Assembly: GCA_016839785.1 (NCBI GenBank)
Contig: JAEOTQ010000034.1
Span: 1,206 to 65,205, forward strand
DNA: 64,000 nt
Reading direction: 5' to 3'
DNA from: Candidatus Hodarchaeota archaeon
GTDB lineage: Archaea; Asgardarchaeota; Heimdallarchaeia; Hodarchaeales; Hodarchaeaceae
Shown here: positions 1 to 64,000 of the stretch, piece by piece
Numbering within the stretch: the first letter of the stretch is position 1
Layout of the letters: each line of letters starts with the position of its first letter
The notes under the pieces: generated by a model
Database searches by the model: none
What the model was told of the DNA's origin: nothing
The model's input: only the letters and a program-made list of their open reading frames with translations
Made by a program: the position numbers and the translations under genes

Positions 1-968
1 CTGCGGGTGGTAGAGTATTTACTTCATCTGCAAGCGCAGGCCTTATGCTAATGTATGAAATTTTACAAATTGCCTCCTCCTCACGTACTCCCATAGTATG
101 TGCAGTAGCGAACCGAGCAATATCTGGTCCCATCAACATTCATGGAGAGCAAACAGACCAACTTCTGTTCAGGGACAGTGGATGGATTAGTCAATTTGCT
201 GAAACAAACCAAGAAGCATATGATCAGACTATCATGGCTTTTAAAATTGGTGAACACCCTGAAGTTCTTCTTCCAGTAGCCGTTGGAATAGATGGATTTA
301 TTGTTTCTCACGCGATTGAAGGTATTGAACCAGTAACTAAGGATGCTGTCTCAAATTTTCTCGGAGGAGAACGTAAATCAAGTTTACGATTGGATCCTGA
401 TAATCCAGTAAGTATCGGTTTATTACACCTTCAGGATTATTATATGGAAGCTCGAGCACAAGTTAGAGATGCACAACAACGATCAAAACAAGTCATTTTT
501 GATACTTTCAACGACTGGAGAAAATTAACAGGTCGTGAATACAATCCCATTGAAAGCTACGAAATAGATGATGCAGATTATGCTTTTGTAACGATGGGAA
601 GTGGGGCTGGTAATGCCCGAACTGCGATTGATGAGCTACGTGCGAACGGTGAAAAGGTGGGTCTTATCAAAGTAAGAGTTTACCGTCCTTGGTTCGGAGA
701 AGAATTTTCAAATTTGACTAAAAACATAAAAGGTATAATTTCTGTTGAACGAGCACATTCTTTCGGAAGTCCTGGTGGTATTTTAGGACAAGATGTTAAA
801 TCTACACTATTTGATGCGAAACAAACTCCCTATATAGCAGAATATTGTTATGGATTAGGTGGTCGTGATTGTTTGGTTAAAGAATGGGTTGAGATCTATA
901 ATCGGTCAAAACAAGGCTTTAAGGAAGGTAAAAACCTTCCTTATTTCTGGTGGGGTGTCCGAGAATAG
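1..968 (+). CDS. porA: Pyruvate/2-oxoacid:ferredoxin oxidoreductase alpha subunit, C-terminal part (5' end lies outside the window; reading frame starts at nt 3)
   Basis: The frame is open from nt 3 (AGGRVFTSSASAGLMLMYE...), a typical POR-alpha core. It is followed directly by a TPP-binding beta subunit. Stop codon at 966-968. Confidence 0.8.
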   Translation, partial: AGGRVFTSSASAGLMLMYEILQIASSSRTPIVCAVANRAISGPINIHGEQTDQLLFRDSGWISQFAETNQEAYDQTIMAFKIGEHPEVLLPVAVGIDGFIVSHAIEGIEPVTKDAVSNFLGGERKSSLRLDPDNPVSIGLLHLQDYYMEARAQVRDAQQRSKQVIFDTFNDWRKLTGREYNPIESYEIDDADYAFVTMGSGAGNARTAIDELRANGEKVGLIKVRVYRPWFGEEFSNLTKNIKGIISVERAHSFGSPGGILGQDVKSTLFDAKQTPYIAEYCYGLGGRDCLVKEWVEIYNRSKQGFKEGKNLPYFWWGVRE

Positions 969-979
969 GAGGAAAAAAA

Positions 980-1927
980 ATGCCTACACTCAAAGAATAC
1001 GCAAAAAAAGAAGTTCATTTTTCTGGTGGACATCGATTATGTGCTGGTTGCGCTGCAGGATCAATGGCACGTCAAGTCACAATGGCTTTCGACAAACCTA
1101 CAGTAATCTGTAATGCTACTGGATGCTTAGAAGTCGCAAGCACAATTTACCCTTTTACCGCATGGAAAGTACCATGGTTACATGTAGCTTTTGAAAATAC
1201 ATCCGCAGTAGCTAGCGGAGTTGAAGCTGCATATAATGCTATGCGTCGCAAGGGTATGATTAAAGACGAACATATAGATATCGTAGCGTTCGGTGGTGAT
1301 GGTGGTACTTTTGACATCGGTTTGCAATCACTTTCAGGCGCATTGGAACGAGGTCATGATTTCCTCTATATCTGTTATGACAACGGAGCATATATGAATA
1401 CTGGAATTCAGCGTTCAGGTGGCACTCCATTTTCTGCAAGCACTACAACATCCCCCGCAGGATCTGTTGTACCAGGGAAAGGCCAATTTAAGAAACCTCT
1501 TGTTGATATTGTAGTTGCGCATAGAATTCCATTCGTTGCAACTGCAGTTCCTGCAGAGCCCAAAGATCTAATCGAAAAAGTTCGACAAGGATTAGATGTA
1601 GAAGGGCCAGCTTTTATCCATGTAGATGCATCCTGCACTCGTGGTCAGCGATTTGACCCTACTCTTTCTATCGAAATGACCAGATTAGTGGTTGAAACAT
1701 GTGTTCATCCTCTATACCGTGTTGTAAACGGAGAGTATCAGATGGATCGGCCTAGTCTTCGTATTGCTAATGATTCGAGCAAGAAAAAGCCCATTGAGGA
1801 ATATTTAAAAGCTCAGGGTCGATTTAGACATCTCTACAAACCTGAAAGACGTGACGATTTAATAAAGATGTTCCAAGAAGACGTTGATAAACGGTGGGAA
1901 GAAATCAAGGCAAAATGTGGAGTTTAA
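980..1927 (+). CDS. porB: Pyruvate/2-oxoacid:ferredoxin oxidoreductase beta subunit (TPP-binding)
   Basis: MPTLKEYAK..GHRLCAGCAAG.. and GGDGGTFDIG (TPP GDG motif). A GGAGG lies at 968-972, 8 nt before the ATG at 980; the track start at 950 is probably too far upstream. Confidence 0.85.
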   Translation: MPTLKEYAKKEVHFSGGHRLCAGCAAGSMARQVTMAFDKPTVICNATGCLEVASTIYPFTAWKVPWLHVAFENTSAVASGVEAAYNAMRRKGMIKDEHIDIVAFGGDGGTFDIGLQSLSGALERGHDFLYICYDNGAYMNTGIQRSGGTPFSASTTTSPAGSVVPGKGQFKKPLVDIVVAHRIPFVATAVPAEPKDLIEKVRQGLDVEGPAFIHVDASCTRGQRFDPTLSIEMTRLVVETCVHPLYRVVNGEYQMDRPSLRIANDSSKKKPIEEYLKAQGRFRHLYKPERRDDLIKMFQEDVDKRWEEIKAKCGV

Positions 1928-1945
1928 ATACTCCTCTTCATTTCC

Positions 1946-1954
1946 TTTTTTTTT
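1946..1954 (+). terminator. Oligo-T tract (T9) just downstream of porB; candidate archaeal intrinsic terminator
   Basis: A run of nine T begins 19 nt after the porB stop. Archaeal RNAP terminates at oligo-T tracts. Confidence 0.35.
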
Positions 1955-2047
1955 CATTTTTCCTGTATAAAGTTTTTAACATTGTAGCGTCAGCTAGCTT
2001 TTGGTTCTACAAATCATTCACATATCAAAAATTGGAAAGGAAAATAA

Positions 2048-2218
2048 ATGGAAATTGATGGAATTTCGGTTCAACAAACAGCTACAGGCCTTCAACTTAT
2101 CTTGGAAGGAGATCTTTACAAATCTATTGCTGCAAAATGGGAACAGGGACATTTTCGTCCTTTTTACTCACTTTTAAAGGATTTTATCAAAGCACTTAAT
2201 GATTCGCAAATAGATTAA
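2048..2218 (+). CDS. Small hypothetical protein (56 aa), not in the supplied ORF track
   Basis: ATG at 2048 preceded by a purine-rich GGAAAGG. Translation is MEIDGISVQQTATGLQLILEGDLYKSIAAKWEQGHFRPFYSLLKDFIKALNDSQID. No recognisable domain. Confidence 0.25.
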   Translation: MEIDGISVQQTATGLQLILEGDLYKSIAAKWEQGHFRPFYSLLKDFIKALNDSQID

Positions 2219-2221
2219 CAT

Positions 2222-2617
2222 TTACCAATCGTATGGAGAAGCTCCATCAATGAGCTCTCCTTCAAAAAGAAGAAGTAATTCGTATATTTCATTACATGCT
2301 TCTTGATTCTCAGGAGATAAGGGGTGAGAGATCTGAAGATTTATAACAAGAATATCGTCTTTCCAATCAACACGTAACCTAATACTTTCATTCTTGTAGA
2401 GGATGTGAAAAGTCGGGACTTTCTCCGAATATTGATATTTTATCTCATGTTCTCGTAAAATACTCTTTAAATCTTCCTTAAAATTGTTCCACTCGGATTT
2501 ATCGTTAAATTTAAGTGTAAAAAACTGTATTTCTTCTTCGTTATTCAATATAAATTCGACTCCTCTTTGTGTAGATGAACTTGGTAATTTCCTGTCCGAC
2601 TTGAACTGGAGATTCAT
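2222..2617 (-). CDS. Hypothetical protein
   Basis: 131-aa ORF that overlaps the upstream hydrolase gene by 77 nt. An internal TTG near 2548, preceded by GAGGAG, would overlap the upstream stop by only a few nt and may be the true start. Confidence 0.45.
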   Translation of the reverse strand: MNLQFKSDRKLPSSSTQRGVEFILNNEEEIQFFTLKFNDKSEWNNFKEDLKSILREHEIKYQYSEKVPTFHILYKNESIRLRVDWKDDILVINLQISHPLSPENQEACNEIYELLLLFEGELIDGASPYDW

Positions 2618-3905
2618 AGGGGAACATGTGACCTCCAGGAATAGTTTTATGATAAAAATACTCTCTAGGTAAAATTCCTATCATCTCTTCTCTCAACTCA
2701 ACAGGTATTAGTTGATCCTCCTTTCCCCATAGAGCTAAGAGTGGTTTTTTAATTCCTTCTAACATTGCTAGATAATCGAATTTTGGCAAGAAATCTCTAA
2801 AAATGTTTGAATAGACTTTATCAGGAATTGTAAAAGCCTCTTTCACGTATGATTGAGCAATTTCTGAAGGACACGATTTTGCAAAAAGAACTTTTGGGGC
2901 CATTTTTTTCACCTGTCCTTTGAATGGTCCCCATAGCTTCGCAGGAGGTAAAGCTTTTACTCCATTTCTAAAGGTCTTGGGGGCACGATGAAGCCCTGAT
3001 AGAATCACAAATTTCTCAATGTTTTCATACTCTTCCTTCATGAACTCATCAAAAATTACTGCTGACATAAGTGAATGAGCTCCTAGGATAACCTTCTTAT
3101 TTGGGGCTAGAAACTCTATTGTATGTTTTATATCCTCAATATAATTCTTCAACTTAAATTCGGTATCTTGCTCTATCGGGGAAGTAAATCCTCTAATACC
3201 AAGATAAACCACATTAAAATTACCCTTTGTTAGAATTTTATTCATTGGGAATAAACCTTCCAATTTCCCTCCTAGGGGTGAAAGCATAATGAAGGTGCTT
3301 TCGAACTTATTCGTTGATTGATAATAACGAACTACTCTATTATGTAACGAAACTTCCTGAGTCTCATATTCTGGGGGTGGATCAAGTGTTTTAAGAATCT
3401 TCGTTCCGAAGGATTTCGGTTTCTTTGTTAGAAAACGTAGCTGGGAGGTTACATCATCAAAGAGATGCTGTAATTGCTCAACTGGTTTCATCAACAATGT
3501 TGAAAGAGCTTTAACAATATCAGGCTCTTGTGAGGATTCTTTATCTTCAATAGTCTGCTTATTATCTTCTTGAAAACGGAGAATTTTATTTGAAATGGTA
3601 TCTATTTCAACTAAATTAAATGAGAAGAGAGGTTTTATTGCATTAGGGGTATTATCGAAAGTAAATTCAAGAAATTCATATTTTTTGAGTTTTTTTCTCC
3701 TTTCGACTTTATTTATTGCCAGTAAGTATTGAATAGGATAACTAACAAGTATAAATGGAGCATTTTCAGCTTCTTTTGTCTGAACTGCAAATTCCAGCCT
3801 AGATTTTTCTATATTTATTCTCAATATTCCATGACGTCTATTTTGAAGTCGTGAATCTCCCTCATGGTAAGTAGCCAACCATTCATCCCCAAAGGTTTCA
3901 TTCAT
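2541..3905 (-). CDS. Alpha/beta-fold hydrolase with an uncharacterised ~200-aa N-terminal domain
   Basis: The C-terminal half has a nucleophile-elbow-like GAHSLMS, and a late GGHMFPYESP (catalytic His region) typical of alpha/beta hydrolases. The N-terminal half has no motif I recognise. Confidence 0.6.
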   Translation of the reverse strand: MNETFGDEWLATYHEGDSRLQNRRHGILRINIEKSRLEFAVQTKEAENAPFILVSYPIQYLLAINKVERRKKLKKYEFLEFTFDNTPNAIKPLFSFNLVEIDTISNKILRFQEDNKQTIEDKESSQEPDIVKALSTLLMKPVEQLQHLFDDVTSQLRFLTKKPKSFGTKILKTLDPPPEYETQEVSLHNRVVRYYQSTNKFESTFIMLSPLGGKLEGLFPMNKILTKGNFNVVYLGIRGFTSPIEQDTEFKLKNYIEDIKHTIEFLAPNKKVILGAHSLMSAVIFDEFMKEEYENIEKFVILSGLHRAPKTFRNGVKALPPAKLWGPFKGQVKKMAPKVLFAKSCPSEIAQSYVKEAFTIPDKVYSNIFRDFLPKFDYLAMLEGIKKPLLALWGKEDQLIPVELREEMIGILPREYFYHKTIPGGHMFPYESPVQVGQEITKFIYTKRSRIYIE

Positions 3906-3925
3906 TTTTCTACATCCAGACGGTA

Positions 3926-4267
3926 TTATTTAAAGGGTATGATGCAAAGGAAGATTAGCTCGCGATTTCCATAGTTCTTATATCCATGGGGTTCATTCGA
4001 AGGGACAAATAATGTATCGTTTGCTTTTATATTGAATTTTTCTCCTGAGTCGTTGAAAACAAACCCTTCTCCTGAAAGAATAAAGATCTCATGTTCTTCA
4101 TAGTGGTCATGGATTCCTATTTGGCCTCCAGGTTCGATCACAAATCTTCGAAGAGCAAAATTTGGTGCTCCATCTTCTTTCGACCACAACCATTGAATAG
4201 ACGTGCCAGTTGAACCATACATCGTTATTTTCTCGGATTTAATGTTCATACTCTCTTTTATTTTCAT
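3926..4267 (-). CDS. Cupin-domain protein
   Basis: 113 aa with GGQIGIHDHYEEHEIFILSGEG ... PSNEPHGYKN, the two-motif cupin metal-binding signature. Confidence 0.7.
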   Translation of the reverse strand: MKIKESMNIKSEKITMYGSTGTSIQWLWSKEDGAPNFALRRFVIEPGGQIGIHDHYEEHEIFILSGEGFVFNDSGEKFNIKANDTLFVPSNEPHGYKNYGNRELIFLCIIPFK

Positions 4268-4608
4268 AATAGAAGTCTCCAGCGTTTTTTATTGGATATA
4301 TTTCTCAGAAAACGGTTTCACTTTCATAGATAATGATTATTTGACGGATTCTACGATTCTGCTCTTTTCCCAATGTTTTTCAAAAGATTCTTACGCGACA
4401 TTGGACATAGTTCCTGATACTGCTCTCATTGAGATATTTAAAGCTTCTTTACCTACATTTTCTTTTACAACTTTCCATAGCTTCCTCATTCACATCCCGA
4501 AAGAACTTTATCCACTGATAAAAAAAGGATTCGTATTCGGGCACAGAAACAAATGCTATTGGATAGCGAGAATACTTCTCCTCTCCTTTTTAAAATGACA
4601 AGTTCGAG

Positions 4609-7197
4609 ATGAAAAAAATGCATTCTTGGCATAATATTGTTAAACCATATCCATTCTTAGAATCTTTGGGTAAACGGGAGGATTTGTTTGCAGCAGATTT
4701 GGGTGATGTCTTAACAGGAGTAGCCCATCCAATCTATCTAAATCCTGAAATTTTTGTTAAAACTACCCACTTTACAAGCGGTTTAGTTCAGTTTCTTGAA
4801 TCTATTCAGAGAAAAATTACAACAGGTGAAGGTAATAGTGTAATCAGGCTACAAGCACAATTTGGTGGAGGAAAAACTCATTGTTTAATTGCTGCTCATC
4901 ATTTTCTGACTAATGGAAAATTTTTTACAGAAAAATTATCTGTAGATTCCCTAATGTCCCGCCCAAAAGTTGTGAGTATTATTGGAACGCATCTTAACCC
5001 TTTAGAGGGACGTCAAGAGCAAGATAGTCGAATTTATACACCTTGGGGAGAGCTAGCTTATCAACTTGGAGGAGTTGTAGGTTTTGAATCTTTGAAAGAA
5101 AACGACCAAAAACGTATTTCACCTGGTAAAGCAAGTCTTTATACTCTTTTGTCCTCATCAGATCCTTCTGTCATATTGTTAGATGAAATTACAGAATTTA
5201 TTGCGAAAGCAAAAGGAGTGAAAGTTAATGACTCTAATCTAGGTCTCCAGACACTAATTTTTCTCCAAGAGTTAACTGATTGTATACGTTCACTTGATAA
5301 GTCGATTTTAATAATTTCTCTACCTGACAAAGAATACGAAACCACCAATGGTGATGAACCACTCCTTATTGAGATTGATCAAATCTTAGGTCGTCTCGCG
5401 TCCACAGCTATTCCCTCAGATCGAGCCGATCTTTACCAGATAATCCAGAAAAAATTGATAGATGAGGTTTTACAAAGTGAGGAAATGATAAAAGTAGTAG
5501 ATACTTTTTCCCAGACTTATACGAATAATAAAAGGGATTTTCCTGCTGCTACATCTTCTACTAAGTTCAAATCATTATTAATGAAGTCTTACCCTTTTCA
5601 TCCGGCAACAATTGATATTCTAATCGATAAATGGAATAAGCTGCCATCTTTTCAGGGTACTCGGACTATATTAAGTACTTTGGCGAAAATCCTGGAAGAA
5701 TTAAGAATAGATCAATATAATGCGTTAATAATAAGTCCTTCAGATATCAATTTCACCAAAAATACCCAAAGTTTACTTTTTTTCCGTCACCTCCCATCAG
5801 GGCACGAAGAAATCTTAATTCATGAATTGAATATAATTCAAAATCTAGACCACTCAAAAATTCTATCTGATAATTGGAAAGAAATTAGTAAAAATATTAT
5901 TTCTACCATATTTTTAAACTCAATTAATATCGCGGTATATCATGGTGCTTCACTCCAAGAAATCAACTTAGCAGTTTGGAAACCAGGTATAAATCTAGCA
6001 TTAATCGCAGATGTGCTTGATTCCCTCACACAAACATCAGAGTTCCTTCATAAAAAAGATAACAGATATTTTCTTTCTGAGATTCCAAATGTGAATCACA
6101 GAATTCAAGAATTAAAAGATAAATTCGAAAATGATGCACTACGAGAAATTGAAAATGATTTCATCTCACAAACAACCGATTATCCCATAAAAATCTATGT
6201 TTGGCCAAAATCTTCAGATCTTATCCCTGATGATCCAGGATTAAAACTCGTGTTATTCGCGCCTCATACAGAAGAGTCGAACTACGATTCATGGATTAGA
6301 TTTTGGGGAAATAAATTTCGCAAATATCAGAATACTATTTTGATTGGCCAGATTAATATGATTAATCTGGACAGATTGAAAAATACAATTCAAGAGAAAC
6401 TTGCTGTTCAGATTGTTCTCCAGAATTTAAAAGATGATTCTCTCTACGTTGAAGAGCATCAAATGTTAAGATCCAGACTTTTAACATTGAATAATAAAAA
6501 AGAACATCTACTGAACCGTCTTTATTTAGATTTTACTGACAGTATCCACCGATATCAGCTAACTCCACCAAAGAAATCAGAACATACATCTATCAAATGG
6601 ATAGTTCAAGAACTTATCTTAAACGAGGTTATTGTTGAAGAACTCCATCCAACATATATTAAAGACTCTTTCTTGAACAAATTAAGTAAAATTGATACAC
6701 ACAGTTTATTAGATCAATTCTTGAAAGATCTTCATATGCCTAAACTGTTAAATAAGCAAATCCTACAGAAAACACTATCTGAAGGATTTGAAGATATGAT
6801 ATTCTCTTTTGAAGACACATCAGCTCCTCAAAACAGGCCAAAATCCCCTCATGAAAAACATTTTCCTGATATCATTTCATTCAAAGAGACAGAATATATA
6901 GTACTGCCGAACCAAGCTAAAAACCAATTAAGCGAGACAAGAACTCTAGTAGTTGATAAAACAATTAAAAACAAAGGTCTATCATTTCATTTTTCACACC
7001 TCAAGCCTATAGACCTTCGATCATTAATGATAGGCATACTAGAACCTTTGGAAAGGGAAGAGGAAAATTTACAGCTGGAAATTACTATCAATTTAATGAA
7101 TCCTCAAAATATATCCAACAAAATGACTTTATCTTTGCTGAAAGAGACAGTAAGTCAAGTTGGAGGCATAATCCACGATTATAATACCAATGAATAA
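4609..7197 (+). CDS. DUF499/COG1483-type P-loop ATPase (BrxC/PglY-related family)
   Basis: N-terminus W.NIVKP...DLFAADLGDV..G.A.P.Y..PE.F...T..T.GL followed by FGGGKTH (Walker A). This is the characteristic DUF499 layout as I recall it. Confidence 0.6.
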   Translation: MKKMHSWHNIVKPYPFLESLGKREDLFAADLGDVLTGVAHPIYLNPEIFVKTTHFTSGLVQFLESIQRKITTGEGNSVIRLQAQFGGGKTHCLIAAHHFLTNGKFFTEKLSVDSLMSRPKVVSIIGTHLNPLEGRQEQDSRIYTPWGELAYQLGGVVGFESLKENDQKRISPGKASLYTLLSSSDPSVILLDEITEFIAKAKGVKVNDSNLGLQTLIFLQELTDCIRSLDKSILIISLPDKEYETTNGDEPLLIEIDQILGRLASTAIPSDRADLYQIIQKKLIDEVLQSEEMIKVVDTFSQTYTNNKRDFPAATSSTKFKSLLMKSYPFHPATIDILIDKWNKLPSFQGTRTILSTLAKILEELRIDQYNALIISPSDINFTKNTQSLLFFRHLPSGHEEILIHELNIIQNLDHSKILSDNWKEISKNIISTIFLNSINIAVYHGASLQEINLAVWKPGINLALIADVLDSLTQTSEFLHKKDNRYFLSEIPNVNHRIQELKDKFENDALREIENDFISQTTDYPIKIYVWPKSSDLIPDDPGLKLVLFAPHTEESNYDSWIRFWGNKFRKYQNTILIGQINMINLDRLKNTIQEKLAVQIVLQNLKDDSLYVEEHQMLRSRLLTLNNKKEHLLNRLYLDFTDSIHRYQLTPPKKSEHTSIKWIVQELILNEVIVEELHPTYIKDSFLNKLSKIDTHSLLDQFLKDLHMPKLLNKQILQKTLSEGFEDMIFSFEDTSAPQNRPKSPHEKHFPDIISFKETEYIVLPNQAKNQLSETRTLVVDKTIKNKGLSFHFSHLKPIDLRSLMIGILEPLEREEENLQLEITINLMNPQNISNKMTLSLLKETVSQVGGIIHDYNTNE

Positions 7198-7210
7198 GAA
7201 GTAAACTGAA

Positions 7211-9043
7211 TTAGTTCTGTTTATCAGGATTGGAATTGAAATGAAGAAAGATTTTTTCACCGATTAATCTATTTATCCCCCCTACTTGACATAATTCCTC
7301 TACACTAGCATTTTTAATTTTCTCAATACTACCGAAAAATGTAAGTAAATTCTTCCTCCTTTTTGCTCCTACGCCAGGAATATTATCCAATCCAGACTTC
7401 TCTTGAAGTACACGTCTTTTTTTATGATATGTAATCGCGAAACGATGGGCTTCATCTCGAGTTTGCTTTAATAGTCTCAGACCTGGACTATCATCAGGAA
7501 AAGGTACTGGTGATTTTCTCTGGGGAAGAAAAATTTCTTCTTCTCTTTTTGCTAACCCAATAACAGGTATTTTAAGTTTTAAAGAAGATAAAATCTTTCC
7601 AATTGCATTAACTTGTGGTTTTCCTCCATCTACTACAATCAAATCTGGTAAATTCTCAGCAAACTTTTTGTCTTTATGTTCTAGGCGACGAAGCAGAACT
7701 TCTTGCATCATTGCTACATCATTCGGCTCAGAAGGTAATGATTTGATCTTAAACTTACGATACTGAGATTTTTGAGGTATACCGTCGGAAAACACGACCA
7801 TAGATCCAACTGGTAATTGACCTTGGAGATTTGAAATATCATAGGTTTCAATTCTACTTGGTAGATCACTTAAATCTAAACGATTTTTCAGTTCTTTTAA
7901 CGCTTCTACTTGAATTTCTAACTTTTTTTTCTCCGTACGAACCTTTTCTCCAAGCTTGAACCTATGTTTCAGAATTATCGGTTTAAACAAATTATCTTCA
8001 CATACGTTAGGCTTATACTGCAATTGAATGGTTCTTCCTTGCCTTTTAGACAACCAGATCTCCAAAGTTTCTTGATCTTCACTTAAATCTACTGAAGATT
8101 CAATAATCAAAGGTATAAAGTCAGAATCGAGATAGAAGTTTTGAATGTAGCTTCTAACGATTTCCTCCTCTGATAAAGAACTTAGTTTTCCCCAATTCCT
8201 TTCATCTATGTTCACTATTTCACCATTTTGTACCCAAAAATTTAGTAAAAGATAATTATCATCTTCTGAAAGGAGTATTACAATATCTTTGTCTCTTGGG
8301 ATCGTTAAACTTTTCTGTGAGGCGATAGTACGCTCAATCTGAGAAATCCTATCACGGGTTTTTGCTGCACCTTCAAAATCTAGATTATCTGCTTGACTAT
8401 TCATCTCACTATACAATATCTCAAGTAGATCCTTTCTTTTTCCTTGCAGAAAAAGAATTAGTTCATCAACGATCTTTTGGTAATTATTCAAAGAAATTTT
8501 TCCTACACACGGTGCACTACACCTCTTAATGGAAAAGTCCAAACAAGCTTTCTTAGTTCTAAAACAATAAGTTTTGTTTGCAATTGGAAATATGCGTCGA
8601 AGAACTCGTACGGAAGATCGTAATGCGGTGACATCCTTTTTGCGACCAAAAAACCAATCATGGGAATTAAAAGCACTTCGAACCACAAAGAGGCGACTGA
8701 ATTTTTCTTCCTCTGATGGAACCGTAATTTGGACAAGTGGATAATCCTTATCATCCTTCCAGTCGATATTATATCGAGGATGGTGAATTCGGATTAGATC
8801 TCTTTCACGTATGAATGCTGCTTCTTTAGAATCGTGAATCTCATAATCAAAAGACTTGATATTAGAAACTAACTTACGAGTTTTAATATCTGCAATATCA
8901 CGTCGGAAATATGAGCTTACTCGTTTTTTCAAATCCTTTGCGGCTCCTACATAAATAACTTTCCCTGATTCATCCAGCATGAGATATACACCAGGACGAT
9001 GAGGTAGTTGTGCCAGATCAGTTTGCAATGTAGGAGTGTTCAC
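7211..9043 (-). CDS. uvrC: Excinuclease ABC subunit C
   Basis: GIY-YIG N-terminus (PGVYLMLDESGKVIYVGAAKDLKKRVSSYF), UvrBC-interaction region, RNase H-like endonuclease domain and C-terminal HhH (GVGAKRRKNLLTFFGS). Confidence 0.9.
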   Translation of the reverse strand: MNTPTLQTDLAQLPHRPGVYLMLDESGKVIYVGAAKDLKKRVSSYFRRDIADIKTRKLVSNIKSFDYEIHDSKEAAFIRERDLIRIHHPRYNIDWKDDKDYPLVQITVPSEEEKFSRLFVVRSAFNSHDWFFGRKKDVTALRSSVRVLRRIFPIANKTYCFRTKKACLDFSIKRCSAPCVGKISLNNYQKIVDELILFLQGKRKDLLEILYSEMNSQADNLDFEGAAKTRDRISQIERTIASQKSLTIPRDKDIVILLSEDDNYLLLNFWVQNGEIVNIDERNWGKLSSLSEEEIVRSYIQNFYLDSDFIPLIIESSVDLSEDQETLEIWLSKRQGRTIQLQYKPNVCEDNLFKPIILKHRFKLGEKVRTEKKKLEIQVEALKELKNRLDLSDLPSRIETYDISNLQGQLPVGSMVVFSDGIPQKSQYRKFKIKSLPSEPNDVAMMQEVLLRRLEHKDKKFAENLPDLIVVDGGKPQVNAIGKILSSLKLKIPVIGLAKREEEIFLPQRKSPVPFPDDSPGLRLLKQTRDEAHRFAITYHKKRRVLQEKSGLDNIPGVGAKRRKNLLTFFGSIEKIKNASVEELCQVGGINRLIGEKIFLHFNSNPDKQN

Positions 9044-9207
9044 TCATATCATATCCTTTTTGATCTTTTAAAGATATATTCTTAGAATTTATTGGTTTTT
9101 TCTATGTTGTCAGAAATGATATAAAATATAAGAGGTGATCCCCGAATTCAATAAAAGCCTAATTCCCCTCAATACGAAACGAAAAAAACATTTAACAGAT
9201 AAGTTCT

Positions 9208-10047
9208 ATGGGGATCTTTACTGTGGAAAAGGAAAAACGATATTTTTTCATGTGCCCACCTTTTGAGATAGTGGGAAGGAAAAAACAACTTGTCGTAGGT
9301 CGACGAGGACACTTCGAAATATCCCAAAATCTGGTACAATATAAGCTTGCTAACTCTGTAACCGATTTTTTGGTCTTACATCCTGCAGAAGGTATCGGAG
9401 AATTTACCGAACTTCCACCTGAATCGAATTTTGATAGTTTCCATCTTTTCCGACAAATAATTTCAGGAAGATCGGAAATAAACTTTTTACCGCGCAGTTC
9501 AAATCAAAAACAAACCAGAACTGTACTTGATTTTATATATGGAAATATGTTGCCATTTATTGATAATGAAATGGGACCAGGCTTTTATAATTTGCGCTCG
9601 TTACATCCTAATGTATACGAAGAATTTTATAAATTAGCAGAACAACAAGAAGATTCAATTACAACGACTATTGCGACTTTTGATAAGAATGTGTTTGTTC
9701 CATTCAAACAACGAGTTATCGGGGCATATCATACGGATGAAGAAGCGGATGAAGAAAAATCAAAATTAGCTCTCGACGTAATTAATAGAGATTTTCCCCA
9801 ATTTTTAAACCTACATCAGGATCTTCAAACAATATTATTCAACCAAGCATCACTTATCTCAGAATACCAAAGTATATCATTCAGTATAATCAGTCCTTTA
9901 CTTAGAAAATTCCGTATGTTAAATACGTTACAGTCAACAATAGTAACTGAAAAGAAAAAAAAGGGAATAGAATTAAAGTTTGAACCTCAAACTTTTTCCA
10001 TCAACGAAGTTGTGGAACTTCTCTCGCCTTCAGTGATCCCCAGATAA
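9208..10047 (+). CDS. Hypothetical protein
   Basis: 279-aa ORF with no recognisable motif. Convergent with the small GTPase gene. Confidence 0.4.
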   Translation: MGIFTVEKEKRYFFMCPPFEIVGRKKQLVVGRRGHFEISQNLVQYKLANSVTDFLVLHPAEGIGEFTELPPESNFDSFHLFRQIISGRSEINFLPRSSNQKQTRTVLDFIYGNMLPFIDNEMGPGFYNLRSLHPNVYEEFYKLAEQQEDSITTTIATFDKNVFVPFKQRVIGAYHTDEEADEEKSKLALDVINRDFPQFLNLHQDLQTILFNQASLISEYQSISFSIISPLLRKFRMLNTLQSTIVTEKKKKGIELKFEPQTFSINEVVELLSPSVIPR

Positions 10048-10061
10048 GAGAAAGAGAGTTC

Positions 10062-10736
10062 TCAAGTCTCGTAAAGATATACTTTCAAAATTTCAAACAA
10101 TTTATCAATTTCACTATATGGACTGTAGAGAGCGGAGATATAAGATATTCCAAACTTTGATAGAGGAAATGTATCTTTATAAATGTCCATTGTTGACCCA
10201 AATTGCGAGAGAAATCCTACGACATGATCTTTTATATCAGGCGTGAGATGGAAACTCTTACTCTCAAATGGTGTCGATAAACAAATATCACATTTATTAA
10301 CTACAAAATGAAAGATGTATTTCTTTGTTTTAGCCTTTTCATCAGCTTTGTCAGGATTTAAATCTAGTGAATCCAAAAAGTAGTTGTAAGCATCCTCCAT
10401 GGCCATACGTGTTGTTTCAAATGATTGCGAAGGATCAAGTAGTAGTAGCATGCCATCTGTTTTAAATGTCCTCAAAACCTCTCTCCATTGTCTTCTATAT
10501 TTCACCTCCCCTGGATTATCGATAGCAAGAATCTGATATCTACGATAGGCTTCAGGATGATACCATGGATATGAATCAGAACTTTGAAGCCTTATTTTCT
10601 TTTGTTCAATGTTTATATTGTAAGTTTTCTTACTCCTAATCGTTCTGACATCAGTTCCCTTCATTCGATCAATTAAAGTTGTTTTCCCTACCCCAGTATT
10701 CCCGAGAATTGATATCCGAATTTTTCTATCAAACAA
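10062..10736 (-). CDS. Small GTPase (Ras superfamily; Arf/SR-beta-like G3) with C-terminal extension
   Basis: G1 GNTGVGKT, G3 DNPGE, G4 NKCD. Confidence 0.7.
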   Translation of the reverse strand: MFDRKIRISILGNTGVGKTTLIDRMKGTDVRTIRSKKTYNINIEQKKIRLQSSDSYPWYHPEAYRRYQILAIDNPGEVKYRRQWREVLRTFKTDGMLLLLDPSQSFETTRMAMEDAYNYFLDSLDLNPDKADEKAKTKKYIFHFVVNKCDICLSTPFESKSFHLTPDIKDHVVGFLSQFGSTMDIYKDTFPLSKFGISYISALYSPYSEIDKLFEILKVYLYET

Positions 10737-10880
10737 ACTTGATCCTCTGTACTTTTTAACCTTTTAAATCAGTATTCTCCCATTATTTAATGAATTCTCC
10801 CCATTTAAAAAGCTGATTTAATTGCCAGCATCAAAATTTATAAGACGTTACTTTGAAATCTTCGAATGGAGTGAAATCTA

Positions 10881-12893
10881 CTGTCAAAATTCAAGTTAGT
10901 TTCCGAGTTTAATCCACGAGGAGATCAAATTCAAGCAATCCAAGCATTAGTAGATGGAGTGATTGATAGCAAGAAATATCAAACCTTGTTAGGAGTAACA
11001 GGATCAGGAAAAACATTTACAGTGGCAAATGTAATCGAAAGAATTAATCGACCTACATTAGTGATTTCCCACAATAAAACTCTCGCTGCCCAATTATACC
11101 AAGAATTCAAAGAATATTTTCCAGAAAACGCCGTAGAATATTTTGTGTCCTTTTATGACTATTACCAACCTGAAGCCTATCTTCCCACTCCTGATCGCTA
11201 CATTGAAAAGGATTTTGACATAAATGAAGAAATAGATAAGATGCGCGCGTCAACTACTAGGAGCTTATTAGAACGAGAGGATGTAATCGTTGTAGCATCC
11301 GTCTCTTGTATATACGGGCTTGGGAAACCTGAACATTACAAGAATATGAGTTTTTTCGCTCATAAGGGCATGCAAATCACCAAAGAAAAAGTTTTATCAC
11401 ACTTGATCGATATTCTCTATGAACGAAATGAAGTAGCACTTACAAGAGGGAAGATTAGATCAAAAGGGGATATAATCGACGTATGGCCCGTTTATGATGA
11501 TACAGCCGTTCGCATAGAGCTATTTGGAGATGAAATTGAACGTATTTCAGTTATTCATCCTGTATCGAGTAAGCGTATTGCAGAATTAGATCGTACATAT
11601 ATTTTTCCTGCAAAACACTATGTTAGACCAAAGGAAGAATTAAAAGCTGTCCTTGGAGATATTCGAAAGGAATTGAAGGAACGACTAAGTGAGCTGACAA
11701 ATCAAAATAAGTTAGTTGAAGCCCAACGACTGCAGCAGCGGACTCAATATGATTTGGAGCTGATTGACCAGATAGGATACGCTCCAGGAATGGAAAATTA
11801 TTCTAGATATTTCGACGGACGGGAACCAGGGGAGCCTCCAGCCACATTATTTAACTTCTTTCCAGAAGATTACTTGCTTATCATTGATGAATCCCATATG
11901 ACAATCCCTCAAGTAGGGGGAATGAGAGAAGGGGATTTTTCTAGAAAAAGGAACTTAATTGATTATGGATTTCGATTACCATCTGCCTATGACCATCGGC
12001 CACTGACTTTTGGTGAGTTTGAAGAAGAAATGAGTACTACAATCTTCCTTAGTGCAACTCCAGGCCCTTATGAATTGCATTTATGTAAAAAATCTGATGT
12101 TGTGGAGCAAATAATTCGACCTACTGGACTAGTAGACCCTGAAATAATAGTAAAGTTAAATCTACCTAATCATATTGATGATTTAGTAACCGAAATTCAA
12201 AAGACTGCTCAGAGAGGGGAAAGAACTCTAGTGACTACTTTAACGAAGAGAATGGCAGAAAACCTTGCAGATTATTTTGATGAAATAGGAATTCGATCTC
12301 GATATCTCCATTCCGAGATAAAAACCCTGGAACGTACCGACATCTTACGCTCACTTAGATTAGGCGATTTTGATGTATTAGTAGGAATTAACCTTTTACG
12401 AGAAGGTCTTGATCTTCCTGAGGTATCCCTAGTTGCCATTCTTGATGCTGACAAACAAGGCTTTTTAAGGAATGAAAGAGCTCTCATACAAACTATCGGT
12501 CGCGCTTCCAGAAATATTAATGGTAAAGTAATCTTCTACGCTGATTCGATTTCCGAATCCATGGAGTCTGCAATTAGAGAAACGAAACGAAGAAGACGTA
12601 TCCAACTTAAATTCAACCAAAAAATGGGACTTATACCTAAGACAATTACAAAAGAAATTCGTTCACCCCTTATTGAATTGGAGACAAGTTTTACAAGCAT
12701 TAAAAAGGAGCAAATTTCTACGAAAGACTTACCAGAGTATCTGAAAGCATTAAAAGATGAGATGCAAATTGCTGCAAAAAATCTCGAATTTGAGAAGGCA
12801 GCAGAGATTCGGGATATGATTTTGGCAATGGAAGACCCAGTAGCAAAAAAAGTCCCAAAACTGATTCAAAGGAAAAAAAAGAAAAAATTGTAA
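10881..12893 (+). CDS. uvrB: Excinuclease ABC subunit B
   Basis: ..SKFKLVSEFNPRGDQIQAI..LLGVTGSGKTFT.., DESH box (IIDESHMT) and C-terminal UVR motif (EFEKAAEIRD). The conserved N-terminus lies upstream of the track start (GTG 10959). The only codon giving MSKFKL is CTG at 10881, so the start is uncertain. Confidence 0.9.
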   Translation: MSKFKLVSEFNPRGDQIQAIQALVDGVIDSKKYQTLLGVTGSGKTFTVANVIERINRPTLVISHNKTLAAQLYQEFKEYFPENAVEYFVSFYDYYQPEAYLPTPDRYIEKDFDINEEIDKMRASTTRSLLEREDVIVVASVSCIYGLGKPEHYKNMSFFAHKGMQITKEKVLSHLIDILYERNEVALTRGKIRSKGDIIDVWPVYDDTAVRIELFGDEIERISVIHPVSSKRIAELDRTYIFPAKHYVRPKEELKAVLGDIRKELKERLSELTNQNKLVEAQRLQQRTQYDLELIDQIGYAPGMENYSRYFDGREPGEPPATLFNFFPEDYLLIIDESHMTIPQVGGMREGDFSRKRNLIDYGFRLPSAYDHRPLTFGEFEEEMSTTIFLSATPGPYELHLCKKSDVVEQIIRPTGLVDPEIIVKLNLPNHIDDLVTEIQKTAQRGERTLVTTLTKRMAENLADYFDEIGIRSRYLHSEIKTLERTDILRSLRLGDFDVLVGINLLREGLDLPEVSLVAILDADKQGFLRNERALIQTIGRASRNINGKVIFYADSISESMESAIRETKRRRRIQLKFNQKMGLIPKTITKEIRSPLIELETSFTSIKKEQISTKDLPEYLKALKDEMQIAAKNLEFEKAAEIRDMILAMEDPVAKKVPKLIQRKKKKKL

Positions 12894-13128
12894 ATTAATT
12901 TGAGAAGTAGCGGATTAGTTCAAGGAAACCATCGATCTAAATTAAGTAATAATAGTAGAAAAACGTATCAATTTTTTACTTGTCTCTATTTTACTTTTTA
13001 ACACCCTTCTTCAAATTTTAATTAAGAATAGCTCGCTAGAGAGATTTGATACAATTCAACTAAAGAATTGATTTAAATGATTCACATGTGATAATGTCGA
13101 AGATTATTACTCGTAGAGATGATAATAC

Positions 13129-14538
13129 ATGGAAGAATCAATCGCTACTGATATCACAATAATTGGTGGTGGCCCTGCTGGATATGTTGCTGCCATTCGC
13201 GCCGCTCAACTTGGAGCAAAGGTCGTTCTAATTGAAAAAGGACAAATTGGGGGAACTTGTCTTAATCGAGGATGCATTCCAACAAAAGTCTTTGTGCAAT
13301 CTGCAAAACATTGTAAATCATTACGGGAAATGGCAAGATTTGGACTGAAATCGGAATATATAGGAGTAGATTTTCCGAGTATCATTAAACGAAAGACTAT
13401 GATTGTTAAACGACTCGTTAGAGGCGTAAATTTCCTTCTTAAGAAAAATAATATTCAGGTATTAATGGGGGAAGGTAGATTCATAGATGCTCACACCATC
13501 TCTGTTTCATCATTAGAGAAAAACTATGTAGTCACGACAAAGAAGACATTGATAGCAACAGGGAGTAAACCTTTCTTTGTTCCAATTCCGGGGATTGATG
13601 GTGCCAAGGTATTAACAAGTAAGGAAATGCTTGAAATCGGTAATTTACCACAAAGTTTAATTGTAATCGGAGGAGGAGTAGTTGGTGGAGAGTTTGCTTG
13701 TGTTTTCAGATGTTTTGAGGAAACAGATGTCACAGTAGTAGAAATGCTTCCCCGTCTACTTCCCATGGAAGATGCCGACTTGGGTGAGGAGTTAAAAGCA
13801 TCTTTCAAAAGAATTGGTATAAAAGTCCATACAAGTTCTCGGGTAACTCGTATTTCAGATACACCAGCAAGAAATAAGAGAGTTACATTCACCGATGAAG
13901 AAGGAAAAGAATATAATATTGATGCTGAATATGTTTTAGTATCAATAGGAAGAACTCCTTGTTTGGATGGATTAAATCTGAGAGCAGCAGGAATAAAATA
14001 TGATAGGGGAATATTTGTAAATAGTAAGATGGAAACAAATGTCCCTGATATCTATGCGGCTGGTGATGTTGTTCAAGGAGTTCCCTCACCCATGCTTGCA
14101 TATACTGCATCTCACGAAGGTGAAGTAGCAGTCGAAAATGCTTTAGGTCATGACGTAGAAATGAGTTACCATGCAATACCAAGTACAATTTTTACGAATC
14201 CTGAAGTTTCCTCTGTTGGGCATTCAGAGGAGAAAGCACGTGAGATCTTTGGGGATATTCTTGTAGGGAAGTTTCCATTTCAGGGAAATGGTAGAGCAAT
14301 TATTGCAGGACACAACCGTGGATTTGTAAAAGTTATCCTAGATGCTAAAACCACTGAAATTGTAGGTGTTCATATAATTGGGCCATATGCAACTGAAATT
14401 ATTTCCGAAGGAGCATTAGCAGTAGCCAATCGAATGAAGGCAGAAGATTTGATTAAAGTTGAGCATGCTCATCCTGTGGTCTATGAATCCCTTAAAGAAG
14501 CGGTTTTATGTGCTCTGGGCAGACCTATCCACCAGTGA
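13129..14538 (+). CDS. lpdA: Dihydrolipoyl dehydrogenase-family flavoprotein disulfide reductase
   Basis: FAD site GGGPAGY, redox-active GGTCLNRGCIPTK, NAD site GGGVVGGE, C-terminal HAHPVVYE (His-Glu dyad). Confidence 0.8.
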   Translation: MEESIATDITIIGGGPAGYVAAIRAAQLGAKVVLIEKGQIGGTCLNRGCIPTKVFVQSAKHCKSLREMARFGLKSEYIGVDFPSIIKRKTMIVKRLVRGVNFLLKKNNIQVLMGEGRFIDAHTISVSSLEKNYVVTTKKTLIATGSKPFFVPIPGIDGAKVLTSKEMLEIGNLPQSLIVIGGGVVGGEFACVFRCFEETDVTVVEMLPRLLPMEDADLGEELKASFKRIGIKVHTSSRVTRISDTPARNKRVTFTDEEGKEYNIDAEYVLVSIGRTPCLDGLNLRAAGIKYDRGIFVNSKMETNVPDIYAAGDVVQGVPSPMLAYTASHEGEVAVENALGHDVEMSYHAIPSTIFTNPEVSSVGHSEEKAREIFGDILVGKFPFQGNGRAIIAGHNRGFVKVILDAKTTEIVGVHIIGPYATEIISEGALAVANRMKAEDLIKVEHAHPVVYESLKEAVLCALGRPIHQ

Positions 14539-14810
14539 TAGATGAAGATCAACCATTTACTTCAATAAATGTCACCACTAGAATATTCATTAAAAATAAG
14601 AGAAGTAGATAGGGAAAAAGAAGGAACCCCCCCTAGTTACTCTGTGCTTGAAATTTTGACTGAAGCTATCAAGATCTAATTCAAGTATTTCTCCTTCCTT
14701 GATTCCTATACAACCCTAGTTTCGATTACTTCAAACATTAGATATAAAAAATGATAATAGTTCCCTTCCCTTGTAATCCTACTAAAATTCTTTTTAACTA
14801 GGACATATTT

Positions 14811-16169
14811 GTGAATTTTAATAATGAAATATCTGAATATAAGATGGGATTCTTAATGGAAGATCAAACAGTCCAACTTATCGGCCTATTAATCTTCATA
14901 GCAACTTATATTCTAATTTCAAGTGAAAAACTCCATCGGCCAATATCTGCACTTCTGGGGGCAAGTGCATTATCCATTCTGCTTATCGTAACCGAATGGG
15001 AATTTGAAGGTCATACGGTAGAATTTCACACGATTGTTTCTAAAGTTGAATGGAATACTATAATCTTCATCACCGCAATGATGATAATTACCATCATCTC
15101 GAGTAAATCAGGATTATTTCAATATATCTCTATTTTAATTGTGAGATTTACTAAAGGTAGTCCAAAAAAACTCCTTCTTTCATTAACAATTCTAACATTT
15201 ATCATTAGCTTCGTGTTTGATGTAATTACAACAATGTTAATAATTGCACCCTTAACGGTAGAAATTTACAAGATTTTAGAGTTTGATTTCCGACCAACGC
15301 TTATAATAATGGCAATAACCGCAAATTTTGCTTCGATATCCTCTCTTGTTGGAAGTATACCCAACATAGTTCTTGCGGAAAAAAGCGGTGCAAACTTTCT
15401 TGACTTTGTCTTAGTCATGGGACCGTTAAGTATTTTACTACTAATCACTGCTATTCCAGTATATTATCTTTTTGCGCGCAGCTCTTTTGTAGAACCTTCG
15501 AAAATCTTAGTAGAAGAAATTTTTCTTCTTGACCCCAACATTCTAGTTGAAGATCGAAGAACGTTCTACGTAGTAATTATTGGATTAATCACATTGGTAT
15601 TAGGTTTTATATTTGGGAGTATAATTAATTTAAAAGCAGCAGAGATTGCACTCCTTATTGCTGCAAGTTTATTACTCTTTTCAGGAATGCATCCAAAAGA
15701 TGTTTTTGAAGATGTAGAATGGATATCGATTTATTTCATTATGGGACTGTTTATTCTTGTAGGATCTATAGAAATTTTAGGTCTCTTAAAGGTTTTGGGA
15801 GAAATCTTAACTCCATTTCTAGAACTCCCCCTGATTCTATCATTGCCATTTATTTCATTTGGTATTGGAATTATATCTGCCATTGTGGATAATATCCCAA
15901 TTTCTGCAGCTCTAGCACCTGTTTTCTTTGATCTCCAAGAAGCTGGTATCATAGGCCCAATACAATGGTGGGCATTAGTAATTGCTGTAAATCTAGGAGG
16001 ATATATCTTACCTATCGGAAGTCCTGCAAATATATTGGCAATCAACCTTTCAAATAGAGAGGGTTCTCCAATCTCATTCATGCTATTTCTTAAAATCGGG
16101 GGGCTTTTAGGTTTACTACATCTGCTTATAGGAACAATTTGGTTATTACTGTTATCAGCAATAATATAA
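14811..16169 (+). CDS. ArsB/NhaD-superfamily ion permease (polytopic membrane protein)
   Basis: About 10-12 hydrophobic segments; IVDNIPISAALAPV and GSPANILA motifs resemble the COG1055 ArsB/NhaD family. The start is uncertain (GTG 14811 or a downstream ATG). Confidence 0.55.
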   Translation: MNFNNEISEYKMGFLMEDQTVQLIGLLIFIATYILISSEKLHRPISALLGASALSILLIVTEWEFEGHTVEFHTIVSKVEWNTIIFITAMMIITIISSKSGLFQYISILIVRFTKGSPKKLLLSLTILTFIISFVFDVITTMLIIAPLTVEIYKILEFDFRPTLIIMAITANFASISSLVGSIPNIVLAEKSGANFLDFVLVMGPLSILLLITAIPVYYLFARSSFVEPSKILVEEIFLLDPNILVEDRRTFYVVIIGLITLVLGFIFGSIINLKAAEIALLIAASLLLFSGMHPKDVFEDVEWISIYFIMGLFILVGSIEILGLLKVLGEILTPFLELPLILSLPFISFGIGIISAIVDNIPISAALAPVFFDLQEAGIIGPIQWWALVIAVNLGGYILPIGSPANILAINLSNREGSPISFMLFLKIGGLLGLLHLLIGTIWLLLLSAII

Positions 16170-16288
16170 TTATTTTTCCGAGTGAAAAAATTATTTAAAG
16201 ATGCTTCTTGATTAGGAGAAAATTCCTTACAAATTTTAAACAGTATAGGTAAAACTATAATCCTTGTTTTTTTGCCAAAAGAGGAGAG

Positions 16289-16296
16289 TATATAAA
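16289..16296 (+). promoter_or_regulatory. TATA-box-like element (TATATAAA) upstream of the ArsR-like gene
   Basis: Matches the archaeal TATA consensus, is preceded by a purine-rich stretch, and lies ~93 nt upstream of the TTG start. Confidence 0.35.
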
Positions 16297-16310
16297 GAAT
16301 ATAGTAAGAC

Positions 16311-16330
16311 TTTTACATAATTGTGTAAAA
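16311..16330. promoter_or_regulatory. Perfect 7-bp inverted repeat TTTTACA-N6-TGTAAAA; candidate operator
   Basis: Seen directly in the sequence. It sits 15 nt downstream of the TATA-like element, where the TSS would be expected, in front of a wHTH regulator gene. Confidence 0.4.
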
Positions 16331-16388
16331 TGTAATCTTTATACAAATTTTGAGTTATTTAGGAGAATCAAACTTGGAGGATTAAATT

Positions 16389-17132
16389 TTGGCTGATGAA
16401 TATAAAAAAGAAAAAGATGATGAATTTTCGTCCAAAAGTGATTCTGGGGACTTTAATGAAATCAAGAATCTCTTTCGTGAATTAAAAGAGGAAATTCGAG
16501 AAGAATTTCAGGATATACGAGAAGATATCGAAGATGTAAAGGGACCAGAAAAAAGATCTAGAAAAAAAGCACGAAGACGAACTTATCGAAGATCAAAAGA
16601 TGAAGAAGATTGGAAAGATTGGGGTGAAAATATTGGCTCTTCACTAGAGCGATATATCGGTAGTATATTGGAATCTGTTTGGGATTCAGTAGATCAATCT
16701 GTTGGGTCTTTATTCCACACATCTTCAACTCCTCGACGTAGAAGAACTAAACGAGATAAAGTCGACCATTACACTTCAATTCCTGAAGAAGAACTTGAAC
16801 AATTTTTTCAACGTGGCGCTGAACTTTTAAGTGCTTTATCAGATCAAAAACGACTGCAAATGTTGAAGGAGCTTGAAAAAGAACCCTTACGCCAATCTGA
16901 TCTCTCTGAGAAGACTAACATTCGGGGTGGTAACTTCAAACATCATATAACAATCCTTAAGGATGAAGGACTAGTTCATCAAGAAGGGGTTAGAGAAAGG
17001 TACATGTTAACTTTTGCAGGCCGTGAAGCATTGAAGCTTGCGGAATTCTTGTATCATAGAGCTAAAAAACCTGTGGGTGTTCCCATTATTATAGATGAGG
17101 ACGAATCAGATTCCAAATACGAAGAGGAGTAG
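16389..17132 (+). CDS. ArsR/SmtB-like winged-HTH transcription regulator with a long, highly charged N-terminal extension
   Basis: C-terminal LSDQKRLQMLKELEKEPLRQSDLSEKTNIRGGNFKHHITILKDEGLV fits an ArsR wHTH. TTG start lies 8 nt after GGAGG (16376-16380). Confidence 0.65.
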   Translation: MADEYKKEKDDEFSSKSDSGDFNEIKNLFRELKEEIREEFQDIREDIEDVKGPEKRSRKKARRRTYRRSKDEEDWKDWGENIGSSLERYIGSILESVWDSVDQSVGSLFHTSSTPRRRRTKRDKVDHYTSIPEEELEQFFQRGAELLSALSDQKRLQMLKELEKEPLRQSDLSEKTNIRGGNFKHHITILKDEGLVHQEGVRERYMLTFAGREALKLAEFLYHRAKKPVGVPIIIDEDESDSKYEEE

Positions 17133-17140
17133 ACTTTTTG

Positions 17141-17809
17141 ATGGAACTTGAACTAGGAGATCAAATTTTTTCATGGAATGGTTCTTCTGAGATTCTGGAT
17201 GAGAAGTACTTCCAAGTTAAAAAACTTGAAAATATAAACTTGATTGAACTTACAAGTGATTCTAAACTTGATGGGGTAGTTCTGGTTGGAAAGATCAGTA
17301 TTGTGGTGGATTCGGTTGTTTACACACAATCTCATGGTGCTATAGGCGAAACCACGGAATTTCTGGGATCTAGTCTGGCAATTTTAGGATTAAAACTTAC
17401 AGATGTTCAAAAATTCCTGCATAAGGAATTCTATGATTCGCATGAGGCAGAATCTATAAGAAAAGAGGCAAATCAACTTATTGGTAAACTCAGAGATAAT
17501 CTCACAAACAAAACCACCAACATCAATTTTGAAAAAGACTCTGATGTAAGTTACATAATTTTTGGTAAGAGTAACTTATTCTTACTTGGATCAACAGATC
17601 AAGTGATTTTGATTCACAAAAAGAAGATATCTGTACGAAAAGGAGAGAATTCCCTTGTCCAGGTTGATCCTCACAATGGGATTACTATTGCTAACGAAGA
17701 AAAATGCATCAGAATCGGTTCTCAGAGAAAAGGTACAGATTTATCCTTTTTGGGAGAATTAGGAGTCAATATTGCTTCAAAAGTACTTGACTCGATTTTA
17801 TGGGAATGA
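17141..17809 (+). CDS. Hypothetical protein, probably co-transcribed with the ArsR-like gene
   Basis: ATG lies 8 nt after the upstream stop, with GAGGAG just upstream. No recognisable domain. Confidence 0.45.
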   Translation: MELELGDQIFSWNGSSEILDEKYFQVKKLENINLIELTSDSKLDGVVLVGKISIVVDSVVYTQSHGAIGETTEFLGSSLAILGLKLTDVQKFLHKEFYDSHEAESIRKEANQLIGKLRDNLTNKTTNINFEKDSDVSYIIFGKSNLFLLGSTDQVILIHKKKISVRKGENSLVQVDPHNGITIANEEKCIRIGSQRKGTDLSFLGELGVNIASKVLDSILWE

Positions 17810-17886
17810 GCAATCCGAAGGTGAGATCTAATTCCCTCCTATAATTTTTTAGCTAGATATAATCCTATCTGAATTCTTTTATAAAA

Positions 17887-19143
17887 ATGAATATTGGAAT
17901 TAGAACAAAACTTATTTTCTTTTTTTCTAAGAAATTATGTACATTGTCCTATGACCAATTCATTAACCCTGTCGTGCTTGAGACTCCCATCTCGGGAATT
18001 CGTCTTGTTAATTCATGGGAATCGAAGATACCACTAAGAGAACAAATTCATCTAAATATTGGTCAACCAGACCTGCCTACTCCCAGTTATATTAAATATG
18101 CCGCAGTTGAGGCTCTTGAAAAGGATCTAACTAGATATACTGATGTATTAGGTGAAAAATATCTCAGGAATGCTATCGTAGGGTTTCAAGATTCTTTTCA
18201 TCACCTCAGATATTCATCTGATGAAGTATTAGTAACTGCAGGAGGACAAAGTGCTATATTTGCAGTATTAAAGGCGATATTATCACCGAATGATAATGTA
18301 ATTGTTCCTTTTCCAAGTTATCCACCTTATATCAATGCAATCAAATACAATTATGCAAACATTTTACCATTAAAGACTACAGTGGATCATGATTTTAACT
18401 TAATTCCAGAAAAAATAAGAGAGAGATTGGAGAAAAAACCAGTAAAAGCGTTGTTATTAATCAGTCCTAGCAATCCAACTGGTACGATTGTACCTAAAGA
18501 AACTTTAGAGGAAATTGTTAATTTAGCTAATGAATTCAACTTTCTGATCTTGTCAGACGAAATTTACAGTGATATCATCTTTGATAATCAAGCGTATACA
18601 TCAGTAGCTACCCTTTCAGATGCGTGGGAGCGAACAATTATAATTCAAAGCTTCAGTAAAATGTTGTCGATGTGTGGATTTCGAATTGGTTACATATTAG
18701 CTCCTGGACCGTTAATTGACCAAATCAAAGTTATTCATCATACAATGAATATTTGTGCAAATAATATCGCCCAGTATGCAGCTTATAAAGCATTAGAAGA
18801 CCAAAATCAATTAAAAAGGGCGATTTCATCGTTAGTCAAAACATACCAGGATCGTCGTGATTTATGTATAGAAGCTCTTACAAATTCAGATAAAATTTCA
18901 ATCTCTAAACCCCGTGGTGCGTTTTATCTCTTCCCAAAAATAGATAATCTTAATATGATTCGTTTCTGTAAATGGCTCAAGTATAATTATGGGGTCACGA
19001 CAGTTCCTGGCTCTTACTTTTCTACGGACCTGATAGAAGAGCATAACCAATACTTCAGGATTTGTTTTACCGCTGAAAAAGAAAAATTAGATCTAGGTAT
19101 GAAAAAAATTCTCTTGGCTACAGAAAAGTACAAGAAAACGTAG
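17887..19143 (+). CDS. Class I/II PLP-dependent aminotransferase (aspartate aminotransferase family)
   Basis: SFSKMLSMCGFRIGY (PLP-lysine motif), SPSNPTG and the overall family layout. Confidence 0.85.
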   Translation: MNIGIRTKLIFFFSKKLCTLSYDQFINPVVLETPISGIRLVNSWESKIPLREQIHLNIGQPDLPTPSYIKYAAVEALEKDLTRYTDVLGEKYLRNAIVGFQDSFHHLRYSSDEVLVTAGGQSAIFAVLKAILSPNDNVIVPFPSYPPYINAIKYNYANILPLKTTVDHDFNLIPEKIRERLEKKPVKALLLISPSNPTGTIVPKETLEEIVNLANEFNFLILSDEIYSDIIFDNQAYTSVATLSDAWERTIIIQSFSKMLSMCGFRIGYILAPGPLIDQIKVIHHTMNICANNIAQYAAYKALEDQNQLKRAISSLVKTYQDRRDLCIEALTNSDKISISKPRGAFYLFPKIDNLNMIRFCKWLKYNYGVTTVPGSYFSTDLIEEHNQYFRICFTAEKEKLDLGMKKILLATEKYKKT

Positions 19144-19160
19144 TTCGTGGGGTTTTTCAT

Positions 19161-19292
19161 ATGAATGACAAAAAAACTTGTTCTAAATGTCAAGAACCTA
19201 TGTATGCTAGCTATAAGAATACTTATTACTGTGTTAAGCACTTAAAAGAGCATCTACAAAGTGAGGAAGAATCCTTATCATCCTCAAGATAA
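19161..19292 (+). CDS. Small putative zinc-binding protein (43 aa), not in the supplied ORF track
   Basis: MNDKKTCSKCQEPMYASYKNTYYCVKHLKEH..., i.e. a CxxC...CxxH arrangement. The ATG lies 17 nt after the aminotransferase stop. Confidence 0.3.
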   Translation: MNDKKTCSKCQEPMYASYKNTYYCVKHLKEHLQSEEESLSSSR

Positions 19293-19470
19293 ATCCCGTG
19301 AATTACACGTCCTTAACTATAAGATCAGCTCTATTCATCAAGATGATTACCTTTGCAGCTTACGAACAAAATTAGTTGAATAAGAAAAGTTTCTTAATAA
19401 CTTAAGTATGAGATGTTATTTGAACATCTATTCAAAAAAAGGATTCTTCTTTTCAAGATTAAATACATGA

Positions 19471-20037
19471 GTGGTTATTATTTTGTCAGCACCTAACGAT
19501 ATACTATTTGAAATCCCTCATTATAGTCAATATAAAATTGTAGTAGCAGGCGATGCATTAGTTGGAAAAACTCAACTTGTTTCCGTCTTTACAAAACGTG
19601 ATTTTGAGCACAAACCTACAGCAGGAGCAGATATTTCATTTATCAAGCTAACAAGCCCAAGTGAAGGAAAAAGCACAACTACTGCTATTTTTTGGGATCT
19701 TTCAGGTCAACCAGCGTTCCATAAAGTTCGTCCGCTTTTTTATGAAGGAGCTCACGCCGTGATCTATGTATTTGATATCACAAGAGAAAATACAGTACTC
19801 TCTCTTCCCAGTTGGTTTAAGGAAGTAAAAAAAGTACTTCCTGAAAGTCCAGCTGTTTTAATTGGAAACAAAGTTGATTTAGAAAGCGAGAGAGAAGTGA
19901 GTGACGACATTGGACAAAGATTCGCAGATAAAATGCATGCTCAATATTTCCCCACATCAGCAGTCAATAATAAAGGTGTTGTAGTGGCATTTGCCTCGGC
20001 AATAAGGCGTGCTGTATCGTATCGTGATCAAAGCTAA
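19471..20037 (+). CDS. Ras/Rab-like small GTPase with all canonical G motifs
   Basis: G1 GDALVGKT, G3 WDLSGQ, G4 GNKVDL, G5 TSAVNN. GTG start. Confidence 0.85.
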   Translation: MVIILSAPNDILFEIPHYSQYKIVVAGDALVGKTQLVSVFTKRDFEHKPTAGADISFIKLTSPSEGKSTTTAIFWDLSGQPAFHKVRPLFYEGAHAVIYVFDITRENTVLSLPSWFKEVKKVLPESPAVLIGNKVDLESEREVSDDIGQRFADKMHAQYFPTSAVNNKGVVVAFASAIRRAVSYRDQS

Positions 20038-20058
20038 TGAACATACCGCGTACCCTAC

Positions 20059-20763
20059 TCACTGCAATTGTTGAATCAAACTCGCAATGCGGGAGTTAAT
20101 ATCTTTAAGCATGTTTGAACTCAAAAGATCTATATAAGAAATATGCTGCCTATCTTGATTCGAGTAGTACTTCCAATTGGCTGGATAGGGGTCACATATG
20201 AGTCCACTTTTTGCTAGTTTTTTCGTTAAATGACTAATGGCTTTTACAAGAGTTAGATCTTCTTTTATTGTATCACCTTGGACTTCCTCGACAATTAATA
20301 TGGGATATTCCTTGTCAAAAGCCTCAATTTTCGCAATTCCAATTACTTTCGGCGTTATAAAGCGATACTCTTTCAATTCTGGTTCTAAATTGATCTTTTT
20401 AATAGTAGTTAGGAAATCACTAATACAAAAATAATGGATAAGCAATTGAGTTAAATGACGAGAATAATAGGGCTTATACATCAATCTCCCTACTTGCTCA
20501 GAAGGAAAACTCCACCCAAACAGGACGCTGGATCCTCCTGCATAAAATTGAGTTCCGATTAGCTTTTTTCCGAGTTTTTCTTTGATTAATTCAATTTTCT
20601 TAGGCCCTAGAAATTGACCTCTCGAGAATTGGACAACACTCTCAACTAATTCTAGGTTTTTTTGGAGAGCATAATATGAATAATTTTTCTTAAATTCAGG
20701 AAATATACTAAATGTAGGGGGACTCATTATGCCCAAAGACCTATACCCAGTCTGCTGAATCAA
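20059..20763 (-). CDS. Hypothetical protein with faint protein-kinase-like (RIO/Kdo-type) C-lobe features
   Basis: ILIVEEVQGDTI (hinge-like), LAKSGLICDPYPANWKY (catalytic-loop-like, no HxD), ISYIDLLSS (DFG-like position). Overlaps the top6A 3' end by 23 nt, or is separated by 13 nt if Met13 is the start. Confidence 0.4.
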   Translation of the reverse strand: MIQQTGYRSLGIMSPPTFSIFPEFKKNYSYYALQKNLELVESVVQFSRGQFLGPKKIELIKEKLGKKLIGTQFYAGGSSVLFGWSFPSEQVGRLMYKPYYSRHLTQLLIHYFCISDFLTTIKKINLEPELKEYRFITPKVIGIAKIEAFDKEYPILIVEEVQGDTIKEDLTLVKAISHLTKKLAKSGLICDPYPANWKYYSNQDRQHISYIDLLSSNMLKDINSRIASLIQQLQ

Positions 20764-22150
20764 TCTTTGTCGGAAGATACGTTCCAGTCATATATCGCCA
20801 ATTTTTACTAGCTAACGCTTGAATTTCGGCTTTTTGTTTAGTGTTTTTCATTATGAGAATCTGTTTTTCCCACTCAGGACGTGATTTGACGAAATCTTCT
20901 TTTAGCAAATCATCTGCACGTTTCATATCGTTATCTGTCATCTTGATTAATACTGATTTGGGAATTTGGTATTCCTCAATATCAGAGGGTAACAAACCTA
21001 ACCAACGAATATCAGGAACAGCCAACTCAACACTCTCGAAACTTAAGGCCTTGCTTCCTATTGAATATACTCTCAAAATATCTAATCCATACGGATCAGC
21101 ATCTAAGAATCCTAAAATTGGAATTTTTAAATCTTGATACATCTTTTTTATAAATAAACGTGTAGCCATATCAGGCTGTCCTGAAGCAGTAATTAGAATG
21201 CAGGGAATATAATTAAAGAACTTATCCTCTGCTAAGTCTTGGAATACAGCGTCTTTTTCTATTACAAGCATGAATTCTGCATCACTGTCGAAATTTTCTA
21301 CTTGATCAAGCATAGGCGTTATGGCATGACCACCCAATCCCTTTGTACAATCAATACGGTCTCCTCCCTCAGTGAAAGAAAGTCTTCCAATAACTTTGCC
21401 TTTCGCTGTAGCTATAACATTCAATGAATTCCTTGATACACGTAATAACGCCCCCAAATCCTCGATTAATCCATCAGAAACTCTTTGATTTCCAAAAAGA
21501 TTTACATCACGATAAAACAAATGTCTTTTAGTTGCATGCTTTTCAGTTGAAAGTATTTCAGTTACATATCTCATTAAACCAGTTAATTGGACAACACTTT
21601 GCACACTGCTCAAATGACGGAACTGCCTGTCAACAACATTGCTCCCTAAAAGAACCATTCTAGAATTATTATCATAACCAACATTTTCAGAGCTTCGGGA
21701 GGGTATCCGAAAAGCTGCGTTTCGTGGATCCTCTGCAATTTCATCTAGAAATTCTAATGCAACTCTATTTAATCGAGATCTTGTTTCCTCTGCAGATACA
21801 TTGTCTACTTTCAAGATAGACACGGGAAGATCAACATCTGAATCGCTAACATCTTCTCTTATTTTTTTTAGACCAGCCAAGTTAATATTCCTACGAATCT
21901 GGAGTACAACATCTCCTTGATCAGTCATTTCCCATAATTTTGATAAATTCTTTTTCGTCAAAGCTTCAAAGGATTTTGCTTTTTTCAAACCATAGAATAT
22001 CTTCATTTTTTCTGACTTGAGTCCAAGTGCAGTTTTTATTAGACCAATAACTCCTTGTATTGTATCTTTCTCTTCCATTTTCACTTTAATGACTTTATTC
22101 GTAAAAGAATAATCTTCCAGGACAATAGTATGTTGTTTCTTTTCAGACAT
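20741..22150 (-). CDS. top6A: DNA topoisomerase VI subunit A (Spo11 homologue) with a ~100-aa N-terminal extension
   Basis: Catalytic-Tyr region ATKRHLFYRD (Tyr213), Toprim VIEKDAVF and LDADPYGLDI. ATG lies 2 nt after the top6B stop, with GGGAGG upstream. Confidence 0.9.
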   Translation of the reverse strand: MSEKKQHTIVLEDYSFTNKVIKVKMEEKDTIQGVIGLIKTALGLKSEKMKIFYGLKKAKSFEALTKKNLSKLWEMTDQGDVVLQIRRNINLAGLKKIREDVSDSDVDLPVSILKVDNVSAEETRSRLNRVALEFLDEIAEDPRNAAFRIPSRSSENVGYDNNSRMVLLGSNVVDRQFRHLSSVQSVVQLTGLMRYVTEILSTEKHATKRHLFYRDVNLFGNQRVSDGLIEDLGALLRVSRNSLNVIATAKGKVIGRLSFTEGGDRIDCTKGLGGHAITPMLDQVENFDSDAEFMLVIEKDAVFQDLAEDKFFNYIPCILITASGQPDMATRLFIKKMYQDLKIPILGFLDADPYGLDILRVYSIGSKALSFESVELAVPDIRWLGLLPSDIEEYQIPKSVLIKMTDNDMKRADDLLKEDFVKSRPEWEKQILIMKNTKQKAEIQALASKNWRYMTGTYLPTKIDSADWV

Positions 22151-22152
22151 GA

Positions 22153-25100
22153 TTAAGTTCCTCCCATATAGGAATCCAACTGACCCAGGACATCCGTTTT
22201 TCTTCGTAATCTAATATTAGCCCGAATTTTTTTGACTTTTGCTGCAGAAAGACCGTGGGTTTTTCTTAATGATTCTTCAGGCCAATAAATGAAATCAATA
22301 ATTCTAGTAACCCCATTTTTGACTAATTCTTGGGCAGATGGTATAGGTAACTCAGCTAATTTTACAACAGGCATTTCTAAGTCAGATATACAAGCTTTTA
22401 GTAATTTTTTTGGTACTAGCTCATCAGGGATTAAATCTGCATACCTTTTACCATAAAAGTATAGATCTTCAATATTAGTTATACCAAATTCATGTAATGG
22501 CTCATGATATTGCTCTGAAACGCGTACAAAATTCTGGATGGGAGTTCCTAAATTTTTCTTACGTTTCAATTCAGAAAGATTGACCTTTCGGTATTTAGAA
22601 ATTTCATATCTTTTAACTTCAAGTATCTCTGCCAATTCATCTTTATTCCAGAATAAAAATTCAATAATTGATGTTAAACCCACATTAAACAAGAGGGGAA
22701 TCTTTTCGGGAAAAGTCTCCTTTACAAGAGGTAAAACAGCTACTGGCTTTTCAAGGACTCGCTTAACTCCATCTATCGCTGGTATTAGTGATTTCGGACA
22801 CCGATCGGAGTCTAATCTAAAATATAAATCGATTACATTATCAATACCAAGTTCTTGTATTTTTGTTAGCTGATTGGGAGTAAAAGCCCGTAACGAAGAG
22901 AGTTTTACTCTAAATTCTGATTCGGTTTTCTTATGGGTTAGGATATCAACAAGATTAACGGAGTTTCTAGCGAATTCGTAAGTTTCCTCGGATATGATAC
23001 CAGTAGGATCCTCTAATTGAGAGAATTCCGTTTGAATCAAATTATAAACAGAGGTAATCCCATTAAACGCGAGTGGTACGACATAGGCGGAGGGAACTAA
23101 AGAATAATAGGCAAGAGAAGAGTTTAACGCGTCACGTAGATTATTCAATCTAGATTTAAACTGATCAGAAGCGTTCACTGTTTCAATTTCAATAAACAGC
23201 AGATCTTCAAGTGTATTAACTTTAAAAGACGCTAATTCATCAAAATCAATGAATCCAGATTCAATAACACTAGACACTGTTATCTCTGTATCAACTGCCT
23301 TACCTGCTAATTTAAAGTTGAATCTTTGTTTAAATTTATTTATTTCATGATTATTCATTTTTAATATGGTTGATAATCCATCATTTGGAGCGGAAAACCA
23401 AGATCCAAGAGTAGTGATACCAGAGTTTGAAATCTTTCGTAAATCTGCTACTTGAAAATCCTCTGATAGTCTATTTATTGGACCATCAAGTATGTGTAGA
23501 AATTCAGCTATACCATCCAGCTTTACAACATCAGCACTGAAAAGAATTAAAGATTGTAAGGAAGTTATATCTTTGGCCGATAACTTCTCAATAGTTTGAG
23601 GAGGCAGGTATTCTGATAATTTTGTCAAATGGATTGCCTCTTCCTCTAGTTTTTTCATCAGAGAAGAAAAAGTGATCTCATTGGAAACAGATCTGATTTT
23701 AGGAAAGGACGCTGATACCAGGGTTGCCAAATCTCGATGGCTGAGCTTTATGAAATCTCCCACACGCAGTATCGAATTATCTCGCAATGGGAGGAACCAA
23801 TCTATTGGAAGGGAGGGAATAAAGCTAATCGGTATAGATAGTAGCTGACTGAGTTCATTGAAGTTTAAGGTTTTTAATTCTGAATAAAGTAATTCTGGTG
23901 ATTGTTCTAGGATATTTGTTAGTTTTTCAGGATCAGTAGAATATACATCTCGGATAGAGTCAATCTTCTTCTGCTTTAGTTTTTTAACGGCTTCCTTATC
24001 AGCACCTAGTATTAGATAAAGTGGAGTAGCTATTATCGTGAATAATTCAGTCCATAATTCGGTAGTTACACGAATTTTCTTTTCCTTTTGCTTTTTAAGA
24101 AATAGATTTTCATCAGTTGAGATTAATAGCTCATAGACAGTCTTTAGATTTTGTTCATTGATCTTTTTCAAATAATCGGGTGGAAAATTTATTCTTTCGA
24201 TTGAAAGATTCTTCAGTAGGCTAATTGCTTCATTAATGCGAATAGATTCTTGAATCTTCTTAATTCTATCGCCTTCGATGCCAGTTTTTTTGTTAAGTTC
24301 CTCCCATGGATCTATCATTAAATCAAATATCGTAAAAACATTTTTTTGATGAAAAGTCTTTATCTCAGACGTAGTAATTATAGTACTAGTCTCAATAGGC
24401 ATTTCCAGAATTAATCGTGCATCCAATATGGTCTGCCACTCTAAATCACTTTCTTCAATAGTTTTAGGAGTTGCGGTATAATAAAGATCGGCTAAACTTT
24501 CGATTCCATATCGGGAGAATTTCCTTACAGTGTTTTTATCGAATAATGAAATTTTGGTTAAGGGGATCATTTTTTCTTCCTTGATAGTCTTGATATTTGT
24601 AAAATTCAATTTTTGCTTCATCGTTTTTAGCAGTTCGGGTTCTATCTCAATTGTATTCGTAAGTTGTTCATCTGATGTAGTCAAAAAGTCATAAATTGAG
24701 ATTATATTTTCTTCGGCCAGAGCACGATTTTGTTTTCTAGTTAAACCCTCAATAATAGAGGCAGAAGTTTCTGTTGATTCTCTCAATCGCAAGAGATTCA
24801 CTTTTTGACGGAGGTTCTCAACGTTTTCTGGTGGAGTATCTAAAACATTTGCTAATTCGTTTGGGGAGGAAATTAAAAATCGCAAAATGGTGTCAAGCCT
24901 ATAATTTACGAGTTTCTCGATATATTTCGATGGGATGATCCCATTTAGGTAGGTTACAGGTAGATCAAGTGATTCAACACTTTTCTTTACATAGGCAAAA
25001 TCTAGGTCATCCTCTTCGTCTAACATCTCTTCATTGGCACTATAATACAAATCCTCGACGGTTTCAATACCATAATTTGTCAATGTGGAAATCGTCTTGC

Positions 25101-28100
25101 GATTATACCCAGCAACATGTTCCAAAGGCATTCCATGTTCTTTAATTGCGACAGCTTGTTTAAGTTCATCTATTCGTTTTAATGATATGTTAAGGATTGA
25201 TTTAAGTTCATTCTGAGGCCAGTAAATCAGTTTAATGATTTGGTCAATACCATTATTCGCTAAACTTTCCAATCCATCATGAGACACTCGAATCTGGGAC
25301 TTATCTGTACTCGCCTGTAATTGAATCATAGCAATTGGAGTCTCAAGAATCCTTTGATATCGTTCAATTTTTTTCCACTTAACGCCCATAACTCCAAATG
25401 TTTGCTTATCTGCACAAAAATATATACTTTCGACAGTGGAATACCCACGTGATTTTAACGTCTTCATTTCTCCTGCAGTTAATACTCCAAGATCGATCAA
25501 ATCCATTCCATCAGTAAATTTTGGAATATTCCTTGTTAATTCTAGTACATACTCTCTATCGCGTCCTAAAATACCTGCTATTTCGTCTGGTGACCATGTT
25601 AAAAAGTCGATGAATGATTTTATTCCACCACTTCTTAAACTATTTACCCACCTTGGTCTAATATGAGATAATCTCGTAATAGGAGTGTTAAATAGCTCTA
25701 TCAACTTGTTAGTTTCTTTTTGAGTAAGTTTTAGATTCTTAATTATCTCATTTTCATACGGGAGATTGTAATAAAGTTCTTGAACACTTATGTCAGAATT
25801 GAGAAGTTTAGTCCAAGAATTTTGTTCCAAGTTGTTTTTCAATACGGAAATTGGCCTTTTCTTTAAGGAAATCTGCTTCTGAATTCCCTCAAAGGTAATT
25901 TTACTCTTAATGTCTTCAATTATTTTATAGGAAATTCCTGATTTTCTATGTAAATCATAATCAGGCCAGATTAGAAAATTTATTACTTTAGATATTCCTA
26001 AATGATGAAGTAATGCGAAATATTTACTTGGGATTGGTAAATAACATATTGGTACATTTAACTGGTCCAATATTCCCACAAGCTTATCAGACAAGGATTT
26101 AGGCTTGATTTTCTCCTGTGAAATAACAGAAATTAACTCTTCAAGACATAAAATGTCTAATGATTCCAACTTTCCGACTGTTGCATTATCAATCAATGTA
26201 ATAGGGGTTCCATAAGTTCTCTTTATTGTTTCCAAAACCATTGAGTCCATTCCTTTTATTGCACGTAACTCTTCGGTTGGATGGCTAATGAAATCATAAA
26301 TAGTTGAAATCCCTTTGTTGAGGAGAGTTTTTTCTAATTCTAAATCAAGCCAATAAGCTTGTTTTATTGGGACAGGGTCGAACGTAGCATTAATTTCATC
26401 TAGAATTTCATCCTGTTTGATTAATATTAGGGCATCTATAAGTCCCCGGACAATAAGTAGATCCTTTTCAGTTGTTAAGAGAAAATCGATAAAACCGTGA
26501 ACCTCTAATCTTTCCAAATCGGATAACATTGAATTTGAAATTCCGGGTATTTTAAATAATGATGTGTTATCATTGTAAGACTGTAATGCTTCCTTTAAAT
26601 TGTGTTTGGATTTAAATATCAAATTATCGATCAATTCATTTAAATCAGCTAACTTCTCAGAAGGGGAATTGAGGAAATCTTTGATCTTCGATATTTTCCT
26701 TCCTCTTAACTTAGGCGTTACTCGGTAATCCATCCAGTCAAACGTTGATGCTCCAATGACTTTTTCTGGATCAATATACTCTCCTTTCACTCCTTCTCGA
26801 ATTTCTTCTTTTGCACTTTCAATTAAACGAATCGCCAATTTTGGCATAGAAGATATTTTCTCTGGGAAAGCAACAAAGAATTCCAAGATATTGGTTATTT
26901 TTGCACTTCTGAGGACTTTTTCAATGTCTCCAGTTAACCAGGGAAATAATTCTAAATTAAATGCGTCTTCAGAGCTAGAATTCAAAAAATCAGTAATTGT
27001 ATTCAGTTTTGTTTCGTAAATGAGTTTTTCTGGAAAATCATCTACCTCTCGGAGCTGGGAAGAAGGAGTAGAAAAAAAATCAAAGGCATTTACAATCCAT
27101 CTTTTATTTAATGACTTATGGATAGTATTACTACCTCTATATTTTGAAAAATCTCTCTCAATTTCTTTGGAAAAGAATTCGAAATCCCGAACTATTGGGG
27201 AACGATGAGTTTGTTCTTGTTTTGTAACAGTTTTTCTGATAATTGCATCTATCCTTTCGACAGTCATCCCTGTTATGCTGTTCAATTCAACAGCAGGAGT
27301 TCGTAAAAATTGGTATATTGTCTGGATGTTATTTTCAACAAGCTTCAAGTGGATATCCATTGGTAACCATTCGCCGATTGTGGAAATCTGTGGGCTAGGA
27401 GGATATGATCTTCTAACTAATCGTGGAATAGCGGAAGCCAGCGCTTTTTGTAATTTTGATATTTCCTCTCCTGAGGTCAATAGATAAGGTGAGTTTTCAG
27501 CGGTTAAAATGTGAGAAAGGTTTTGTATTACTCTTGGTGCTGCACTTTCAAACCTTGATTGACGTTGTCTCTCTCTTCTTTCACGTTCAGCTCTTCCTAG
27601 ATGTTGTCCAAGTCCTCGTGCTAATTTCTTCAATACACGATTAACTTGATTTCTTAATTCATCAACATCAGCAATGTACTCCTTACTGGTCTCGGGGAAC
27701 GGGATTTTTGAGGATACAACCGAAACAACAATTGCAATGGGTGCTTTATTGATATTAATCTTATAATTCTTCCAATTCATCTTTTGGACGCATTTTGAAA
27801 TCATATCGTTTCCTGCACCAAAGAGTAATGGGATTCGGTTGGCAAATCTATAAATTTTCGGATTAGCCCCTCTAGAACCGTCTTCTTTCGATAGGTTTGG
27901 ACCACCATATGCTAATGCGGCTTCAACTATAAAAGGATGTCCACTGTATGCTGAAATTTCACCAGATGTTGCTTTTACAAATTGAGGTGACAATTCCTTA
28001 CTAATACCTTTTTCAAGGAGTTCCCACCCAAGAGGTGATAATGAATCTCCACTAGGCCGTTTGAATGGAAAATATTTCTTTTCTTTTTTCTTGGTTTTAT

Positions 28101-29109
28101 CTCGTTCGGGTACAGTAAACCCTTCATGGACAATTCTCCGAATGGCAGTAGCACTAAGTTTCTTGGGGTCAGTTTGATGATCAATATTAACAAAATCAAG
28201 GAAGTCCCTCGCGGTTTTAGGACCAATACCTTGGAAATGTTCCTGGAGAAAAATCTCCATCGTATCACTGCTCGTAACACTCAGTTCCCTCTTAAATTGA
28301 GTAATATCTGTACCCCAAGGATGAACTTTGGCAATTCGAGGATATGATGGCATCTCCTCCACTACACGTTCTAGTTCAATAGGAGAATCAGAATCAGGAT
28401 ATTGGATGAATAAACTAGCATAAGGAGTGATCATTGCTAATTGGGAAAAATAATCATAAATATAGCGAGAGGCAAGGTTCCAAGCTCCAGTAAAGGTAAC
28501 AGAAACTTCAGTACCTGATTCAACAATTGCTTCCGCTGTATCCTGAGGAATTTCCCGCTGAGCGAGGATTATTGGTTCATTTTCCGCAAGATTGATCATC
28601 AATTCGTGATAGCTTGTAAAATCTTCATTTATGTACTTCGATTTAATTATTAGAGGTAAATCCACAGATGACATTGCATTTAAGAGGACCATTTTTGCCC
28701 CTAAACCAAATCTACCGCGGGATTGTCGAGCTCCATAGTTACTTCCAGTTAGAACACGGCCAAATAGAGGTGGTACAAATTCGGACTGAATTCCACTTCC
28801 ATTATCTTTTACCGTCAACCGTAAGAAATCAAGTTTCTCAGATGACTCGAACGAACTTATGTTTAGTAATTTTGCTATCTCTTCTTTTTGCAATTTCTTG
28901 ATGGTTACATGGAGCTCTGGTAAATGACCCATTCTTTCTGCTGCATCTAACCCATTTTCCACTAATTCACGAACACTAGTAAAAACAACCCTCATACTAT
29001 TATCGAAACCTGCTATAGCTTTATTATCTTGAAAAAAATCAGCTGCAGATCTTCTTACAACTTTTTCACGAGTAATGTTCTTTTTAGATGGTTTTGAAGC
29101 ATCAGTCAT
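22153..29109 (-). CDS. top6B: DNA topoisomerase VI subunit B, giant form (2,318 aa): canonical core plus ~1,740-aa HhH-repeat tail
   Basis: Core residues 1 to ~530: ELVENGLDAAE (N box), DNGSGI (G1), GRFGLGAKM (G2), H2TH region GIGPKTARDFL, transducer RFANRIPLLF..SKIPFPETSKEYIA. The rest is one uninterrupted 6,957-nt ORF in an AT-rich genome. Confidence 0.9.
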   Translation of the reverse strand: MTDASKPSKKNITREKVVRRSAADFFQDNKAIAGFDNSMRVVFTSVRELVENGLDAAERMGHLPELHVTIKKLQKEEIAKLLNISSFESSEKLDFLRLTVKDNGSGIQSEFVPPLFGRVLTGSNYGARQSRGRFGLGAKMVLLNAMSSVDLPLIIKSKYINEDFTSYHELMINLAENEPIILAQREIPQDTAEAIVESGTEVSVTFTGAWNLASRYIYDYFSQLAMITPYASLFIQYPDSDSPIELERVVEEMPSYPRIAKVHPWGTDITQFKRELSVTSSDTMEIFLQEHFQGIGPKTARDFLDFVNIDHQTDPKKLSATAIRRIVHEGFTVPERDKTKKKEKKYFPFKRPSGDSLSPLGWELLEKGISKELSPQFVKATSGEISAYSGHPFIVEAALAYGGPNLSKEDGSRGANPKIYRFANRIPLLFGAGNDMISKCVQKMNWKNYKININKAPIAIVVSVVSSKIPFPETSKEYIADVDELRNQVNRVLKKLARGLGQHLGRAERERRERQRQSRFESAAPRVIQNLSHILTAENSPYLLTSGEEISKLQKALASAIPRLVRRSYPPSPQISTIGEWLPMDIHLKLVENNIQTIYQFLRTPAVELNSITGMTVERIDAIIRKTVTKQEQTHRSPIVRDFEFFSKEIERDFSKYRGSNTIHKSLNKRWIVNAFDFFSTPSSQLREVDDFPEKLIYETKLNTITDFLNSSSEDAFNLELFPWLTGDIEKVLRSAKITNILEFFVAFPEKISSMPKLAIRLIESAKEEIREGVKGEYIDPEKVIGASTFDWMDYRVTPKLRGRKISKIKDFLNSPSEKLADLNELIDNLIFKSKHNLKEALQSYNDNTSLFKIPGISNSMLSDLERLEVHGFIDFLLTTEKDLLIVRGLIDALILIKQDEILDEINATFDPVPIKQAYWLDLELEKTLLNKGISTIYDFISHPTEELRAIKGMDSMVLETIKRTYGTPITLIDNATVGKLESLDILCLEELISVISQEKIKPKSLSDKLVGILDQLNVPICYLPIPSKYFALLHHLGISKVINFLIWPDYDLHRKSGISYKIIEDIKSKITFEGIQKQISLKKRPISVLKNNLEQNSWTKLLNSDISVQELYYNLPYENEIIKNLKLTQKETNKLIELFNTPITRLSHIRPRWVNSLRSGGIKSFIDFLTWSPDEIAGILGRDREYVLELTRNIPKFTDGMDLIDLGVLTAGEMKTLKSRGYSTVESIYFCADKQTFGVMGVKWKKIERYQRILETPIAMIQLQASTDKSQIRVSHDGLESLANNGIDQIIKLIYWPQNELKSILNISLKRIDELKQAVAIKEHGMPLEHVAGYNRKTISTLTNYGIETVEDLYYSANEEMLDEEDDLDFAYVKKSVESLDLPVTYLNGIIPSKYIEKLVNYRLDTILRFLISSPNELANVLDTPPENVENLRQKVNLLRLRESTETSASIIEGLTRKQNRALAEENIISIYDFLTTSDEQLTNTIEIEPELLKTMKQKLNFTNIKTIKEEKMIPLTKISLFDKNTVRKFSRYGIESLADLYYTATPKTIEESDLEWQTILDARLILEMPIETSTIITTSEIKTFHQKNVFTIFDLMIDPWEELNKKTGIEGDRIKKIQESIRINEAISLLKNLSIERINFPPDYLKKINEQNLKTVYELLISTDENLFLKKQKEKKIRVTTELWTELFTIIATPLYLILGADKEAVKKLKQKKIDSIRDVYSTDPEKLTNILEQSPELLYSELKTLNFNELSQLLSIPISFIPSLPIDWFLPLRDNSILRVGDFIKLSHRDLATLVSASFPKIRSVSNEITFSSLMKKLEEEAIHLTKLSEYLPPQTIEKLSAKDITSLQSLILFSADVVKLDGIAEFLHILDGPINRLSEDFQVADLRKISNSGITTLGSWFSAPNDGLSTILKMNNHEINKFKQRFNFKLAGKAVDTEITVSSVIESGFIDFDELASFKVNTLEDLLFIEIETVNASDQFKSRLNNLRDALNSSLAYYSLVPSAYVVPLAFNGITSVYNLIQTEFSQLEDPTGIISEETYEFARNSVNLVDILTHKKTESEFRVKLSSLRAFTPNQLTKIQELGIDNVIDLYFRLDSDRCPKSLIPAIDGVKRVLEKPVAVLPLVKETFPEKIPLLFNVGLTSIIEFLFWNKDELAEILEVKRYEISKYRKVNLSELKRKKNLGTPIQNFVRVSEQYHEPLHEFGITNIEDLYFYGKRYADLIPDELVPKKLLKACISDLEMPVVKLAELPIPSAQELVKNGVTRIIDFIYWPEESLRKTHGLSAAKVKKIRANIRLRRKTDVLGQLDSYMGGT
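22156..27387 (-). repeat. Protein-level tandem array (~27 units of ~60-70 aa) of HhH / RNAP alpha-CTD-like modules inside top6B
   Basis: Recurrent pattern P(I/V)xxL..(7-12)..LxxxG(I/V)x(T/S)(I/V)xDF(L/I)xxxxxEL..I.G....... Examples: LLNKGISTIYDFISHPTEELRAIKGM; LRSGGIKSFIDFLTWSPDEIAGILG; LVKNGVTRIIDFIYWPEESLRKTHGLSAAKVKKIRANI (22213-22326). It alternates with a GIxxVxDLYY flavour (GIETVEDLYYSA, GIESLADLYYTA, GITNIEDLYFYG). Confidence 0.75.
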
Positions 29110-31617
29110 TCAATCATCTCCCTTACTAGCACTTCCACCAGCAATTAAGGCAACTGAAGAAATTTTTACTCCACTATCTCTCTCCAAACGCATCAGAGTG
29201 ACTCCAGATGTTGCACGACCAATCACTCGGATATCTTTCATTTGCATTTGTATTAACTTTCCATCATTCGCAACCATCAGAAGTAAATGTTCTTCAGTGA
29301 CACTTTTTACAGCAATCACATCACCATTTCTTTGGGTTACTTTGATATTGATAACTCCTTTTCCATTTCGTCTTGTAATCCGATACTTGTCAAAAGTTGA
29401 TCGTTTACCGTAACCATTCTCACAAACAGTTAGGAGAGTCATTTTTTCGTCAACAATAGCCAAATCAACAACAGAATCGTCCGAATTGAGACGAATTCCC
29501 ATCACACCCAAGCTACTTCTACCCACAACTCGTACATCAGATTCTTTGAAACGAATCGCTTTACCCTTCTTGGTAGCTAAGATAATGCCTTTTGTACCAT
29601 CAGTAATTTTAGCTCCAATTATCATATCATCATCACGTAATTTTTGCGCAATGATTCCAGTAGTACGGATGTTTTCATAATCAGTTAAGGACGATTTCTT
29701 TATTAATCCATTTTTTGTTGCTAAGACTAGAAAATGATCTGGATTGAAATCTCTAACACGAATAACAGAGACAATCTTATCGGTTCTATCCATCCGTAGA
29801 AGATTGACTATATTCAGTCCTTTCGTAACGCGTTGTTTAGAGATCGGAATTTCGAATCCACGAACGCGGTAGACTCGTCCTTGAACTGTGAAAAATAAGA
29901 TAGTGTCGTGAGTCGAGGCTACTATCATTTCTTGTAGGAAATCATCTCTACCGATTTCCATTGATTTAATCCCTTTACCCCCACGATGCTGGGAATTATA
30001 CACATCAGTAGAAATCGATTTAATATAGCCATTAGATGTTAGAGTGATAACAATATCCTCTTTTGTGATGAAATCTTCCTCAGTTTTATCAGTCCAATTT
30101 TCATAGCTATCCGAATCATCAAGGACGATACGTGTTCTTCTGGGATCTCCATATTTAGATTTTATTTCATCAATTTCACTAATAATTATTCCTATGATAC
30201 GTTGTTCACTCCCCAATATATCTTCATAATCTTTAATCGCTTCGAGTATTTCTTTGTACTCTTGGAGTATTTTGTCTCTGTCAAAACGTGTTAAACTTCT
30301 GAGTGGTAAAGCGAGAATATCTTTAGCTTGGATTTCACTAAGAGGAAAATTGCTTATTAACGCGGATTGGGCTTCAGACCCATTACTTGACCCTCTAATA
30401 ATCTTTATTACTTCATCAAGATTTTCGACAACGATCTTTCTCCCTTCTAATATATGGGCTCTTTCACGAGCTTTTTTCAGATCAAATTCCGTTCTACGCA
30501 CGACTATCTCATGTCGGTGATCGATGAATTGAGTTAGTAAATCTTTCAAATTAAGATTTTTCGGACGAATTTTGACCTCATCCCCCACTTTAGCATCTAC
30601 TAAAACCATATTCTTAATGGAATATGAAGTTTGCATAGGAGTGAATTTGTATAAGCGATTCAAAACAACTTCTAAGTTGGCAGATTGTTTTAGATTGATA
30701 ACTATTCTCGTTCCGCGTATAATGTTGGATTCATTCTTAACACTCCCTATCTCTGGAAATTTTCCTGCTTCTTTCATTCTCTCGATTATATCCACTAAAC
30801 CACGATGTTCTATTGTATCTTGTCGCTTTACAAGATATGGTACCTCTGTTATTATTATTCTTGTCCTATTTTTTTTCTCTTCAATTTCATATTTTGCTCG
30901 TAGGATTACATTACCTGTACCAGTATGGTAAGCTCGCTTTATTCCTTTCGTGCCGAAAATTACTGCTCCTGTGGGAAAATCTGGCCCTGGAATATATTTC
31001 ATTAATTCTGTTATGGTAATTTCAGGATTTGCAATTACAGCTTTTACTCCATCTAAGACTTCCCCTAAATTGTGAGGGGGCATAGAAGTTGCCATACCTA
31101 CAGCTATTCCCATAACTCCATTTATAAGAAGATTAGGGATTTTTGCAGGTAGAATAACTGGTTCTTGATCTAAACCATCAAAGTTGTCTACAAGATCAAC
31201 TGTATTTTTGTTAATGTCCATAAGAAGTTCATTGGAGATTTCAGCCATTCTGGCTTCAGTATATCGCTGAGCTGCGGCTGGTTGTCCATCCATACTTCCA
31301 AAATTTCCTTGACCTTGAATTAAAGGATATCTAAGAGAAAAAGGTTGTGCTAATCGTACCAACGCATTATAAACTGCATCTCCTCCATGAGGATGATATT
31401 TTGCACTAGTTTCTCCAATAGTCCTTGCACATTTTCTTGGTGGACGATTATGAACTAATCCCAAATTATGCATCGCCCATAAAATACGCCTATGAACAGG
31501 TTTCAATCCATCTCGCACGTGGGGAAGTGCTCTACTTGTTATTACAGACATGGAGTACTCTAAATAGCTTTTTGCCATGGTTTTTTCAATAGGAGTGATC
31601 CTGATATTACTACTCAT
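29110..31617 (-). CDS. gyrA: DNA gyrase subunit A
   Basis: SRALPHVRDGLKPVHRRIL, AKYHPHGGDAVY, catalytic AAAQRYTEARM, C-terminal beta-pinwheel repeats. I prefer the ATG at 31617 (MSSNIRITPIEK...) over the track's TTG at 31635. The stop TGA abuts the top6B ATG. Confidence 0.92.
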   Translation of the reverse strand: MSSNIRITPIEKTMAKSYLEYSMSVITSRALPHVRDGLKPVHRRILWAMHNLGLVHNRPPRKCARTIGETSAKYHPHGGDAVYNALVRLAQPFSLRYPLIQGQGNFGSMDGQPAAAQRYTEARMAEISNELLMDINKNTVDLVDNFDGLDQEPVILPAKIPNLLINGVMGIAVGMATSMPPHNLGEVLDGVKAVIANPEITITELMKYIPGPDFPTGAVIFGTKGIKRAYHTGTGNVILRAKYEIEEKKNRTRIIITEVPYLVKRQDTIEHRGLVDIIERMKEAGKFPEIGSVKNESNIIRGTRIVINLKQSANLEVVLNRLYKFTPMQTSYSIKNMVLVDAKVGDEVKIRPKNLNLKDLLTQFIDHRHEIVVRRTEFDLKKARERAHILEGRKIVVENLDEVIKIIRGSSNGSEAQSALISNFPLSEIQAKDILALPLRSLTRFDRDKILQEYKEILEAIKDYEDILGSEQRIIGIIISEIDEIKSKYGDPRRTRIVLDDSDSYENWTDKTEEDFITKEDIVITLTSNGYIKSISTDVYNSQHRGGKGIKSMEIGRDDFLQEMIVASTHDTILFFTVQGRVYRVRGFEIPISKQRVTKGLNIVNLLRMDRTDKIVSVIRVRDFNPDHFLVLATKNGLIKKSSLTDYENIRTTGIIAQKLRDDDMIIGAKITDGTKGIILATKKGKAIRFKESDVRVVGRSSLGVMGIRLNSDDSVVDLAIVDEKMTLLTVCENGYGKRSTFDKYRITRRNGKGVINIKVTQRNGDVIAVKSVTEEHLLLMVANDGKLIQMQMKDIRVIGRATSGVTLMRLERDSGVKISSVALIAGGSASKGDD

Positions 31618-31639
31618 CTTAAATTCATCCCTCAATTCA

Positions 31640-33661
31640 TTAAATATCTAAATTTTCAACTTCTAACGCGTGAGTTTCAATAAACTCACGTCTAGGTGCC
31701 ACTTCTTCACCCATCAATGTGACAAACATTCGTTCCGCATCAATTAGGTTCTTTCGAGTCACTTGAAGCAGTGTTCGCTTCTCTGGATCCATTACTGTCT
31801 CACGAAGCTGAATCGGGTTCATCTCCCCAAGCCCTTTAAATCGGCTTATTTCTGTTTTTCCTCCCCACTCTTGAATGGTTTCGTCCCTTTCTTGCTCGGA
31901 AAGAACGTATAATTCCTTGTTCCCCTTTTTAACCCGAAATAAGGGAGGTTGTGCAATATAAAGATAGCCCTCATCAATTAATTCGGGCATATATCTAAAA
32001 AAGAAAGTTAATAGAAGACATACGATATGATGACCATCGATATCTGCATCCATCAATAAAATAATTTTATGATAGCGAACTTTCTCTATTTTGAAGTGTT
32101 CTTTATAACTCGCTCCGATTGCACGAATAATTTCAAGAATTTCCTTGTTTTTCATTGCTTTTTCTAATCGTGCCTTTTCTACATTGATAACTTTACCTCG
32201 TAACGGTAAAATAGCTTGAAATTCACTAAATCGACCTTCAATTGCACTACCACCTGCTGAATCTCCTTCAACCAAAAATAGCTCTCGTTTAGAAGGATCA
32301 GAAACTGCGCAATCCACTAATTTCCCCGACCCTTTTCCCTGTGTTTTCCTTACTGCTTCTCTGATTTGTCGAAACTTCATTCGTAACGTAGCAGCTGCTT
32401 CACATTTCTCTATGATACTCCTAGAACTCTCGGGGTGTTCATCAAGAAATCTAAGTATGTTCTCATACACACAGCTCTCTACAACTCCCTTTACTTCACT
32501 ATTTCCTAATTTACTTTTGGTTTGTCCTTCAAATTGAGGATTCATGATTTTAACTGATACGACTGCAACAAGTCCTTCACGAACGTCATTTCCAGTAAAA
32601 ATTGACCTCTTTTCTTTTAATCCCTTTTTCAAATGTGTATTGCGTATTAATTGCTCATTTTTCAAAACGTATGCATTTAAAGCTCGTGTTAATCCTGACT
32701 TAAAACCAGATAAATGTGTTCCCCCATGTCTTGTGTTAATATTATTTGTAAAGGTATTAATTAAATCTCTCTCTGAACGATCATAAGCTAGGGCAACTTC
32801 TACTTGCATTTTCTCAATATTCACATCAAAATAGGGAATATCATCATGAACGCGAGTTGTAGCAAGCTGATCTACATAAGCTTTTATTCCTCCATCAAAA
32901 TGATAAATCCATTTGTTTAAAGGTGTCTCATGATCTACATCCTCTGATTCTTCTAAAAGTGATTGAGATTCATCTGATTCTAAATCGATCTGTGATTCGG
33001 AAATAGGAAGTTCCTGTTTCCTTTCATCAATAAGTGTAATTGTAAGCCCTTTATTTAAAAAAGCTAACTCCCTTAAGCGATTTCGGATTGTAACAACATC
33101 TACTTGGGTTACTTCGAAAATTTCAGGATCAGGAATGAATGTAATATGGGTTCCACTCTCATATTCCCATTCCTCTTCCACAGTAATCACTCCATGGGAA
33201 ATGGTTTCTCCCCTAACATACTCTTGCATCTGAACAGAATTATTTCTCTTGACTTTGACTTGCATCCAGCGTGATAGCGCGTTTACAACAGCAATCCCGA
33301 CCCCATGAAGTCCACCACTAACTTTGTACGACTCGTGGTCAAATTTCCCTCCAGAATGTAATCGTGTGGTCACTAGTTCTAATGAAGAGATATTGTAATC
33401 AGGATGGATTTCCGTAGGGATTCCCCTACCATTATCTTGGACCGTTATTGATTCTTGTCCATGTTCTGTTTGACTTAATATCACAGTAATATTATCACAG
33501 ACATCAGCCATGGCTTCATCGACTGAATTATCCACAATTTCCCAAACGAGATGATGAAGCCCGTTTTCATCTATACTTCCAATATACATAGCAGGACGGC
33601 GACGAACCGCTTCAAGGCCTTCTAGAACCTGTATACTACTTGCACCATATTCACTTGACAA
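31640..33661 (-). CDS. gyrB: DNA gyrase subunit B
   Basis: IQVLEGLEAVRRRPAMYIGS, EIVDNSVDEA, DNGRGIP, GGLHGVG, Toprim EGDSAGGS and MDADIDGHHI. TTG start. Confidence 0.92.
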   Translation of the reverse strand: MSSEYGASSIQVLEGLEAVRRRPAMYIGSIDENGLHHLVWEIVDNSVDEAMADVCDNITVILSQTEHGQESITVQDNGRGIPTEIHPDYNISSLELVTTRLHSGGKFDHESYKVSGGLHGVGIAVVNALSRWMQVKVKRNNSVQMQEYVRGETISHGVITVEEEWEYESGTHITFIPDPEIFEVTQVDVVTIRNRLRELAFLNKGLTITLIDERKQELPISESQIDLESDESQSLLEESEDVDHETPLNKWIYHFDGGIKAYVDQLATTRVHDDIPYFDVNIEKMQVEVALAYDRSERDLINTFTNNINTRHGGTHLSGFKSGLTRALNAYVLKNEQLIRNTHLKKGLKEKRSIFTGNDVREGLVAVVSVKIMNPQFEGQTKSKLGNSEVKGVVESCVYENILRFLDEHPESSRSIIEKCEAAATLRMKFRQIREAVRKTQGKGSGKLVDCAVSDPSKRELFLVEGDSAGGSAIEGRFSEFQAILPLRGKVINVEKARLEKAMKNKEILEIIRAIGASYKEHFKIEKVRYHKIILLMDADIDGHHIVCLLLTFFFRYMPELIDEGYLYIAQPPLFRVKKGNKELYVLSEQERDETIQEWGGKTEISRFKGLGEMNPIQLRETVMDPEKRTLLQVTRKNLIDAERMFVTLMGEEVAPRREFIETHALEVENLDI

Positions 33662-33912
33662 AATTTAACACCGATGGTCCCGAAAAAGAATACATCTCAC
33701 AATTTCATTGTGTATGAGCATTGAAATGAGTAAAAATTATATTTAACTCAATTATTCTATGAAGAACTTCCTATTTAAATCTTCTTATAAGAATTCATCC
33801 CTTTTTTTGGCAAATTACTTAGGTTTAAATTTCGTAAAACCGAATTTACTGATTTGCGCCTTAACAAATGAGAAATAAACAACAGAAATGTATACAGGAG
33901 TTAAAAAATAGA

Positions 33913-34650
33913 TTATTGTCCGAGATATAGTCTGGTGCATAAAGATTCATCAAGATTTGCCATTTTCAACTCTTCACACGTCTTTTCAATTTCATATTTG
34001 ACTCGAATATTTCTAACTTTTAACCCTGTTTCTGAGACTTCTACAGTGCAATAACTAGCATCTGGATTCTCATCTCTAGGTTGACCTACACTACCAGGAT
34101 TAATCACACAACGATTATCTTTTTTATAGTTAAACGCCCAATGTGTATGTCCCATTGCCACGAGATTCCATTGATCAAGCCATGTATCTAGCATAGCCTT
34201 CTGATCATCCAACGGCTCATCAATCCAATAAGGAAACAAGAAATACTCCCATTTCTTTTCAGGAGTCCCATGTACAAAAAGAAATTCATTATTAGTGGTA
34301 GATAAGGTTTTTTTTGTTCTCAATTTTCTTAAAAATTGAAACTGTTCCTTGTTGTTTTCTTCAAGCAAAATTTTCCGAGTCCATCTTAGTGACCGGATTG
34401 CTGTCTCATTAAACCACTTGACTCTTCTCTCGAAATTAATCGCGGTCACGACTGAATCATGATTTCCCTTAATAACAATATCACATCGATTTTTAATTAT
34501 ATCAATACATTCAATTGGTTTTGCATAATACCCCACAATGTCTCCCAAACACACAATGTGATCCAACTTACCTTGGTGTCTAATACTTTTGAAAACAGAT
34601 TTTAAAGCTTCTAAGTTCCCGTGAATGTCTGAAATAATTGCTATTTTCAA
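33913..34650 (-). CDS. Calcineurin-like metallophosphoesterase (YfcE/MJ0936-type)
   Basis: SDIHGN, GDIVGY, GNHD, GHTH motif series. TTG start. Confidence 0.75.
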   Translation of the reverse strand: MKIAIISDIHGNLEALKSVFKSIRHQGKLDHIVCLGDIVGYYAKPIECIDIIKNRCDIVIKGNHDSVVTAINFERRVKWFNETAIRSLRWTRKILLEENNKEQFQFLRKLRTKKTLSTTNNEFLFVHGTPEKKWEYFLFPYWIDEPLDDQKAMLDTWLDQWNLVAMGHTHWAFNYKKDNRCVINPGSVGQPRDENPDASYCTVEVSETGLKVRNIRVKYEIEKTCEELKMANLDESLCTRLYLGQ

Positions 34651-34680
34651 GGTTTTTGACTCAGATAAGTCATATCTAGG

Positions 34681-35196
34681 TTAACTGTCACGATCACGAA
34701 GAGATTGCACTAATTCCTCTTTTTGAGATTCAAGCGTTGATATTCTTTCATCTTGTGTCTTTATTTTTTCCGAAAGCTGCTTTTTATCCAAGGTGAGAAG
34801 ATCGACCTCACGTTGTAATGAAACAAGACGATTTTCATTAGTTTGTTTCTGGGATTCAAATTCTAACTTCTGATCACTTAGTTTTTTCTGTAGCTCAGAA
34901 ATTTTGTTGCCTAAATCGTCATATTTTCTTTGAATCTCATCAACTTGTTGTTTAAATGCATTTCTTTCCTTTATTAATGTATCCAACTGAGAAATCAAAG
35001 GTTCTACCTTTTTAAAGGCTTCTTGAACATTTGTTCTAATCGAGCTAATTTCTGTGTTTACATCGTCAAATGAATTGGTCATCTCAACCACCTTAGACTT
35101 AAAATGAATTGAAGTATTTGATACAGGATTTTTGTACTTTTCAGTTTTTCCTTTCATTTGGGATAGACTAGGACTAGAATCACGACCATACTTCAC
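34681..35196 (-). CDS. Coiled-coil protein, function unknown
   Basis: 171 aa; the C-terminal ~110 aa are heptad-like and rich in Q/E/K/L. No enzymatic motif. Confidence 0.45.
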   Translation of the reverse strand: MKYGRDSSPSLSQMKGKTEKYKNPVSNTSIHFKSKVVEMTNSFDDVNTEISSIRTNVQEAFKKVEPLISQLDTLIKERNAFKQQVDEIQRKYDDLGNKISELQKKLSDQKLEFESQKQTNENRLVSLQREVDLLTLDKKQLSEKIKTQDERISTLESQKEELVQSLRDRDS

Positions 35197-35448
35197 ATCA
35201 GGGCATATGTTTTATCACATTTTCTTCAATTCTACTTTAGATGATGTTATGATGTGGGAAAGAATGATTGGGAAAAAAATTTGTAGGAAAATTTGAAGAA
35301 ACTTTGAGCTAAGAATTTTAACCTCAAAACACATAATTTTTATTACTCGAATCGGGTCTAGTTCTTGTTTGTTAAATAGTCCAGAGTGGTTAATTCCACA
35401 AAAAAATGAGTCCTAACTGATTCAATGTAGATTATAACTGATACAGAT

Positions 35449-35637
35449 GTGAAATTTGTGAAGTTAATTAGCTTTAAAGCTCCTAAATCATTCCTAGAAG
35501 ATTTAGATGAATTAGTTAGAGGAGGAGTGTACAGTTCTCGTTCTGAAGCGATACGAACAGCTATTAGAGATCTTCTCAAACACGAGCTTGAATGGAGAGA
35601 TGGGAAACCACCCTCATCTTTAAAATTTGAGGAATAA
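35449..35637 (+). CDS. Ribbon-helix-helix (CopG/NikR-N-like) DNA-binding protein
   Basis: VKLISFKAPKSFLEDLDELVRGGVYSSRSEAIRTAIRDLL matches the RHH beta-alpha-alpha pattern. GTG start. The antisense ORF 35358-35642 is judged spurious. Confidence 0.65.
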   Translation: MKFVKLISFKAPKSFLEDLDELVRGGVYSSRSEAIRTAIRDLLKHELEWRDGKPPSSLKFEE

Positions 35638-35656
35638 ATCATTATTAGGTGAAATT

Positions 35657-36883
35657 ATGTCTACAACTCAAACTGATGCGCAATCTCCACCCATCCCAGC
35701 AAAAAAGAGGACAATCGGCGATAATTTACGCCAATTGAAATTTAATTTAACCGCAGTTCGGGGAGACCTAAAATATCTCTTCCGGGTTGTATTAAGGGAA
35801 TTGCGATATTTTATACCCTTAGGTGACCTTCTCATTTTATTTTCTATGATAATATTGATTGTTATAGTTGTTATGGGTTCAGTATTTTATGCTTTCCCAT
35901 TTATTCTATCCATGCTAATTAATCCCGCTTTTGGAGAAAATATACAATCAGGGATGTTCACGTGGTGGGATAATAATTTTGATTTTCGTATTATTGCTTC
36001 AATTATTGGAGTAGTGACTATCGTAGTTCGATTAATGATTCAATCTCCGATTAATAAATACCGAGATAAAGTCAATGCCCGTAAAGATATTACGTACATT
36101 TTCGGTAGCTCTAAACCAGCGGAGCAATTTCTCTTTGAGATGGTTCATAGATATGGTTATGAAGAGCGAGTCTCTTTAATCGCTGACTCAGATTTATTAT
36201 GGATACGGAAATTAAAAGCTTTTATTGATGTATATGTAGTCGAGGATATGAAGGAATTTGAGAAACCAAATTTATATGAAATCATCGGGTTCAAAAATGC
36301 CACTCGTATCATGATTTTGACAGAGAGCATAGAATTGAACCAAAATATTCTAACAAACCTACGACAAGTAAGGCCAGATGTAGAGATAATTTTGCTTTCA
36401 CAATTTGCTCCAAATTTTGTTTTTAGTGATTTAGTCAAAGATGAAAATTTAATATTGATAGAAGATCTGGATGTAACCGTACAAGGCCTAGTATTATCCC
36501 TAAGTCTCGATTTTGATTTTCCTCAGACTTCAGAATTAGATGTACCAAGAAATTACGTTGGAAAATCTGGGGATACAATGAGTTTCGACATTCCTAAACT
36601 AGAAGTTATCCTCATCAAACGTGGAGATGAATTGCTTCCCTCTACCGAAAAAATGCTTCCAGATGATAGAATAGTGGTTTACTATTACAGCAATTTCGAT
36701 ATGAAACGTACAAACAGAGTTGTAACAGAACTTCCCCATAAAAAGAAGAAGAAAAAGCAAGGAAAAAAGTTAACGAAAGAAAAAACCGAGTCTAGCACCA
36801 CTGAAGACTTAAGTGAGGAAAGGATCGATGCTTATGACACTGATCAATCCATATCAGATCAAATAGAAGAGGAGGAATCATAA
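35657..36883 (+). CDS. Membrane protein with a cytoplasmic RCK/TrkA-N-like domain and a Lys/Glu-rich tail
   Basis: About three N-terminal hydrophobic helices, then a domain paralogous to the next gene. ATG at 35657 follows AGGTGA. Confidence 0.5.
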   Translation: MSTTQTDAQSPPIPAKKRTIGDNLRQLKFNLTAVRGDLKYLFRVVLRELRYFIPLGDLLILFSMIILIVIVVMGSVFYAFPFILSMLINPAFGENIQSGMFTWWDNNFDFRIIASIIGVVTIVVRLMIQSPINKYRDKVNARKDITYIFGSSKPAEQFLFEMVHRYGYEERVSLIADSDLLWIRKLKAFIDVYVVEDMKEFEKPNLYEIIGFKNATRIMILTESIELNQNILTNLRQVRPDVEIILLSQFAPNFVFSDLVKDENLILIEDLDVTVQGLVLSLSLDFDFPQTSELDVPRNYVGKSGDTMSFDIPKLEVILIKRGDELLPSTEKMLPDDRIVVYYYSNFDMKRTNRVVTELPHKKKKKKQGKKLTKEKTESSTTEDLSEERIDAYDTDQSISDQIEEEES

Positions 36884-37593
36884 TGGGGTTTTTCAAAAAG
36901 AGACGAGTTCGGAAGTTTGCGGAAAAAGCAGTTGAACAACAAAGTGATTTTTACGTTTTTGGAAGTAATGATTTCACAGAAGCCTTTATTGATCAATTAA
37001 TTCAGATCGGAGCTGAAAGTAAAGTTTCTCTAATATCTGATATCAAACTAAACTGGATAGAAGAAGTTAAATCGCATATAAACGTCTTATATGAAGAAAC
37101 CGCAGAAGAATATGCTAAGAGAAATTTATATGAAACTCTGGGATTTCAAAACGCCAAAAAAGTCATCATTCTCCACGAAGATCCTGTATTAATTCAGAAC
37201 ATTATGTCATATGTCACCGGAAGTGATTTACAGGTTATAATATTGGCCCAATTCGCTCCACCATTTGTTAAATATTTGTCGGGGCAAAAACGGGGTCAGA
37301 TCATCATTGTAAACAATCTATTTCAAATTGTTAATGAATTATATGCGAGAATGGATTTACCTTTGAGTAGGCCTCCTGTTATTGCAATTCCAGTTCCTCC
37401 AAGATTGATTAACTCCTCACTCTCTTCAGTGAATATTCCAAAGGTTCGTATATTACGAATATTGAGAGAAGATTACAAAAAGAAGCTATTGCCAATCGAT
37501 CTTACCCCTCGAGAGAATGATAAGCTGCTATTATATTTGGAGGATTCCCAAAATTCTTTGAAAAATTTAGTAGACTTTTTAACAAAGAACTGA
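36883..37593 (+). CDS. Soluble paralogue of the preceding gene's cytoplasmic (RCK/TrkA-N-like) domain
   Basis: KVSLISDIKLNWIEEVKSH..NLYETLGFQNAKKVIILHED...IILAQFAPPFV parallels RVSLIADSDLLWIRKLKAF..NLYEIIGFKNATRIMILTES...IILLSQFAPNFV. The start overlaps the upstream stop (TAATG). Confidence 0.5.
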   Translation: MGFFKKRRVRKFAEKAVEQQSDFYVFGSNDFTEAFIDQLIQIGAESKVSLISDIKLNWIEEVKSHINVLYEETAEEYAKRNLYETLGFQNAKKVIILHEDPVLIQNIMSYVTGSDLQVIILAQFAPPFVKYLSGQKRGQIIIVNNLFQIVNELYARMDLPLSRPPVIAIPVPPRLINSSLSSVNIPKVRILRILREDYKKKLLPIDLTPRENDKLLLYLEDSQNSLKNLVDFLTKN

Positions 37594-37643
37594 CTATTCT
37601 CCTCTTTCTCTTCTTTGGGTTTTTTAGGATTTCATAGCGGATA

Positions 37644-38273
37644 TCAGCTCTCTCCATTCACGATAACATGATAGCATATCAAGTGTTCACCCTCAATTTT
37701 CTGCCTGGCGGCTTCCTTAATAAATAAGTCCGATCTTTTCATTATTTCAATATTGTCATTTAATGAAGAAGAAAGAAAAAATGCATGCCTGAATCGAAAT
37801 TTTTGAAGTTCATCTAGAAATAGGGTGATCGGTAATACCCCACTTGGTCCTCCTGCCCAAGATCTAGTGATTGGAGGACTATATTGATTGTACTCATCAT
37901 GAGACGTTCGGACATAAGGAGGATTGAAATAGACTACATCTGGATAAAATTTCTTGGGATTAATACAATCAAAAAATCGTGTACAACATAGATAATATTC
38001 GTTATTTGGAATCCATTCTTGGATGTTTTCTTTACTTAAAGAAACTGCCATTGGAGATATTTCTGTGCCAAAAAAGCGTAAATGTGGATATTTTAAACTC
38101 AAATAGATAAGAATATAGGCTGTTCCTACTCCTACTTCACAAATAACTCCTTGGTGATCTTTTTTGACTTTATACTCAGACAAAAAATCAGATAAAACGT
38201 CTGTAAGGAACCAAGTATCCTCACTAGGAGGATAAACATCAGGATTTGACCTTACAGAAAAATCTCTTACCAT
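37644..38273 (-). CDS. Mtq2/PrmC (HemK)-like SAM-dependent methyltransferase
   Basis: VYPPSEDTWFL, EVGVGTAYI (motif I) and YFNPPYV (NPPY), as in archaeal/eukaryotic release-factor glutamine methyltransferases. Confidence 0.65.
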   Translation of the reverse strand: MVRDFSVRSNPDVYPPSEDTWFLTDVLSDFLSEYKVKKDHQGVICEVGVGTAYILIYLSLKYPHLRFFGTEISPMAVSLSKENIQEWIPNNEYYLCCTRFFDCINPKKFYPDVVYFNPPYVRTSHDEYNQYSPPITRSWAGGPSGVLPITLFLDELQKFRFRHAFFLSSSLNDNIEIMKRSDLFIKEAARQKIEGEHLICYHVIVNGES

Positions 38274-38323
38274 TTCAGTATCTCAGAACCATACGTAAAA
38301 CCATGGCATTATTATTTTTCTCT

Positions 38324-41191
38324 TCATACCATCCCTTTACCGATTTGGTCAAATATTTCTTCAAGTGTTCCTCTTACTCTTGGAGAATATAAATCTGATG
38401 AGAAACGAAGAAGGTTCAAATAAAATTCGTTTTGTGCCAAGAGGGAAAACCAACTGAGGGTAATAACTGTCTTCTTCAATGTCCAATCTTTGGTTTCCCA
38501 AAAATGCTTCATTGAACTATAATCACATTGAAAGTTGGGTACCACAGTCAAAATCCTGTAGATTTCATTACTGTCCGATTTTTCTGTCTCCACAACGATT
38601 CGTGTTCCGAAAAGAGTTTTCAATGATTTTACAGCTCTTTCATTTGTAAGATAACCCACTTCAATTGTAGGAATAGGTATATTGTTTTGAATGACTATTT
38701 TAACTTCCTGATCGGATTTAAATACTCCTTTTTCTACAAGTCTTCCAGAAGAACTGAAAACATCCGAGAGGAGGTCATAAGCATGTGCTTCTAGCACTTT
38801 AGCATAGCTCCGTAAAATATCGGATGTTGGAGAAATTTTAGTGATAGATTCTTTTAAAAAAGGATAATTCTGCTTCGTAACAAGAGCCTCTAAAACATCT
38901 GAATGTAAATTACTTGGTAGTGATCTGTATTTTGCATACAAATAGTACTGGCCTACATTTTTGAACTCAAAAAATTGATCTTTTTCAAAGCTTTGTTTGA
39001 TTGACTTCTGTATGTTCTTCATTGAATTGGAGGAAACCGAAATTAACTTAGCATCTTGATTAGTAAGATTTTTTCTGTTTATATTTAAGAAGTTACATGC
39101 TTGCATAAACCTCTTTGATAGCTCTTTTGAAAAACTCTTTAACTGCTTTTCTACTACTGAGGACACATTATTGTAGCTTTTTGTGACAGTAGCCTCCATT
39201 CTTTCCGTTATTTTTTGAAATTCTTTTTGAGTCTCAGCGATAAATTTCTGGTTCTTCAATACTTTATTAAATTCTTGTTCCTTTATATTTCCCTTATCAA
39301 ATTCTTTTGCACCATTTCTGATTTTTCTTAAATTTTCATTTAAACCCGAAATTAATTTATCAAAATCTGAAAGATTTTTTGTAAAAGCTGTATCAACTTC
39401 AGATATTGGCTTTGTAGTTAATTTTAAAGAGTGTAAGTTTGCTATTTTAATATTGTATCCTTTGGAAATAATTTTAGGTGCCAAAGACAAATATTTCAAG
39501 ATATTCTTGATCTCAACATCGAATTCTGATCGAAATGAAGATAATTTGTTCTTTAAAAATGTCTGTTCCTCTGTTAGATTCCTTACATTTGCTTCAATCA
39601 AAGACTGCATTAGCTCTTCTATTGTCAGCTGATTGCTCATAATTTTCTCCGAGGTGGAATTATCATCTGCAAATGCCAACGAAAAAGGAATCTTTGTTTT
39701 AATGCTTTCTAAATAGGAATAGACCTTGAAAATTCCATGGGAGATATGGAGGTCACGAGCTAAAATATCTAAGTTTGTATTCAGAGTTTCTAGTAAATTT
39801 GTTGGATTATCTTCATTGAAAGCTAATTCGGATATTACAGCATTTACACCAAAAGCAAGGGAGGAAAAGAGTGCACGATAGAATGGAAGCACATCACTGG
39901 CTTTTTTCACCGTAAAAGTGAGCGGAGATAATTTCGTGCCACTTAATTTGTACTTAGTCATCATTTTTTCGATAGTACTAAAATGAGAGGGTGGAATTTC
40001 ATCCTTCATGTCAGGTAATACATCTAAAATATCTATTTTAGTTTCATTACTGATTAATTTGAATACAATTTGCATATACTTCCATGCAGAAGGAGTTAAG
40101 CCTGCAGAGAATTCATCACAGAAGTATCTTATATAAGGAATTAGTAATTTAGCAAAAATCTCATCATCAATCATCTTTTCCGCTATACGTGAAAGAGTTC
40201 CCCCGATGTCATAGTTTTCGTTTATCCGTGTCGTTAGGTTATTGATTTCGGTTTCAAATGACCCAATCTGAGGTTCAGCTAAAAAGAGAATTGGATACTC
40301 ACTGAGGTATTTGCGAAAGATTGCATCTTCAATCTGAGACCGTAGATTCTTCTTTGTAACTTCATGAAGGGAAAAGTCTTCAAGAAATAAAGTGAGATCG
40401 TTTTCTTCGAAATCACGGATTACTTGATGCAATGCTTCATCAAACTTTAAATTGCTTATATTCTTTTCTACATACTTTTTTACTTCTTTAGAGAGAGACC
40501 CTGCTTTAGAATACATTACGACTGAATGAGGATATTCACTTACAAGAAATTCTGTTAGTTCCGTAATGAATTGGTCTAGAAATTTCGTTCTATTGATTTG
40601 GATTGTTGGTACTACCTCATGGAATTTTCCTTTGAGATTAGAAATTTTTACTAAAGACCTAGAATATTCGTAATCGCTGATAGACTTTTCCATGCTTTCT
40701 GTAAGCGATTGACTAAAGAGATTATCATTATGGGGGATTGAGACCTTCTTACGAGCTTTCTTAATACTACTAAGAAAAAAATCTATAACATCTGAGACAC
40801 TAAATGCTGTAAATTCCTTCTCTGCACGTTCAACAAGATCAGTCTTTAGGGTCTCTTCAGCAAAAATTGTTACTAACTGTTCATAATAATCGACAAGAAC
40901 TGGCGCTACTGTTACATGTTGACGAGAGATAAGTAGGAACTGGCCAACAAGCTCAAAATTTGAGGTTTTTACCAGAAATCTTCCTGTTTTATTGTTATGG
41001 CTACCACCAACGAAACGGCTGGTATCACCACCAATTTCTCCACCCAACATCTGTTGTACAGCTGTTAAACCCCCTGTATACACCTGTTCATCAACAGATT
41101 TTAATCCAGGTTGTCCTAAAGAAACTAAGCTTAATCCTGATAGCGAGGCGAGTGAAACCCATGCAACTGGTTGAAAATCAAGATCTGTCAA
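38324..41191 (-). CDS. Large hypothetical protein (955 aa); N-terminal ~100 aa possibly Roadblock/longin-like, remainder predicted helical
   Basis: N-terminus VAWVSLASLSGLSLVSLGQPGL..DEQVYTGGLTAVQQMLGGEIG...GRFLVKTSNFELVGQFLLI has the alternating pattern of small regulatory alpha/beta domains. No enzymatic motif. Confidence 0.45.
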   Translation of the reverse strand: MTDLDFQPVAWVSLASLSGLSLVSLGQPGLKSVDEQVYTGGLTAVQQMLGGEIGGDTSRFVGGSHNNKTGRFLVKTSNFELVGQFLLISRQHVTVAPVLVDYYEQLVTIFAEETLKTDLVERAEKEFTAFSVSDVIDFFLSSIKKARKKVSIPHNDNLFSQSLTESMEKSISDYEYSRSLVKISNLKGKFHEVVPTIQINRTKFLDQFITELTEFLVSEYPHSVVMYSKAGSLSKEVKKYVEKNISNLKFDEALHQVIRDFEENDLTLFLEDFSLHEVTKKNLRSQIEDAIFRKYLSEYPILFLAEPQIGSFETEINNLTTRINENYDIGGTLSRIAEKMIDDEIFAKLLIPYIRYFCDEFSAGLTPSAWKYMQIVFKLISNETKIDILDVLPDMKDEIPPSHFSTIEKMMTKYKLSGTKLSPLTFTVKKASDVLPFYRALFSSLAFGVNAVISELAFNEDNPTNLLETLNTNLDILARDLHISHGIFKVYSYLESIKTKIPFSLAFADDNSTSEKIMSNQLTIEELMQSLIEANVRNLTEEQTFLKNKLSSFRSEFDVEIKNILKYLSLAPKIISKGYNIKIANLHSLKLTTKPISEVDTAFTKNLSDFDKLISGLNENLRKIRNGAKEFDKGNIKEQEFNKVLKNQKFIAETQKEFQKITERMEATVTKSYNNVSSVVEKQLKSFSKELSKRFMQACNFLNINRKNLTNQDAKLISVSSNSMKNIQKSIKQSFEKDQFFEFKNVGQYYLYAKYRSLPSNLHSDVLEALVTKQNYPFLKESITKISPTSDILRSYAKVLEAHAYDLLSDVFSSSGRLVEKGVFKSDQEVKIVIQNNIPIPTIEVGYLTNERAVKSLKTLFGTRIVVETEKSDSNEIYRILTVVPNFQCDYSSMKHFWETKDWTLKKTVITLSWFSLLAQNEFYLNLLRFSSDLYSPRVRGTLEEIFDQIGKGMV

Positions 41192-41358
41192 AATTGTAAC
41201 ACCTTTAGAGATTCAAGAAAGTTTTCGAGGAAGTCAAAAAATCTTGTACTGAATCTGTTAGCAATATTATAAATATAAATCCCGTACCTAATACATAGGT
41301 AGAAAAATGAATTTAGTGATATTTTCCCTACTCCAAGAAATCTTTGGTGTAAAGTCGG

Positions 41359-41760
41359 ATGTTTAGAAAGAAACTACGTGAAATGCTCCATCTCATGGGT
41401 GTAGTGGATATCGATGACGAAATTCTTGATAATCTTCAAAGACAGCTATTTCAATTTCTCGAATTCGATGATTCTCTCGCTGGGGGGATTACTTTCAAGA
41501 CAGGAAGTATCATTACCACGTTACAGGTTCAGAATTATCAAGAAATCAAGGAAACTATCTCAAATAAGTACGAGATTGGGGAAGCACCAGGGAAAATGAA
41601 TTTACGTCTCACTATGTCAAGTTTTTGCCTTTATTTAACTGAGGAAAGAAAATGTCAAATTACAGATGATAAATGCCCCTTTGAAGTCGGAACTCGTTGG
41701 TGGGAATGTGAAATTGTTCAAGCCTCTTGTTTACCGACTGATGAAGAGGAATGGAAGTAA
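41359..41760 (+). CDS. Hypothetical protein with a Cys-containing C-terminus
   Basis: 133-aa ORF occupying the gap between two minus-strand genes. No recognisable domain. Confidence 0.35.
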   Translation: MFRKKLREMLHLMGVVDIDDEILDNLQRQLFQFLEFDDSLAGGITFKTGSIITTLQVQNYQEIKETISNKYEIGEAPGKMNLRLTMSSFCLYLTEERKCQITDDKCPFEVGTRWWECEIVQASCLPTDEEEWK

Positions 41761-41775
41761 ACGGTCATTAATCTT

Positions 41776-42306
41776 CTATTCTTTCTCGGTAGGCCTCGGT
41801 AAATCTTGTACTATCGCCTGTAATAATAAAGACATTCCCGAGTTATTCTGAGGGGACATGGTGTAAATTATGAGATTATTCTCGACAACTAAATTTTTTA
41901 AATATTTGGGAGGTTTCTCTTTTTCTCCTTTTGATCTATTTCCAACCAGAAGAACCCTTAAGGAAGGATTAGACTCTCGAATAGTTGAAAAAACCTGATT
42001 AACATACGTGTGTGACTCTTTATCCTTATAGTCAAAAACCAATACTGTTACTGCTGTATTATGCAGAAAGTCCTTTATTTGGTACTCCAAACTATTAGAT
42101 ACGTCCCAGAATTGGAGATAGTAATTATACTTTTGATATTCTAATTCTAAATTGTAATAGTAAATTCCGAGAGTAGGTACATATTCTGTTTCGACATTTG
42201 AAGCAACTAGTCTTCTAATTATCGAGGTTTTTCCTACTCCCTGCTTTCCAAGGAATACAATTTTGTAATATGGATCAAATCCATTTGTTTGTGTCGGGGA
42301 AGACAA
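41776..42306 (-). CDS. Ras-like small GTPase homologue with degenerate G3/G4/G5 motifs
   Basis: G1 GKQGVGKT is intact. G3 is WDVSNS instead of DxxGQ, G4 is GNRSKG instead of NKxD, and no SAK-type G5 is present. TTG start. Confidence 0.6.
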   Translation of the reverse strand: MSSPTQTNGFDPYYKIVFLGKQGVGKTSIIRRLVASNVETEYVPTLGIYYYNLELEYQKYNYYLQFWDVSNSLEYQIKDFLHNTAVTVLVFDYKDKESHTYVNQVFSTIRESNPSLRVLLVGNRSKGEKEKPPKYLKNLVVENNLIIYTMSPQNNSGMSLLLQAIVQDLPRPTEKE

Positions 42307-42322
42307 AAAAATTCACACGCTA

Positions 42323-43300
42323 CTAGAGTATTTCCGATTTAAATAAGATTTGACGTTGATCTGATTTTCTCTCTTCGGTCCACAATTTAAACGGGATAGT
42401 TCTGGTTTTTTCACCTTCTCTGATAACAATCCCTTGATATTTCTTCATTATTTGCTTTGATACCCACGAAAATCCTTGAGCTACAATATAAATGCTTGAA
42501 ATCCCTTTAAATTCATCTAATGTTTGATTCAATATTGGACTTACAATTTTACCTATATCATTAGCATCCACAGTTCCTTGCATGCAGAAAATCCAGATCA
42601 TCATGCCTTGATGGTCATATGCGATAAGATCAAATGGCCCGGTTTCAACTAATGCTCCAGATGGCTGAATAAAGACAATATCTCCAATATTTTCAGAGTA
42701 AACTGTAAATCTTAAAGCAATTCCGCCTTCGATAGAAGGATCTCGTCCAACAAGTATAGCGTAAAGAATTTCAATAAATTTTGGTTGTAAACTGGCAAGC
42801 GTAAGTAAAATTTCTTCTCTATCTCCAGACAGGTTTGAGATGATTGTCTCACTTATCCCATACTCCCGTGCGAAATTGCTGATAACCTGTGGTGATAATC
42901 CAGATATATGTCGGATTTCATCAATTAATGAACGATGAAAGGTACTTACAGATTTTGTGTCGTATAACATTGATAGAGATTTGAGAGACTCTAGATCTTT
43001 TTTAGGAGTAAATCTTTTTTTATAGGAGAGACGACTGGTATGAGACCGATTCTTCAAAGAGAAGCGAGCTTGAAGCATACTGATTTCATCAAGAGATTTC
43101 GTAACCAGAGGTGTGCTACAATCTACACAAGAATATGAGATATTATTCGTGGTTGAGTAATGTTGAATAACTCCTACATCACAGAAAAAAGCTTTCCTGC
43201 ATGTAGAGCAGTAGTTAGCATTGAATTTATCTGATATATCTCGACTTGGCCCCCCCTCAAAGACACACGGTCTACAATTACTATCACAATGAACTTTCAA
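42323..43300 (-). CDS. Cys-rich (multi-CxxC zinc-ribbon) N-terminal domain protein with an uncharacterised C-terminal alpha/beta domain
   Basis: HCDSNCRPC, CSTCRKAFFC and CVDCS clusters. It lies 16 nt upstream of the degenerate GTPase gene on the same strand. Confidence 0.45.
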   Translation of the reverse strand: MKVHCDSNCRPCVFEGGPSRDISDKFNANYCSTCRKAFFCDVGVIQHYSTTNNISYSCVDCSTPLVTKSLDEISMLQARFSLKNRSHTSRLSYKKRFTPKKDLESLKSLSMLYDTKSVSTFHRSLIDEIRHISGLSPQVISNFAREYGISETIISNLSGDREEILLTLASLQPKFIEILYAILVGRDPSIEGGIALRFTVYSENIGDIVFIQPSGALVETGPFDLIAYDHQGMMIWIFCMQGTVDANDIGKIVSPILNQTLDEFKGISSIYIVAQGFSWVSKQIMKKYQGIVIREGEKTRTIPFKLWTEERKSDQRQILFKSEIL

Positions 43301-43542
43301 GGTTCGAACACCTTAACTAACTAGTGGAGGAAGGGTTATTTCGTAATTCTCTCACTACTAGGCTCTTCTAGGTTCTGTTATTTAAAAAGATTGTGATTCA
43401 AATATCACCCAATTGATACCTAGCGCAAGTGTAGCTCTTTAGATCATTCTCTGAGGTGCAAAACCCTTTTTATTTACAGGATAAATTTATAATTTCATCA
43501 ATATTCCTCTCAATTACAGGTATCCCAAGGGATTGATTAAAA

Positions 43543-43971
43543 ATGGAATATATAAAACAAAAACCCCAATACAGTTTTCTAATTCGATTATTAAAAGGAG
43601 AAGATATTCTTCTCTCATTACAAAAATTTTGCGAGAAATTTACTGATATAAGTGCTGGATCGATAAAAGGAATTGGTGCTGTATCTCAAGTGAAATATGG
43701 GTTTTTTGATGGAGAAAAATATCTGGAGAATGTTCTGGAAGAGAATTTGGAAGTATTATCGATCATTGGTAACATTGCTGAAGGTCAGATCGTCCATCTT
43801 CATGGAATATTTGGTAAAGCTGATGGAACATGTATTGGAGGACATATTTTACCAGGGTGTATTATTTCGGTTACCTGTGAACTTACAGTCACGGTGTTCG
43901 AACCTAAAGTAATTCGTAAGTTAGATCCCGAAACCAACTTGAAATTACTATCTTTACCAGAAAAAATGTGA
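43543..43971 (+). CDS. PPC (DUF296) domain protein
   Basis: RL..GEDIL..L..F.......GSIKGIGAVS.V..G......Y....L...LEVLS..GNI....VHLHG.F....G...GGHIL.G fits the PPC/DUF296 pattern. Confidence 0.55.
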   Translation: MEYIKQKPQYSFLIRLLKGEDILLSLQKFCEKFTDISAGSIKGIGAVSQVKYGFFDGEKYLENVLEENLEVLSIIGNIAEGQIVHLHGIFGKADGTCIGGHILPGCIISVTCELTVTVFEPKVIRKLDPETNLKLLSLPEKM

Positions 43972-44003
43972 AATTTGATCAACCAAAAATAGGAGAAAGC
44001 AGG

Positions 44004-44360
44004 ATGAGAGAAATAATTCAAACAGGAAGCGTCGCTGGACCGTATTCTCCAGCAATAGTAGCTACAGGTACAAAATTTATATTTATTTCAGGACAATTAG
44101 CCACTGATCTTGATACAAATATCGTAGTCCAAACACAACAGATAATGAAGAAGATTGAAAAATTATTAGAAAACGCAGGATCTTATATGAGTGACATTGT
44201 AAAAACAACCATATATCTTACGGATATTGAGGATTTCAAGTCCGTTAATGAGGAATATGCAAAATCTTTCCCAAGTGATCCACCAACACGAGTAACACTA
44301 CAAGCGGCAGCATTACCATTAAATGCGGGTTTAATGATAGAGGCCATTGCTATTCGTTGA
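44004..44360 (+). CDS. ridA: RidA/YjgF/TdcF-family reactive-intermediate deaminase
   Basis: GPYSPAIVATGTKFIFISGQ...DIVKTTIYLTDIEDF..VNEEY...P.R..LQAAALP...LMIEAIA. ATG at 44004 lies 8 nt after AGGAG; the track's GTG at 43968 is less likely. Confidence 0.8.
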   Translation: MREIIQTGSVAGPYSPAIVATGTKFIFISGQLATDLDTNIVVQTQQIMKKIEKLLENAGSYMSDIVKTTIYLTDIEDFKSVNEEYAKSFPSDPPTRVTLQAAALPLNAGLMIEAIAIR

Positions 44361-44686
44361 AAAATTGCATTTAGAAGTAAACTAGTCAAATTATATAAAG
44401 GATTAATCTTCTAAAGCAATTTATGGAGAATTAGGAATGATTTGCCAATGAGACAAACCATTCCTGCTCTGTAACCTAAAGATAAAAATCTTTAGTAACT
44501 CTTAAACCAGAGCTATTAAGAAACGATTCAGGTGGACCCAGAAAATGAATCGTGTATGTTCTTAGATATTAACGTTCTTAAATAAAATGATTGTGGCAAA
44601 TCAAAAAACTAATATTGTCACCAACTTTTCGTACGATCGGAATTTCACCCAAGGAAGATCGCTTCAACTTTCTAATCATTGTAATT

Positions 44687-46045
44687 TCACTTCCCCAACT
44701 TTTTACTTGCAATATTGGCAGCTATCAGTATCGGATCCCATACTGGAGCAAATGGAGGCGCGTACGCCAAATCCAAAGCCTGAATATCTTCAATTTTCAT
44801 TTTTGCAGACAGGGCAGTTGCTATAATATCAATTTTTTTTGCTCCTAGGGCAGTACGAGCAGTTATTTCCGATCCCAACAAAAGATGACTTTTTGAGTCA
44901 AATACTAAAAGAATAGACATCTTCTTTGTACCCATATAATGAGCAATCTCATTATTTTCGATTAATACAGATTCTGCATCGTATCCCAAATCTGCAGCCT
45001 GTTCTAAAGTAATTCCTGTTCTAGCACAAAAAAGGTCAAGAACCTTGAAGATTGACGTTCCAACTATTCCTGGATAAAAATCAACCTCTTTTCCTGCAAT
45101 TATTGAGCCAGCCAGACGTCCCTGCTTATTTGCTGCAGGAGCTAAAGGATAATAAACATGCTGCTTTAAAATTTGATGGTACGTCGCAATACAATCGCCA
45201 GCTGCATAAACATCTGAAATGTTCGTTTTCATATATTCATCTGTTAAGATTGCTCCATTAGATAACATCCTCAGCCCTTTATTCTGAAAAATGTCAGTTG
45301 CAGGTGAAACACCAATAGATATTTGCAGTAAATCTGTTTCTAGTGCGGAATCGTCTTCAAGATGAATTTTAATCTTTTTCGCGGTTAGAGCTTCCAGTCG
45401 AACTACTTTTTTTCCAAGGATAGGTTTTACTCCATGGGATTTCAGCTCTTTAAGAATATAATCTTGGCTTTGTGATCGGAAAACAAGACGAGGGCCAATT
45501 ATAGAGATATCATTAATACTTTGTGCTTTATATGCCTCAAGCATCTCTAATCCTATGTAACCTGCTCCGATAATTGCTACAGATTGAATCTTTTGTTCAG
45601 GTGACTTTAAAATTGTCCTTAATCTTTCTGCATGACTTAAATTATGCACATAGAAAATTCTCTCATGATCAAGACTTAACTCAGGGAAGGAGGTTGCGTG
45701 TGCACCTGTAGCGATAATCAACCTATCATAAGAGCGTTTGAACTCAGATTTTGACTTCTTATTTAAAATCGTTAAAGTTTTTGAACCAAAGTCAATGTTA
45801 ATTACCTCGTTCATCAAATGAACAGGTATCTTGCGTTTTTTTTCAACTTTTTCAGGTGTAAGTGTAATCAAATTTTCTAGATTTTTCACTTCATCTGAAA
45901 CGTAATATGGGATACCACAAGATCCATATGATATATACTGATCTTTTTCGTAAACATCTATCATCCAATCTTGATGAATTCTCCGGATAGCACTAGCTGC
46001 ACTTAAACCAGCTGCATTTCCTCCAATTACGACTATCTCCATCAT
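44687..46045 (-). CDS. NADH oxidase / CoA-disulfide reductase-family flavoprotein
   Basis: VVIGGNAAG, single redox Cys in SYGSCGIPYY, NAD site IIGAGYIGLE, and AAGDC. Confidence 0.75.
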   Translation of the reverse strand: MMEIVVIGGNAAGLSAASAIRRIHQDWMIDVYEKDQYISYGSCGIPYYVSDEVKNLENLITLTPEKVEKKRKIPVHLMNEVINIDFGSKTLTILNKKSKSEFKRSYDRLIIATGAHATSFPELSLDHERIFYVHNLSHAERLRTILKSPEQKIQSVAIIGAGYIGLEMLEAYKAQSINDISIIGPRLVFRSQSQDYILKELKSHGVKPILGKKVVRLEALTAKKIKIHLEDDSALETDLLQISIGVSPATDIFQNKGLRMLSNGAILTDEYMKTNISDVYAAGDCIATYHQILKQHVYYPLAPAANKQGRLAGSIIAGKEVDFYPGIVGTSIFKVLDLFCARTGITLEQAADLGYDAESVLIENNEIAHYMGTKKMSILLVFDSKSHLLLGSEITARTALGAKKIDIIATALSAKMKIEDIQALDLAYAPPFAPVWDPILIAANIASKKLGK

Positions 46046-46054
46046 CTTTCTCTT

Positions 46055-46786
46055 CTATGGTTCGATTGTGAAATATAAGCGCCTATTATTCTTTCCTTTA
46101 TTCACAAGTTTTTTTATCTTTATATTGCCAATTTCCTTAAGAGATTTGACATGACAACCACCATCAGGTTGTCTATCAAAATTTTTGATATCTACAATCC
46201 TCAATTCCTGAATATTCTTGGGTAAACCCATTGCAAGTTTAGTTAAATCGGGATCTTCCTCAACACTCCTCCTATCAAGAGTGTACACATCTACAGAATA
46301 GTCCTTTATTATGATTTTATTGGAATTTTCAACTTCTTGTTCAATCAGTGCACGATCAAAATTTTCAAGGTTAAAATCTATTCTTCCTTGATCTATTGAG
46401 ATTTCATTGCCTGTAATTTTAGCCTTCAAATTATGATAAAAAGCACCAGACAAAACATGCGCAGCGGTGTGGTATCGCATCAATGTGTAACGCCGTTTCC
46501 AGTCAATTTTTCCTATTATTTTATCACCGACTTTTAATCCAGGCTTATCTACTTCATGAGATATTTTGCCACTGAATTTGCCAACATAAACAACATTAAA
46601 CTCATCATTGTCACGGATAAGTATCCCTTGATCGTTAGCTACTCCCCCAGATTTAGGATAAAAAGCTGTTTGATTAAGCACAATAAATTTATCCTCATTT
46701 ACAGAAACCACTTCTGCCTCAAACTCTTTTTGAAACATATCCGTGAGATAAATTGCTTCGTCCATTTTAAATTGTTCTCCAGTCAA
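46055..46786 (-). CDS. alaX: Alanyl-tRNA editing protein AlaX (AlaX-M type)
   Basis: Editing-domain zinc motifs MRYHTAAHVL (HxxxH) and DGGCHV. Confidence 0.8.
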   Translation of the reverse strand: MTGEQFKMDEAIYLTDMFQKEFEAEVVSVNEDKFIVLNQTAFYPKSGGVANDQGILIRDNDEFNVVYVGKFSGKISHEVDKPGLKVGDKIIGKIDWKRRYTLMRYHTAAHVLSGAFYHNLKAKITGNEISIDQGRIDFNLENFDRALIEQEVENSNKIIIKDYSVDVYTLDRRSVEEDPDLTKLAMGLPKNIQELRIVDIKNFDRQPDGGCHVKSLKEIGNIKIKKLVNKGKNNRRLYFTIEP

Positions 46787-46801
46787 TATATTCTATTTTA
46801 A

Positions 46802-47254
46802 TTACAAATACACCGAAATAGACAGACATAGTAATCCTATCCCTACGAGCTTAAAAAATAAATTCCCCCAAAACGAATCCCATCCGAGATTTGTTATTGA
46901 AAGATGGAAAAAACCCAGCCAGATGCCACCCGAATTGAATGCATCAACGAATGCGTGAATGAAAAATGCTCCAAATGATGAAATAATAGCAATTTGTAAT
47001 AATGGAGAATCAGGTAGGTAGAAACATAAGAAAATTGGAAGTCCATACAGTAAATTATGTGACAGCTTACCACGGTGAGGAATAACTTGATTGAATGTAT
47101 ATTTAGCGATTTTCTGATCATAATCAGGTAAACGAGAAAAAAATGGTGCTAAAATAAATGACCCAACTCCCCATAAGCCGAGGGGTACCTGAAGATAAGC
47201 CAAAGTAATACTAACAAGTCCTACTCCAAAGAGGGTGTGAGTTAATCCTTTCAT
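46802..47254 (-). CDS. Membrane-bound metal-dependent hydrolase-like protein (YdjM/DUF457 family)
   Basis: MKGLTHTLFGVGL N-terminus, four hydrophobic segments, conserved His/Asp positions. Confidence 0.5.
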   Translation of the reverse strand: MKGLTHTLFGVGLVSITLAYLQVPLGLWGVGSFILAPFFSRLPDYDQKIAKYTFNQVIPHRGKLSHNLLYGLPIFLCFYLPDSPLLQIAIISSFGAFFIHAFVDAFNSGGIWLGFFHLSITNLGWDSFWGNLFFKLVGIGLLCLSISVYL

Positions 47255-47362
47255 TTCAAATCACTTAATTTATAGGAGTATAAAAATATCTCTCTTGTCA
47301 CAATAATGAGTGAAGTATTTTTGATCACAGAATTTAAATCCTATTTTTTGTAGTGGGACCCG

Positions 47363-50263
47363 ATGACCATTCTGAATGCTCTCTTTTTGAATCGTAAGAA
47401 TGGAACTTTGGAATTATATGATAATCAAGATCAGCAACTTTTAGTGCTAAGGTTGAATCAACCGTGGCTGTATTTTCCCTTTTCAAAACTAAATTATCTT
47501 ACTCATATCCGAATTATTAATCCATTTTATCTTGAGGAAGGGGAGTATGAAACTACACCTGATACACTCATAATCATCGATCCTAATATCCTAGTTAACT
47601 CACGTGCTATTGCAAGTGCTCATGTCTGTCCTCGACAAAGCTATCTTCAATATATTAGAGGAGATTCAAAACCTTCCCTACCCATGATTCGCGGACTGAT
47701 TATTCATGACATCTTTTCATTAATCATAACAAAAAATGTCTCAGTAGCTAAAGCTAGTGAACATATACTTGAACAATACTGGTTCCAGCTTTCATATCTA
47801 AAAGTTAATTTACGTAAGTTTAAGGAGGAAATACTGCCAATCATTCAGGGATTAGCTCACTCAGCTAAAGAATGGATAAATTCCAATGTAATTCCAGAAA
47901 TGACTTTCTTATCACCTCTATACGGAATAATGGGCCGCATAGACTTCTGGACCCAAGAAGAATTATTTGAGCTCAAAACTGGCAAGAAAATACCTTCAGT
48001 AGAAATTAATACATGGACATCTGATTTGTACCAAACTTTGATATATATGCACGGCTTAAGTAGCTCTTCCAAAAAGGCTGTTAGTAAATCTTATGTCATT
48101 TATTCGGGTATAGGAGTTCCTTCCTATAGATCAACCGTTATCGATAATTTATTACTACAAAATATCCATATAGCACGAAATCATTGTTATCTATTCCAAT
48201 ACGAAGATTATATCCCTCCTGTAATTGAAATTTCAGTTTGTAGATATTGTTTTGTCAAAGATCTATGTGAAATGTTTGAAAAATTAGAACTAGAGGCATC
48301 ACATCTGGCCTACACGTATTTTCAACATTTTATGTTGTTATTACGTCAAGAACATTTGAAAAATAGACAAGATTTTTCATTCCTATGGAAATTAAATCCT
48401 AGAGGACGGATTAAACTTGGTAAGGCAATTTCGAATATTTCTCTAGTCAATGTCAATGATGATTCTTACACTTTTACCTGTAATAACCATTCAGAATTGA
48501 AACCTGGAGAACCAGTGATATTCAGCAATGGAACTCCAACCTTGGATAAAACAATGATTGCTACAGTTACCGCAATTAGCCAATCGTCAGTCACGGTACG
48601 AAGTTATAATAATTTATCTCCATATTCCTTTCTTGATGCTTACTCATCAGATTTTAATTTTCGGAGACTGAACAAAAATGTGTTTGAGCTAGCACTAGGG
48701 TCAAAGAAAGGTCATAAAGCCCATAAACTAGTAATTAGGGGTATTAAACCAGGATTTACAAAGAGAGAGAAATTAAAGATCGAAACTGTAGATGATTCTC
48801 AACTCCAAGCTATTCAAAAGGCAGTAGAAGCCAATGATTATTGCTTAATTCAGGGACCTGCAGGTACAGGTAAGACATATACTATAACCAAACTAATAGA
48901 TGAGTTCCGAAAGGAAGGTATGTCGATTCTCCTAACTTCGTACACAAATACAGCTGTAGATAATATCCTAATTAATTACTTAGAAAATACCAGATTCAAG
49001 AATGAATTCAATCATATGACAAGGTTGGGGATCGAAGCTTCTGTAAGTTCTGAAATGATACCCTTTCTCTTAAAAAATCAAAATTTATCTTTTGAAGAAT
49101 TATTAAAAGTCCCTATAATTGCCGCAACCACTAGTACGATAAGTAAAAGCCTATTTGACGACCTTAACTTTGATGTAGTCATCGTTGATGAGGCAACACA
49201 AATGGCGGAGCCACATTTATTATCGGCCATAGCCAAGGGAAAAAAATTCATTCTTGTTGGTGATGATAAACAACTTCCTCCTTTGGTTCAAAGCCAGCAA
49301 GCAGAGAATTTAGGTCTTGGAATGAGTCTTTTCACCCGTTTAAAACAAAAATATCCTGATACGAATTCTCTCCTTCGTTTTCAATACCGTATGAATAAAG
49401 AATTAATGAATTTTAGTAACCAGCGTTACTACGAGGGACAAGTTGAGGCGATTAATGATTCAGTTGCCAAACAACTACTCTGGGAATTATTACCTTCTGA
49501 TGCAGATCTATCAAAGGTGGATCCATTTATTCAGTTAATCTTAGATCCAAATCAGCCCCTTGTTTATGTTGGAATAGATACGGAATTCAACAAAAAACGT
49601 CGAGTAAATTTGGGAGAAATTTTAATTATAAGACAATTAGTCGAAACACTATTGAATCTAGGATTGTCACCATATAGTCTAGGAATAATCGCTCCTTTTA
49701 GAGGACAGGTAGCTGAACTAAGGAGGAGTTTAAAAAACTATACGAGTTTATTAATTGATACTATTGACAGGTTTCAAGGGTCTGATAAGGAAATGATCAT
49801 TTTATCTTTATGTTCTCTTGAATCCCCTCATTTACTTGAGGACGAGAGACGATTAAATGTTGCTTTAACCAGGGCTAAGAAAAAAATGATTATTGTAGGA
49901 AACAAACCTAGAGAAGATTCGATAGCACAGTTTAGAGCCCTATTCCTCCATATTCAAAAACATTCTTCGGTTATTTTAATGAAAACGAACACAGCTCACG
50001 AAGAAAAAAGAGGAAAGGTGCACTCAAAAACAATTCAACTGAAGACATCGAAGGTAAAATTAGAAAAACAAGACAAGAATGAAGATTTCACTATGGAAAT
50101 TAGCCATAATACATGTGTTTTATGTTTGAAAAATATAAAAGATGAGAAGAATCTATTAAAATGTCCGATTTGTAATCAAGCTTATCACAAAGATCATCTC
50201 GAAGAATGGCTACTTACACACGAGTCTTGCGTTGTATGCCAGAGTACTATTCAACTATTATGA
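47363..50263 (+). CDS. Dna2-like protein: Cas4-type PD-(D/E)xK/Fe-S nuclease + SF1B (Upf1/Dna2-like) helicase + C-terminal RING/PHD-like zinc finger
   Basis: Nuclease: AHVCPRQSYL, GRIDFW..ELFELKTGK, LYQTLIY, CRYCFVKDLC. Helicase: GPAGTGKT, VIVDEATQ, LRFQYRMN, IDRFQGSDKE, RRLNVALTRAK. Finger at 50114-50239: C-x2-C-x12-C-x2-C-x4-H-x2-H-x10-C-x2-C. Confidence 0.8.
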   Translation: MTILNALFLNRKNGTLELYDNQDQQLLVLRLNQPWLYFPFSKLNYLTHIRIINPFYLEEGEYETTPDTLIIIDPNILVNSRAIASAHVCPRQSYLQYIRGDSKPSLPMIRGLIIHDIFSLIITKNVSVAKASEHILEQYWFQLSYLKVNLRKFKEEILPIIQGLAHSAKEWINSNVIPEMTFLSPLYGIMGRIDFWTQEELFELKTGKKIPSVEINTWTSDLYQTLIYMHGLSSSSKKAVSKSYVIYSGIGVPSYRSTVIDNLLLQNIHIARNHCYLFQYEDYIPPVIEISVCRYCFVKDLCEMFEKLELEASHLAYTYFQHFMLLLRQEHLKNRQDFSFLWKLNPRGRIKLGKAISNISLVNVNDDSYTFTCNNHSELKPGEPVIFSNGTPTLDKTMIATVTAISQSSVTVRSYNNLSPYSFLDAYSSDFNFRRLNKNVFELALGSKKGHKAHKLVIRGIKPGFTKREKLKIETVDDSQLQAIQKAVEANDYCLIQGPAGTGKTYTITKLIDEFRKEGMSILLTSYTNTAVDNILINYLENTRFKNEFNHMTRLGIEASVSSEMIPFLLKNQNLSFEELLKVPIIAATTSTISKSLFDDLNFDVVIVDEATQMAEPHLLSAIAKGKKFILVGDDKQLPPLVQSQQAENLGLGMSLFTRLKQKYPDTNSLLRFQYRMNKELMNFSNQRYYEGQVEAINDSVAKQLLWELLPSDADLSKVDPFIQLILDPNQPLVYVGIDTEFNKKRRVNLGEILIIRQLVETLLNLGLSPYSLGIIAPFRGQVAELRRSLKNYTSLLIDTIDRFQGSDKEMIILSLCSLESPHLLEDERRLNVALTRAKKKMIIVGNKPREDSIAQFRALFLHIQKHSSVILMKTNTAHEEKRGKVHSKTIQLKTSKVKLEKQDKNEDFTMEISHNTCVLCLKNIKDEKNLLKCPICNQAYHKDHLEEWLLTHESCVVCQSTIQLL

Positions 50264-50285
50264 AAATAAATAACTTGAGGGTAGA

Positions 50286-52028
50286 ATGATTTTGTCACCA
50301 AATAGGGATAGTGATCTCAAAAAAAACCTTGGTGCATTCTATACTCCACCTCTGCTTGCCTCTGAATTGACGAATCAATCAATGAATGAGGCTATTTCAT
50401 CACAAGTACAACGATTATTTGGTATCTCACTTTCTGTAGAAAATCTTCTCAATTCAGACGAAAAAAATGTTCTACAAGCAATTTCAACTTACTTACTAAA
50501 TTTTACAGTGCTGGATGGCTCATTAGGACAGGGTGAGTTTCTTATAACGTCCTATCGGTCTCTAAAAGAAATATTTGAATCAGTGACAATGCAACTTACC
50601 AAATTAGGACAACAAGCCACCATTTTTCCCCAACGAAGAATTTTAAATAATTTATTTGGGATGGAAATTGACTCTGGTACTTTGAATGCGTGTGGAGAGA
50701 ATCTCAAAGAGCATAATTGGGATATCAGCAAAAATCACATTTTAAAGTGGATAAAGAAAAATCTCGTTGAAGGGAACTTCCTAGAAAGTAATTTATGTTC
50801 TTGGGAACATCTACCTGAGAATTTTCAAGGGTTCGACCTCATTATTGGAAATCCTCCATGGGGAAGTCAATTAACAAAGGAGGAAAAAGCTTACTACCAT
50901 AAGAAATTTAATTTATCAGGATCAAAACGAAATTTAAATTCGTTTGAACTTTTTGTATATCAGAGTACAAATTTACTAAAACCAAATGGTGGTTACTTAG
51001 CTCTATATCTCCCGAAAAACTTAGTACGATCAAACCAGTATGTAAATTTGAGAAAATTCATTCTTACTAACTATCAACTCAAATCTTTGGTTTTTCACGA
51101 TTTGTTTGTAAATGTCACACAAGAATTTATCTCACTTATAGCTCATTTCACTGAAGAAGAAAAAACAAGCAATAAATTACATGTGAACCAATTAGGGGAA
51201 ATTCTCCAAAACGTTTACTTGACTAATACTGATTATATATTCACCAATTTAACAGATAAAACATCCTTCCAATTATTAAACCTAATTAAAAAAAACACCA
51301 AGACATTAGAAGAATATGTAACAATACAACGAGGGGAAGAACTCAGTAAAAGAGGAGGAATTATGTATTGTAACTTATGTACATCATGGGTTCCACTATC
51401 TAGTAGAAAACCTAACATTGAATGCCCCCAATGTCATGAAGTTTTGAACAAAACCGATTTACAGGCTCAATTTCTTATAAGTCCAAGTAAATCCTCAGAA
51501 CACAAAATACCTATTCTCACAGGAGATGATTTTGATCAATATTTAATAAATTCTACTCATTATTTCAATGACTTAATAAAATTTAAATCCAAAAAGAATA
51601 CGGATATTTACCAATCCCCCAAAATTGTCCTCCAAAAAATAAAACGATTTCCCTGTGCAACAATAGATCTAAATAATACCCTGACAACTCAGAATGTTTA
51701 TAATATTCGTTTAAAGGAGCAATGGCAAAAACATCCCAAGTATCTTTACTATATTTTAGCTATACTTAATTCACATCTGATGAATTGGTATTATGAAAAC
51801 CAATTCAACCTAGGATCCAAGTATACAAATGCTATATCAATTAAAAATTTGAAACGACTTCCAATCCGACCTCCAGAGAAAAATGAAAAGACAGTCGAAA
51901 CGATTGAGAGAAAAATAAGAAATTTATACACTTCTGAAACCCTTTCGAATTCTTGGAAAGAAGAAATTGATAATCTCATATATCGTGTGTATAACTGCTC
52001 TGCTATTAATGAAAATTTCAAAATTTGA
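50286..52028 (+). CDS. Gamma-class N6-adenine DNA methyltransferase (Eco57I/TaqI-like) with TRD and an inserted CxxC...CxxC zinc ribbon
   Basis: LGAFYTPP (motif X), VLDGSLGQGEFL (motif I), IIGNPPWG (motif IV, NPPW), CNLCTSW...CPQCHE. Starts 22 nt after the helicase-nuclease stop. Confidence 0.8.
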   Translation: MILSPNRDSDLKKNLGAFYTPPLLASELTNQSMNEAISSQVQRLFGISLSVENLLNSDEKNVLQAISTYLLNFTVLDGSLGQGEFLITSYRSLKEIFESVTMQLTKLGQQATIFPQRRILNNLFGMEIDSGTLNACGENLKEHNWDISKNHILKWIKKNLVEGNFLESNLCSWEHLPENFQGFDLIIGNPPWGSQLTKEEKAYYHKKFNLSGSKRNLNSFELFVYQSTNLLKPNGGYLALYLPKNLVRSNQYVNLRKFILTNYQLKSLVFHDLFVNVTQEFISLIAHFTEEEKTSNKLHVNQLGEILQNVYLTNTDYIFTNLTDKTSFQLLNLIKKNTKTLEEYVTIQRGEELSKRGGIMYCNLCTSWVPLSSRKPNIECPQCHEVLNKTDLQAQFLISPSKSSEHKIPILTGDDFDQYLINSTHYFNDLIKFKSKKNTDIYQSPKIVLQKIKRFPCATIDLNNTLTTQNVYNIRLKEQWQKHPKYLYYILAILNSHLMNWYYENQFNLGSKYTNAISIKNLKRLPIRPPEKNEKTVETIERKIRNLYTSETLSNSWKEEIDNLIYRVYNCSAINENFKI

Positions 52029-52050
52029 GAACTTTGTGATGAGGAAGAAC

Positions 52051-52833
52051 TCATTCTTTTTTTTCTAGGTAATTATCAAGTGTAGTATTTTGAATGTCTT
52101 TTTCCAACGATTTACCAAACAATGCTTTTTTTTCAATTATTGATTTGTATTCTTCTCTCAATTCAAAACCTATCACATCCCTTCCAGTCCTTCGAGCAGC
52201 TAGAATTGTTCCTCCAGAACCAGAAAAGACATCTCCTACTAAATCACCTACACAGCTTGAGGTAAGTATTAATTTTTCCAAGAGAACTATAGGAAGTTGA
52301 CAAGGATGTCCCTTAATTCGATGAGGGTCGTTTCCTCTATTGTACTCCTGCCAAAAGAAAACATCTTCATCATAATGCTTCTGTTTAGTAAACTGATATT
52401 TTTTACGATTTTTTACGAGTAATAAAATGTGGTAATGACTTGTAACAAATCGACGTTTTGTATAGACACCCCAGGAGAAATTCCAGATCGCATGATTCAA
52501 CATATGAAAACTTGTGGTTTTGAGTGCATTTAGGATGTATTGTAAATTAGTCCATCCAGATATTATATAGAGACTTCCATTGACATTAAGTGCATTATAA
52601 CAATTTAAAATCCATCTTTTAGAAAACTCAAAGTAAGATTCGGGAGTAAAATCGTCATTGTATAAATGATAATCATCCGCACCATATTCATGGGAGGATT
52701 TACTGAAGGATATACCAAATGGAGGATCTGCAATAATTAAATCAAATAACCGCTCCTCAGCTATCATAGGTAAAGTCTGATTGACATCTCCTATGACTAA
52801 CTGGTATTTGGTGTTAGAATTCATTCTCTGCAC
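52051..52833 (-). CDS. Beta-class N6A/N4C DNA methyltransferase (N6_N4_Mtase family)
   Basis: IIADPPFG (motif IV) precedes HPCQLP...DVFSGSGGT (motif I), the beta-class order. Begins 6 nt after the DUF1156 methylase stop. Confidence 0.8.
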   Translation of the reverse strand: MQRMNSNTKYQLVIGDVNQTLPMIAEERLFDLIIADPPFGISFSKSSHEYGADDYHLYNDDFTPESYFEFSKRWILNCYNALNVNGSLYIISGWTNLQYILNALKTTSFHMLNHAIWNFSWGVYTKRRFVTSHYHILLLVKNRKKYQFTKQKHYDEDVFFWQEYNRGNDPHRIKGHPCQLPIVLLEKLILTSSCVGDLVGDVFSGSGGTILAARRTGRDVIGFELREEYKSIIEKKALFGKSLEKDIQNTTLDNYLEKKE

Positions 52834-52839
52834 TCAAAA

Positions 52840-54984
52840 TCAAGTTTGTATTATACTCAAATAGAGGTCTTTACAACTTTTCCATAAATCGGATTTTGAA
52901 TTTGGTTTCTGTTCAAGAATGGGTTGTACCTGTGAAATAAGCTCTAAGTATTCTCCAAAAAAAACAACGATTACATTATTTGTTTGTATCGTGAGTCCAA
53001 TATTAGAATAATATTCAATTTTGTTATGATAATTTTGATTCAAACGTATTACAAATTCTGCTAAGGAAACATTGTTCCTAATTTCTTCAACCGTAAGATA
53101 ACAACTAATTATTAAATCATAGGAAATAGCCTTTTTATTTTGAATATTCAGCACATTCAAGGCTTCACTCTGTAAAGCGTGAGTTTTTTTCACACTAAAA
53201 CCTGATTGTTCAATTATATCCGCAAGCTTAAACCAGGTATCAGGATCTGCATGATGAAATGTAAAAACAAATACTCCATCAGGAGAAAGTTGCCTTTTAC
53301 AGTTTGAAAAGATGTTAGCGAGTTTTAAATAGTAATCTGAATTCCTGTTTTTTGCTTCTATAGCCTCCTCAAGTTTAGGAGTCTCAACTGGAATAAAAAT
53401 TGGATATTTCTTCTTCAGTATTAGTCTAATCCAAACATATAAGAAATCAGACAGTTCTGAATAGTTTACATTATCAGCATATGGGGGATCTGAAATAATG
53501 AGGTCAATACCATTTGGAAATAAAGGTATTTTTTCGGAGTCTTGGCAGAGAAGCAGTAAATTACTTTTTTGATTGGGAAAATCCTCTATTTCTCCATTAT
53601 GTATGCATCCATCAATTTTTCCTACCATAACTTTATGACGTTTTCTTGTTGATACATTTTTGCTACTATATTCAAAATTATAGGGCGTGTGATTATACTC
53701 CTTCCCTTTCAGTAATCTTTTGAGGCATTTAATCCAAGTTCCCCTTCCATATCTTGTCCCCCAAACATTGTTTTCAGCATACGTAGACAAAGGATGAAAA
53801 TCATGGCGAGAAAAAATACCTTCTACTTTTTGACCTTTAGGAGAGTACCTGGTAAATGTATTGTTATGGTTTAGGAGGTTAAGAAACGCAGCTAGAAGCA
53901 TCTCCTGAAGATTATCTTCTTCAATATCCTTAATATAGTCTAAGATCAGACTCAAAGTCAATAATTGGCGGGAATTGAAAAGATCAGCCCATTTCGAGTA
54001 GTTGTGATTTAATAAGACTTTTGTTGTAACTCCAATCGAAATATCTTCTTTCGGCCAAAGATATTGATCCGAAAGATTCTGCCATTGCTCTTCAGCTTCC
54101 TCATAGAGATCGAGATCTTCTTGTGAAACTTTTTTGATAAATTTAAATTTTGATTTCGATAGATCTGAATTAGGATCATTATCATTTGCACAGTGTGAGC
54201 AGAATCCTTCGATTGCAAAGGGTTTGCTAGATAAAGGGGCTTTCCTGGACTGAGTGGTGTTTAAGATTTTGATTAAGTCTCCGCAATCAGGACATTCGAG
54301 GATTTTTCTCCCCTTTCGGTAACCAGAACTAGCTTTGAATTTATTATTACAATCAGGACACCTGATTTCTGACGTAAGCGGTTTATTTGAGGAAAATACT
54401 GCATGGCATGAAGGACAATAAACAATTGCTTCATTAGCCAAATAACCAACAAGAAAATTCCGGAACATCGGAATATTTGAATTACACGTAGGACAGGGTA
54501 AACTTTTAACCCAATGTGTATAAATTATATCCGCGTTATTCTTGCATTCTGGGCAAAAAGTTTTGTACCATTTTTTTATGTGATTTTTCAAATCTCCTTC
54601 ACATTTAGTGATTAACAAGTTTAGCTCTTCTGTATCGACCATAACACTCTCAGTTTTAGTTATAAACCATGCAACTGGATTAATGTCTACACCAATACAA
54701 TTCATTCCGAGCCTTAAAGCTTCTATAATTGTCGTTCCTCCCCCCATAAATGGGTCAAGTATTGTTATATTATTAAAGTTATCTTTTGCTTCATAAAATT
54801 CTTTCATGATATCATCTGAAGGATCTAAGATACAGGAAAGGAGAATTGCCCTAAAAATTGAGGAAGATCGTCGAGCGAACCATTTAGACATCTGATAAAT
54901 AGGTTTATAGCTACTTCGTTCAGGAATAGCGAGCTGACTAATTTCAATGATTGGAAAAGTGGTTTCAATCATCCTTCTAGTCAT
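52840..54984 (-). CDS. DUF1156/COG1743 adenine-specific DNA methylase with multiple Zn ribbons
   Basis: N-terminal FPIIEIS...SKWFARRSS, LDPFMGGGTTIIEALRLGMNCIGVDINPVA, four CPxC pairs, ISDPPYADNVNYSELSDFLYVW. Confidence 0.75.
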   Translation of the reverse strand: MTRRMIETTFPIIEISQLAIPERSSYKPIYQMSKWFARRSSSIFRAILLSCILDPSDDIMKEFYEAKDNFNNITILDPFMGGGTTIIEALRLGMNCIGVDINPVAWFITKTESVMVDTEELNLLITKCEGDLKNHIKKWYKTFCPECKNNADIIYTHWVKSLPCPTCNSNIPMFRNFLVGYLANEAIVYCPSCHAVFSSNKPLTSEIRCPDCNNKFKASSGYRKGRKILECPDCGDLIKILNTTQSRKAPLSSKPFAIEGFCSHCANDNDPNSDLSKSKFKFIKKVSQEDLDLYEEAEEQWQNLSDQYLWPKEDISIGVTTKVLLNHNYSKWADLFNSRQLLTLSLILDYIKDIEEDNLQEMLLAAFLNLLNHNNTFTRYSPKGQKVEGIFSRHDFHPLSTYAENNVWGTRYGRGTWIKCLKRLLKGKEYNHTPYNFEYSSKNVSTRKRHKVMVGKIDGCIHNGEIEDFPNQKSNLLLLCQDSEKIPLFPNGIDLIISDPPYADNVNYSELSDFLYVWIRLILKKKYPIFIPVETPKLEEAIEAKNRNSDYYLKLANIFSNCKRQLSPDGVFVFTFHHADPDTWFKLADIIEQSGFSVKKTHALQSEALNVLNIQNKKAISYDLIISCYLTVEEIRNNVSLAEFVIRLNQNYHNKIEYYSNIGLTIQTNNVIVVFFGEYLELISQVQPILEQKPNSKSDLWKSCKDLYLSIIQT

Positions 54985-54999
54985 ACAATCAGAACCATT

Positions 55000-55647
55000 T
55001 TAGGATCTACCCTTAATGAACTGAGTAAATTCAAAAGGCGTATTAAAAACATAATCAGGCTTGCATTGGAGTAATTTATCAATCTCGACAGATCCCCATG
55101 TAACCCCAGCTGTTGGAACACCAGCAGCTTTTCCAGCAATTACATCTAAATGACTATCCCCAATAAAGATAACTTCCTCTGGGTTGAGACTTAAATCTTC
55201 CAATATTCGAAACAGTGCATCAGGATAGGGTTTCGAATTTTCCACATCACTTCCAGTGTAAATAAGGTCAAAACAATCCGTAATGCCGAGTTCTTCAAGT
55301 GAAATTGTATTTGTATAACGTGATTTGCCAGTAAAAATTGCTAGATATTGTACATACTTTCGAAAATCACTTAATTCTCTACGAGAAAAAAATCCCTCTT
55401 TGGTATGAGTCTCACGATATTTAGCCAAAAACTCACTCCATGCTTTGTCAACTATATTTGGAGGAAATATTTTTCTGAAAATTTCATCTCCTGGGGGTCC
55501 CCATAAAGATAACACTTCTCTTTTAGTCATACTTTTGTCTGATCCAAGATATTTTACTACGATATCTTGAAATAGAGAAATAATCGAATCTGTATTATCA
55601 AGGAGTGTCCCATCCACATCAAATATGATACACTGTAACTTTGACAT
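55000..55647 (-). CDS. HAD-superfamily phosphatase (phosphoglycolate phosphatase/PpaX-like)
   Basis: IIFDVDGTLLDN (motif I), TGKS (motif II region), GDSHLDVIAG (motif IV). I prefer the ATG at 55647; the 38-aa extension in the track ORF looks non-genic. Confidence 0.75.
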   Translation of the reverse strand: MSKLQCIIFDVDGTLLDNTDSIISLFQDIVVKYLGSDKSMTKREVLSLWGPPGDEIFRKIFPPNIVDKAWSEFLAKYRETHTKEGFFSRRELSDFRKYVQYLAIFTGKSRYTNTISLEELGITDCFDLIYTGSDVENSKPYPDALFRILEDLSLNPEEVIFIGDSHLDVIAGKAAGVPTAGVTWGSVEIDKLLQCKPDYVFNTPFEFTQFIKGRS

Positions 55648-55663
55648 GTTTAGCCACCGTACC

Positions 55664-55682
55664 TTTTTATTATATATTTTTA
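55664..55682. promoter_or_regulatory. AT-rich TATA-like element in the ~65-bp divergent intergenic region between the HAD and methyltransferase genes
   Basis: The sequence TTTTTATTATATATTTTTA lies ~25 nt from the minus-strand ATG and ~40 nt from the plus-strand ATG, compatible with short-leader or leaderless archaeal transcripts in both directions. Confidence 0.3.
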
Positions 55683-55715
55683 ACTTAGAACTATGGAATA
55701 AGAGATTGGATATTG

Positions 55716-56531
55716 ATGAAAGATTCAGGAAGTATTGATCCTCGCAATAAGTTAAATGCACTCTCTGGGAAAGAGTGGATTCGTTTTACAAAATCTTGGT
55801 TTATTGCGGATGGGAAATCAAGTGACATTTCACGCGAGATCGATTTGCATCCTGCATCTTTTCCACCTTCTATGATAGAGGATTTCATTAATTTCTTTAC
55901 TAAACCAGGTGAAAAAGTGCTAGATCCATTTTTGGGAACTGGTTCGACCTTAGTCGCCTGCGAAAATACTGGAAGGAAAGGTGTAGGGATAGAACTTTAT
56001 CCAAAATATGCTAAGACTGCGAAATCCAGGACTAACTTCCCTGTTCTGGAAGGAGACCTACGAAAATTATTGTGTACACTGGATATTAACTCATTCTCTC
56101 TTTGTATTACATCTCCTCCATACTGGAGAATATTAAAGAAAAAAAAGGATTATAATCAACAGGAACGTCTAGAAAAAGGTCTTGATCTACAATATGGACA
56201 AAATCCTTTGGATTTAGGTATGATAGAGGACAAAGAAGAGTTTTTAAAGGAACTCACAGACACTTTTTCCAAAATTCATGCTCTGTTAACTGAGGGAGCT
56301 CATCTAATTGTTTTTATTCAAAATGTTAGGGATAAAGGAGAAATGATCCCTCTCGCTTTTGAACTTCCTCTTCGTCTCAAGAAATGGTATTCTTTTTTAG
56401 GAGAAAGAGTATGGTTACAAAATCAGAAGACTTTAAGACCATATGGATACCCATATAGTTTTGTTTCCAATGTCCATCATCATTTTGCATTAATATTTAA
56501 GAAACGAAGCCAAGATCTTAAACAGAAATAG
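55716..56531 (+). CDS. DNA methyltransferase with SPPY catalytic motif (likely N4-cytosine or N6-adenine) and permuted motif order
   Basis: HPASFPPSMIEDFI..VLDPFLGTGST (motif I) comes before ITSPPYW (motif IV), the opposite order to the 52051-52833 enzyme. Confidence 0.7.
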   Translation: MKDSGSIDPRNKLNALSGKEWIRFTKSWFIADGKSSDISREIDLHPASFPPSMIEDFINFFTKPGEKVLDPFLGTGSTLVACENTGRKGVGIELYPKYAKTAKSRTNFPVLEGDLRKLLCTLDINSFSLCITSPPYWRILKKKKDYNQQERLEKGLDLQYGQNPLDLGMIEDKEEFLKELTDTFSKIHALLTEGAHLIVFIQNVRDKGEMIPLAFELPLRLKKWYSFLGERVWLQNQKTLRPYGYPYSFVSNVHHHFALIFKKRSQDLKQK

Positions 56532-56537
56532 CTCGGA

Positions 56538-57911
56538 ATGAATACTATGAAACTAACACCTTATGGTGGTATTGATGAAATTGGGGGAAATTGTTTCCTG
56601 TTTGAAGCAGAAAAAGCGAATGTTCTCTTAGATTTTGGTCGTTCCTTTAAAAATGAAGGAATCTATTATGCTGGTTATCTCCTCCCTAGAACGAGCCAAG
56701 GTTTAACTGATTTCCTAGAGTTTAACATCATCCCTAGAATTAATGGATTATATGCTGATGAGTTTAATGTCAATTTTTTGGGAGAAAGAAAGAAGATCCA
56801 TGGTTGTTTCTTGTCACACGCACATATGGATCATTACGGAAATATTAATCTGTTATCTGAGGATATTCCTGTGTATATGGGGGAAACTGCAAAAATTATT
56901 CTTTCTTCTGTTCAGGAAACCTCACGACCTAGGTTTGGAAGACCATTTATCAAACCCGCCTCTGAAAGTCAACCTTCTAATGTCCGAACATTTCGCACTG
57001 GTGATTCAATCCAAATTGCCCGTCTAACCATTACTCCAGTTCACGTAGATCACTCTATACCTGGTGCTTATGCATTTATTATTGAAGATCGAAAGGAGGA
57101 TCTAGTTATCGGCTACTCAGGGGATGTACGTTTACATGGTTGGCGAGAAGATCTTACTACAGACTTCATTAAAATAGCGAAGAAGAAAGGAGTACAAATT
57201 TTATTGATGGAGGGGACGAATGTTAATGAGGATTTTAACTTAAATGAACGTCAGGTCCAACATGACGTATCAGAAACTATTCAAAAGACTGAAGGTTTGG
57301 CCATTGCAAATTACACACTGAGAGATATTGATAGGTTTAGGAGTTTCTTTATTGCAGCAAAGGAAAACTCACGAAAGCTTTTGATAAACTTAAAACAAGC
57401 TCACTTGTTGAAACTACTACAGAAAGATACAAATCTGGATATTCCCTCCTTTGATGACCCTAATATTGAGGTCTATCAGCGTCCAAAAAGCAGATACTAT
57501 CGTTGGGAACAAGAAATTATTAATGATCCTATCATCCAAATCATTGATAGTCCTGATTTCCCACAGGAAGAGTATGTTTTTCACTGTGATTTTTGGAATC
57601 TAACTGATTTAATTGATATACAACCAAAAGCAGCGACGTATTTTTATTCACATGGCGACCCTTTCTCTGAAGAGGGACTAATTGACTATAATCGTATGAT
57701 GGAATGGGTGAAAGCTTTTAAATTTGATTTCCATCAATTTCATGCCTCTGGACATGCACCTCGAAAAGACTTAAGGCACATTGTCAATGAAATTTCCCCA
57801 GAAATACTGATCCCTATTCATAGTGAACATCCAGAAAAATTTAAAGAAATTGTAGACATTCCCTTAATTCTTCCCTCACGTGGACATAGTATCAACCTTG
57901 GAAAGTCATGA
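56538..57911 (+). CDS. Metallo-beta-lactamase/beta-CASP ribonuclease, archaeal RNase J-like
   Basis: MKLTPYGGIDEIGGNCFLFE..VLLDFG, SHAHMDHYGN (HxHxDH), late HASGHA. Size (~450 aa) fits archaeal RNase J. Confidence 0.6.
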   Translation: MNTMKLTPYGGIDEIGGNCFLFEAEKANVLLDFGRSFKNEGIYYAGYLLPRTSQGLTDFLEFNIIPRINGLYADEFNVNFLGERKKIHGCFLSHAHMDHYGNINLLSEDIPVYMGETAKIILSSVQETSRPRFGRPFIKPASESQPSNVRTFRTGDSIQIARLTITPVHVDHSIPGAYAFIIEDRKEDLVIGYSGDVRLHGWREDLTTDFIKIAKKKGVQILLMEGTNVNEDFNLNERQVQHDVSETIQKTEGLAIANYTLRDIDRFRSFFIAAKENSRKLLINLKQAHLLKLLQKDTNLDIPSFDDPNIEVYQRPKSRYYRWEQEIINDPIIQIIDSPDFPQEEYVFHCDFWNLTDLIDIQPKAATYFYSHGDPFSEEGLIDYNRMMEWVKAFKFDFHQFHASGHAPRKDLRHIVNEISPEILIPIHSEHPEKFKEIVDIPLILPSRGHSINLGKS

Positions 57912-59087
57912 GAAAAGACTAAAAAATGTCTCGAAGCCGACTGTTAGATGGATAAAATCAATCAATCCAAATGCAAAAGTAAGAGCAAATAATTTTGTTA
58001 ATAATCTTCTTTCGTTAAATGGTAGGATGACTATCAGGGAATAAAACCACATCCAGTACCATGGAAAAGCTGTTGTATATATTTTTAAAAATGTAAGAAG
58101 TAATAATAAAGGAATCCAATACCCCCGTTCTATGATCCCTTGGATATTGAATGAGAACTTAAAATCTTTTGTAAATGGTTTCAACCAGAGAATTAATCCC
58201 AAGAATAATATTCCAGTTGATAAAATGGATGATATATATAGTTTTGAAATCATTAATGGATTTGAGGGAATTTGCCCCGAATATTGATTTAAATCCCCGA
58301 AAAAACTGAAGTACGCTAAAATAAACTGTGACCATAGTAAGGGGAAGGACATTAGTAATATGGTTCCTATTAACAGTAAAATACCGGAAAACATTCGTTT
58401 CATTGATTTATAATCTTTTACAATTAAATATGGGAGAATGAGTAATGTAACATATTTCCAATGAAAACCAAGGCCTACTGCTATATAACTTGCTTGATTG
58501 TTGTGAGAGTACAGTGCAATCGAAATCAAAAAGAAAAATATGGTAATAGAAGTTGATTGGCCCTCGATTGCAGAGAAAGGGATCGCAAATAAGAGATAAG
58601 AGAGTGTAAAACCTTTTTCAAATAGCTCAAGGTTTTTTGATTCATCTTCAAAAGCTGTAAACCGTTTCAACAATCCAAATATTAGAAGAGTATTAAAAAT
58701 ATCGAATATTGAAAGAAACCATTTGGCTGTAATCTGGGGGAAAGGAAGAATTGAAATTCCAGCCCAAAATAAGAGTTGTAGAGTCGGATAATCATAGGTT
58801 GTATTAGGATAGGAAAGAATACCTGATGTGGGATCACCAATGGAATAATTAGGATCGATTTCGAGAGGAGTCATGTCATAAACTTGAAAACCATACTCCC
58901 AAAAAGCCTCTCCATAGAAAAGATTCCTTTCAAAATCACTAGTAAACTTCGGGATGAGGAAAAACCCTAATATGATATGAGCTACAATCAGAAAAAAGAA
59001 TAAGTACTTGAGAGACCCGAGTTCTTGAATAAACGATCTAAGTGAATTGCTACTCTCCTTTCCAAGATTTTGCAATTTAAATAGCAT
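57906..59087 (-). CDS. Polytopic membrane protein, possibly a GT-C-type glycosyltransferase (DUF2029-like)
   Basis: About 11 hydrophobic segments, with an extracytoplasmic loop ..YDYPTLQLLFWA.. resembling GT-C/DUF2029 first-loop motifs. The assignment is weak. Confidence 0.35.
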   Translation of the reverse strand: MLFKLQNLGKESSNSLRSFIQELGSLKYLFFFLIVAHIILGFFLIPKFTSDFERNLFYGEAFWEYGFQVYDMTPLEIDPNYSIGDPTSGILSYPNTTYDYPTLQLLFWAGISILPFPQITAKWFLSIFDIFNTLLIFGLLKRFTAFEDESKNLELFEKGFTLSYLLFAIPFSAIEGQSTSITIFFFLISIALYSHNNQASYIAVGLGFHWKYVTLLILPYLIVKDYKSMKRMFSGILLLIGTILLMSFPLLWSQFILAYFSFFGDLNQYSGQIPSNPLMISKLYISSILSTGILFLGLILWLKPFTKDFKFSFNIQGIIERGYWIPLLLLLTFLKIYTTAFPWYWMWFYSLIVILPFNERRLLTKLFALTFAFGLIDFIHLTVGFETFFSLFS

Positions 59088-59564
59088 GCTAGATCACTCA
59101 TGAAATCTGACGAAACCATTTTGCATAATTAGATTGATAGTTATTTCATCAGCAATAGTAATTAATATTTTCAAAACTAAGTATATTTGTGGAGTCGACT
59201 AAATCTAGTTTTCACTCCGACTAACTTAAATTTTCCCTCTAATTTATGACTTTACTTCCCACCTTTTTCTCCTTACTACAGTTATTTATTTTTTATAAAT
59301 TAGAGATACTTTGAAAGACACTTTTGATCACTTAAGTGTAGCAAATATTAATGTAAATGAGCTTCAATTTCGTGAAGTACCTACTGATGACATGAGTGTT
59401 GTTACGGAGATAATAATTCCTAATCCAGTTGATAAATGTAGAAATAACCTAAAATTTTTTATTAGATTAGTTTTTCTTTTTTACGTCGGTTTTTCTAATG
59501 TATAATTAAAATTCAAATAATTTAAATAGTTCGAAAATATAATGTATCACTCGAGGCTTCTCAC

Positions 59565-60755
59565 TTGGTTTCTCCTGGAAAATCATTTCTAGAAGGCAAA
59601 AAACATTCACGGCATTGGCGTGAGCAATTAAATTTTGCTCAGATGCTTAATGCTATTTTTCAGGATGATTTTCCATTATCTTTTCCTCAGAGTTATGTTA
59701 ATACTTCTGAAATTCAAAGATTAAGCCATTTACTTGGACAAATGGTGAATGCAACGCCTTTACCAAATGAAATATTCTCCTTAACACTTTTAGGTGCCCA
59801 AAGAATTGGTAAATCTTCAGCTGCACGCTTCATTTCTCAAGAAATTAATGAAATGATAGGCCCCAATTATTCTCGCTATGTGAAGTACGATCATCAATTT
59901 TGGGAGTGGTGGGAAGAGACTGATTTTTCCCAGACCCAAATTTTCTTCTTTGATGATATTTTTCCCATCTGGGATGATTTATCCTTTACCTCCTTTCAAG
60001 ATCTTCTTCAACGCTCTAAATATGATAACATTATTGTTGTGACATTATTAAATACAATTGAAGACCATTGGTTAAGAAAAAAGTCTAAAAGTGAGGATTT
60101 ACTTCTATTTGGTCATAAACCTCTCTTCTTCCATTTTAAAAAACCAGATCAATCTGAAATACAACAGATGGTAGAAAAAAGAATGGATATTTTAGAAAGT
60201 ACTCATTTTCTACCTCAGAATGTTATACGCTATGCAAGTGTTCTATCATTCGGTCTTCCAGGACTCGCCCTTTGGCTTCTGAGAAATATTCCACTAAAAG
60301 TACTCGATCGGAACCAAGTACAAAAATTAACTCTAGAGGATTTTCAAGTTGTTGTATCAAGATTAAATTTTGAGAAAGCTCTAAAGCTCATTATCGACAA
60401 TAATTCACGAATTGTCCAAGAAGACAATGATGAAGCTGGAGGGGAATTCTGGCCTATAATTGAGCCATTAAAGGACATATCTCCCTCATTTGTACGATCT
60501 TTAACACGTATCAAAAAAAACATTATCCCTAAGAAGGGAATTTTAGAAGAAATGATCTTTCTAGATTATTTAGAAGGATCAATACAGCGATCAGAACTCC
60601 AAGAAAGGTCAGGAATAAAAGATTCTTCCTTAACGTATCAATGTCAGACCCTTCTGAAGTCAGGAATTATTTCCTACTTCAAAGAAGGAAGAGATGTTTA
60701 CTACCGTCTTTCCTCCCCTGTGAAAGAAGTCTTAGAACTGTTGTTCTTTAATTAA
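59565..60755 (+). CDS. P-loop NTPase with C-terminal winged-helix domain (Orc1/Cdc6-like or 'archaeal ATPase'-like architecture, highly divergent)
   Basis: Walker A GAQRIGKSS, Walker B IFFFDDIF, C-terminal SELQERSGIKDSSLTYQCQTLLKSGIISYFKEGRDVYYRL (wHTH-like). TTG start. Confidence 0.45.
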   Translation: MVSPGKSFLEGKKHSRHWREQLNFAQMLNAIFQDDFPLSFPQSYVNTSEIQRLSHLLGQMVNATPLPNEIFSLTLLGAQRIGKSSAARFISQEINEMIGPNYSRYVKYDHQFWEWWEETDFSQTQIFFFDDIFPIWDDLSFTSFQDLLQRSKYDNIIVVTLLNTIEDHWLRKKSKSEDLLLFGHKPLFFHFKKPDQSEIQQMVEKRMDILESTHFLPQNVIRYASVLSFGLPGLALWLLRNIPLKVLDRNQVQKLTLEDFQVVVSRLNFEKALKLIIDNNSRIVQEDNDEAGGEFWPIIEPLKDISPSFVRSLTRIKKNIIPKKGILEEMIFLDYLEGSIQRSELQERSGIKDSSLTYQCQTLLKSGIISYFKEGRDVYYRLSSPVKEVLELLFFN

Positions 60756-60768
60756 TAACTGTTCAGTT

Positions 60769-61788
60769 CTACATTGTTGTTATTGTCGATGTTTCCCCTA
60801 TTTTGTAAAGATTCTTATGAATTGAAAGTGGTACAGCGTCCAATAACCATAAGGTGCCATTTTCATCAAAAACAAACTCAATCATGTACCCTACTTCAAA
60901 ATCATCATGAATTTTTCTTGCTAATTGAGCCAGAGTGGAGATTTTTTCGGGATCCAGCGAAAGTATGGTCTTTCTTGTGGGATCGTTTTCAATAATTTCC
61001 AGTTGGTGGTTTTCGGGGGAAATATGCGATATTTTTTGTTTGTATGCATTAAATGTTTCGATAGGTTCTCCTATTTTAGTTTCAGACGGATCAATGATGA
61101 TATGGTCACATAACACTCCTTCCTCTGCTTGGTGTACTTGAGCTCCCCAATTGGCTTCTATGTGAACTTTTTCATCTTTATCGCTTTCTTCAATGTACAT
61201 TTTCCCGCTAACTTCTGCTTGAACCATTTTTTCGACAATGACCGCCACCCAAACACTATCAGGAGGGAGACCCGCACTTATCAGGTCCTTCAGTACATCA
61301 GCTGTATATGCAGACGCCCAACAATTCTTAACAACACGAATGATTTGGGTAATATCATTCATATGGAAATGAACTCCCCTTCCAGAGCAGACATGCCGGG
61401 ATGACCCTTCAACATTCGCTGAAGTACGAACGATTAATGCTTGAGAAGGAGACTTGTCTAATAAAGAAGATATAGCAGTAGCCATTTGATTTGCCATTTG
61501 CATTGGAACAGGGCTAAAATTTATTAAATCTTGAATTTCTTGAGCCGTTTCTGCAATAGTTGCTGGTGTAACTTGCTCAATTAATTGATCAATACGTTTT
61601 GTTCCTGGAGCTGTATTAAGATATCTTTTGAAAACTTTTGTTGAAATTACAATCCCCTTGGGGATATGATACCCTCTTGCCATTAGTCGTGAAAGAGAAC
61701 ATGCTCTATCACCAAATGTATCAGCACGAGCATAATCTACCTCAGATAATTTAAGAATTGGTTGCGATTGATACATTTGACAACTCAT
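60769..61788 (-). CDS. PEP/pyruvate-binding (PPDK_N, ATP-grasp) domain protein; stand-alone N-terminal module of a PEP synthase/pyruvate,water dikinase
   Basis: GDRACSLSRLMARGYHIPKGIVISTKVF..YL and the later ..VRTSANVEGS.. resemble the PpsA/PPDK nucleotide-binding domain. No phospho-His or PEP-utilising domains follow. Confidence 0.6.
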   Translation of the reverse strand: MSCQMYQSQPILKLSEVDYARADTFGDRACSLSRLMARGYHIPKGIVISTKVFKRYLNTAPGTKRIDQLIEQVTPATIAETAQEIQDLINFSPVPMQMANQMATAISSLLDKSPSQALIVRTSANVEGSSRHVCSGRGVHFHMNDITQIIRVVKNCWASAYTADVLKDLISAGLPPDSVWVAVIVEKMVQAEVSGKMYIEESDKDEKVHIEANWGAQVHQAEEGVLCDHIIIDPSETKIGEPIETFNAYKQKISHISPENHQLEIIENDPTRKTILSLDPEKISTLAQLARKIHDDFEVGYMIEFVFDENGTLWLLDAVPLSIHKNLYKIGETSTITTM

Positions 61789-62007
61789 CCCTTCATCAGA
61801 AATACTAGAGAAGAACTACTATGTCTTGTTTCAAGGATCAATGGAAGTATGTTCTAGGGAAAAGAACTTTCCATACTCCTTTCATGTGATTCTTTTTATA
61901 ACTTCAATCTTTAAATTTCTATCGACTTTCTCTATTCTCAGAAAAATCAGAGAAATGTGTAAACCTCTAGAGATTCTAGTTGAAGATATGAACTTAGTAT
62001 TGTTTTC

Positions 62008-64000
62008 CTAAGATTCCATCATAGTTTTCTGTGCACTAGGAGAATAATATCGGAGCAAGAGACTATTTGAAACCACAGACACCGAACTAAAGGCCATCGC
62101 TGCCGCAGCTATCTCAGGAATAAGTAAAATTCCGAAAGGAAGGAATAAAACACCTGCAGCCAAGGGAATACCGAGAACATTATAAAAAAAAGCCCAAAAA
62201 AGATTTTGTTTGATTTTAGAAAGAGTTTTCCCACTTAATTGAATGCTAGCTACCACATCTCTGAGATCTTCTTTAATAAGTACAATATCACCAGTTTCAA
62301 TTGCGATATCGGTACCACTTCCTATTGCAAAACCAACATCAGCTTGAGCTATTGCTGGAGCGTCATTTATTCCATCTCCCACCATTCCCACAAATCTTCC
62401 TTCCTTTTGAAGGTTTTTTACAATTTCTGCTTTATTTTGAGGGAGAACTTCTGCAAAAACTTCAGTAATTCCTAATTCCTTAGCAATAGCTTCAGCGGTT
62501 CGACTATTATCACCTGTAACCATATAAGTTTGGATACCCATCTCATTAAGAAGTTGAATCGTGATTTTACTAGTGTCCTTAATCGGATCTGCAATTCCCA
62601 TTAATCCAACAAGTTCTTTGTTAAGAGCAATTAAAACAACAGTTTTTGCCTGATTCTCTAATCTCCGCATCATTTCTTCTATAGCATCTGTAATTAATCC
62701 CGCTTCTTCATGCATTTTTCTATTGCCTACTGTTACAATTGTCCCATCAACACGTACACGAACTCCTTTACCTGGAACAGCTTCAAAATCCTTTGGTTCC
62801 CATAATGAAATACTTCTTTCACTAGCAGTTTCTATGATTGCTTGAGCAATCGGGTGCTCAGAACCTCGTTCTGCAGAGGCAACCCACCTCAGTACATCTT
62901 CTTCAAGCAAGTTTTCCTTTAATACAATGATATCTGTTACACGAGGTTTTCCTTTGGTTAAAGTCCCTGTTTTATCAAATATTAGTGCATTAATTTTTTG
63001 TGCTGCTTCTAATGCTTCAGCATTTTTGATTAATATTCCTTTTTCGGCGCCTTTTCCCGTACCAACCATAATTGCCGTCGGAGTAGCTAATCCTAGTGCG
63101 CAAGGACAGGCAATCACTAAGACAGCTATCATTAATTTTAGAGAGAATACAAATGGGGTCATGTTTAACTCTGTGATTAGTGACCTAGGTAGAACGCCTG
63201 AAACAAAAAGACTAAACCAAACCAAAAAGGTAACGATTGAGATAATGATCACAGATGGGACAAATCGTCCTGAAACAACATCCGCAAGACGTTGAATCGG
63301 AGCCTTAGATGCTTGTGCGTCCTCAACTAATTTAATGATTTGAGCTAAAGCTGTGTCAGCACCGATTTTAGTGGTTTGGATCTTCAATAATCCGTTATTA
63401 TTAATTGTTGCTCCAATAACTTTATCACCTACGGACTTTATTACGGGCATAGACTCCCCTGTTATCATTGATTCATCAACTGTTGATTTCCCTTCTAATA
63501 TGGTACCGTCAACAGGGATTTTCTCACCTGGACGAACCAAAACTACCATCTCCAAGGTTACATCTTCAATAGGTATTTTTCGTTCCTGATCGCCGAATAA
63601 CACAGAAGCTTCTCTGGCTTGTAGGTCTATTAATTTACGAATAGCTTGAGAAGTTTGACCCTTCGCTCGAGCCTCTAAGAATTTTCCTAAGAGGAGAAAC
63701 ATAATCAAGAAGGCTGCGGTTTCAAAAAAAACTTCAGCTTTCAAGATAAATAATGAAACAACTGAGTACCAAAAGGCTGCATTAGTTCCCATGAAGACAA
63801 GGACGTCCATATTGAATTGACCATGTCGAAGTACTTTTATTGCACCTCGGTGGAACTGCCACCCAGCAAAGAACACGACTGGAATGGTAAAAAACATAAC
63901 CACTAATTGTCTGGTATTTAAACCCTGAATAAAGGGATCAGGTAAAGGGAGAGGAACTCTTAATCCCAGAACATACCCAAGGCTATACAAAAAGACTGGA
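62008..64000 (-). CDS. copA: Heavy-metal (Cu+/Ag+-type) P1B-type ATPase; the N-terminus lies beyond the window end
   Basis: TGES, CPC ([13 protein letters not shown]), [15 protein letters not shown]. The ORF stays open to nt 64000. Confidence 0.88.

Follow-up and report, generated by a model that had tools for sequence, protein, structure and literature searches.

We consider it likely that the DNA-cleaving A subunit of topoisomerase VI (Top6A) of a Hodarchaeales archaeon carries, at residues ~6–87, a β-grasp domain of the ubiquitin family (Ubl) that is built into the enzyme, belongs to one lineage, and goes with a giant Top6B partner. The gene lies in the window, the whole stretch of 64,000 nucleotides that was analyzed, whose source belongs to the Heimdall group; positions 21850–22150 correspond to Top6A residues 1–100. 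Members of the Topo VI/Spo11 family decatenate chromosomes in archaea, act in the endoreduplication of plants, and initiate meiotic recombination, and the Heimdallarchaeia are usually placed nearest the eukaryotes among archaea.

Domain matches, invariant residues, and the partner gene identify the predicted product as a member of the Topo VI subunit A/Spo11 family (Table 1). It matches Saccharolobus (S.) shibatae Top6A (2zbk_A) at 1.2e-57 and yeast Spo11 at an E-value of 3e-11. Residues T207, K208, R209, and Y213 (motif TKRHLFYRD) are invariant in 56 Top6A homologues, as are the Toprim acidic metal-binding residues E298, D350, and D352; Y213 aligns with the catalytic-tyrosine position of 2zbk_A, in which the stretch tirdlyyr ends at residue 107. 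Residue 114 pairs with residue 8 of 2zbk_A, and residues 114–121 match positions 7–9 of the NCBIfam Top6A models, so that ~106–110 residues precede the canonical Top6A start. A preliminary description had placed the catalytic tyrosine at residue 213 and counted about 100 extra N-terminal residues, and both statements are borne out by these alignments. The NCBIfam equivalog models score the protein at 264 bits or less, against cut-offs of 424–675. Two metatranscriptome reads, which are weak evidence, cover positions 21767–22044.

Table 1. Predicted features of the top6B–top6A locus, with positions in the window
Feature	Position	Strand	Description
top6B	22153..29109	(-)	2,318 aa: GHKL, transducer, and helix-hairpin-helix (HhH) repeat tail of ~1,800 aa
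Shine–Dalgarno GGGAGG	22160..22165	(-)	9 nt upstream of top6A ATG, within 3′ end of top6B
top6A	20741..22150	(-)	469-aa ORF: Ubl domain, linker helix, canonical Top6A core
Ubiquitin-like β-grasp domain	21890..22135	(-)	residues 6–87; AlphaFold2 model and family profile
Linker helix, conserved, amphipathic	21845..21886	(-)	residues 89–102; family motif RRxVxLxKxxxLR
L-P-[YV]-[GS]-[VI] strand, conserved	21815..21829	(-)	residues 108–112; canonical Top6A core begins
TP6A_N (PF04406; 5Y-CAP/winged-helix domain)	21416..21595	(-)	residues 186–245; Pfam 1.3e-17
Catalytic tyrosine Y213 codon	21512..21514	(-)	invariant in 56 homologues; aligned to 2zbk_A catalytic Tyr
Toprim domain (TOP6A-Spo11_Toprim, PF21180)	20762..21274	(-)	residues 293–463; Pfam 3e-62

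The Ubl is followed by a linker helix and a short strand. The hydrophobic positions of the helix (89, 91, 94, 97, and 101) are kept in 86–100% of family sequences, and a helix at 92–102 is present in the structural model described below. Asgard Top6As without a Ubl have a similar KVRELRE helix at their own N-terminus, and helix 89–102 is probably the N-terminal helix specific to Asgard and eukaryotic TopoVIA. In the strand, P109 never varies, and at least 96% of the family has hydrophobic residues at positions 108, 110, and 112.

The extension, whose predicted N-terminal peptide is MSEKKQHTIVLEDY..., is by every indication in the sequence translated and selectively maintained. Besides the Shine–Dalgarno sequence, the top6B stop codon is separated from the top6A ATG by only 2 nt, and the start position of Ubl-bearing Top6A is conserved among orthologues (as ATG, GTG, or TTG), the length and start of the extension being kept in more than 100 homologues. 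The dN/dS of the Ubl extension is 0.10–0.15, compared with 0.02 for the Top6A core, and its dN is 4–5 times that of the core. The preliminary description would have been undermined by a true start codon farther downstream; the ribosome-binding site, the coupling to top6B, the conserved start position, and purifying selection at this dN/dS all agree, and rule such a start out.

A fold other than β-grasp had likewise been named beforehand as fatal to the idea, and the predicted fold of residues 6–87 is a β-grasp. AlphaFold2, given residues 1–112 and an alignment with 49 homologues, produced a model with a mean pLDDT of 82.9 and a pTM of 0.67, in which pLDDT blocks run at 87–91 over residues 11–90. 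The predicted elements (β1 6–13, β2 20–26, α1 31–42, β3 49–55, β4 62–63, α2 69–78, and β5 81–87) give the topology ββαββαβ, a mixed sheet gripping a helix. Foldseek searches of the PDB back this assignment: the top matches belong solely to the ubiquitin superfold (PB1, SUMO-3, the TBCE Ubl, and ubiquitin variants), with probability 1.00, seven matches at E ≤ 1e-3, and target-normalized TM-scores of 0.54–0.80 for single-domain targets. A single-sequence AlphaFold2 run on full-length Top6A gave an unusable model (pLDDT 32.6).

Kinship with ubiquitin can be read from the sequence at the level of the family. The expected similarity to Ubl profiles holds there and fails for the window's own N-terminal segment, which has no ubiquitin-family Pfam match at E ≤ 10; residues 1–110 on their own draw just weak, unrelated Pfam/NCBIfam matches (Imm3, TPR1-like, and LRR_EndoS, E 0.05–0.08), and reach PDB polyubiquitin only through summing over repeats. 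Of the 49 homologous N-terminal segments, 12 match PF00240 on their own (best 2e-7), five relatives match Rad60-SLD (PF11976) at 5e-8, and others match Ubiquitin_2, UN_NPL4, FERM_f0, or RA_2. The family profile finds PDB mono-ubiquitin at 7e-7 to 2e-5, and hhalign aligns the whole Ubl family with ubiquitin at 95% (4e-8). The profile of the window's clade taken alone is weak against ubiquitin (52%, E 1.4e-4); it aligns with the rest of the Ubl family at 95.8% (8e-9), and that remainder aligns with ubiquitin at 95.8% (7e-9). The window segment scores 19.6 bits against a profile built from non-Hodarchaeales members, the best of 2,000 shuffles reaching 10.9. The window Ubl is thus assigned to the ubiquitin family by transitive homology only, and is a diverged member that is recognizable solely through its relatives and predicted structure.

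The hhalign register pairs K19–K56 of Top6A with K11–K48 of ubiquitin and D29-T30-I31 with D21-T22-I23, which is the register that had been proposed by eye, the DTI positions included. Likeness to ubiquitin extends to the β-grasp fold, profile similarity in the register of ubiquitin residues 8–65, and a conserved hydrophobic core, and F16 and F52 are the equivalents of ubiquitin Leu8 and Ile44. Position 52 is hydrophobic in all members of the family (F in 73%), and since its neighbors 51 and 53 are hydrophobic too, one face must be either exposed or packed on a partner. Unlike ubiquitin, the Top6A Ubl has a longer second helix and lacks a hydrophobic residue at the Val70 equivalent, where most members have a polar or acidic one. 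Taken together, the predicted fold, the family profile, and the translated extension support the original proposal of a Ubl fold fused to the DNA-cleaving subunit of a topoisomerase.

The domain seems to be a fixed part of the enzyme. Ubiquitin, SUMO, NEDD8, SAMP, and Urm1-type modifiers carry an exposed or released C-terminal Gly-Gly, whereas in 48 of the 49 Ubl-Top6A sequences no Gly-Gly follows β5; the strand runs instead into RRxVxL and the conserved helix, leaving the Ubl N-terminal and internal to the 469-residue enzyme. The missing tail argues for an integral domain over a conjugatable modifier. A cleavable precursor of the kind seen in ubiquitin–ribosomal fusions was also considered, and is ruled out by the lack of Gly-Gly. 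A search of short proteins (60–196 aa) for free-standing relatives returned 10 and no donor Ubl: at least two are annotated at source as partial, and the rest resemble truncated Top6A N-termini on short contigs.

The extension is not peculiar to the window, for the Top6As of related genomes share it, which answers a question raised in the preliminary description. Ubl-Top6A was found in Hodarchaeales, Heimdallarchaeaceae, and Kariarchaeaceae; Borrarchaeum and Sifarchaeum have it as a second copy. A branch with SH-aLRT 99 sets the cores of the Ubl-bearing proteins apart, so that the distribution requires no more than a single gain, in the common ancestor of what is a distinct Topo VI lineage.

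This lineage has an unusual B subunit. The window's top6B encodes HATPase_c and Topo-VIb_trans (8e-51) domains in Pfam searches, followed by its long tail, and a large ORF lies directly upstream of Ubl-Top6A in all 49 loci (gap –4 to 181 nt). Wherever its N-terminus can be read, this ORF is a giant Top6B with an HhH tail, ~2,280–4,180 aa long (full lengths 2,282–2,338, 3,468, and 4,184 aa) and 4–8 times normal size. Asgard lineages with a Top6B of 557–1,114 aa have a Top6A without the Ubl. Judged from these loci, Ubl and giant Top6B are invariably passed on jointly, in a translationally coupled top6B–top6A pair; because the pairing rests on one gain, it may reflect shared ancestry only and not functional coupling. 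The giant Top6Bs also share a stretch (…YPPSPxIS…) just after the transducer, a feature that does not in itself argue for contact with the Ubl.

In published Topo VI structures (2ZBK, 2Q2E), the N-terminus of Top6A adjoins the Top6B transducer at the latter's C-terminal end, which would place the Ubl at the point from which the HhH tail emerges. We tentatively propose, as the most likely role, that the domain is a protein–protein docking platform at the A/B junction and not a transferable tag, its conserved hydrophobic β3 face (F52) anchoring or organizing the base of the giant Top6B tail. The Lokiarchaeial Top6As, with HhH modules at their own N-terminus, count in favor of this junction as a site of accretion. 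The faster evolution of the Ubl relative to the core counts against docking, as it would fit a loosely constrained accessory.

Integral UBLs of eukaryotic enzymes often recruit factors that bind the ubiquitin fold. A rather doubtful reading, but the best of the rivals, is a ubiquitin signal built into Topo VI: by mimicking ubiquitin or SUMO modification, the Ubl would recruit an external ubiquitin-fold-binding factor (a Cdc48/p97-type unfoldase, a proteasome receptor, an E2/E3, or a SIM/UIM-type protein) for turnover, removal of trapped cleavage complexes, or localization, in the manner of UBL-UBA shuttle factors or the SUMO-like domains of Rad60/Esc2. The genome has a ubiquitin system, with four PF00240 matches and at least three E2 (UQ_con) genes over cut-off; the Rad60-SLD matches of five relatives (5e-8) and the invariably hydrophobic Ile44 equivalent are what such a signal would lead one to expect. 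Against it, a search of the genome for UBA domains found none, no candidate receptor emerged, the Val70 equivalent is mostly polar or acidic, and the strict coupling to giant Top6B is left unexplained. The ubiquitin-system genes are partly clustered, on contigs C163 and C116.

It is improbable that Topo VI complexes are clustered by front-to-back pairing of the domain, whether with another copy of itself or with a different PB1-like protein. The best Foldseek match is indeed a PB1 complex (p67phox/p40phox, 1oey; E 1.6e-4, target-normalized TM-score 0.80), with NBR1 and aPKC/Par6 also matched, and the second helix (69–78) is complete, as in PB1, ubiquitin having just a 3-10 turn there. Yet Pfam PB1 is matched by none of the 49 members, the region of the OPCA motif (residues 55–68) is Lys-rich and not acidic, β1 has no conserved lysine, and all sequence-profile signal favors the ubiquitin family; these sequence features rule out membership in PB1, the likeness being structural only.

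Equally hard to sustain, and in our view very improbable, is an accessory basic domain that helps to hold DNA near the gate, as the HhH modules do. The window Ubl has a net charge of +6 and a pI of 9.7 (family median 9.5), and DNA-binding HhH modules occupy this junction in other Asgard lineages; but DNA binding is not typical of β-grasp Ubls, and Ubl charge spans –8 to +13, with about a quarter of the members acidic. A conserved basic charge as a signature of DNA binding is ruled out by this variation. Finally, an untranslated extension, or a chance resemblance to ubiquitin in Lys/Ile/Leu-rich, low-GC sequence, would accommodate the absence of a ubiquitin-family Pfam match for the window segment and the single-sequence model of pLDDT 33, but is extremely unlikely in view of the Shine–Dalgarno sequence and coupling, the dN/dS of 0.10–0.15, the length and start kept in more than 100 homologues, the shuffle test, the profile matches, and the predicted structure.

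The sole Top6A of these Heimdallarchaeia bears the Ubl, always with a B subunit far above normal size, and for this reason the “archaeal Topo VI” nearest the eukaryotes departs from the textbook A2B2 enzyme. The protein also offers a concrete case of the ubiquitin fold as a fixed module in archaea that have ubiquitin-conjugation genes as well, and it singles out the A/B junction as a place of repeated module addition in Asgard lineages, where Ubl, HhH arrays, and Lys-rich tails are found. In eukaryotic Spo11/TopoVIA, the same region contacts accessory partners. We think it unlikely, if worth stating, that Ubl-Top6A is an archaeal precursor of the control that ubiquitin and SUMO exert in eukaryotes over type II topoisomerases and Spo11 complexes and, with its HhH-tailed giant Top6B, represents a new class of Topo VI holoenzyme.

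With canonical Top6A (2ZBK_A, Methanocaldococcus (M.) jannaschii 1D3Y, and Methanosarcina (M.) mazei 2Q2E_A) and Spo11 (8URQ), the window protein shares the 5Y-CAP, the catalytic tyrosine, the Toprim domain, and an adjacent top6B; it differs from canonical Top6A in its ~106–110 additional N-terminal residues, comprising Ubl and helix, and in its oversized partner. An additional N-terminal helix has been described for TopoVIA of the Asgard/eukaryote type (Brinkmeier et al. 2022, PMC9665070), and multiple Asgard Top6A/B pairs have been reported (PMC12680538). Helix 89–102 matches the position of the former, with the Ubl lying N-terminal to it, and the Ubl-Top6A lineage falls within the Asgard Top6A diversity covered by the two papers. 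The word “ubiquitin” does not occur (0 occurrences) in the main text of either, and the literature searched yielded no account of a Top6A with a ubiquitin-like domain; the Ubl is apparently an undescribed feature. Lokiarchaeial Top6As (L002/L003/L007) carry an accessory module at the same A/B-junction site, an N-terminal extension of ~400 aa that consists of Lys-rich low-complexity sequence and HhH domains (HHH_5 1.2e-13) and not of a Ubl, beside a Top6B of 650–680 aa.

Non-conjugatable ubiquitin folds fused to an enzyme as an interaction or stabilizing module are also known from SMCHD1, TBCE (1WJN), the USP15 DUSP-Ubl (3PPA/4A3P), parkin, and Rad23/Dsk2, and the Ubls of TBCE and USP15 are among our Foldseek matches. 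In SMCHD1, an N-terminal UBL stands beside a GHKL ATPase of the superfamily to which Top6B belongs (PMC6620310). The literature searched held no comparable Ubl fusion to the A subunit of a type IIB topoisomerase: the integral UBLs just named are eukaryotic, whereas that of the window belongs to an archaeal enzyme, on the subunit that cleaves DNA.

The nearest solved structure to the Top6A encoded in the window is S. shibatae Top6A (2zbk_A, 1.2e-57). The alignment begins at query residue 114, paired with chain residue 8, and the NCBIfam Top6A models match the protein only from residues 114-121. By these starts it carries about 106-110 extra N-terminal residues, close to the 100 or so of the preliminary description, which had also named Y213 as the catalytic tyrosine; this residue (in TKRHLFYR) indeed falls on the catalytic-tyrosine position of 2zbk_A. 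Window coordinates 21850-22150 correspond to residues 1-100. The ORF that overlaps the 3' end of top6A has no Pfam match at E<=1e-3, and no counterpart was found downstream of the top6A with a ubiquitin-like β-grasp domain (Ubl) in Borrarchaeum.

Features of the window, of its own genome (C, contigs) and of related Asgard loci (L) and Asgard lineage families (f); HhH, helix-hairpin-helix
Feature	Position	Strand	Description
top6A	20741-22150	-	ORF, 469 aa
TP6A_N	Top6A residues 186-245		Pfam 1.3e-17
Toprim	Top6A residues 293-463		Pfam 3e-62
Giant top6B	22153-29109	-	2,318 aa; GHKL and transducer, then ~1,800 aa of HhH-type repeats
ORF after top6A	20059-20763	-	234 aa; 23-nt overlap with top6A
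Ubiquitin-family/E2 matches, own genome (G000)	C163:58812-61314; C116:39582-41411; C114:1155-1532; C17:21-221		
f1-f5, class of window			Top6A 462-489 aa (open frames, uncut genes), Ubl; giant Top6B
f6, same class			Top6A ~400 aa, no Ubl; Top6B 1,114 aa, shorter HhH tail
f6 locus L004	1479-6097		Top6B 1,114 aa, ~600-aa HhH tail; Top6A 403 aa, no Ubl
Thor-type and others			Top6A 395-427 aa, no Ubl
Lokiarchaeial f10			Top6A 747-776 aa, N-terminal extension Lys-rich with HhH (HHH_5 1.2e-13); Top6B 650-680 aa
Lokiarchaeial top6A, L002	1436-3757	-	
Lokiarchaeial top6A, L003	3857-6100	+	
Lokiarchaeial top6A, L007	3622-5952	+	
Borrarchaeum/Sifarchaeum, canonical operon			Top6A 387 aa, no Ubl; Top6B 557 aa
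Borrarchaeum/Sifarchaeum, second operon			Top6A 463 aa, Ubl; Top6B 2,289 aa
Ca. Borrarchaeum weybense, L001	2862-17106	one strand	Both complete operons in tandem: Top6B 557 aa, Top6A 387 aa, HEAT-repeat 968 aa, giant Top6B 2,289 aa, Ubl-Top6A 463 aa
Ca. Heimdallarchaeum aukensis, L098	812-13366		Giant ORF, 4,184 aa, Top6B N-terminus

Structure prediction and profile comparison, the latter by way of its relatives, place the extension among the β-grasp domains of the ubiquitin family, as a genuine though diverged member. AF2 gave no usable model from the single sequence (pLDDT 33); given 49 aligned N-terminal segments of homologues, it returned one (mean pLDDT 82.9, pTM 0.67) with predicted elements β6-13, β20-26, α31-42, β49-55, β62-63, α69-78 and β81-87, then a helix at 92-102. 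The top Foldseek matches of this model in the PDB are exclusively ubiquitin-superfold domains, among them p67phox/p40phox PB1 (E 1.6e-4, target-normalised TM-score 0.80), SUMO-3, the TBCE Ubl, NBR1 PB1 and many ubiquitin chains, which bears out the suspected β-grasp fold. In a subgroup of the homologues (P0047, P0049 and P0050; 495-496 aa), the β1-β2 hairpin of the Ubl is lengthened by a strongly basic insert (…TRRRRKTQELGKGE…) of ~17 residues.

The earlier by-eye alignment with ubiquitin was returned in the same register by hhalign, run with the 49-segment alignment against human ubiquitin (95%, E 4e-8), and the corresponding profile matched mono-ubiquitin in the PDB at 7e-7 to 2e-5. Profile similarity to Ubl families holds for the family and fails for the window segment by itself, which has no ubiquitin-family match in Pfam: 12 of the 49 segments match PF00240 (best 2e-7), others match Rad60-SLD (5e-8), Ubiquitin_2, UN_NPL4, FERM_f0 or RA_2, and precomputed annotation places PF00240 and PF11976 on two full-length relatives (P0068 and P0070). 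Using the Ubl columns alone, the Hodarchaeales clade of the window matched the remaining family (95.8%, 8e-9) and ubiquitin itself (52%, 1.4e-4), and the family minus that clade matched ubiquitin (95.8%, 7e-9). Residues 1-88 of the Top6A of the window scored 19.6 bits against a Hodarchaeales-free profile, the maximum of 2,000 shuffles being 10.9.

Translation of the extension from a start that does not lie downstream is supported by a Shine-Dalgarno-type GGGAGG (22165-22160), 9 nt upstream of the top6A ATG (22150) that follows 2 nt past the TAA of top6B, by conservation of the start and by codon substitution. Across 49 related loci the ORF keeps this start position, using ATG, GTG or TTG, and measures 463-495 aa; one ORF, read as 434 aa, is mis-started. 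Compared with two close orthologues (L010 and L012), the Ubl codons have a dN/dS of 0.10-0.15 (16-18 non-synonymous and 22-26 synonymous changes) and the canonical core 0.02; the Ubl is under purifying selection, yet evolving faster than the core. Sediment metatranscriptome runs (X7, X19) contain 151-nt records that equal or nearly equal 21767-22044, in the Ubl-coding part of top6A, where two match without mismatch, and 22425-22900, in the 3' part of top6B. They hint that the top6B-top6A operon is expressed in situ; their support for a translated extension is weak, since DNA carry-over is possible and the mRNA is polycistronic.

A six-frame search found Top6A in 238 of 251 Asgard genomes. Homologues bearing the extension come exclusively from the Heimdall group, under database names that include Hodarchaeales, Heimdallarchaeaceae, Kariarchaeaceae and 'Heimdallarchaeota B3_Heim' (93% identity); orthologues in related genomes thus have it too. 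In 49 of 49 loci the Ubl-top6A is preceded, at a distance of -4 to 181 nt, by a very large ORF on the same strand; complete examples are 2,282-2,338 aa long in Hodarchaeales, Borrarchaeum and Sifarchaeum, and that of a Kariarchaeaceae-like genome (L006) has 3,468 aa. With 4,184 aa in Ca. Heimdallarchaeum aukensis, the giant Top6B is possibly larger than every other known topoisomerase subunit. The tail of the window's Top6B is matched by the HhH-type models RAD51D_N, HHH_5 and RNAP α-CTD. The Ubl is strictly coupled to this giant B subunit, gained once and co-inherited. In a maximum-likelihood tree built on the Top6A core, with extension columns excluded, all 18 Ubl-bearing sequences fall on one side of a branch (SH-aLRT 99), so a single gain suffices. 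Borrarchaeum and Sifarchaeum have two adjoining Topo VI operons, with the HEAT-repeat protein between them. The L004 pair, an intermediate form, indicates that an HhH tail is possible without the Ubl. In the Lokiarchaeial type the Top6A extension (~400 aa) joins a Lys-rich low-complexity stretch to HhH domains, which are thus on the A subunit and not on a B tail.

Gly-Gly after β5 is absent in 48 of the 49 members, and a conserved helix (RRxVxLxKxxxLR) and an L-P-Y-G-V strand with invariant P109 lead into the core; the Ubl is therefore an integral domain, and a modifier or cleavable ubiquitin fusion is ruled out. Its conserved positions are those of the β-grasp core. β3 positions 51-53 are each at least 90% hydrophobic; F52, aligned with ubiquitin Ile44, is hydrophobic in 100% of sequences, F16, the Leu8 equivalent, in roughly half of the members (mostly those in which it aligns), and a polar residue takes the place of Val70.

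In the 2ZBK and 2Q2E structures the Top6B transducer is bound at its C-terminal end by the N-terminal segment of Top6A, which would place the Ubl where the HhH tail emerges. Because the Lokiarchaeial HhH domains of the A subunit sit at the same junction, the A/B junction appears to be the place at which Asgard Topo VI gains additional modules. Tentatively, the Ubl would be a platform for docking or organisation inside the holoenzyme, acting through its conserved hydrophobic β3 face. It is rather unlikely to recruit an external factor as a hard-wired ubiquitin signal. That reading gains from the window's own genome, where four ubiquitin-family matches (one above the Pfam cut-off) and at least three E2/UQ_con genes above cut-off, partly clustered within 1-2 kb, point to a eukaryote-like ubiquitin system, but no UBA domain was found there. 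The Top6A-Ubl profile matched a Ubl of this genome weakly (C163:60619-60798, E 1.6e-4). A PB1-like oligomerisation module is improbable, PB1 hallmarks being absent from the family (Pfam search of the 49 members; alignment) for all the PB1 domains among the structural matches, and a DNA-contact domain, in a family whose net charge varies from -8 to +13 (median pI 9.5), is likewise improbable.

Automated Pfam annotation had already marked PF00240 on a few relatives. The full-text literature searched, including two systematic Topo VI/Spo11 surveys (PMC9665070, PMC11302465), a review from 2024 on DNA topology in archaea (PMC11894792) and a 2025 Asgard replisome study (PMC12680538), makes no mention of a Ubl domain on Top6A, although most subscription journals lie outside the search and absence is not proven. 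Ubl-Top6A is a real, conserved domain architecture of a well-known enzyme, apparently new to the literature, made more interesting by its lineage, its link with the giant B subunit and the presence of a ubiquitin system alongside it.

Asgard and eukaryotic TopoVIA are reported to share an extra N-terminal helix (PMC9665070), to which the helix at residues 89-102 of the window protein corresponds in position; Asgard Top6As without the Ubl open with a similar KVRELRE helix.

What the first reader, a model, noticed from the sequence alone, without database searches (positions are those of the whole stretch)
22153..29109. Giant Topo VI B subunit: canonical core fused to a ~1,740-aa train of ~27 HhH/alpha-CTD-like modules
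Seen in the sequence: one uninterrupted 6,957-nt ORF. Residues 1 to ~530 carry every Top6B hallmark (Bergerat N/G1/G2 boxes, H2TH, transducer). Residues ~575-2318 consist of a recurring ~60-70-aa unit: P(I/V)xxL, then LxxxG(I/V)x(T/S)(I/V)xDF(L/I)xxxxxEL..I.G. Two flavours alternate, one of the form ..F(L/I)xWPxxEL and one of the form GIxxVxDLYY. Established knowledge: characterised archaeal Top6B proteins are ~530-600 aa. This pattern is that of helix-hairpin-helix modules such as the RNAP alpha-CTD. The only topoisomerase known to carry a long HhH train is Methanopyrus Topo V, with 24 HhH motifs that confer processivity and salt tolerance. Inference: the tail is a sequence-independent DNA-binding or DNA-capturing appendage grafted onto a type IIB enzyme, by convergence with Topo V. 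It could alter G-/T-segment capture, tether the enzyme to chromatin, or scaffold partners, analogous to the eukaryotic Topo VI accessory factors.
Basis: partly seen in the sequence, partly recalled or inferred. Interest (0 to 1): 0.86.

Follow-up and report, generated by a model that had tools for sequence, protein, structure and literature searches.

The report
Giant Topo VI-B with HhH-domain tail
This Asgard (Hodarchaeales) archaeon encodes a real, conserved topoisomerase VI B subunit four times the normal size, because about 28 small helix-hairpin-helix domains are fused to its end; nobody seems to have described this architecture and its function is untested.

Summary
Window 22153-29109 on the minus strand is one 2,318-aa ORF. 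Residues 1-552 are a complete Top6B with all catalytic motifs. Residues 575-2318 are about 28 tandem 55-65-aa units. A profile of the units matches RNA polymerase alpha-CTD, the RAD51/RAD51D N-terminal domain and NusA AR domains, all (HhH)2-type folds. AlphaFold2 models six units as confident helical bundles.

It is not an artefact. At least 77 homologues of 2.2-4.3 kb-aa scale (2,189-4,341 aa) exist in Heimdallarchaeia. Orthologues align across the tail with almost no indels. Tail dN/dS is 0.07. The gene sits in a conserved, tightly packed gyrB-gyrA-top6B-top6A-kinase-like operon, including on a record titled as a chromosome.

The Topo V analogy is architectural. No homology to Topo V was detected. 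The tail is mildly acidic (pI 5.7), and the second glycine of the canonical GhG hairpin is usually replaced. Direct DNA binding is therefore plausible but unproven, and a protein or chromatin scaffold is a serious rival.

The sequences are public and annotated "Top6B". I found no paper describing the array. I rate it a new variant of a known enzyme, interest about 0.7.

The parts
22153..29109 (-). top6B, 2,318 aa (264.7 kDa), single uninterrupted ORF including the stop codon
   Evidence: a near-identical protein (reported as 100% identity over 100% of the query; a few residues differ) is in NCBI/JGI as 'DNA topoisomerase VI subunit B [Candidatus Hodarchaeales archaeon]'
27454..29109 (-). Top6B catalytic core, residues 1-552: GHKL/Bergerat ATPase, H2TH, transducer and C-terminal helix
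   Evidence: NCBIfam PRK04184 E 1e-129; Pfam Topo-VIb_trans 352-516; HATPase_c 46-141; H2TH-type hits (NFACT_N, S13) at 256-330; full-length alignment to 2zbk_B with catalytic motifs conserved
27388..27453 (-). Short Pro-rich linker, residues 553-574 (…RLVRRSYPPSPQ…), between the last transducer helix and the first unit
   Evidence: sequence; the alignment to S. shibatae Top6B ends at residue 552; the first unit starts at 575
22156..27387 (-). Tail, residues 575-2318: about 28 tandem alpha-CTD / RAD51-NTD-like (HhH)2 units, period about 55-70 aa
   Evidence: self-HMM units; Pfam RAD51D_N, HHH_5, RNA_pol_A_CTD; unit profile vs PDB: 1doq alpha-CTD 1.8e-6, 2kz3 RAD51D-N 4.9e-6, NusA AR, RAD51 NTD; dN/dS 0.07
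24550..25722 (-). Residues 1130-1520 (six units, including two B-A pairs) modelled by AlphaFold2
   Evidence: mean pLDDT 84, pTM 0.59, 3-5 short helices per unit; best local structural match is the RAD51 N-terminal lobe 8xbw_L (TMt 0.70, rmsd 2.5 Å), but no Foldseek hit reaches E<=1e-3
24910..25509 (-). Most conserved tail block 1, residues 1201-1400 (74-75% identity to orthologues; dN/dS 0.036); contains the near-invariant FGVMGVKWKKIERYQR and GIETVEDLYF motifs
22156..23109 (-). Most conserved tail block 2, residues 2001-2318 (66-75% identity; dN/dS 0.032), ending in a basic C-terminus (+6 over residues 2255-2318)
20741..22150 (-). top6A, 469 aa, with the catalytic Tyr (RHLFYR), Toprim E and DxD conserved, plus a 113-aa N-terminal extension; its start lies 2 nt after the top6B stop
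   Evidence: Pfam TP6A_N and TOP6A-Spo11_Toprim; alignment to 2zbk_A; gene junction
29110..31635 (-). gyrA, 841 aa; its TGA stop directly abuts the top6B ATG; GyrA-box variant QHRGGKG
31640..33661 (-). gyrB, 673 aa, first gene of the co-directional cluster
20059..20727 (-). 222-aa ORF with a protein-kinase-like fold, last gene of the conserved cluster
   Evidence: synteny in at least 14 loci; 52 homologues, those that carry a name assigned almost all to Hodarchaeales/Heimdallarchaeota MAGs, no Pfam family; AF2 pLDDT 91.4, pTM 0.88; Foldseek Rio2 6fdn_A E 2e-5, PknB and others

Best explanation
This is the genuine B subunit of an active type IIB topoisomerase (Topo VI) of a Hodarchaeales (Heimdallarchaeia, Asgard) archaeon. 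A complete catalytic core (residues 1-552) is joined by a ~20-aa proline-rich linker to about 28 tandem, individually diverged (HhH)2 domains of the RNAP alpha-CTD / RAD51 N-terminal type (residues 575-2318). The A2B2 enzyme would therefore carry two arms of about 200 kDa each.

Shown here:
- The ORF is intact and the core motifs are present.
- The units belong to the alpha-CTD/RAD51-NTD sequence family and are predicted with confidence to be small helical bundles.
- The array is ancient, positionally fixed and under strong purifying selection.
- It is a lineage-wide feature of Heimdallarchaeia.
- The gene is embedded in a tightly packed gyrB-gyrA-top6B-top6A-kinase-like operon.

Inferred mechanism. 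The tail leaves the end of the transducer, next to Top6A and the DNA gate. There it most likely acts as a long, multivalent, low-specificity arm that binds DNA or chromatin. Such an arm would hold the enzyme on the chromosome and raise the local concentration of a second duplex, either G-segment flanks or the T-segment. That would bias Topo VI towards resolving crossings and catenanes, while the co-transcribed gyrase sets supercoiling. This is functionally analogous to the (HhH)2 train of Topo V and to the C-terminal DNA-binding domains of GyrA/ParC. Only a subset of units need contact DNA: the conserved basic patches at 1055-1174, the WKK/R motif of B-type units, and the C-terminus. The other units would serve as spacers or partner-binding sites.
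For: ORF and core:
- Single ORF on the - strand.
- Top6B equivalog hit E 1e-129, with all motifs conserved against 2zbk_B.
- The partner Top6A has the catalytic Tyr and Toprim residues.

Unit identity:
- Pfam RAD51D_N 7e-26, HHH_5 5e-13, RNA_pol_A_CTD 1e-6.
- A 60-unit profile hits T. thermophilus alpha-CTD over its full length (1.8e-6), RAD51D-N (4.9e-6), RAD51/RadA NTD, NusA AR1, Y-family polymerase thumb HhH and Brr2.
- The AF2 six-unit model has pLDDT 84 and pTM 0.59. The best local structural match is the RAD51 N-lobe.

Reality and constraint:
- 77 of 80 best homologues carry the units, at lengths up to 3,917 aa. Another homologue reaches 4,341 aa with a confirmed Top6B core.
- 24 orthologues at 57-86% identity align over the tail with about zero gaps.
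- dN/dS is 0.070 for the tail against 0.053 for the core.
- There are no DNA-level repeats.
- Full synteny without frameshifts holds in 13 full-length genome loci, including CP070695.1, whose record title calls it a chromosome.

Operon and context:
- The gyrA stop abuts the top6B start, and top6A starts 2 nt after the top6B stop.
- Villain et al. 2022 proposed that Top6B C-terminal extensions co-evolved with gyrase acquisition, and report gyrase in Heimdall-, Kari- and Hodarchaeota (PMC9348778).
- Topo V (HhH)2 domains wrap DNA and act as a processivity factor (PMC9489208).
- The arrays are near-exclusive to this family. In 1.84 billion representative proteins only 33 match the unit profile at E<=1e-30, and these are giant Top6Bs or shorter proteins that look like fragments of them (one top hit checked against Pfam).
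Against: No DNA-binding evidence exists, and several features argue against a uniform DNA-binding train.
- The tail has net charge -24 and pI 5.7, below the window median of 6.6. The core has pI 9.1 and GyrA 9.4.
- The unit logo conserves mainly hydrophobic core positions. Only one basic position stands out (K/R 84% at column 49).
- The first hairpin glycine is present in 51% of units and the second-hairpin glycine in 35%. The second Gly of the canonical G-h-G is almost always S/D/T/E/P. Equivalents of the alpha-CTD DNA-contact residues K298/S299 are not conserved (the E. coli numbering comes from my own knowledge).
- Foldseek gave no significant hit for the multi-unit model, and Topo V ranked 40th (E 1.5).
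- Each unit has its own conserved sequence, which suits distinct partners as well as it suits DNA.
- Expression of the full-length 265-kDa protein has not been demonstrated.
Confidence: 0.5

Rival explanations
1. The tail is mainly a protein-protein or chromatin scaffold rather than a direct DNA binder. Individual, position-specific (HhH)2-like units would dock distinct partners such as histones or histone tails, SMC/segregation or replisome factors, gyrase, or the co-operonic kinase-like protein. This would localise or regulate Topo VI, much as Corbett et al. proposed that the M. mazei Ig-like CTD 'sequesters' the enzyme.
For: - The tail is acidic (pI 5.7, net -24).
- Canonical DNA-contact features of the HhH hairpin are lost, and conservation is largely structural.
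- The closest sequence relatives (alpha-CTD, NusA AR1/AR2, RAD51/RAD51D NTD) are well-known protein-interaction modules (for the hits; their roles are established knowledge).
- The best structural match, 8xbw_L, is a RAD51 N-lobe bound to the histone H4 tail.
- Every unit is positionally conserved with its own sequence and no indels across orthologues. This is expected for specific docking sites and unusual for a generic DNA-binding repeat.
- The localisation hypothesis for Top6B CTDs is already in the literature (PMC9348778).
Against: - No partner has been identified.
- The fold also binds DNA in alpha-CTD, RAD51 NTD and Topo V.
- Basic patches do exist (1055-1174 at +9; the C-terminus at +6; the conserved WKKIERYQR).
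- Twenty-eight distinct partners is implausible, so many units would still need another role.
Confidence: 0.3
2. The tail carries additional enzymatic DNA-repair activity (AP/dRP lyase). This would make the protein bifunctional like Topo V, in which 3 of the 12 (HhH)2 domains are lyases.
For: - There is architectural analogy with Topo V (PMC9489208 and PMC4838376).
- HhH domains are frequent in lyases and glycosylases (established knowledge).
- One lysine/arginine position is conserved in 84% of units.
Against: - No similarity to Topo V lyase domains or to any glycosylase/lyase family was detected.
- The conserved K lies at the end of the last helix, as in non-catalytic alpha-CTDs (alignment).
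- No catalytic motif was identified.
Confidence: 0.05
3. The giant ORF is an artefact: an assembly chimera, a mis-joined repeat, or a fusion of separate genes by sequencing error. Alternatively it is a decaying, functionless expansion.
For: One related metagenome contig (L022) has the gene in three reading frames (611 + 617 + 1,033 aa) with small deletions at the breaks. One record titled a chromosome (L019) matches only up to tail residue 832.
Against: - Intact, collinear ORFs of 2,311-2,330 aa occur in more than 20 independent assemblies from different studies, including CP070695.1, titled a chromosome.
- Orthologues show essentially zero indels.
- dN/dS is 0.07.
- There is no DNA-level repetition that could mislead an assembler.
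- GC content is similar to the window (0.34-0.38 against 0.35).
Confidence: 0.02

Closest known systems
Canonical archaeal Topo VI B subunit (S. shibatae 2zbk_B, 530 aa; M. mazei 2q2e_B, 621 aa)
   Same: The core is full-length and homologous: GHKL ATPase with N/G1/G2 boxes, H2TH, transducer with WKxY and the switch Lys. It is adjacent to an active-looking Top6A.
   Different: A 1,744-aa C-terminal array of about 28 (HhH)2-like domains follows the core. S. shibatae has only a short helix there, and M. mazei has a ~100-aa Ig-like CTD. There is a 16-aa insertion in the GHKL domain. The gene is co-directional and tightly packed with gyrBA, whereas haloarchaea have the two pairs contiguous with divergent promoters (PMC9348778).
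Methanopyrus kandleri topoisomerase V (type IC) with 12 tandem (HhH)2 domains
   Same: A topoisomerase catalytic module is followed by a long uninterrupted train of (HhH)2-type domains. In Topo V these wrap DNA and confer processivity and salt tolerance (PMC9489208).
   Different: - The catalytic class is unrelated (type IIB ATP-dependent against type IC).
- There are more than twice as many domains (about 28; homologues reach 4,341 aa).
- The units belong to the alpha-CTD/RAD51-NTD subfamily, with no detectable specific similarity to Topo V.
- The tail is acidic.
- No lyase motifs were found.
- The resemblance is therefore convergent architecture, not membership.
RNA polymerase alpha-CTD / RAD51-RAD51D-RadA N-terminal domain / NusA AR1-AR2 ((HhH)2, SAM-like helical domains; Pfam RNA_pol_A_CTD, RAD51D_N, HHH_5, HHH_XRCC3_RpoA)
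   Same: Unit-level sequence homology: profile E values of 1e-6 to 1e-3 against solved structures, with full-length alignment to T. thermophilus alpha-CTD. The helix pattern in the AF2 model is the same.
   Different: Those domains occur once or twice per protein. Here about 28 are concatenated. The second hairpin rarely keeps the G-h-G, and the alpha-CTD DNA-contact residues are not conserved.
C-terminal DNA-binding domains of type IIA topoisomerases (GyrA/ParC beta-pinwheel CTD; eukaryotic Topo II CTD)
   Same: A non-catalytic C-terminal appendage sits near the DNA gate. In those enzymes it sets substrate preference or chromosomal localisation. This is a functional analogy from established knowledge.
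   Different: The fold is completely different (all-helical HhH bundles against a beta-pinwheel or a disordered CTD). It is attached to the ATPase (B) subunit rather than the cleavage subunit. Its function is untested.

Membership tests
DNA topoisomerase VI subunit B (Top6B) | GHKL/Bergerat ATPase fold with the catalytic E-x3-N (N box), DxGxG (G1) and GxxGxG (G2) | tested here: met
   RELVENGLDA, DNGSGI and GRFGLGAK align to S. shibatae 2zbk_B; HATPase_c/HATPase_c_3 hits
DNA topoisomerase VI subunit B (Top6B) | H2TH domain between the GHKL domain and the transducer | tested here: met
   Residues ~256-330 align to the H2TH region of 2zbk_B and give H2TH-type Pfam hits: NFACT_N 4e-5, Ribosomal_S13 0.11
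DNA topoisomerase VI subunit B (Top6B) | Transducer domain with the WKxY motif and the switch lysine | tested here: met
   Pfam Topo-VIb_trans 352-516, E 8e-51; NWKNY and ETSKEYIA align to DWKRY and SAGKESIA
DNA topoisomerase VI subunit B (Top6B) | Whole-protein score above the curated equivalog cut-off | tested here: met
   NF003218 PRK04184 scores 433 bits against a cut-off of 274. TIGR01052 scores 348 against 380.7, just below
DNA topoisomerase VI subunit B (Top6B) | Paired Top6A/Spo11-type subunit with the catalytic Tyr and Toprim acidic residues | tested here: met
   The adjacent 469-aa ORF has TP6A_N plus Toprim (3e-62); Tyr in RHLFYR, EKDAVF and DADPYG are conserved against 2zbk_A
DNA topoisomerase VI subunit B (Top6B) | ATP-dependent strand passage as an A2B2 heterotetramer | not testable with these tools
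   Requires biochemistry
(HhH)2 / RNAP alpha-CTD-like domain superfamily (each tail unit) | Significant profile match to curated HhH-type families and to solved (HhH)2 domains | tested here: met
   RAD51D_N 7e-26, HHH_5 5e-13, RNA_pol_A_CTD 1e-6; PDB 1doq 1.8e-6, 2kz3 4.9e-6, 1u9l 5e-4. Individual units are weak, and the Pfam significance comes from summing many units
(HhH)2 / RNAP alpha-CTD-like domain superfamily (each tail unit) | Compact bundle of 4-5 short helices containing two helix-hairpin-helix motifs | tested here: inconclusive
   AF2 predicts 4-5 helices per A-type unit and 3 per B-type unit, at pLDDT 84. Foldseek's best local match is the RAD51 N-lobe (TMt 0.70), but no hit reaches E<=1e-3
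(HhH)2 / RNAP alpha-CTD-like domain superfamily (each tail unit) | Canonical hairpin glycines (G-h-G) used for backbone-phosphate contacts | tested here: not met
   Across 1,597 units the first-hairpin G is present in 51% and the second-hairpin G in 35%. The second Gly of G-h-G is mostly S/D/T/E/P
Topo V-type HhH processivity tail | Tandem (HhH)2 domains directly following a topoisomerase catalytic module | tested here: met
   About 28 units follow the core after a ~20-aa linker
Topo V-type HhH processivity tail | Sequence or structural homology to the Topo V (HhH)2 domains | tested here: not met
   Topo V is not among the 60 listed PDB profile hits. Foldseek places 8df9_B at rank 40, E 1.5, prob 0.04
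Topo V-type HhH processivity tail | The domains bind or encircle DNA along a positively charged track and enhance processivity and salt tolerance | not testable with these tools
   Only indirect data are available: tail pI 5.7 and net charge -24 argue against a uniformly basic track
Top6B Ig-like CTD (M. mazei type, gyrase-containing Euryarchaeota) | A ~100-aa beta-sandwich domain after the transducer | tested here: not met
   No Ig-type family hit. The modelled segment 1130-1520 is all-helical. HhH-type units tile the rest of the tail from residue 575

The most novel reading that the evidence does not exclude
The ~200-kDa HhH arm, two per holoenzyme and possibly tens of nanometres long, is a chromosome-scale tether or crossing sensor. 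It would anchor Topo VI to archaeal chromatin (histones or SMC-type axes) and gather distant duplexes. That would turn the enzyme into a dedicated, scaffolded decatenase working alongside gyrase, and possibly regulated by the co-operonic kinase-like protein. [quoted passage not shown]
Probability: 0.15. Interest if true: 0.85.

Novelty: new variant of a known kind. Interest (0 to 1): 0.7.

Why it matters
[quoted passage not shown] Its B subunit has been treated as a 500-650-aa protein. Here the whole Heimdallarchaeia group, the archaea usually placed nearest to eukaryotes, carries B subunits of 2,200-4,300 aa. The extra mass is a strictly conserved train of HhH-type domains, encoded in one operon with gyrase.

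If the arm binds DNA, it is the second and by far the largest example of an HhH processivity or capture device on a topoisomerase. It would then give a concrete handle on how Topo VI and gyrase divide labour, an open question raised by Villain et al. 2022 and McKie et al. 2022. If it binds proteins or chromatin, it shows eukaryote-like scaffolding of a topoisomerase in an archaeon.

Either way it is directly testable: recombinant full-length against tail-less enzyme, and experiments in the now-cultured Hodarchaeales. It also warns that phylogenomic studies which trim Top6B to its core have overlooked about 75% of the protein.

Tried and rejected
- Translating the + strand gave a stop-riddled sequence, so the ORF is on the - strand.
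- My first PDB query of the tail used a wrong frame.
- phmmer of the whole tail against PDB sequences found nothing at E<=1. Only a profile of aligned units reached solved structures.
- Foldseek of the six-unit AF2 model against PDB gave no hit at E<=1e-3. Structural confirmation of the fold therefore rests on local matches and on sequence profiles.
- TRF found no DNA-level tandem repeats.
- The genome-contig scan used a single peptide pattern and recovered mostly the Hodarchaeales clade. It is not a census of Asgard Top6B.
- Pfam family PF26169, listed in the precomputed annotations, is only a generic HhH family (HHH_XRCC3_RpoA). It is not a dedicated model of this tail.
I repeated it with database homologues.
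- Literature searches in PMC and bioRxiv covered Top6B/Topo VI, Asgard/Heimdall/Hodarchaeales and HhH. I also read the five most relevant papers, including one supplement. None describes the giant form.
- I considered an intein or mobile insertion. I rejected it because no intein or endonuclease families hit the tail, and the tail is a homogeneous repeat array at the C-terminus.
- I considered an Ig-like CTD of the M. mazei type and rejected it (no Ig-type family hit; the modelled segment is all-helical).
Full report
OBSERVATION

The ORF is real and sits exactly at 22153-29109, but on the minus strand. The + strand reading is full of stops. The reverse complement translates into 2,318 codons followed by a single stop. 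The predicted protein is 264.7 kDa. GC content is 0.38 in the core and 0.34 in the tail, against 0.35 for the window, so nothing looks foreign.

CORE

NCBIfam's Top6B equivalog PRK04184 matches residues 10-541 (E 1e-129, 433 bits against a cut-off of 274). Pfam Topo-VIb_trans matches 352-516 (E 8e-51). The first 552 residues align end to end with S. shibatae Top6B (2zbk_B, E 1e-78; PDB chains are 530 aa, and 621 aa for M. mazei). Conserved features are:
- the ATPase E-x3-N (RELVENGLDA);
- G1 (DNGSGI) and G2 (GRFGLGAK);
- the H2TH region;
- WKxY (NWKNY);
- the switch lysine.

The only notable core difference is a 16-aa insertion in the GHKL domain. The downstream gene is Top6A (469 aa). Its catalytic tyrosine (RHLFYR against RDLYYR), Toprim glutamate and DxD are conserved. 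It also has a 113-aa N-terminal extension with no family match.

TAIL ANATOMY

After a short Pro-rich linker (553-574), an HMM trained on the protein's own repeats and iterated over 80 homologues finds 26 units between 575 and 2298, 25 of them at E<0.01. Two gaps (966-1019 and 1071-1142) each hold one more degenerate unit visible by eye. The total is about 28 units with a period of about 55-70 aa.

Six units are a shortened 'B type' (G-I-x-T-V-E-D-L-Y-F/Y followed by an acidic stretch). Each B-type unit is followed by a full 'A type' unit. Four of those six A-type units carry F/I-x-W-[PSN] (a fifth such motif lies at residue 1045, in an A-type unit that does not follow a scored B-type unit). 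Units share only about 12-40% identity with each other. There is no DNA-level repetition.

WHAT THE UNITS ARE

Independent Pfam models hit the tail: RAD51D_N (7e-26), HHH_5 (5e-13) and RNA_pol_A_CTD (1e-6). Significance comes from summing many weak units. The precomputed family PF26169 is 'HHH_XRCC3_RpoA', another generic HhH model.

The raw tail has no phmmer hit in the PDB. A profile of 60 units does hit solved structures:
- the T. thermophilus RNAP alpha-CTD over its whole length (1doq, 1.8e-6);
- the RAD51D N-terminal domain (2kz3, 4.9e-6);
- RAD51/RadA N-terminal domains;
- NusA AR1 (1u9l, 5e-4);
- Y-family polymerase thumb HhH and Brr2.

AlphaFold2 on residues 1130-1520 with a 20-sequence alignment gives mean pLDDT 84 and pTM 0.59. 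It predicts 4-5 short helices per A-type unit and 3 per B-type unit. Foldseek against the PDB gave no hit at E<=1e-3. The best local matches are RAD51 N-lobes (8xbw_L TMt 0.70, rmsd 2.5 Å; 9q2a_B prob 1.0). Topo V (8df9_B) ranks only 40th (E 1.5). The units are therefore alpha-CTD/RAD51-NTD-type (HhH)2 domains by sequence profile. The structural support is consistent but not statistically decisive.

NOT AN ARTEFACT, AND LINEAGE-WIDE

A near-identical protein (reported as 100% identity over 100% of the query; a few residues differ) is in NCBI and JGI as 'DNA topoisomerase VI subunit B [Candidatus Hodarchaeales archaeon]' on a 156-kb contig. Of the 80 best homologues, 77 carry the units. Their lengths run from 2,189 to 3,917 aa, excluding partial sequences. 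They are named as Hodarchaeales, Heimdallarchaeaceae, Kariarchaeaceae and the like. An exhaustive profile search of 1.84 billion representative proteins finds only 33 proteins at E<=1e-30. These are giant Top6Bs or shorter proteins that look like their fragments; I checked only one of them against Pfam, P0207, which is 4,341 aa and has a Top6B core. Much shorter stand-alone alpha-CTD repeat proteins also exist, for example 663 aa with 7 repeats.

Within the Hodarchaeales clade, 24 orthologues at 57-86% identity align over 1,750 tail residues with essentially no gaps. Tail identity is 0.59 against 0.81 for the core. Blocks 1201-1400 and 2001-2300 are nearly as conserved as the core. NG86 dN/dS against the L004 orthologue is 0.070 for the tail and 0.053 for the core, and 0.03-0.04 in the two conserved blocks.

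Outside Heimdallarchaeia, the nearest Top6B cores are only 36-39% identical and mostly 505-650 aa long (one Korarchaeota hit is 814 aa). One related contig (L022) has the gene in three frames with small deletions at the breaks. This is probably an assembly error or a local pseudogene.

GENOMIC CONTEXT

The gene lies in a co-directional cluster: gyrB (31640-33661), gyrA (29110-31635), top6B, top6A (20741-22150) and a 222-aa ORF (20059-20727).
- The gyrA TGA abuts the top6B ATG, and a GGGAG lies upstream.
- top6A starts 2 nt after the top6B stop.
- The last ORF starts 13 nt after the top6A stop.

The same five-gene order recurs in 11 loci, and at least the top6B-top6A-ORF part in 14 loci, from different studies. 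These include CP070695.1, whose record title calls it a chromosome. GyrA has a GyrA-box variant, QHRGGKG.

The 222-aa ORF belongs to a 52-member family. Those that carry a name are assigned almost all to Hodarchaeales or Heimdallarchaeota MAGs, and the family has no Pfam model. It is predicted with high confidence (pLDDT 91, pTM 0.88) to adopt a protein-kinase-like fold. The best Foldseek match is Rio2 (6fdn_A, E 2e-5), followed by PknB and others. It has GGSS…F, K-P-Y-Y, D-P-Y-P-x-N-W-K and Y-I-D-L-L-S-S-N motifs.

MECHANISM

Shown: this is a complete Topo VI with a conserved, selected array of about 28 domains attached at the C-terminal end of the transducer. In solved Topo VI structures that end lies next to Top6A and the DNA gate (established knowledge).

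Inferred: the most likely role is a multivalent arm that binds DNA or chromatin. It would keep the enzyme on the chromosome and raise the local concentration of a second duplex. That would favour resolving crossings and catenanes while the co-transcribed gyrase manages supercoiling. Three lines of published work fit this:
- the (HhH)2 train of Topo V wraps DNA and acts as a processivity factor (PMC9489208);
- Top6B C-terminal extensions have been proposed to co-evolve with gyrase (PMC9348778);
- the DNA-binding CTDs of GyrA/ParC play a comparable role (established knowledge).

Caution is needed for several reasons.
- The tail is mildly acidic (net -24, pI 5.7). The window median is 6.6, the Top6B core 9.1 and GyrA 9.4.
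- The unit logo conserves mainly the hydrophobic core, G19 (51%), T22, D25, G39 (35%) and one basic position (K/R 84%).
- The second Gly of the canonical G-h-G hairpin is almost always replaced, often by an acidic residue.
- Equivalents of the alpha-CTD DNA-contact residues are not conserved (the E. coli sequence and numbering come from my own knowledge).

Basic patches do exist at 1055-1174 (+9), in the near-invariant VKWKKIERYQR of a B-type unit, and at the C-terminus (+6). A protein or chromatin scaffold is therefore a strong rival, at about 0.3. The position-specific conservation of every unit suits that rival at least as well.

COMPARISON WITH WHAT IS KNOWN, AND NOVELTY

As an enzyme it is a member of Top6B: every sequence-level defining feature I tested was met, apart from a near-miss on the TIGR01052 cut-off. 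As an architecture it resembles Topo V only by analogy, because the homology test was not met. It lacks the Ig-like CTD of M. mazei-type Top6B.

Published surveys that included Asgard Top6B mention a 'C-terminal extension' or 'globular domain' (Villain 2022), a 'CTD +' and a third transducer helix (Brinkmeier 2022), or paralogy (Nat Ecol Evol 2025). None reports the size or the HhH array. Reviews of archaeal topoisomerases do not mention it either. A preprint on cultured Hodarchaeales does not mention topoisomerases. The sequences themselves are public and generically annotated.

My judgement is 'new variant of a known kind', with interest about 0.7. It would surprise a topoisomerase specialist and is directly testable, but its function is still inferred.

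Noticed in passing
window 20059-33661 (- strand): Five co-directional genes, gyrB-gyrA-top6B-top6A-ORF222, have abutting or near-abutting stop and start codons. The gyrA TGA is followed directly by the top6B ATG, there is a 2-nt gap before top6A, and a 13-nt gap before ORF222. The same five-gene order is conserved in 11 Hodarchaeales-type loci, and at least top6B-top6A-ORF222 in 14. A type IIA and a type IIB topoisomerase in one apparent operon is unusual: the literature describes contiguous genes with divergent promoters in haloarchaea.
   Followed up: partly
window 20059-20727 (-): This 222-aa ORF is annotated everywhere as hypothetical and has no Pfam family. Its 52 homologues, where named, are assigned almost all to Hodarchaeales or Heimdallarchaeota MAGs. 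AF2 (pLDDT 91, pTM 0.88) predicts a minimal protein-kinase-like fold; the best PDB match is Rio2 (E 2e-5). Invariant motifs are GGSS..F, KPYY, DxYxxNW and Y.DL.SSN. It may be a regulator or partner of Topo VI or gyrase.
   Followed up: partly
window 21812-22150 (-), Top6A residues 1-113: Top6A carries a 113-aa N-terminal extension that is absent from crenarchaeal and euryarchaeal structures and has no significant family match. It may correspond to the 'Asgard/eukaryal N-terminal helix' described by Brinkmeier et al. 2022.
   Followed up: no
window 29110-31635 (-), GyrA residues ~548-554: The GyrA-box is QHRGGKG rather than the canonical Q(R/K)RGG(R/K)G.
   Followed up: no
L022 1369-8183 (JGI 3300041085 contig Ga0452209_041493): A relative whose core is 84% identical has the gene split over three reading frames (611 + 617 + 1,033 aa). 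About 35 and 14 residues are missing at the two breaks. This could be an assembly error, a pseudogene or a naturally split variant.
   Followed up: partly
L019 7481-11398 (CP070760.1, titled a Heimdallarchaeota chromosome): The Top6B match stops at tail residue 832, and the corresponding protein P0030 is 1,306 aa and labelled 'partial'. No gyrA/gyrB or top6A match was seen in the 21-kb locus. I did not examine whether this reflects masking, an insertion or a rearrangement.
   Followed up: no
proteins P0078, P0079 (Helarchaeota, ~1,330 aa) and P0080 (2,053 aa): These show a different kind of enlarged Top6B. They have an N-terminal extension of about 270-300 aa and a 700-1,500-aa insertion between the GHKL domain and the transducer. 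My unit HMM finds none of its alpha-CTD-like units in them (P0080 has one weak Pfam HHH_5 hit, 1.9e-5). They might contain inteins or another inserted module.
   Followed up: no
proteins P0233 (663 aa) and P0227 (528 aa) from the representative library: These are stand-alone proteins made of 4-7 strong RNA_pol_A_CTD repeats (E 5e-81 and 4e-62) without a topoisomerase core. Their organism and function are unknown. They show that short alpha-CTD arrays exist elsewhere.
   Followed up: no
window 19471-20037 (+) and 34681-35196 (-): A Ras/Arf/Roc-family small GTPase (E 2e-35) lies just downstream of the cluster on the other strand, also in related loci. A 171-aa coiled-coil protein lies upstream of gyrB. 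These are typical Asgard 'eukaryotic signature' neighbours and have no evident link to the topoisomerases.
   Followed up: no
window 28873-28920 (-), Top6B residues ~64-79: There is a 16-aa insertion (KEEIAKLLNISSFESS) in the GHKL domain relative to S. shibatae Top6B.
   Followed up: no

Follow-up and report, generated by a model that had tools for sequence, protein, structure and literature searches.

Some DNA methyltransferases (MTases) are conserved within archaeal taxa; these "persistent" enzymes are mostly Type II orphans (PMC10609329). Examples are the haloarchaeal CTAG m4C MTase (HG1) and the Dam-like HG3 (PMC10609329; PMC6471742). A single Asgard genome, that of a Lokiarchaeote, was included in the survey of these enzymes, and the Hodarchaeales genus studied here lies outside its coverage (PMC10609329). 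Hma defence systems, which are BREX-related and centred on DUF499, have HmaB as their DUF1156 N6-MTase (10.1101/2025.10.09.681413).

We analyzed a stretch of 64,000 nucleotides (hereafter the window) from a Hodarchaeales (Asgard) genome, in which positions 50286-56531 hold four intact genes of DNA-methyltransferase families with four architectures (M1, M2, M3 and M4). We conclude, with a probability of about 0.72, that the four genes encode DNA MTases of the persistent, solitary (orphan) kind, which belong to one Hodarchaeales genus and are vertically inherited, kept under purifying selection and free of restriction partners. Enzymes of this kind are already known; our observations concern the identity of the genes, the intactness of their motifs, their synteny, the selection acting on them and the absence of partners. 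We infer that DNA is the substrate, which base each enzyme modifies and what the enzymes do in the cell.

Layout and genomic setting of the cluster

The earlier note on this DNA had described four DNA MTases of four architectures within ~6 kb. The description proved accurate: all of the ORFs are present at the coordinates that it gave and have DNA-MTase family matches. The gaps were also right, with 6 nt between M3 and M2 (TGA TTT TGA) and the MBL gene starting 6 nt past M4. The genes are closely spaced and fall into two units that diverge from each other: HAD, M3 and M2 lie on the minus strand, M4 and MBL on the plus strand. M1 is convergent on M2. Since the intergenic gaps in the block are 6-68 nt, there is no room for an unannotated gene inside it. 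Chance clustering is not a plausible cause of the arrangement, because a profile search found ~18 PF01555 loci in the 4.04 Mb genome, roughly one per 200 kb, and the arrangement recurs in ~20 other species genomes.

The flanks of the cluster are of housekeeping type, with an AlaX-type editing domain, YdjM, a pyridine-nucleotide oxidoreductase, PPDK_N and a P-type ATPase; UvrB, UvrC, GyrA/B and Topo VI A/B are also encoded elsewhere in the window. No tRNA, integrase or transposase was found around the cluster, and the GC content at the locus is 0.32-0.36, with a value of 0.36 for the genome. Three short metatranscriptome contigs matching M2-M3 are the sole trace of expression.

The methyltransferases and their neighbours

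M1 (50286..52028, plus strand) is predicted to be a gamma-class N6-adenine-type DNA MTase with a Zn-ribbon and a TaqI_C-like target recognition domain (TRD). It matched Eco57I (2.4e-19), TaqI_C (9e-17) and N6_Mtase (1.9e-9) in Pfam and MTase_II (3e-23) in PADLOC, and its matches to PDB entries, M.TaqI and MmeI, were weak. Its motifs follow the order X (GAFYTP at residue 16), I (DGSLGQG at residue 77) and IV (NPPW at residue 189), with the TRD last; motif X is already reached at residue 16, and no N-terminal nuclease is present.

The gene hel (47363..50263, plus strand), which ends 22 nt upstream of M1, encodes a protein of 966 aa with a Dna2/Cas4-type PD-(D/E)XK nuclease, an Upf1/IGHMBP2-like SF1 helicase and a C-terminal RING-like zinc finger. 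Pfam gave Dna2 (1.1e-15), AAA_11/AAA_12 and zf-RING_2 (3e-6), and NCBIfam gave the IGHMBP2 family (6.6e-85) and Cas4 (1.7e-8). The helicase region matched MkoA in PADLOC (9e-60). Mokosh (MkoA with MkoB, or MkoC) was nevertheless rejected, as there is no MkoB/PLD protein among ten neighbours. Prometheus was rejected as well: ProA is a four-domain protein of ~1900 aa with DUF4011 and DUF3320 (PMC13700489), whereas hel scored just 85 bits against a cut-off of 1500 bits and has neither domain in Pfam. Homologues of hel in other families (34-36% identity) occur without M1.

M2 (52051..52833, minus strand; 260 aa) is a predicted minimal beta-class MTase, likely of the N6-adenine type. The ATG at 52824 is a possible start. 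PF01555 was covered over its full profile (4.1e-37), and DPPF at residue 36 precedes FSGSG at residue 203. Comparison with PDB gave CcrM (1.5e-17), 8urk (4e-20) and also M.MboIIA and DpnA. M2 is the second or third gene of the co-directional HAD-M3-M2 unit. In relatives, the interval between M2 and M1 contains additional genes for a flavoprotein reductase and a cupin.

M3 (52840..54984, minus strand; 714 aa) is a predicted DUF1156-type MTase of trimmed form. It matched DUF1156 (3.3e-4) and, in split form, PF01555 (5.2e-15) in Pfam, HmaB (2.3e-27) in PADLOC and NF042963 in NCBIfam at 135.7 bits, far under the 1000-bit cut-off. Motif I (FMGGG at residue 79) is followed by three zinc ribbons, a helical insert and motif IV (DPPY at residue 499); the six CxxC pairs of the ribbons are invariant in the alignment of orthologues. 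The orthologues, of at least 50% identity and ~710 aa, have Hodarchaeales- or Heimdall-type names wherever the source names them. Beyond these the identity falls to 32-38%, and the matches are mostly DUF1156 proteins of ~990-1000 aa. Two of these proteins are encoded in operons of an AAA ATPase, a ~330-aa protein, the MTase, DUF8076 and an SNF2 helicase, with toxin-antitoxin genes. M3 aligns to residues 2-752 of P0086, with ~125 aa of the insert and ~175 aa of the C-terminus missing. M3 reads as a trimmed, partner-less derivative of defence-operon DUF1156 MTases.

An Hma system was not recognized at the locus. The neighbours of M3 are HAD and M2, and neither is the DUF499/BrxC-like AAA+ ATPase of ~900-1000 aa that the outgroup operons do carry. 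M3 has no SF2 (SNF2-type) helicase or helicase-nuclease next to it, either in the window or in nine relatives, and a paralogous cluster (see below) has none either. The helicase of hel belongs to SF1, and hel does not adjoin M3.

HAD (55000..55761, minus strand) lies directly upstream of M3 with a 15-nt gap and encodes a HAD-IA phosphatase similar to PpaX/phosphoglycolate phosphatase (Pfam HAD_2, 1.2e-36; NCBIfam PpaX, 8.8e-35, below cut-off). Because its orthologues are 211-218 aa long, its true start is probably the internal Met at ~55647. In relatives HAD is always linked to M3/M2, and it abuts M2 where M3 has been lost.

M4 (55713/55716..56531, plus strand), transcribed divergently from HAD, is a predicted small MTase of the PF01555 family with permuted order and a C-terminal TRD. 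PF01555 matched in two swapped pieces (2.2e-25), the SAM-binding half first, and FLGTGS at residue 73 accordingly precedes SPPY at residue 134. The SPPY motif suggests an N4-cytosine type. In PDB, M4 matched 2zie (TTHA0409; 2.3e-22), with which it has TSPPYW in common, and a homologue from Heimdall LC_2 (52% identity) carries the source label M.MjaV.

MBL (56538..57911, plus strand) encodes an MBL/beta-CASP hydrolase of the RNase J type, with Lactamase_B_2 and RMMBL in Pfam, the RNase J family TIGR00649 in NCBIfam (2.3e-24, below cut-off), and 2az4 (1.5e-27) together with RNase J structures in PDB. It is probably a ribonuclease and not a restriction partner. Further along, o393 (57906..59087, minus strand) encodes a polytopic membrane protein, hydrophobic throughout, which has no match in Pfam, NCBIfam or PADLOC and is not a nuclease candidate; it is syntenic in the genus, with orthologues of 53-76% identity. 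The product of o396 (59565..60755, plus strand; 396 aa) is a divergent P-loop ATPase with a C-terminal winged helix, matching only nSTAND3 (4.9e-4) in Pfam, an ArsR-type HTH (1.6e-5) in NCBIfam and nothing in PADLOC. As a DUF499/BrxC-type ATPase it was rejected, being far too small and too dissimilar.

Conservation and selection within the genus

Genomes across the genus, the single-contig G010 and G016 among them, share the order e660, PPDK_N, o396, o393, MBL, M4, HAD, M3, M2, M1, and the stretch from o396 to M1 is syntenic in nearly all of the 22 species genomes. Of the 21 other genomes of the genus, 19 have orthologues of both M2 and M4; the three genomes excepted from M2/M4 presence are incomplete assemblies (71-80% complete), and the contigs of G005 and G009 end at the locus. 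M1 orthologues (41-68% identity, NPPW invariant) were found in 17 of 18 genus relatives. Identities across the genus are 69-86% for M2 and 65-88% for M4. For each MTase gene, 8-9 orthologues were checked, and motifs IV and I did not vary in any of them. G001 and G017 have lost M3, which shows that the members of the cluster are not all indispensable. The one variable gene of the neighbourhood is hel: of 18 genus relatives sampled, 8 have it and 10 do not.

The dN/dS values of the MTases against G002 range from 0.05 to 0.21, being 0.21 for M1, 0.086 for M2, 0.14 for M3 and 0.054 for M4; that of MBL is 0.068. The housekeeping neighbours (AlaX, P-type ATPase, PPDK_N and oxidoreductase) gave 0.053-0.098, which M2 and M4 match. 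The dS values of the genes tested are mostly 0.8-1.4, as expected for co-inheritance. Ranked by identity, the relatives fall in a congruent order for the cluster genes and for the housekeeping neighbours.

The earlier note had proposed a modification/defence island holding either orphan methylases (with epigenetic or anti-restriction roles) or RM-like systems with non-canonical restriction components. The orphan part agrees with the genus-wide synteny and the lack of partners. The island part is not supported: the gene order is kept between housekeeping flanks, GC is near the genome mean, marks of mobile elements are absent and only hel is variable. Comparison with relatives shows a core and not an accessory block, so that the patchy, horizontally mobile distribution of Type II RM systems was rejected too. 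The idea of non-canonical components is not supported either, since hel is so often missing and MBL has been lost, truncated or moved in four genomes (G006, G016, G001 and G017).

Search for restriction partners

No restriction endonuclease (REase), HNH, PLD or other nuclease family was found by Pfam, NCBIfam and PADLOC in the four MTases, HAD, o393 or o396, and among the ORFs of 50286-60755 the same searches found no nuclease except the RNase J-like MBL. M3 is the sole protein with spare length; its AlphaFold model (pTM 0.73) appears to contain no nuclease fold, Foldseek returning only Rossmann MTase folds. The view that no REase is recognizable here withstood a search for a hidden domain. 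A classical Type II RM system was rejected, as these sequence- and fold-based searches recognized no cognate REase next to the MTases. Neither hel nor MBL is an obligate partner of the cluster MTases.

A paralogous MTase cluster, on contig C150 and in G010, consists of two DUF1156 MTases and an M4-like MTase, with an additional Eco57I-like MTase in G010. It is interleaved with a thymidine kinase or a PhoU/PiT pair, and no restriction partners were found in it in either place.

CCGG is depleted genus-wide, with an observed/expected ratio (O/E) of 0.38-0.49. GGWCC and CCWGG are also depleted across the genus, and the depletion of all three sites is much weaker in another family. There is no deamination signature, that is, no excess of CTGG/CCAG. 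The depletion of CCGG and GGWCC looks like restriction avoidance, with some restriction pressure in the lineage. No link can be drawn between this depletion and any one of the four MTases.

Discussion

Could a nuclease beside the MTases serve as a restriction component after all? Type ISP enzymes have the order nuclease, helicase, MTase, TRD, which the modules of hel and M1 mirror. Where both genes occur they are adjoining, co-directional and operon-like (22 nt apart in the window, 20 nt in G016 and 41 nt in G001, overlapping in G011), and hel, which is patchy like a defence gene, matches other defence helicase models besides MkoA. A split RM enzyme resembling Type ISP and cleaving unmethylated DNA is nevertheless improbable. 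M1 keeps intact motifs in 10 genus genomes without hel, among them G010 and the three closest relatives (G002, G014 and G004). Conversely, full-length hel homologues occur in G021 and G029, where an M1-like gene was not found at E<=1e-10, and a methylation-controlled nuclease should not tolerate such an absence. In addition, the two genes are ~14 kb apart in G008, and the helicase of hel is SF1 and Upf1/Dna2-like, in contrast to the SF2 motor of Type ISP. Even less credible is an RM-like pair of M4 and MBL, with the MBL-fold nuclease as the restriction component. Their tight, operon-like linkage or overlap in most members of the genus and the low dN/dS of both genes would be in line with such a pair. 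M4, however, is intact in G006, where MBL is absent between M4 and o393, in G016, where MBL is a 174-aa fragment located elsewhere, and in G001 and G017, where MBL lies ~16 kb away. MBL-like genes occur without an M4-like gene in G025 and G021, three outgroup M4 homologues have no MBL neighbour, and the best matches of MBL are RNase J-type ribonucleases, with no match in PADLOC.

Unlinked R and M genes are unusual, and it is unlikely that the cluster is the modification half of RM systems whose endonucleases lie unlinked or unrecognizable elsewhere, the MTases still being defence components. The depletion of CCGG, GGWCC and CCWGG described above is a classical restriction-avoidance signature, the source metagenome-assembled genome is 84.5% complete, so that an unlinked REase could lie elsewhere, and Type II REases are hard to recognize by sequence (PMC10609329). 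The depleted sites, however, have no tie to the four enzymes, and a candidate nuclease was found in neither of the two independent MTase clusters. Moreover, a patchy distribution and fast evolution are typical of defence genes; M2 and M4 instead occur almost throughout the genus and evolve at housekeeping-like rates. This conservation and the housekeeping context would also suit an RNA-modification enzyme. At least one of the four enzymes, with M4 the most plausible candidate, might then methylate RNA or protein instead of DNA, for which the adjoining RNase J-like protein, weak matches of M4 and M3 to Trm11/UPF0020-type tRNA methylases (TIGR01177, 3e-5 and 4e-7; UPF0020, 6.8e-5) and a 46%-identical M4 homologue called a "TRM11 family" methyltransferase by one source could be cited. 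We regard this as very improbable. DNA MTases are by far the best matches (PF01555, TTHA0409, M.PvuII, DpnA, CcrM and the N4C MTase 8s9n), and (D/S)PP(Y/F) on the PF01555 fold is characteristic of exocyclic-amino DNA MTases. Members of the M4 family elsewhere also stand in RM- or defence-type contexts, either with a second MTase and a MULE transposase or in a GmrSD/TIR/HNH island.

If the four genes are persistent orphan MTases, as we prefer, they would descend from RM and defence-type enzyme families and have become fixed at one housekeeping site of the chromosome. With SAM as the methyl donor, each enzyme would methylate a short motif of its own in the DNA of the resident chromosome. Going by the motifs, M1 (NPPW), M2 (DPPF) and M3 (DPPY) would form N6-methyladenine and M4 (SPPY) N4-methylcytosine, giving up to four constitutive marks on the genome. 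Such marks may act in chromosome functions, whether replication, repair or the control of transcription, or may shield the DNA at all times from foreign restriction enzymes, and would not be self-labels for a linked nuclease.

Comparison with known systems

With the Type ISP enzymes LlaGI and LlaBIII, hel and M1 have in common the succession of PD-(D/E)XK nuclease, helicase, gamma-class MTase and TRD, but here two separate genes encode these modules, the helicase belongs to SF1 and the co-occurrence is inconsistent. Membership in Type ISP or Type IIG was rejected, as M1 has no nuclease and hel and M1 occur independently. M2 resembles CcrM, M.MboIIA and DpnA in the order of motif IV, TRD and motif I, in DPPF and in the full-length PF01555; unlike CcrM, it has no C-terminal domain and is encoded 6 nt past another MTase. 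M3 and HmaB/BR-MTase have a DUF1156 N-terminus in common, place the Zn-ribbon insert between motif I and DPPY, and are 32-38% identical over ~630 residues. M3 is, however, ~280 aa shorter, with trimmed insert and C-terminus, has no ATPase, SNF2 helicase or DUF8076 neighbours, is followed by a second, beta-class MTase, and is core where HmaB is patchy. M4 has the TSPPYW motif and the SAM-binding block of TTHA0409 (2zie) and the M.MjaV-type N4-cytosine MTases, SPPY being typical of N4C enzymes, but its halves are permuted, so that motif I comes first and motif IV second. GTAC shows no depletion in this genome (O/E 0.94).

Another likeness is to the persistent archaeal orphans, which are solitary and Type II-like, have no REase and occur taxon-wide in the core genome with intact motifs, as the cluster does; that set includes m4C/m6A enzymes of the PF01555 family and even BREX-like MTases. 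The present locus differs from the known cases in that four architectures stand together in 6 kb and are accompanied by a paralogous second cluster.

The four methyltransferase genes

The genome under study (G000, a metagenome-assembled genome of 4.04 Mb in 248 contigs, 84.5% complete, 36% GC) has its closest protein matches under the source name 'Candidatus Hodarchaeales archaeon'. The window corresponds to C198:1206-65205 of this assembly. Since its long ORFs end in all three stop codons, translation table 11 applies. The earlier note had placed four DNA methyltransferase (MTase) genes at 50286-56531, and these ORFs proved to be real, each with family matches and motifs. M1 (50286-52028, + strand) matches Eco57I, N6_Mtase and TaqI_C. 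Its motifs X (GAFYTP at residue 16), I (DGSLGQG at 77) and IV (NPPW at 189) are followed by the TRD, an order that assigns it to the gamma class. M2 (52051-52833, - strand), which matches PF01555 over its full length, belongs to the beta class because DPPF (residue 36) precedes FSGSG (203). M3 (52840-54984, - strand) has a DUF1156 N-terminus, FMGGG at residue 79, six CxxC pairs and DPPY at 499. M4 (55716-56531, + strand) is a PF01555 protein with swapped halves, FLGTGS at 73 coming before SPPY at 134. Judging from these motifs, we infer that M1, M2 and M3 are m6A enzymes and M4 an m4C enzyme. The spacings described earlier were also right: TGA TTT TGA lies between M3 and M2, and the RNase J-like gene MBL (56538-57911, + strand) starts 6 nt past M4.

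M3 and M2 share a frame across this spacer. TGA recoding or an M3-M2 fusion was nevertheless rejected, because the genome uses all three stops, M2 alone is a complete MTase, and one relative (G011) has M3 and M2 in different frames. A HAD-IA phosphatase gene (HAD, 55000-55761, - strand) heads the M3-M2 unit in every relative, with a 15-nt gap, and directly adjoins M2 in G001 and G017, both of which lack M3. Judged by gene arrangement, HAD-M3-M2 and M4-MBL would form two divergently transcribed units. If the cluster acts as an epigenetic module (see Discussion), HAD might be part of it, for example by removing methylated nucleotides from the pool. Within the range examined for expression (47000-61000), three short contigs from three metatranscriptome-labelled marine-sediment runs were near-identical (about 99%) to the window, only on M2 and M3 (52388-52644 and 53196-53511). 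DNA carry-over being possible, they hint only weakly at in situ transcription of the M3-M2 unit.

Search for a restriction enzyme

Scans of the ten consecutive proteins encoded at 47363-61788 with Pfam, NCBIfam and PADLOC revealed no endonuclease family beyond MBL/beta-CASP and the Cas4/Dna2 domain of hel, a helicase-nuclease gene 5' of M1. The earlier statement that no classical restriction endonuclease is recognisable here was thus borne out. Since the gene gaps are only 6-68 nt, there is no space for an unannotated gene. The MTases themselves leave little room: in M1 a methylase motif is found already at residue 16 and the C-terminal end is the TRD, M2 and M4 are minimal enzymes, and unexplained length is confined to M3. 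An AlphaFold model of M3 (pLDDT 70, pTM 0.73), for which 11 orthologues and paralogues served as input, gave no Foldseek match in the PDB at E <= 0.001 (best 4e-3). The 50 matches listed included Rossmann SAM-methyltransferases only and no nuclease fold, which, as far as the predicted model goes, would rule out a nuclease hidden in M3. Three zinc ribbons make up the M3 insert, and their cysteines are unchanged in paralogues with as little as 33-35% identity. Two genes beyond MBL encode a polytopic membrane protein (o393) and a small P-loop/winged-helix protein (o396), neither of which matched a PADLOC defence model; o396, being too small and without such a match, was rejected as a DUF499/BrxC ATPase. 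In many relatives a thioredoxin-reductase-like gene and a cupin gene are inserted between M2 and M1. Their identities (a Pyr_redox_2 flavoprotein and a cupin) exclude them as lost restriction endonucleases.

The gene hel (47363-50263, + strand) encodes 966 residues with a Dna2/Cas4-type nuclease and an Upf1/IGHMBP2-like SF1 helicase, and its C-terminal end is a RING-like zinc finger (zf-RING_2, 3e-6). Full-length matches occur in only 8 of the 18 genus relatives sampled. Where present, hel usually lies directly 5' of M1, the exception being G008, with about 14 kb between them. At the locus, hel is deleted in G002, G010 and G012, where M1 adjoins or nears the YdjM gene and keeps an intact NPPW. 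Homologues of hel at 34-36% identity are found in other Heimdall-group families, and G021 and G029, which carry such homologues, have no M1-like gene at E <= 1e-10. A nuclease restrained by M1 should show neither pattern, and hel is therefore very probably not its partner. The gene was also rejected as Prometheus ProA (85 bits vs 1500, with the wrong length and domains) and, by score, length and domains, as the Hma helicase; the NCBIfam/PADLOC scan of the ten proteins found no MkoB with it.

MBL fares no better as a partner of M4. It is gone from the M4-o393 interval in G006, survives in G016 only as a 174-aa fragment at another site, and lies about 16 kb from M4 in G001 and G017. MBL-like genes without M4 occur in G025 and G021, three outgroup homologues of M4 have no MBL neighbour, and the best matches of MBL are RNase J-type enzymes. 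We therefore rejected it. With hel and MBL both failing, a cryptic restriction-modification (RM) system with a non-canonical restriction component, one of the options in the earlier note, is unsupported.

Conservation and selection in the genus

Thirty relatives were searched with concatenated queries, and ORFs were then mapped in ten fetched loci of nine relatives. The recurring order in the genus is P-type ATPase, PPDK_N protein, o396, o393, MBL, M4, HAD, M3, M2, M1, YdjM and AlaX, and it is shared by the single-contig genomes G010 and G016. When the whole order was searched at an E-value strict enough to shut out paralogues, 19 of the 21 other genus genomes had both M2 and M4. The exceptions for these genes (G005, G007 and G009) are incomplete assemblies (71-80% complete), and in G005 and G009 the contig ends at the locus. 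The sister family is represented by two fragmentary genomes, and the same search found neither M2 nor M4 in them. The remaining genes of the window belong to core DNA metabolism (UvrB, UvrC, GyrA/B and Topo VI A/B), and the window has ordinary composition, with no tRNA and no recombinase. The modification/defence island proposed earlier is not supported, because the block is syntenic across the genus, a finding that the earlier note itself had named as refuting an island.

The otherwise conserved block is interrupted by insertions in two relatives. The stretch of about 14 kb in G008 includes a 1503-aa ORF (L013 15371-19882), and in G001, which has lost M3, two TPR proteins and a 982-aa NosD/beta-helix protein are encoded between M1 and M2 (L019 9410-16634). 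In the window, a 477-bp AT-rich spacer (59088-59564) lies 5' of o396 (to 60755), which encodes the P-loop/winged-helix protein, a divergent one. It was rejected as a replication origin, since it contains no ORB-like or origin-type direct repeats.

In all orthologues examined, motifs IV and I show no variation. Mean identities to the window proteins are 76% for M2, 72% for M4, 56% for M3 and 47% for M1, those of M2 and M4 being at the level of AlaX (76%) and the P-type ATPase (75%). In the comparison with G002, the closest relative, dN/dS was 0.054 for M4, 0.086 for M2, 0.14 for M3 and 0.21 for M1, and 0.053-0.098 for the housekeeping neighbours (AlaX, P-type ATPase, PPDK_N and an oxidoreductase). 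The dS values, mostly 0.8-1.4 across the tested genes, are near saturation yet uniform, as expected where genes are inherited together.

Depletion of CCGG

CCGG is the sole outlier among the 4-mers of G000, with an observed/expected ratio (O/E) of 0.38 (1088 sites vs 2848 expected); all others are at least 0.84. The lowest 5-mers are CCWGG (0.74) and GGWCC (0.79). For CCGG and GGWCC, O/E was 0.49 and 0.68 in G010 and 0.47 and 0.53 in the pooled genus relatives, and G025, from another family, showed only slight depletion (0.79 and 0.89); the G010 and G025 figures come from samples (L024-L043). The depletion was not biased towards coding or non-coding sequence. Nor was there an excess of CTGG/CCAG, and m5C deamination was rejected on that ground. 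The depletion looks like selection against the site rather than methyl-cytosine decay. This shows that a site-specific pressure is present in the lineage, over the same taxonomic span as the methylase cluster. No connection of the depletion with any of the four enzymes emerged. A tie between CCGG and M4 is unsupported, the sole source label hinting at the specificity of M4 being M.MjaV, which recognises GTAC. It is possible that an unlinked endonuclease elsewhere lies behind the depletion.

Paralogous cluster

A paralogous cluster, conserved in the genus, is found on another contig of G000 (C150:7585-12460 and 22398-23729; L021), with a counterpart in G010 (L022). In G000, two DUF1156 MTases (720 and 694 aa) lie either side of a thymidine kinase, together with an M4-like gene that has an N-terminal extension. 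In G010 the DUF1156 MTases flank a PhoU/PiT pair and there is an additional 769-aa Eco57I-like MTase. No partner genes were found in either cluster. The M4 paralogue of G000 is split by an in-frame TAG; read-through as Gln was rejected, since the G010 orthologue has Asn at that site. The only C5-cytosine MTase of the genome (C209:1148-2119, 323 aa, PF00145 at 6e-40) is solitary, and its neighbours appear to resemble an RNA-polymerase small subunit and a proteasome-activating AAA ATPase.

Discussion

M1-M4 are best explained as persistent orphan methyltransferases, an established category (PMC10609329). Synteny, purifying selection and the lack of a partner nuclease support this option of the earlier note. 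The enzymes would stem from RM or defence systems and, after the loss of their partners, have been retained vertically, presumably because their marks gained a chromosomal role. The cluster shares its chromosomal region with topoisomerase and excision-repair genes. It is conceivable, if rather unlikely, that in Hodarchaeales a former defence island has become a fixed epigenetic module of several marks, made by three m6A writers, one m4C writer and the paralogous set and read by the replication, repair or chromatin machinery.

Hodarchaeales are often placed nearest to eukaryotes. The locus offers a well-defined group of candidate writers of epigenetic marks in a lineage that bears on how eukaryotes arose. 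Very little work has been done on genome methylation in Asgard archaea: an archaeal RM survey included one Lokiarchaeote only, and the only methylomes we found in the literature are those of Atabeyarchaeia and Freyarchaeia (10.1101/2024.03.22.586370). Here a single genus has retained no fewer than four solitary DNA methylases in its core genome, with further ones in a paralogous cluster, and they evolve as slowly as housekeeping genes. Automatic tools may count such genes as RM or defence components.

At 43-52% identity, the M4 family merges gradually with homologues from other Asgard archaea and from bacteria. Three such homologues differ in their surroundings: the first has another MTase and a MULE transposase as neighbours, the second is part of a GmrSD/TIR/HNH island and the third stands alone. 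The first of these loci (L046, Heimdallarchaeota LC_2, 5001-9303) has the 52%-identity homologue, then a second PF01555 MTase and two adjoining convergent ORFs (373 and 364 aa) that match no family, the transposase being near. It is possibly a complete RM system with unrecognised endonucleases.

The orthologues of M3 form about 46 clusters at 50% identity or more, of about 710 aa, named, where a name is given, as Hodarchaeales or Heimdall-type. Beyond them identity falls abruptly to 32-38%, mostly to largely bacterial DUF1156 proteins of about 990 aa. Two of the latter group lie in operons encoding an AAA ATPase (about 885 aa), a protein of about 330 aa, the MTase, DUF8076 and an SNF2 helicase (about 930 aa), and these operons also carry toxin-antitoxin genes. 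The ATPase/MTase/SNF2 layout is that of the DUF499-centred, BREX-related 'Hma' system (10.1101/2025.10.09.681413). The locus is a clear example of defence methylases trimmed and domesticated, including this BREX-related DUF1156 type: M3 aligns with residues 2-752 of one outside DUF1156 protein and, compared with the Hma-type MTase, is shorter by about 125 aa of insert and about 175 aa of C-terminus.
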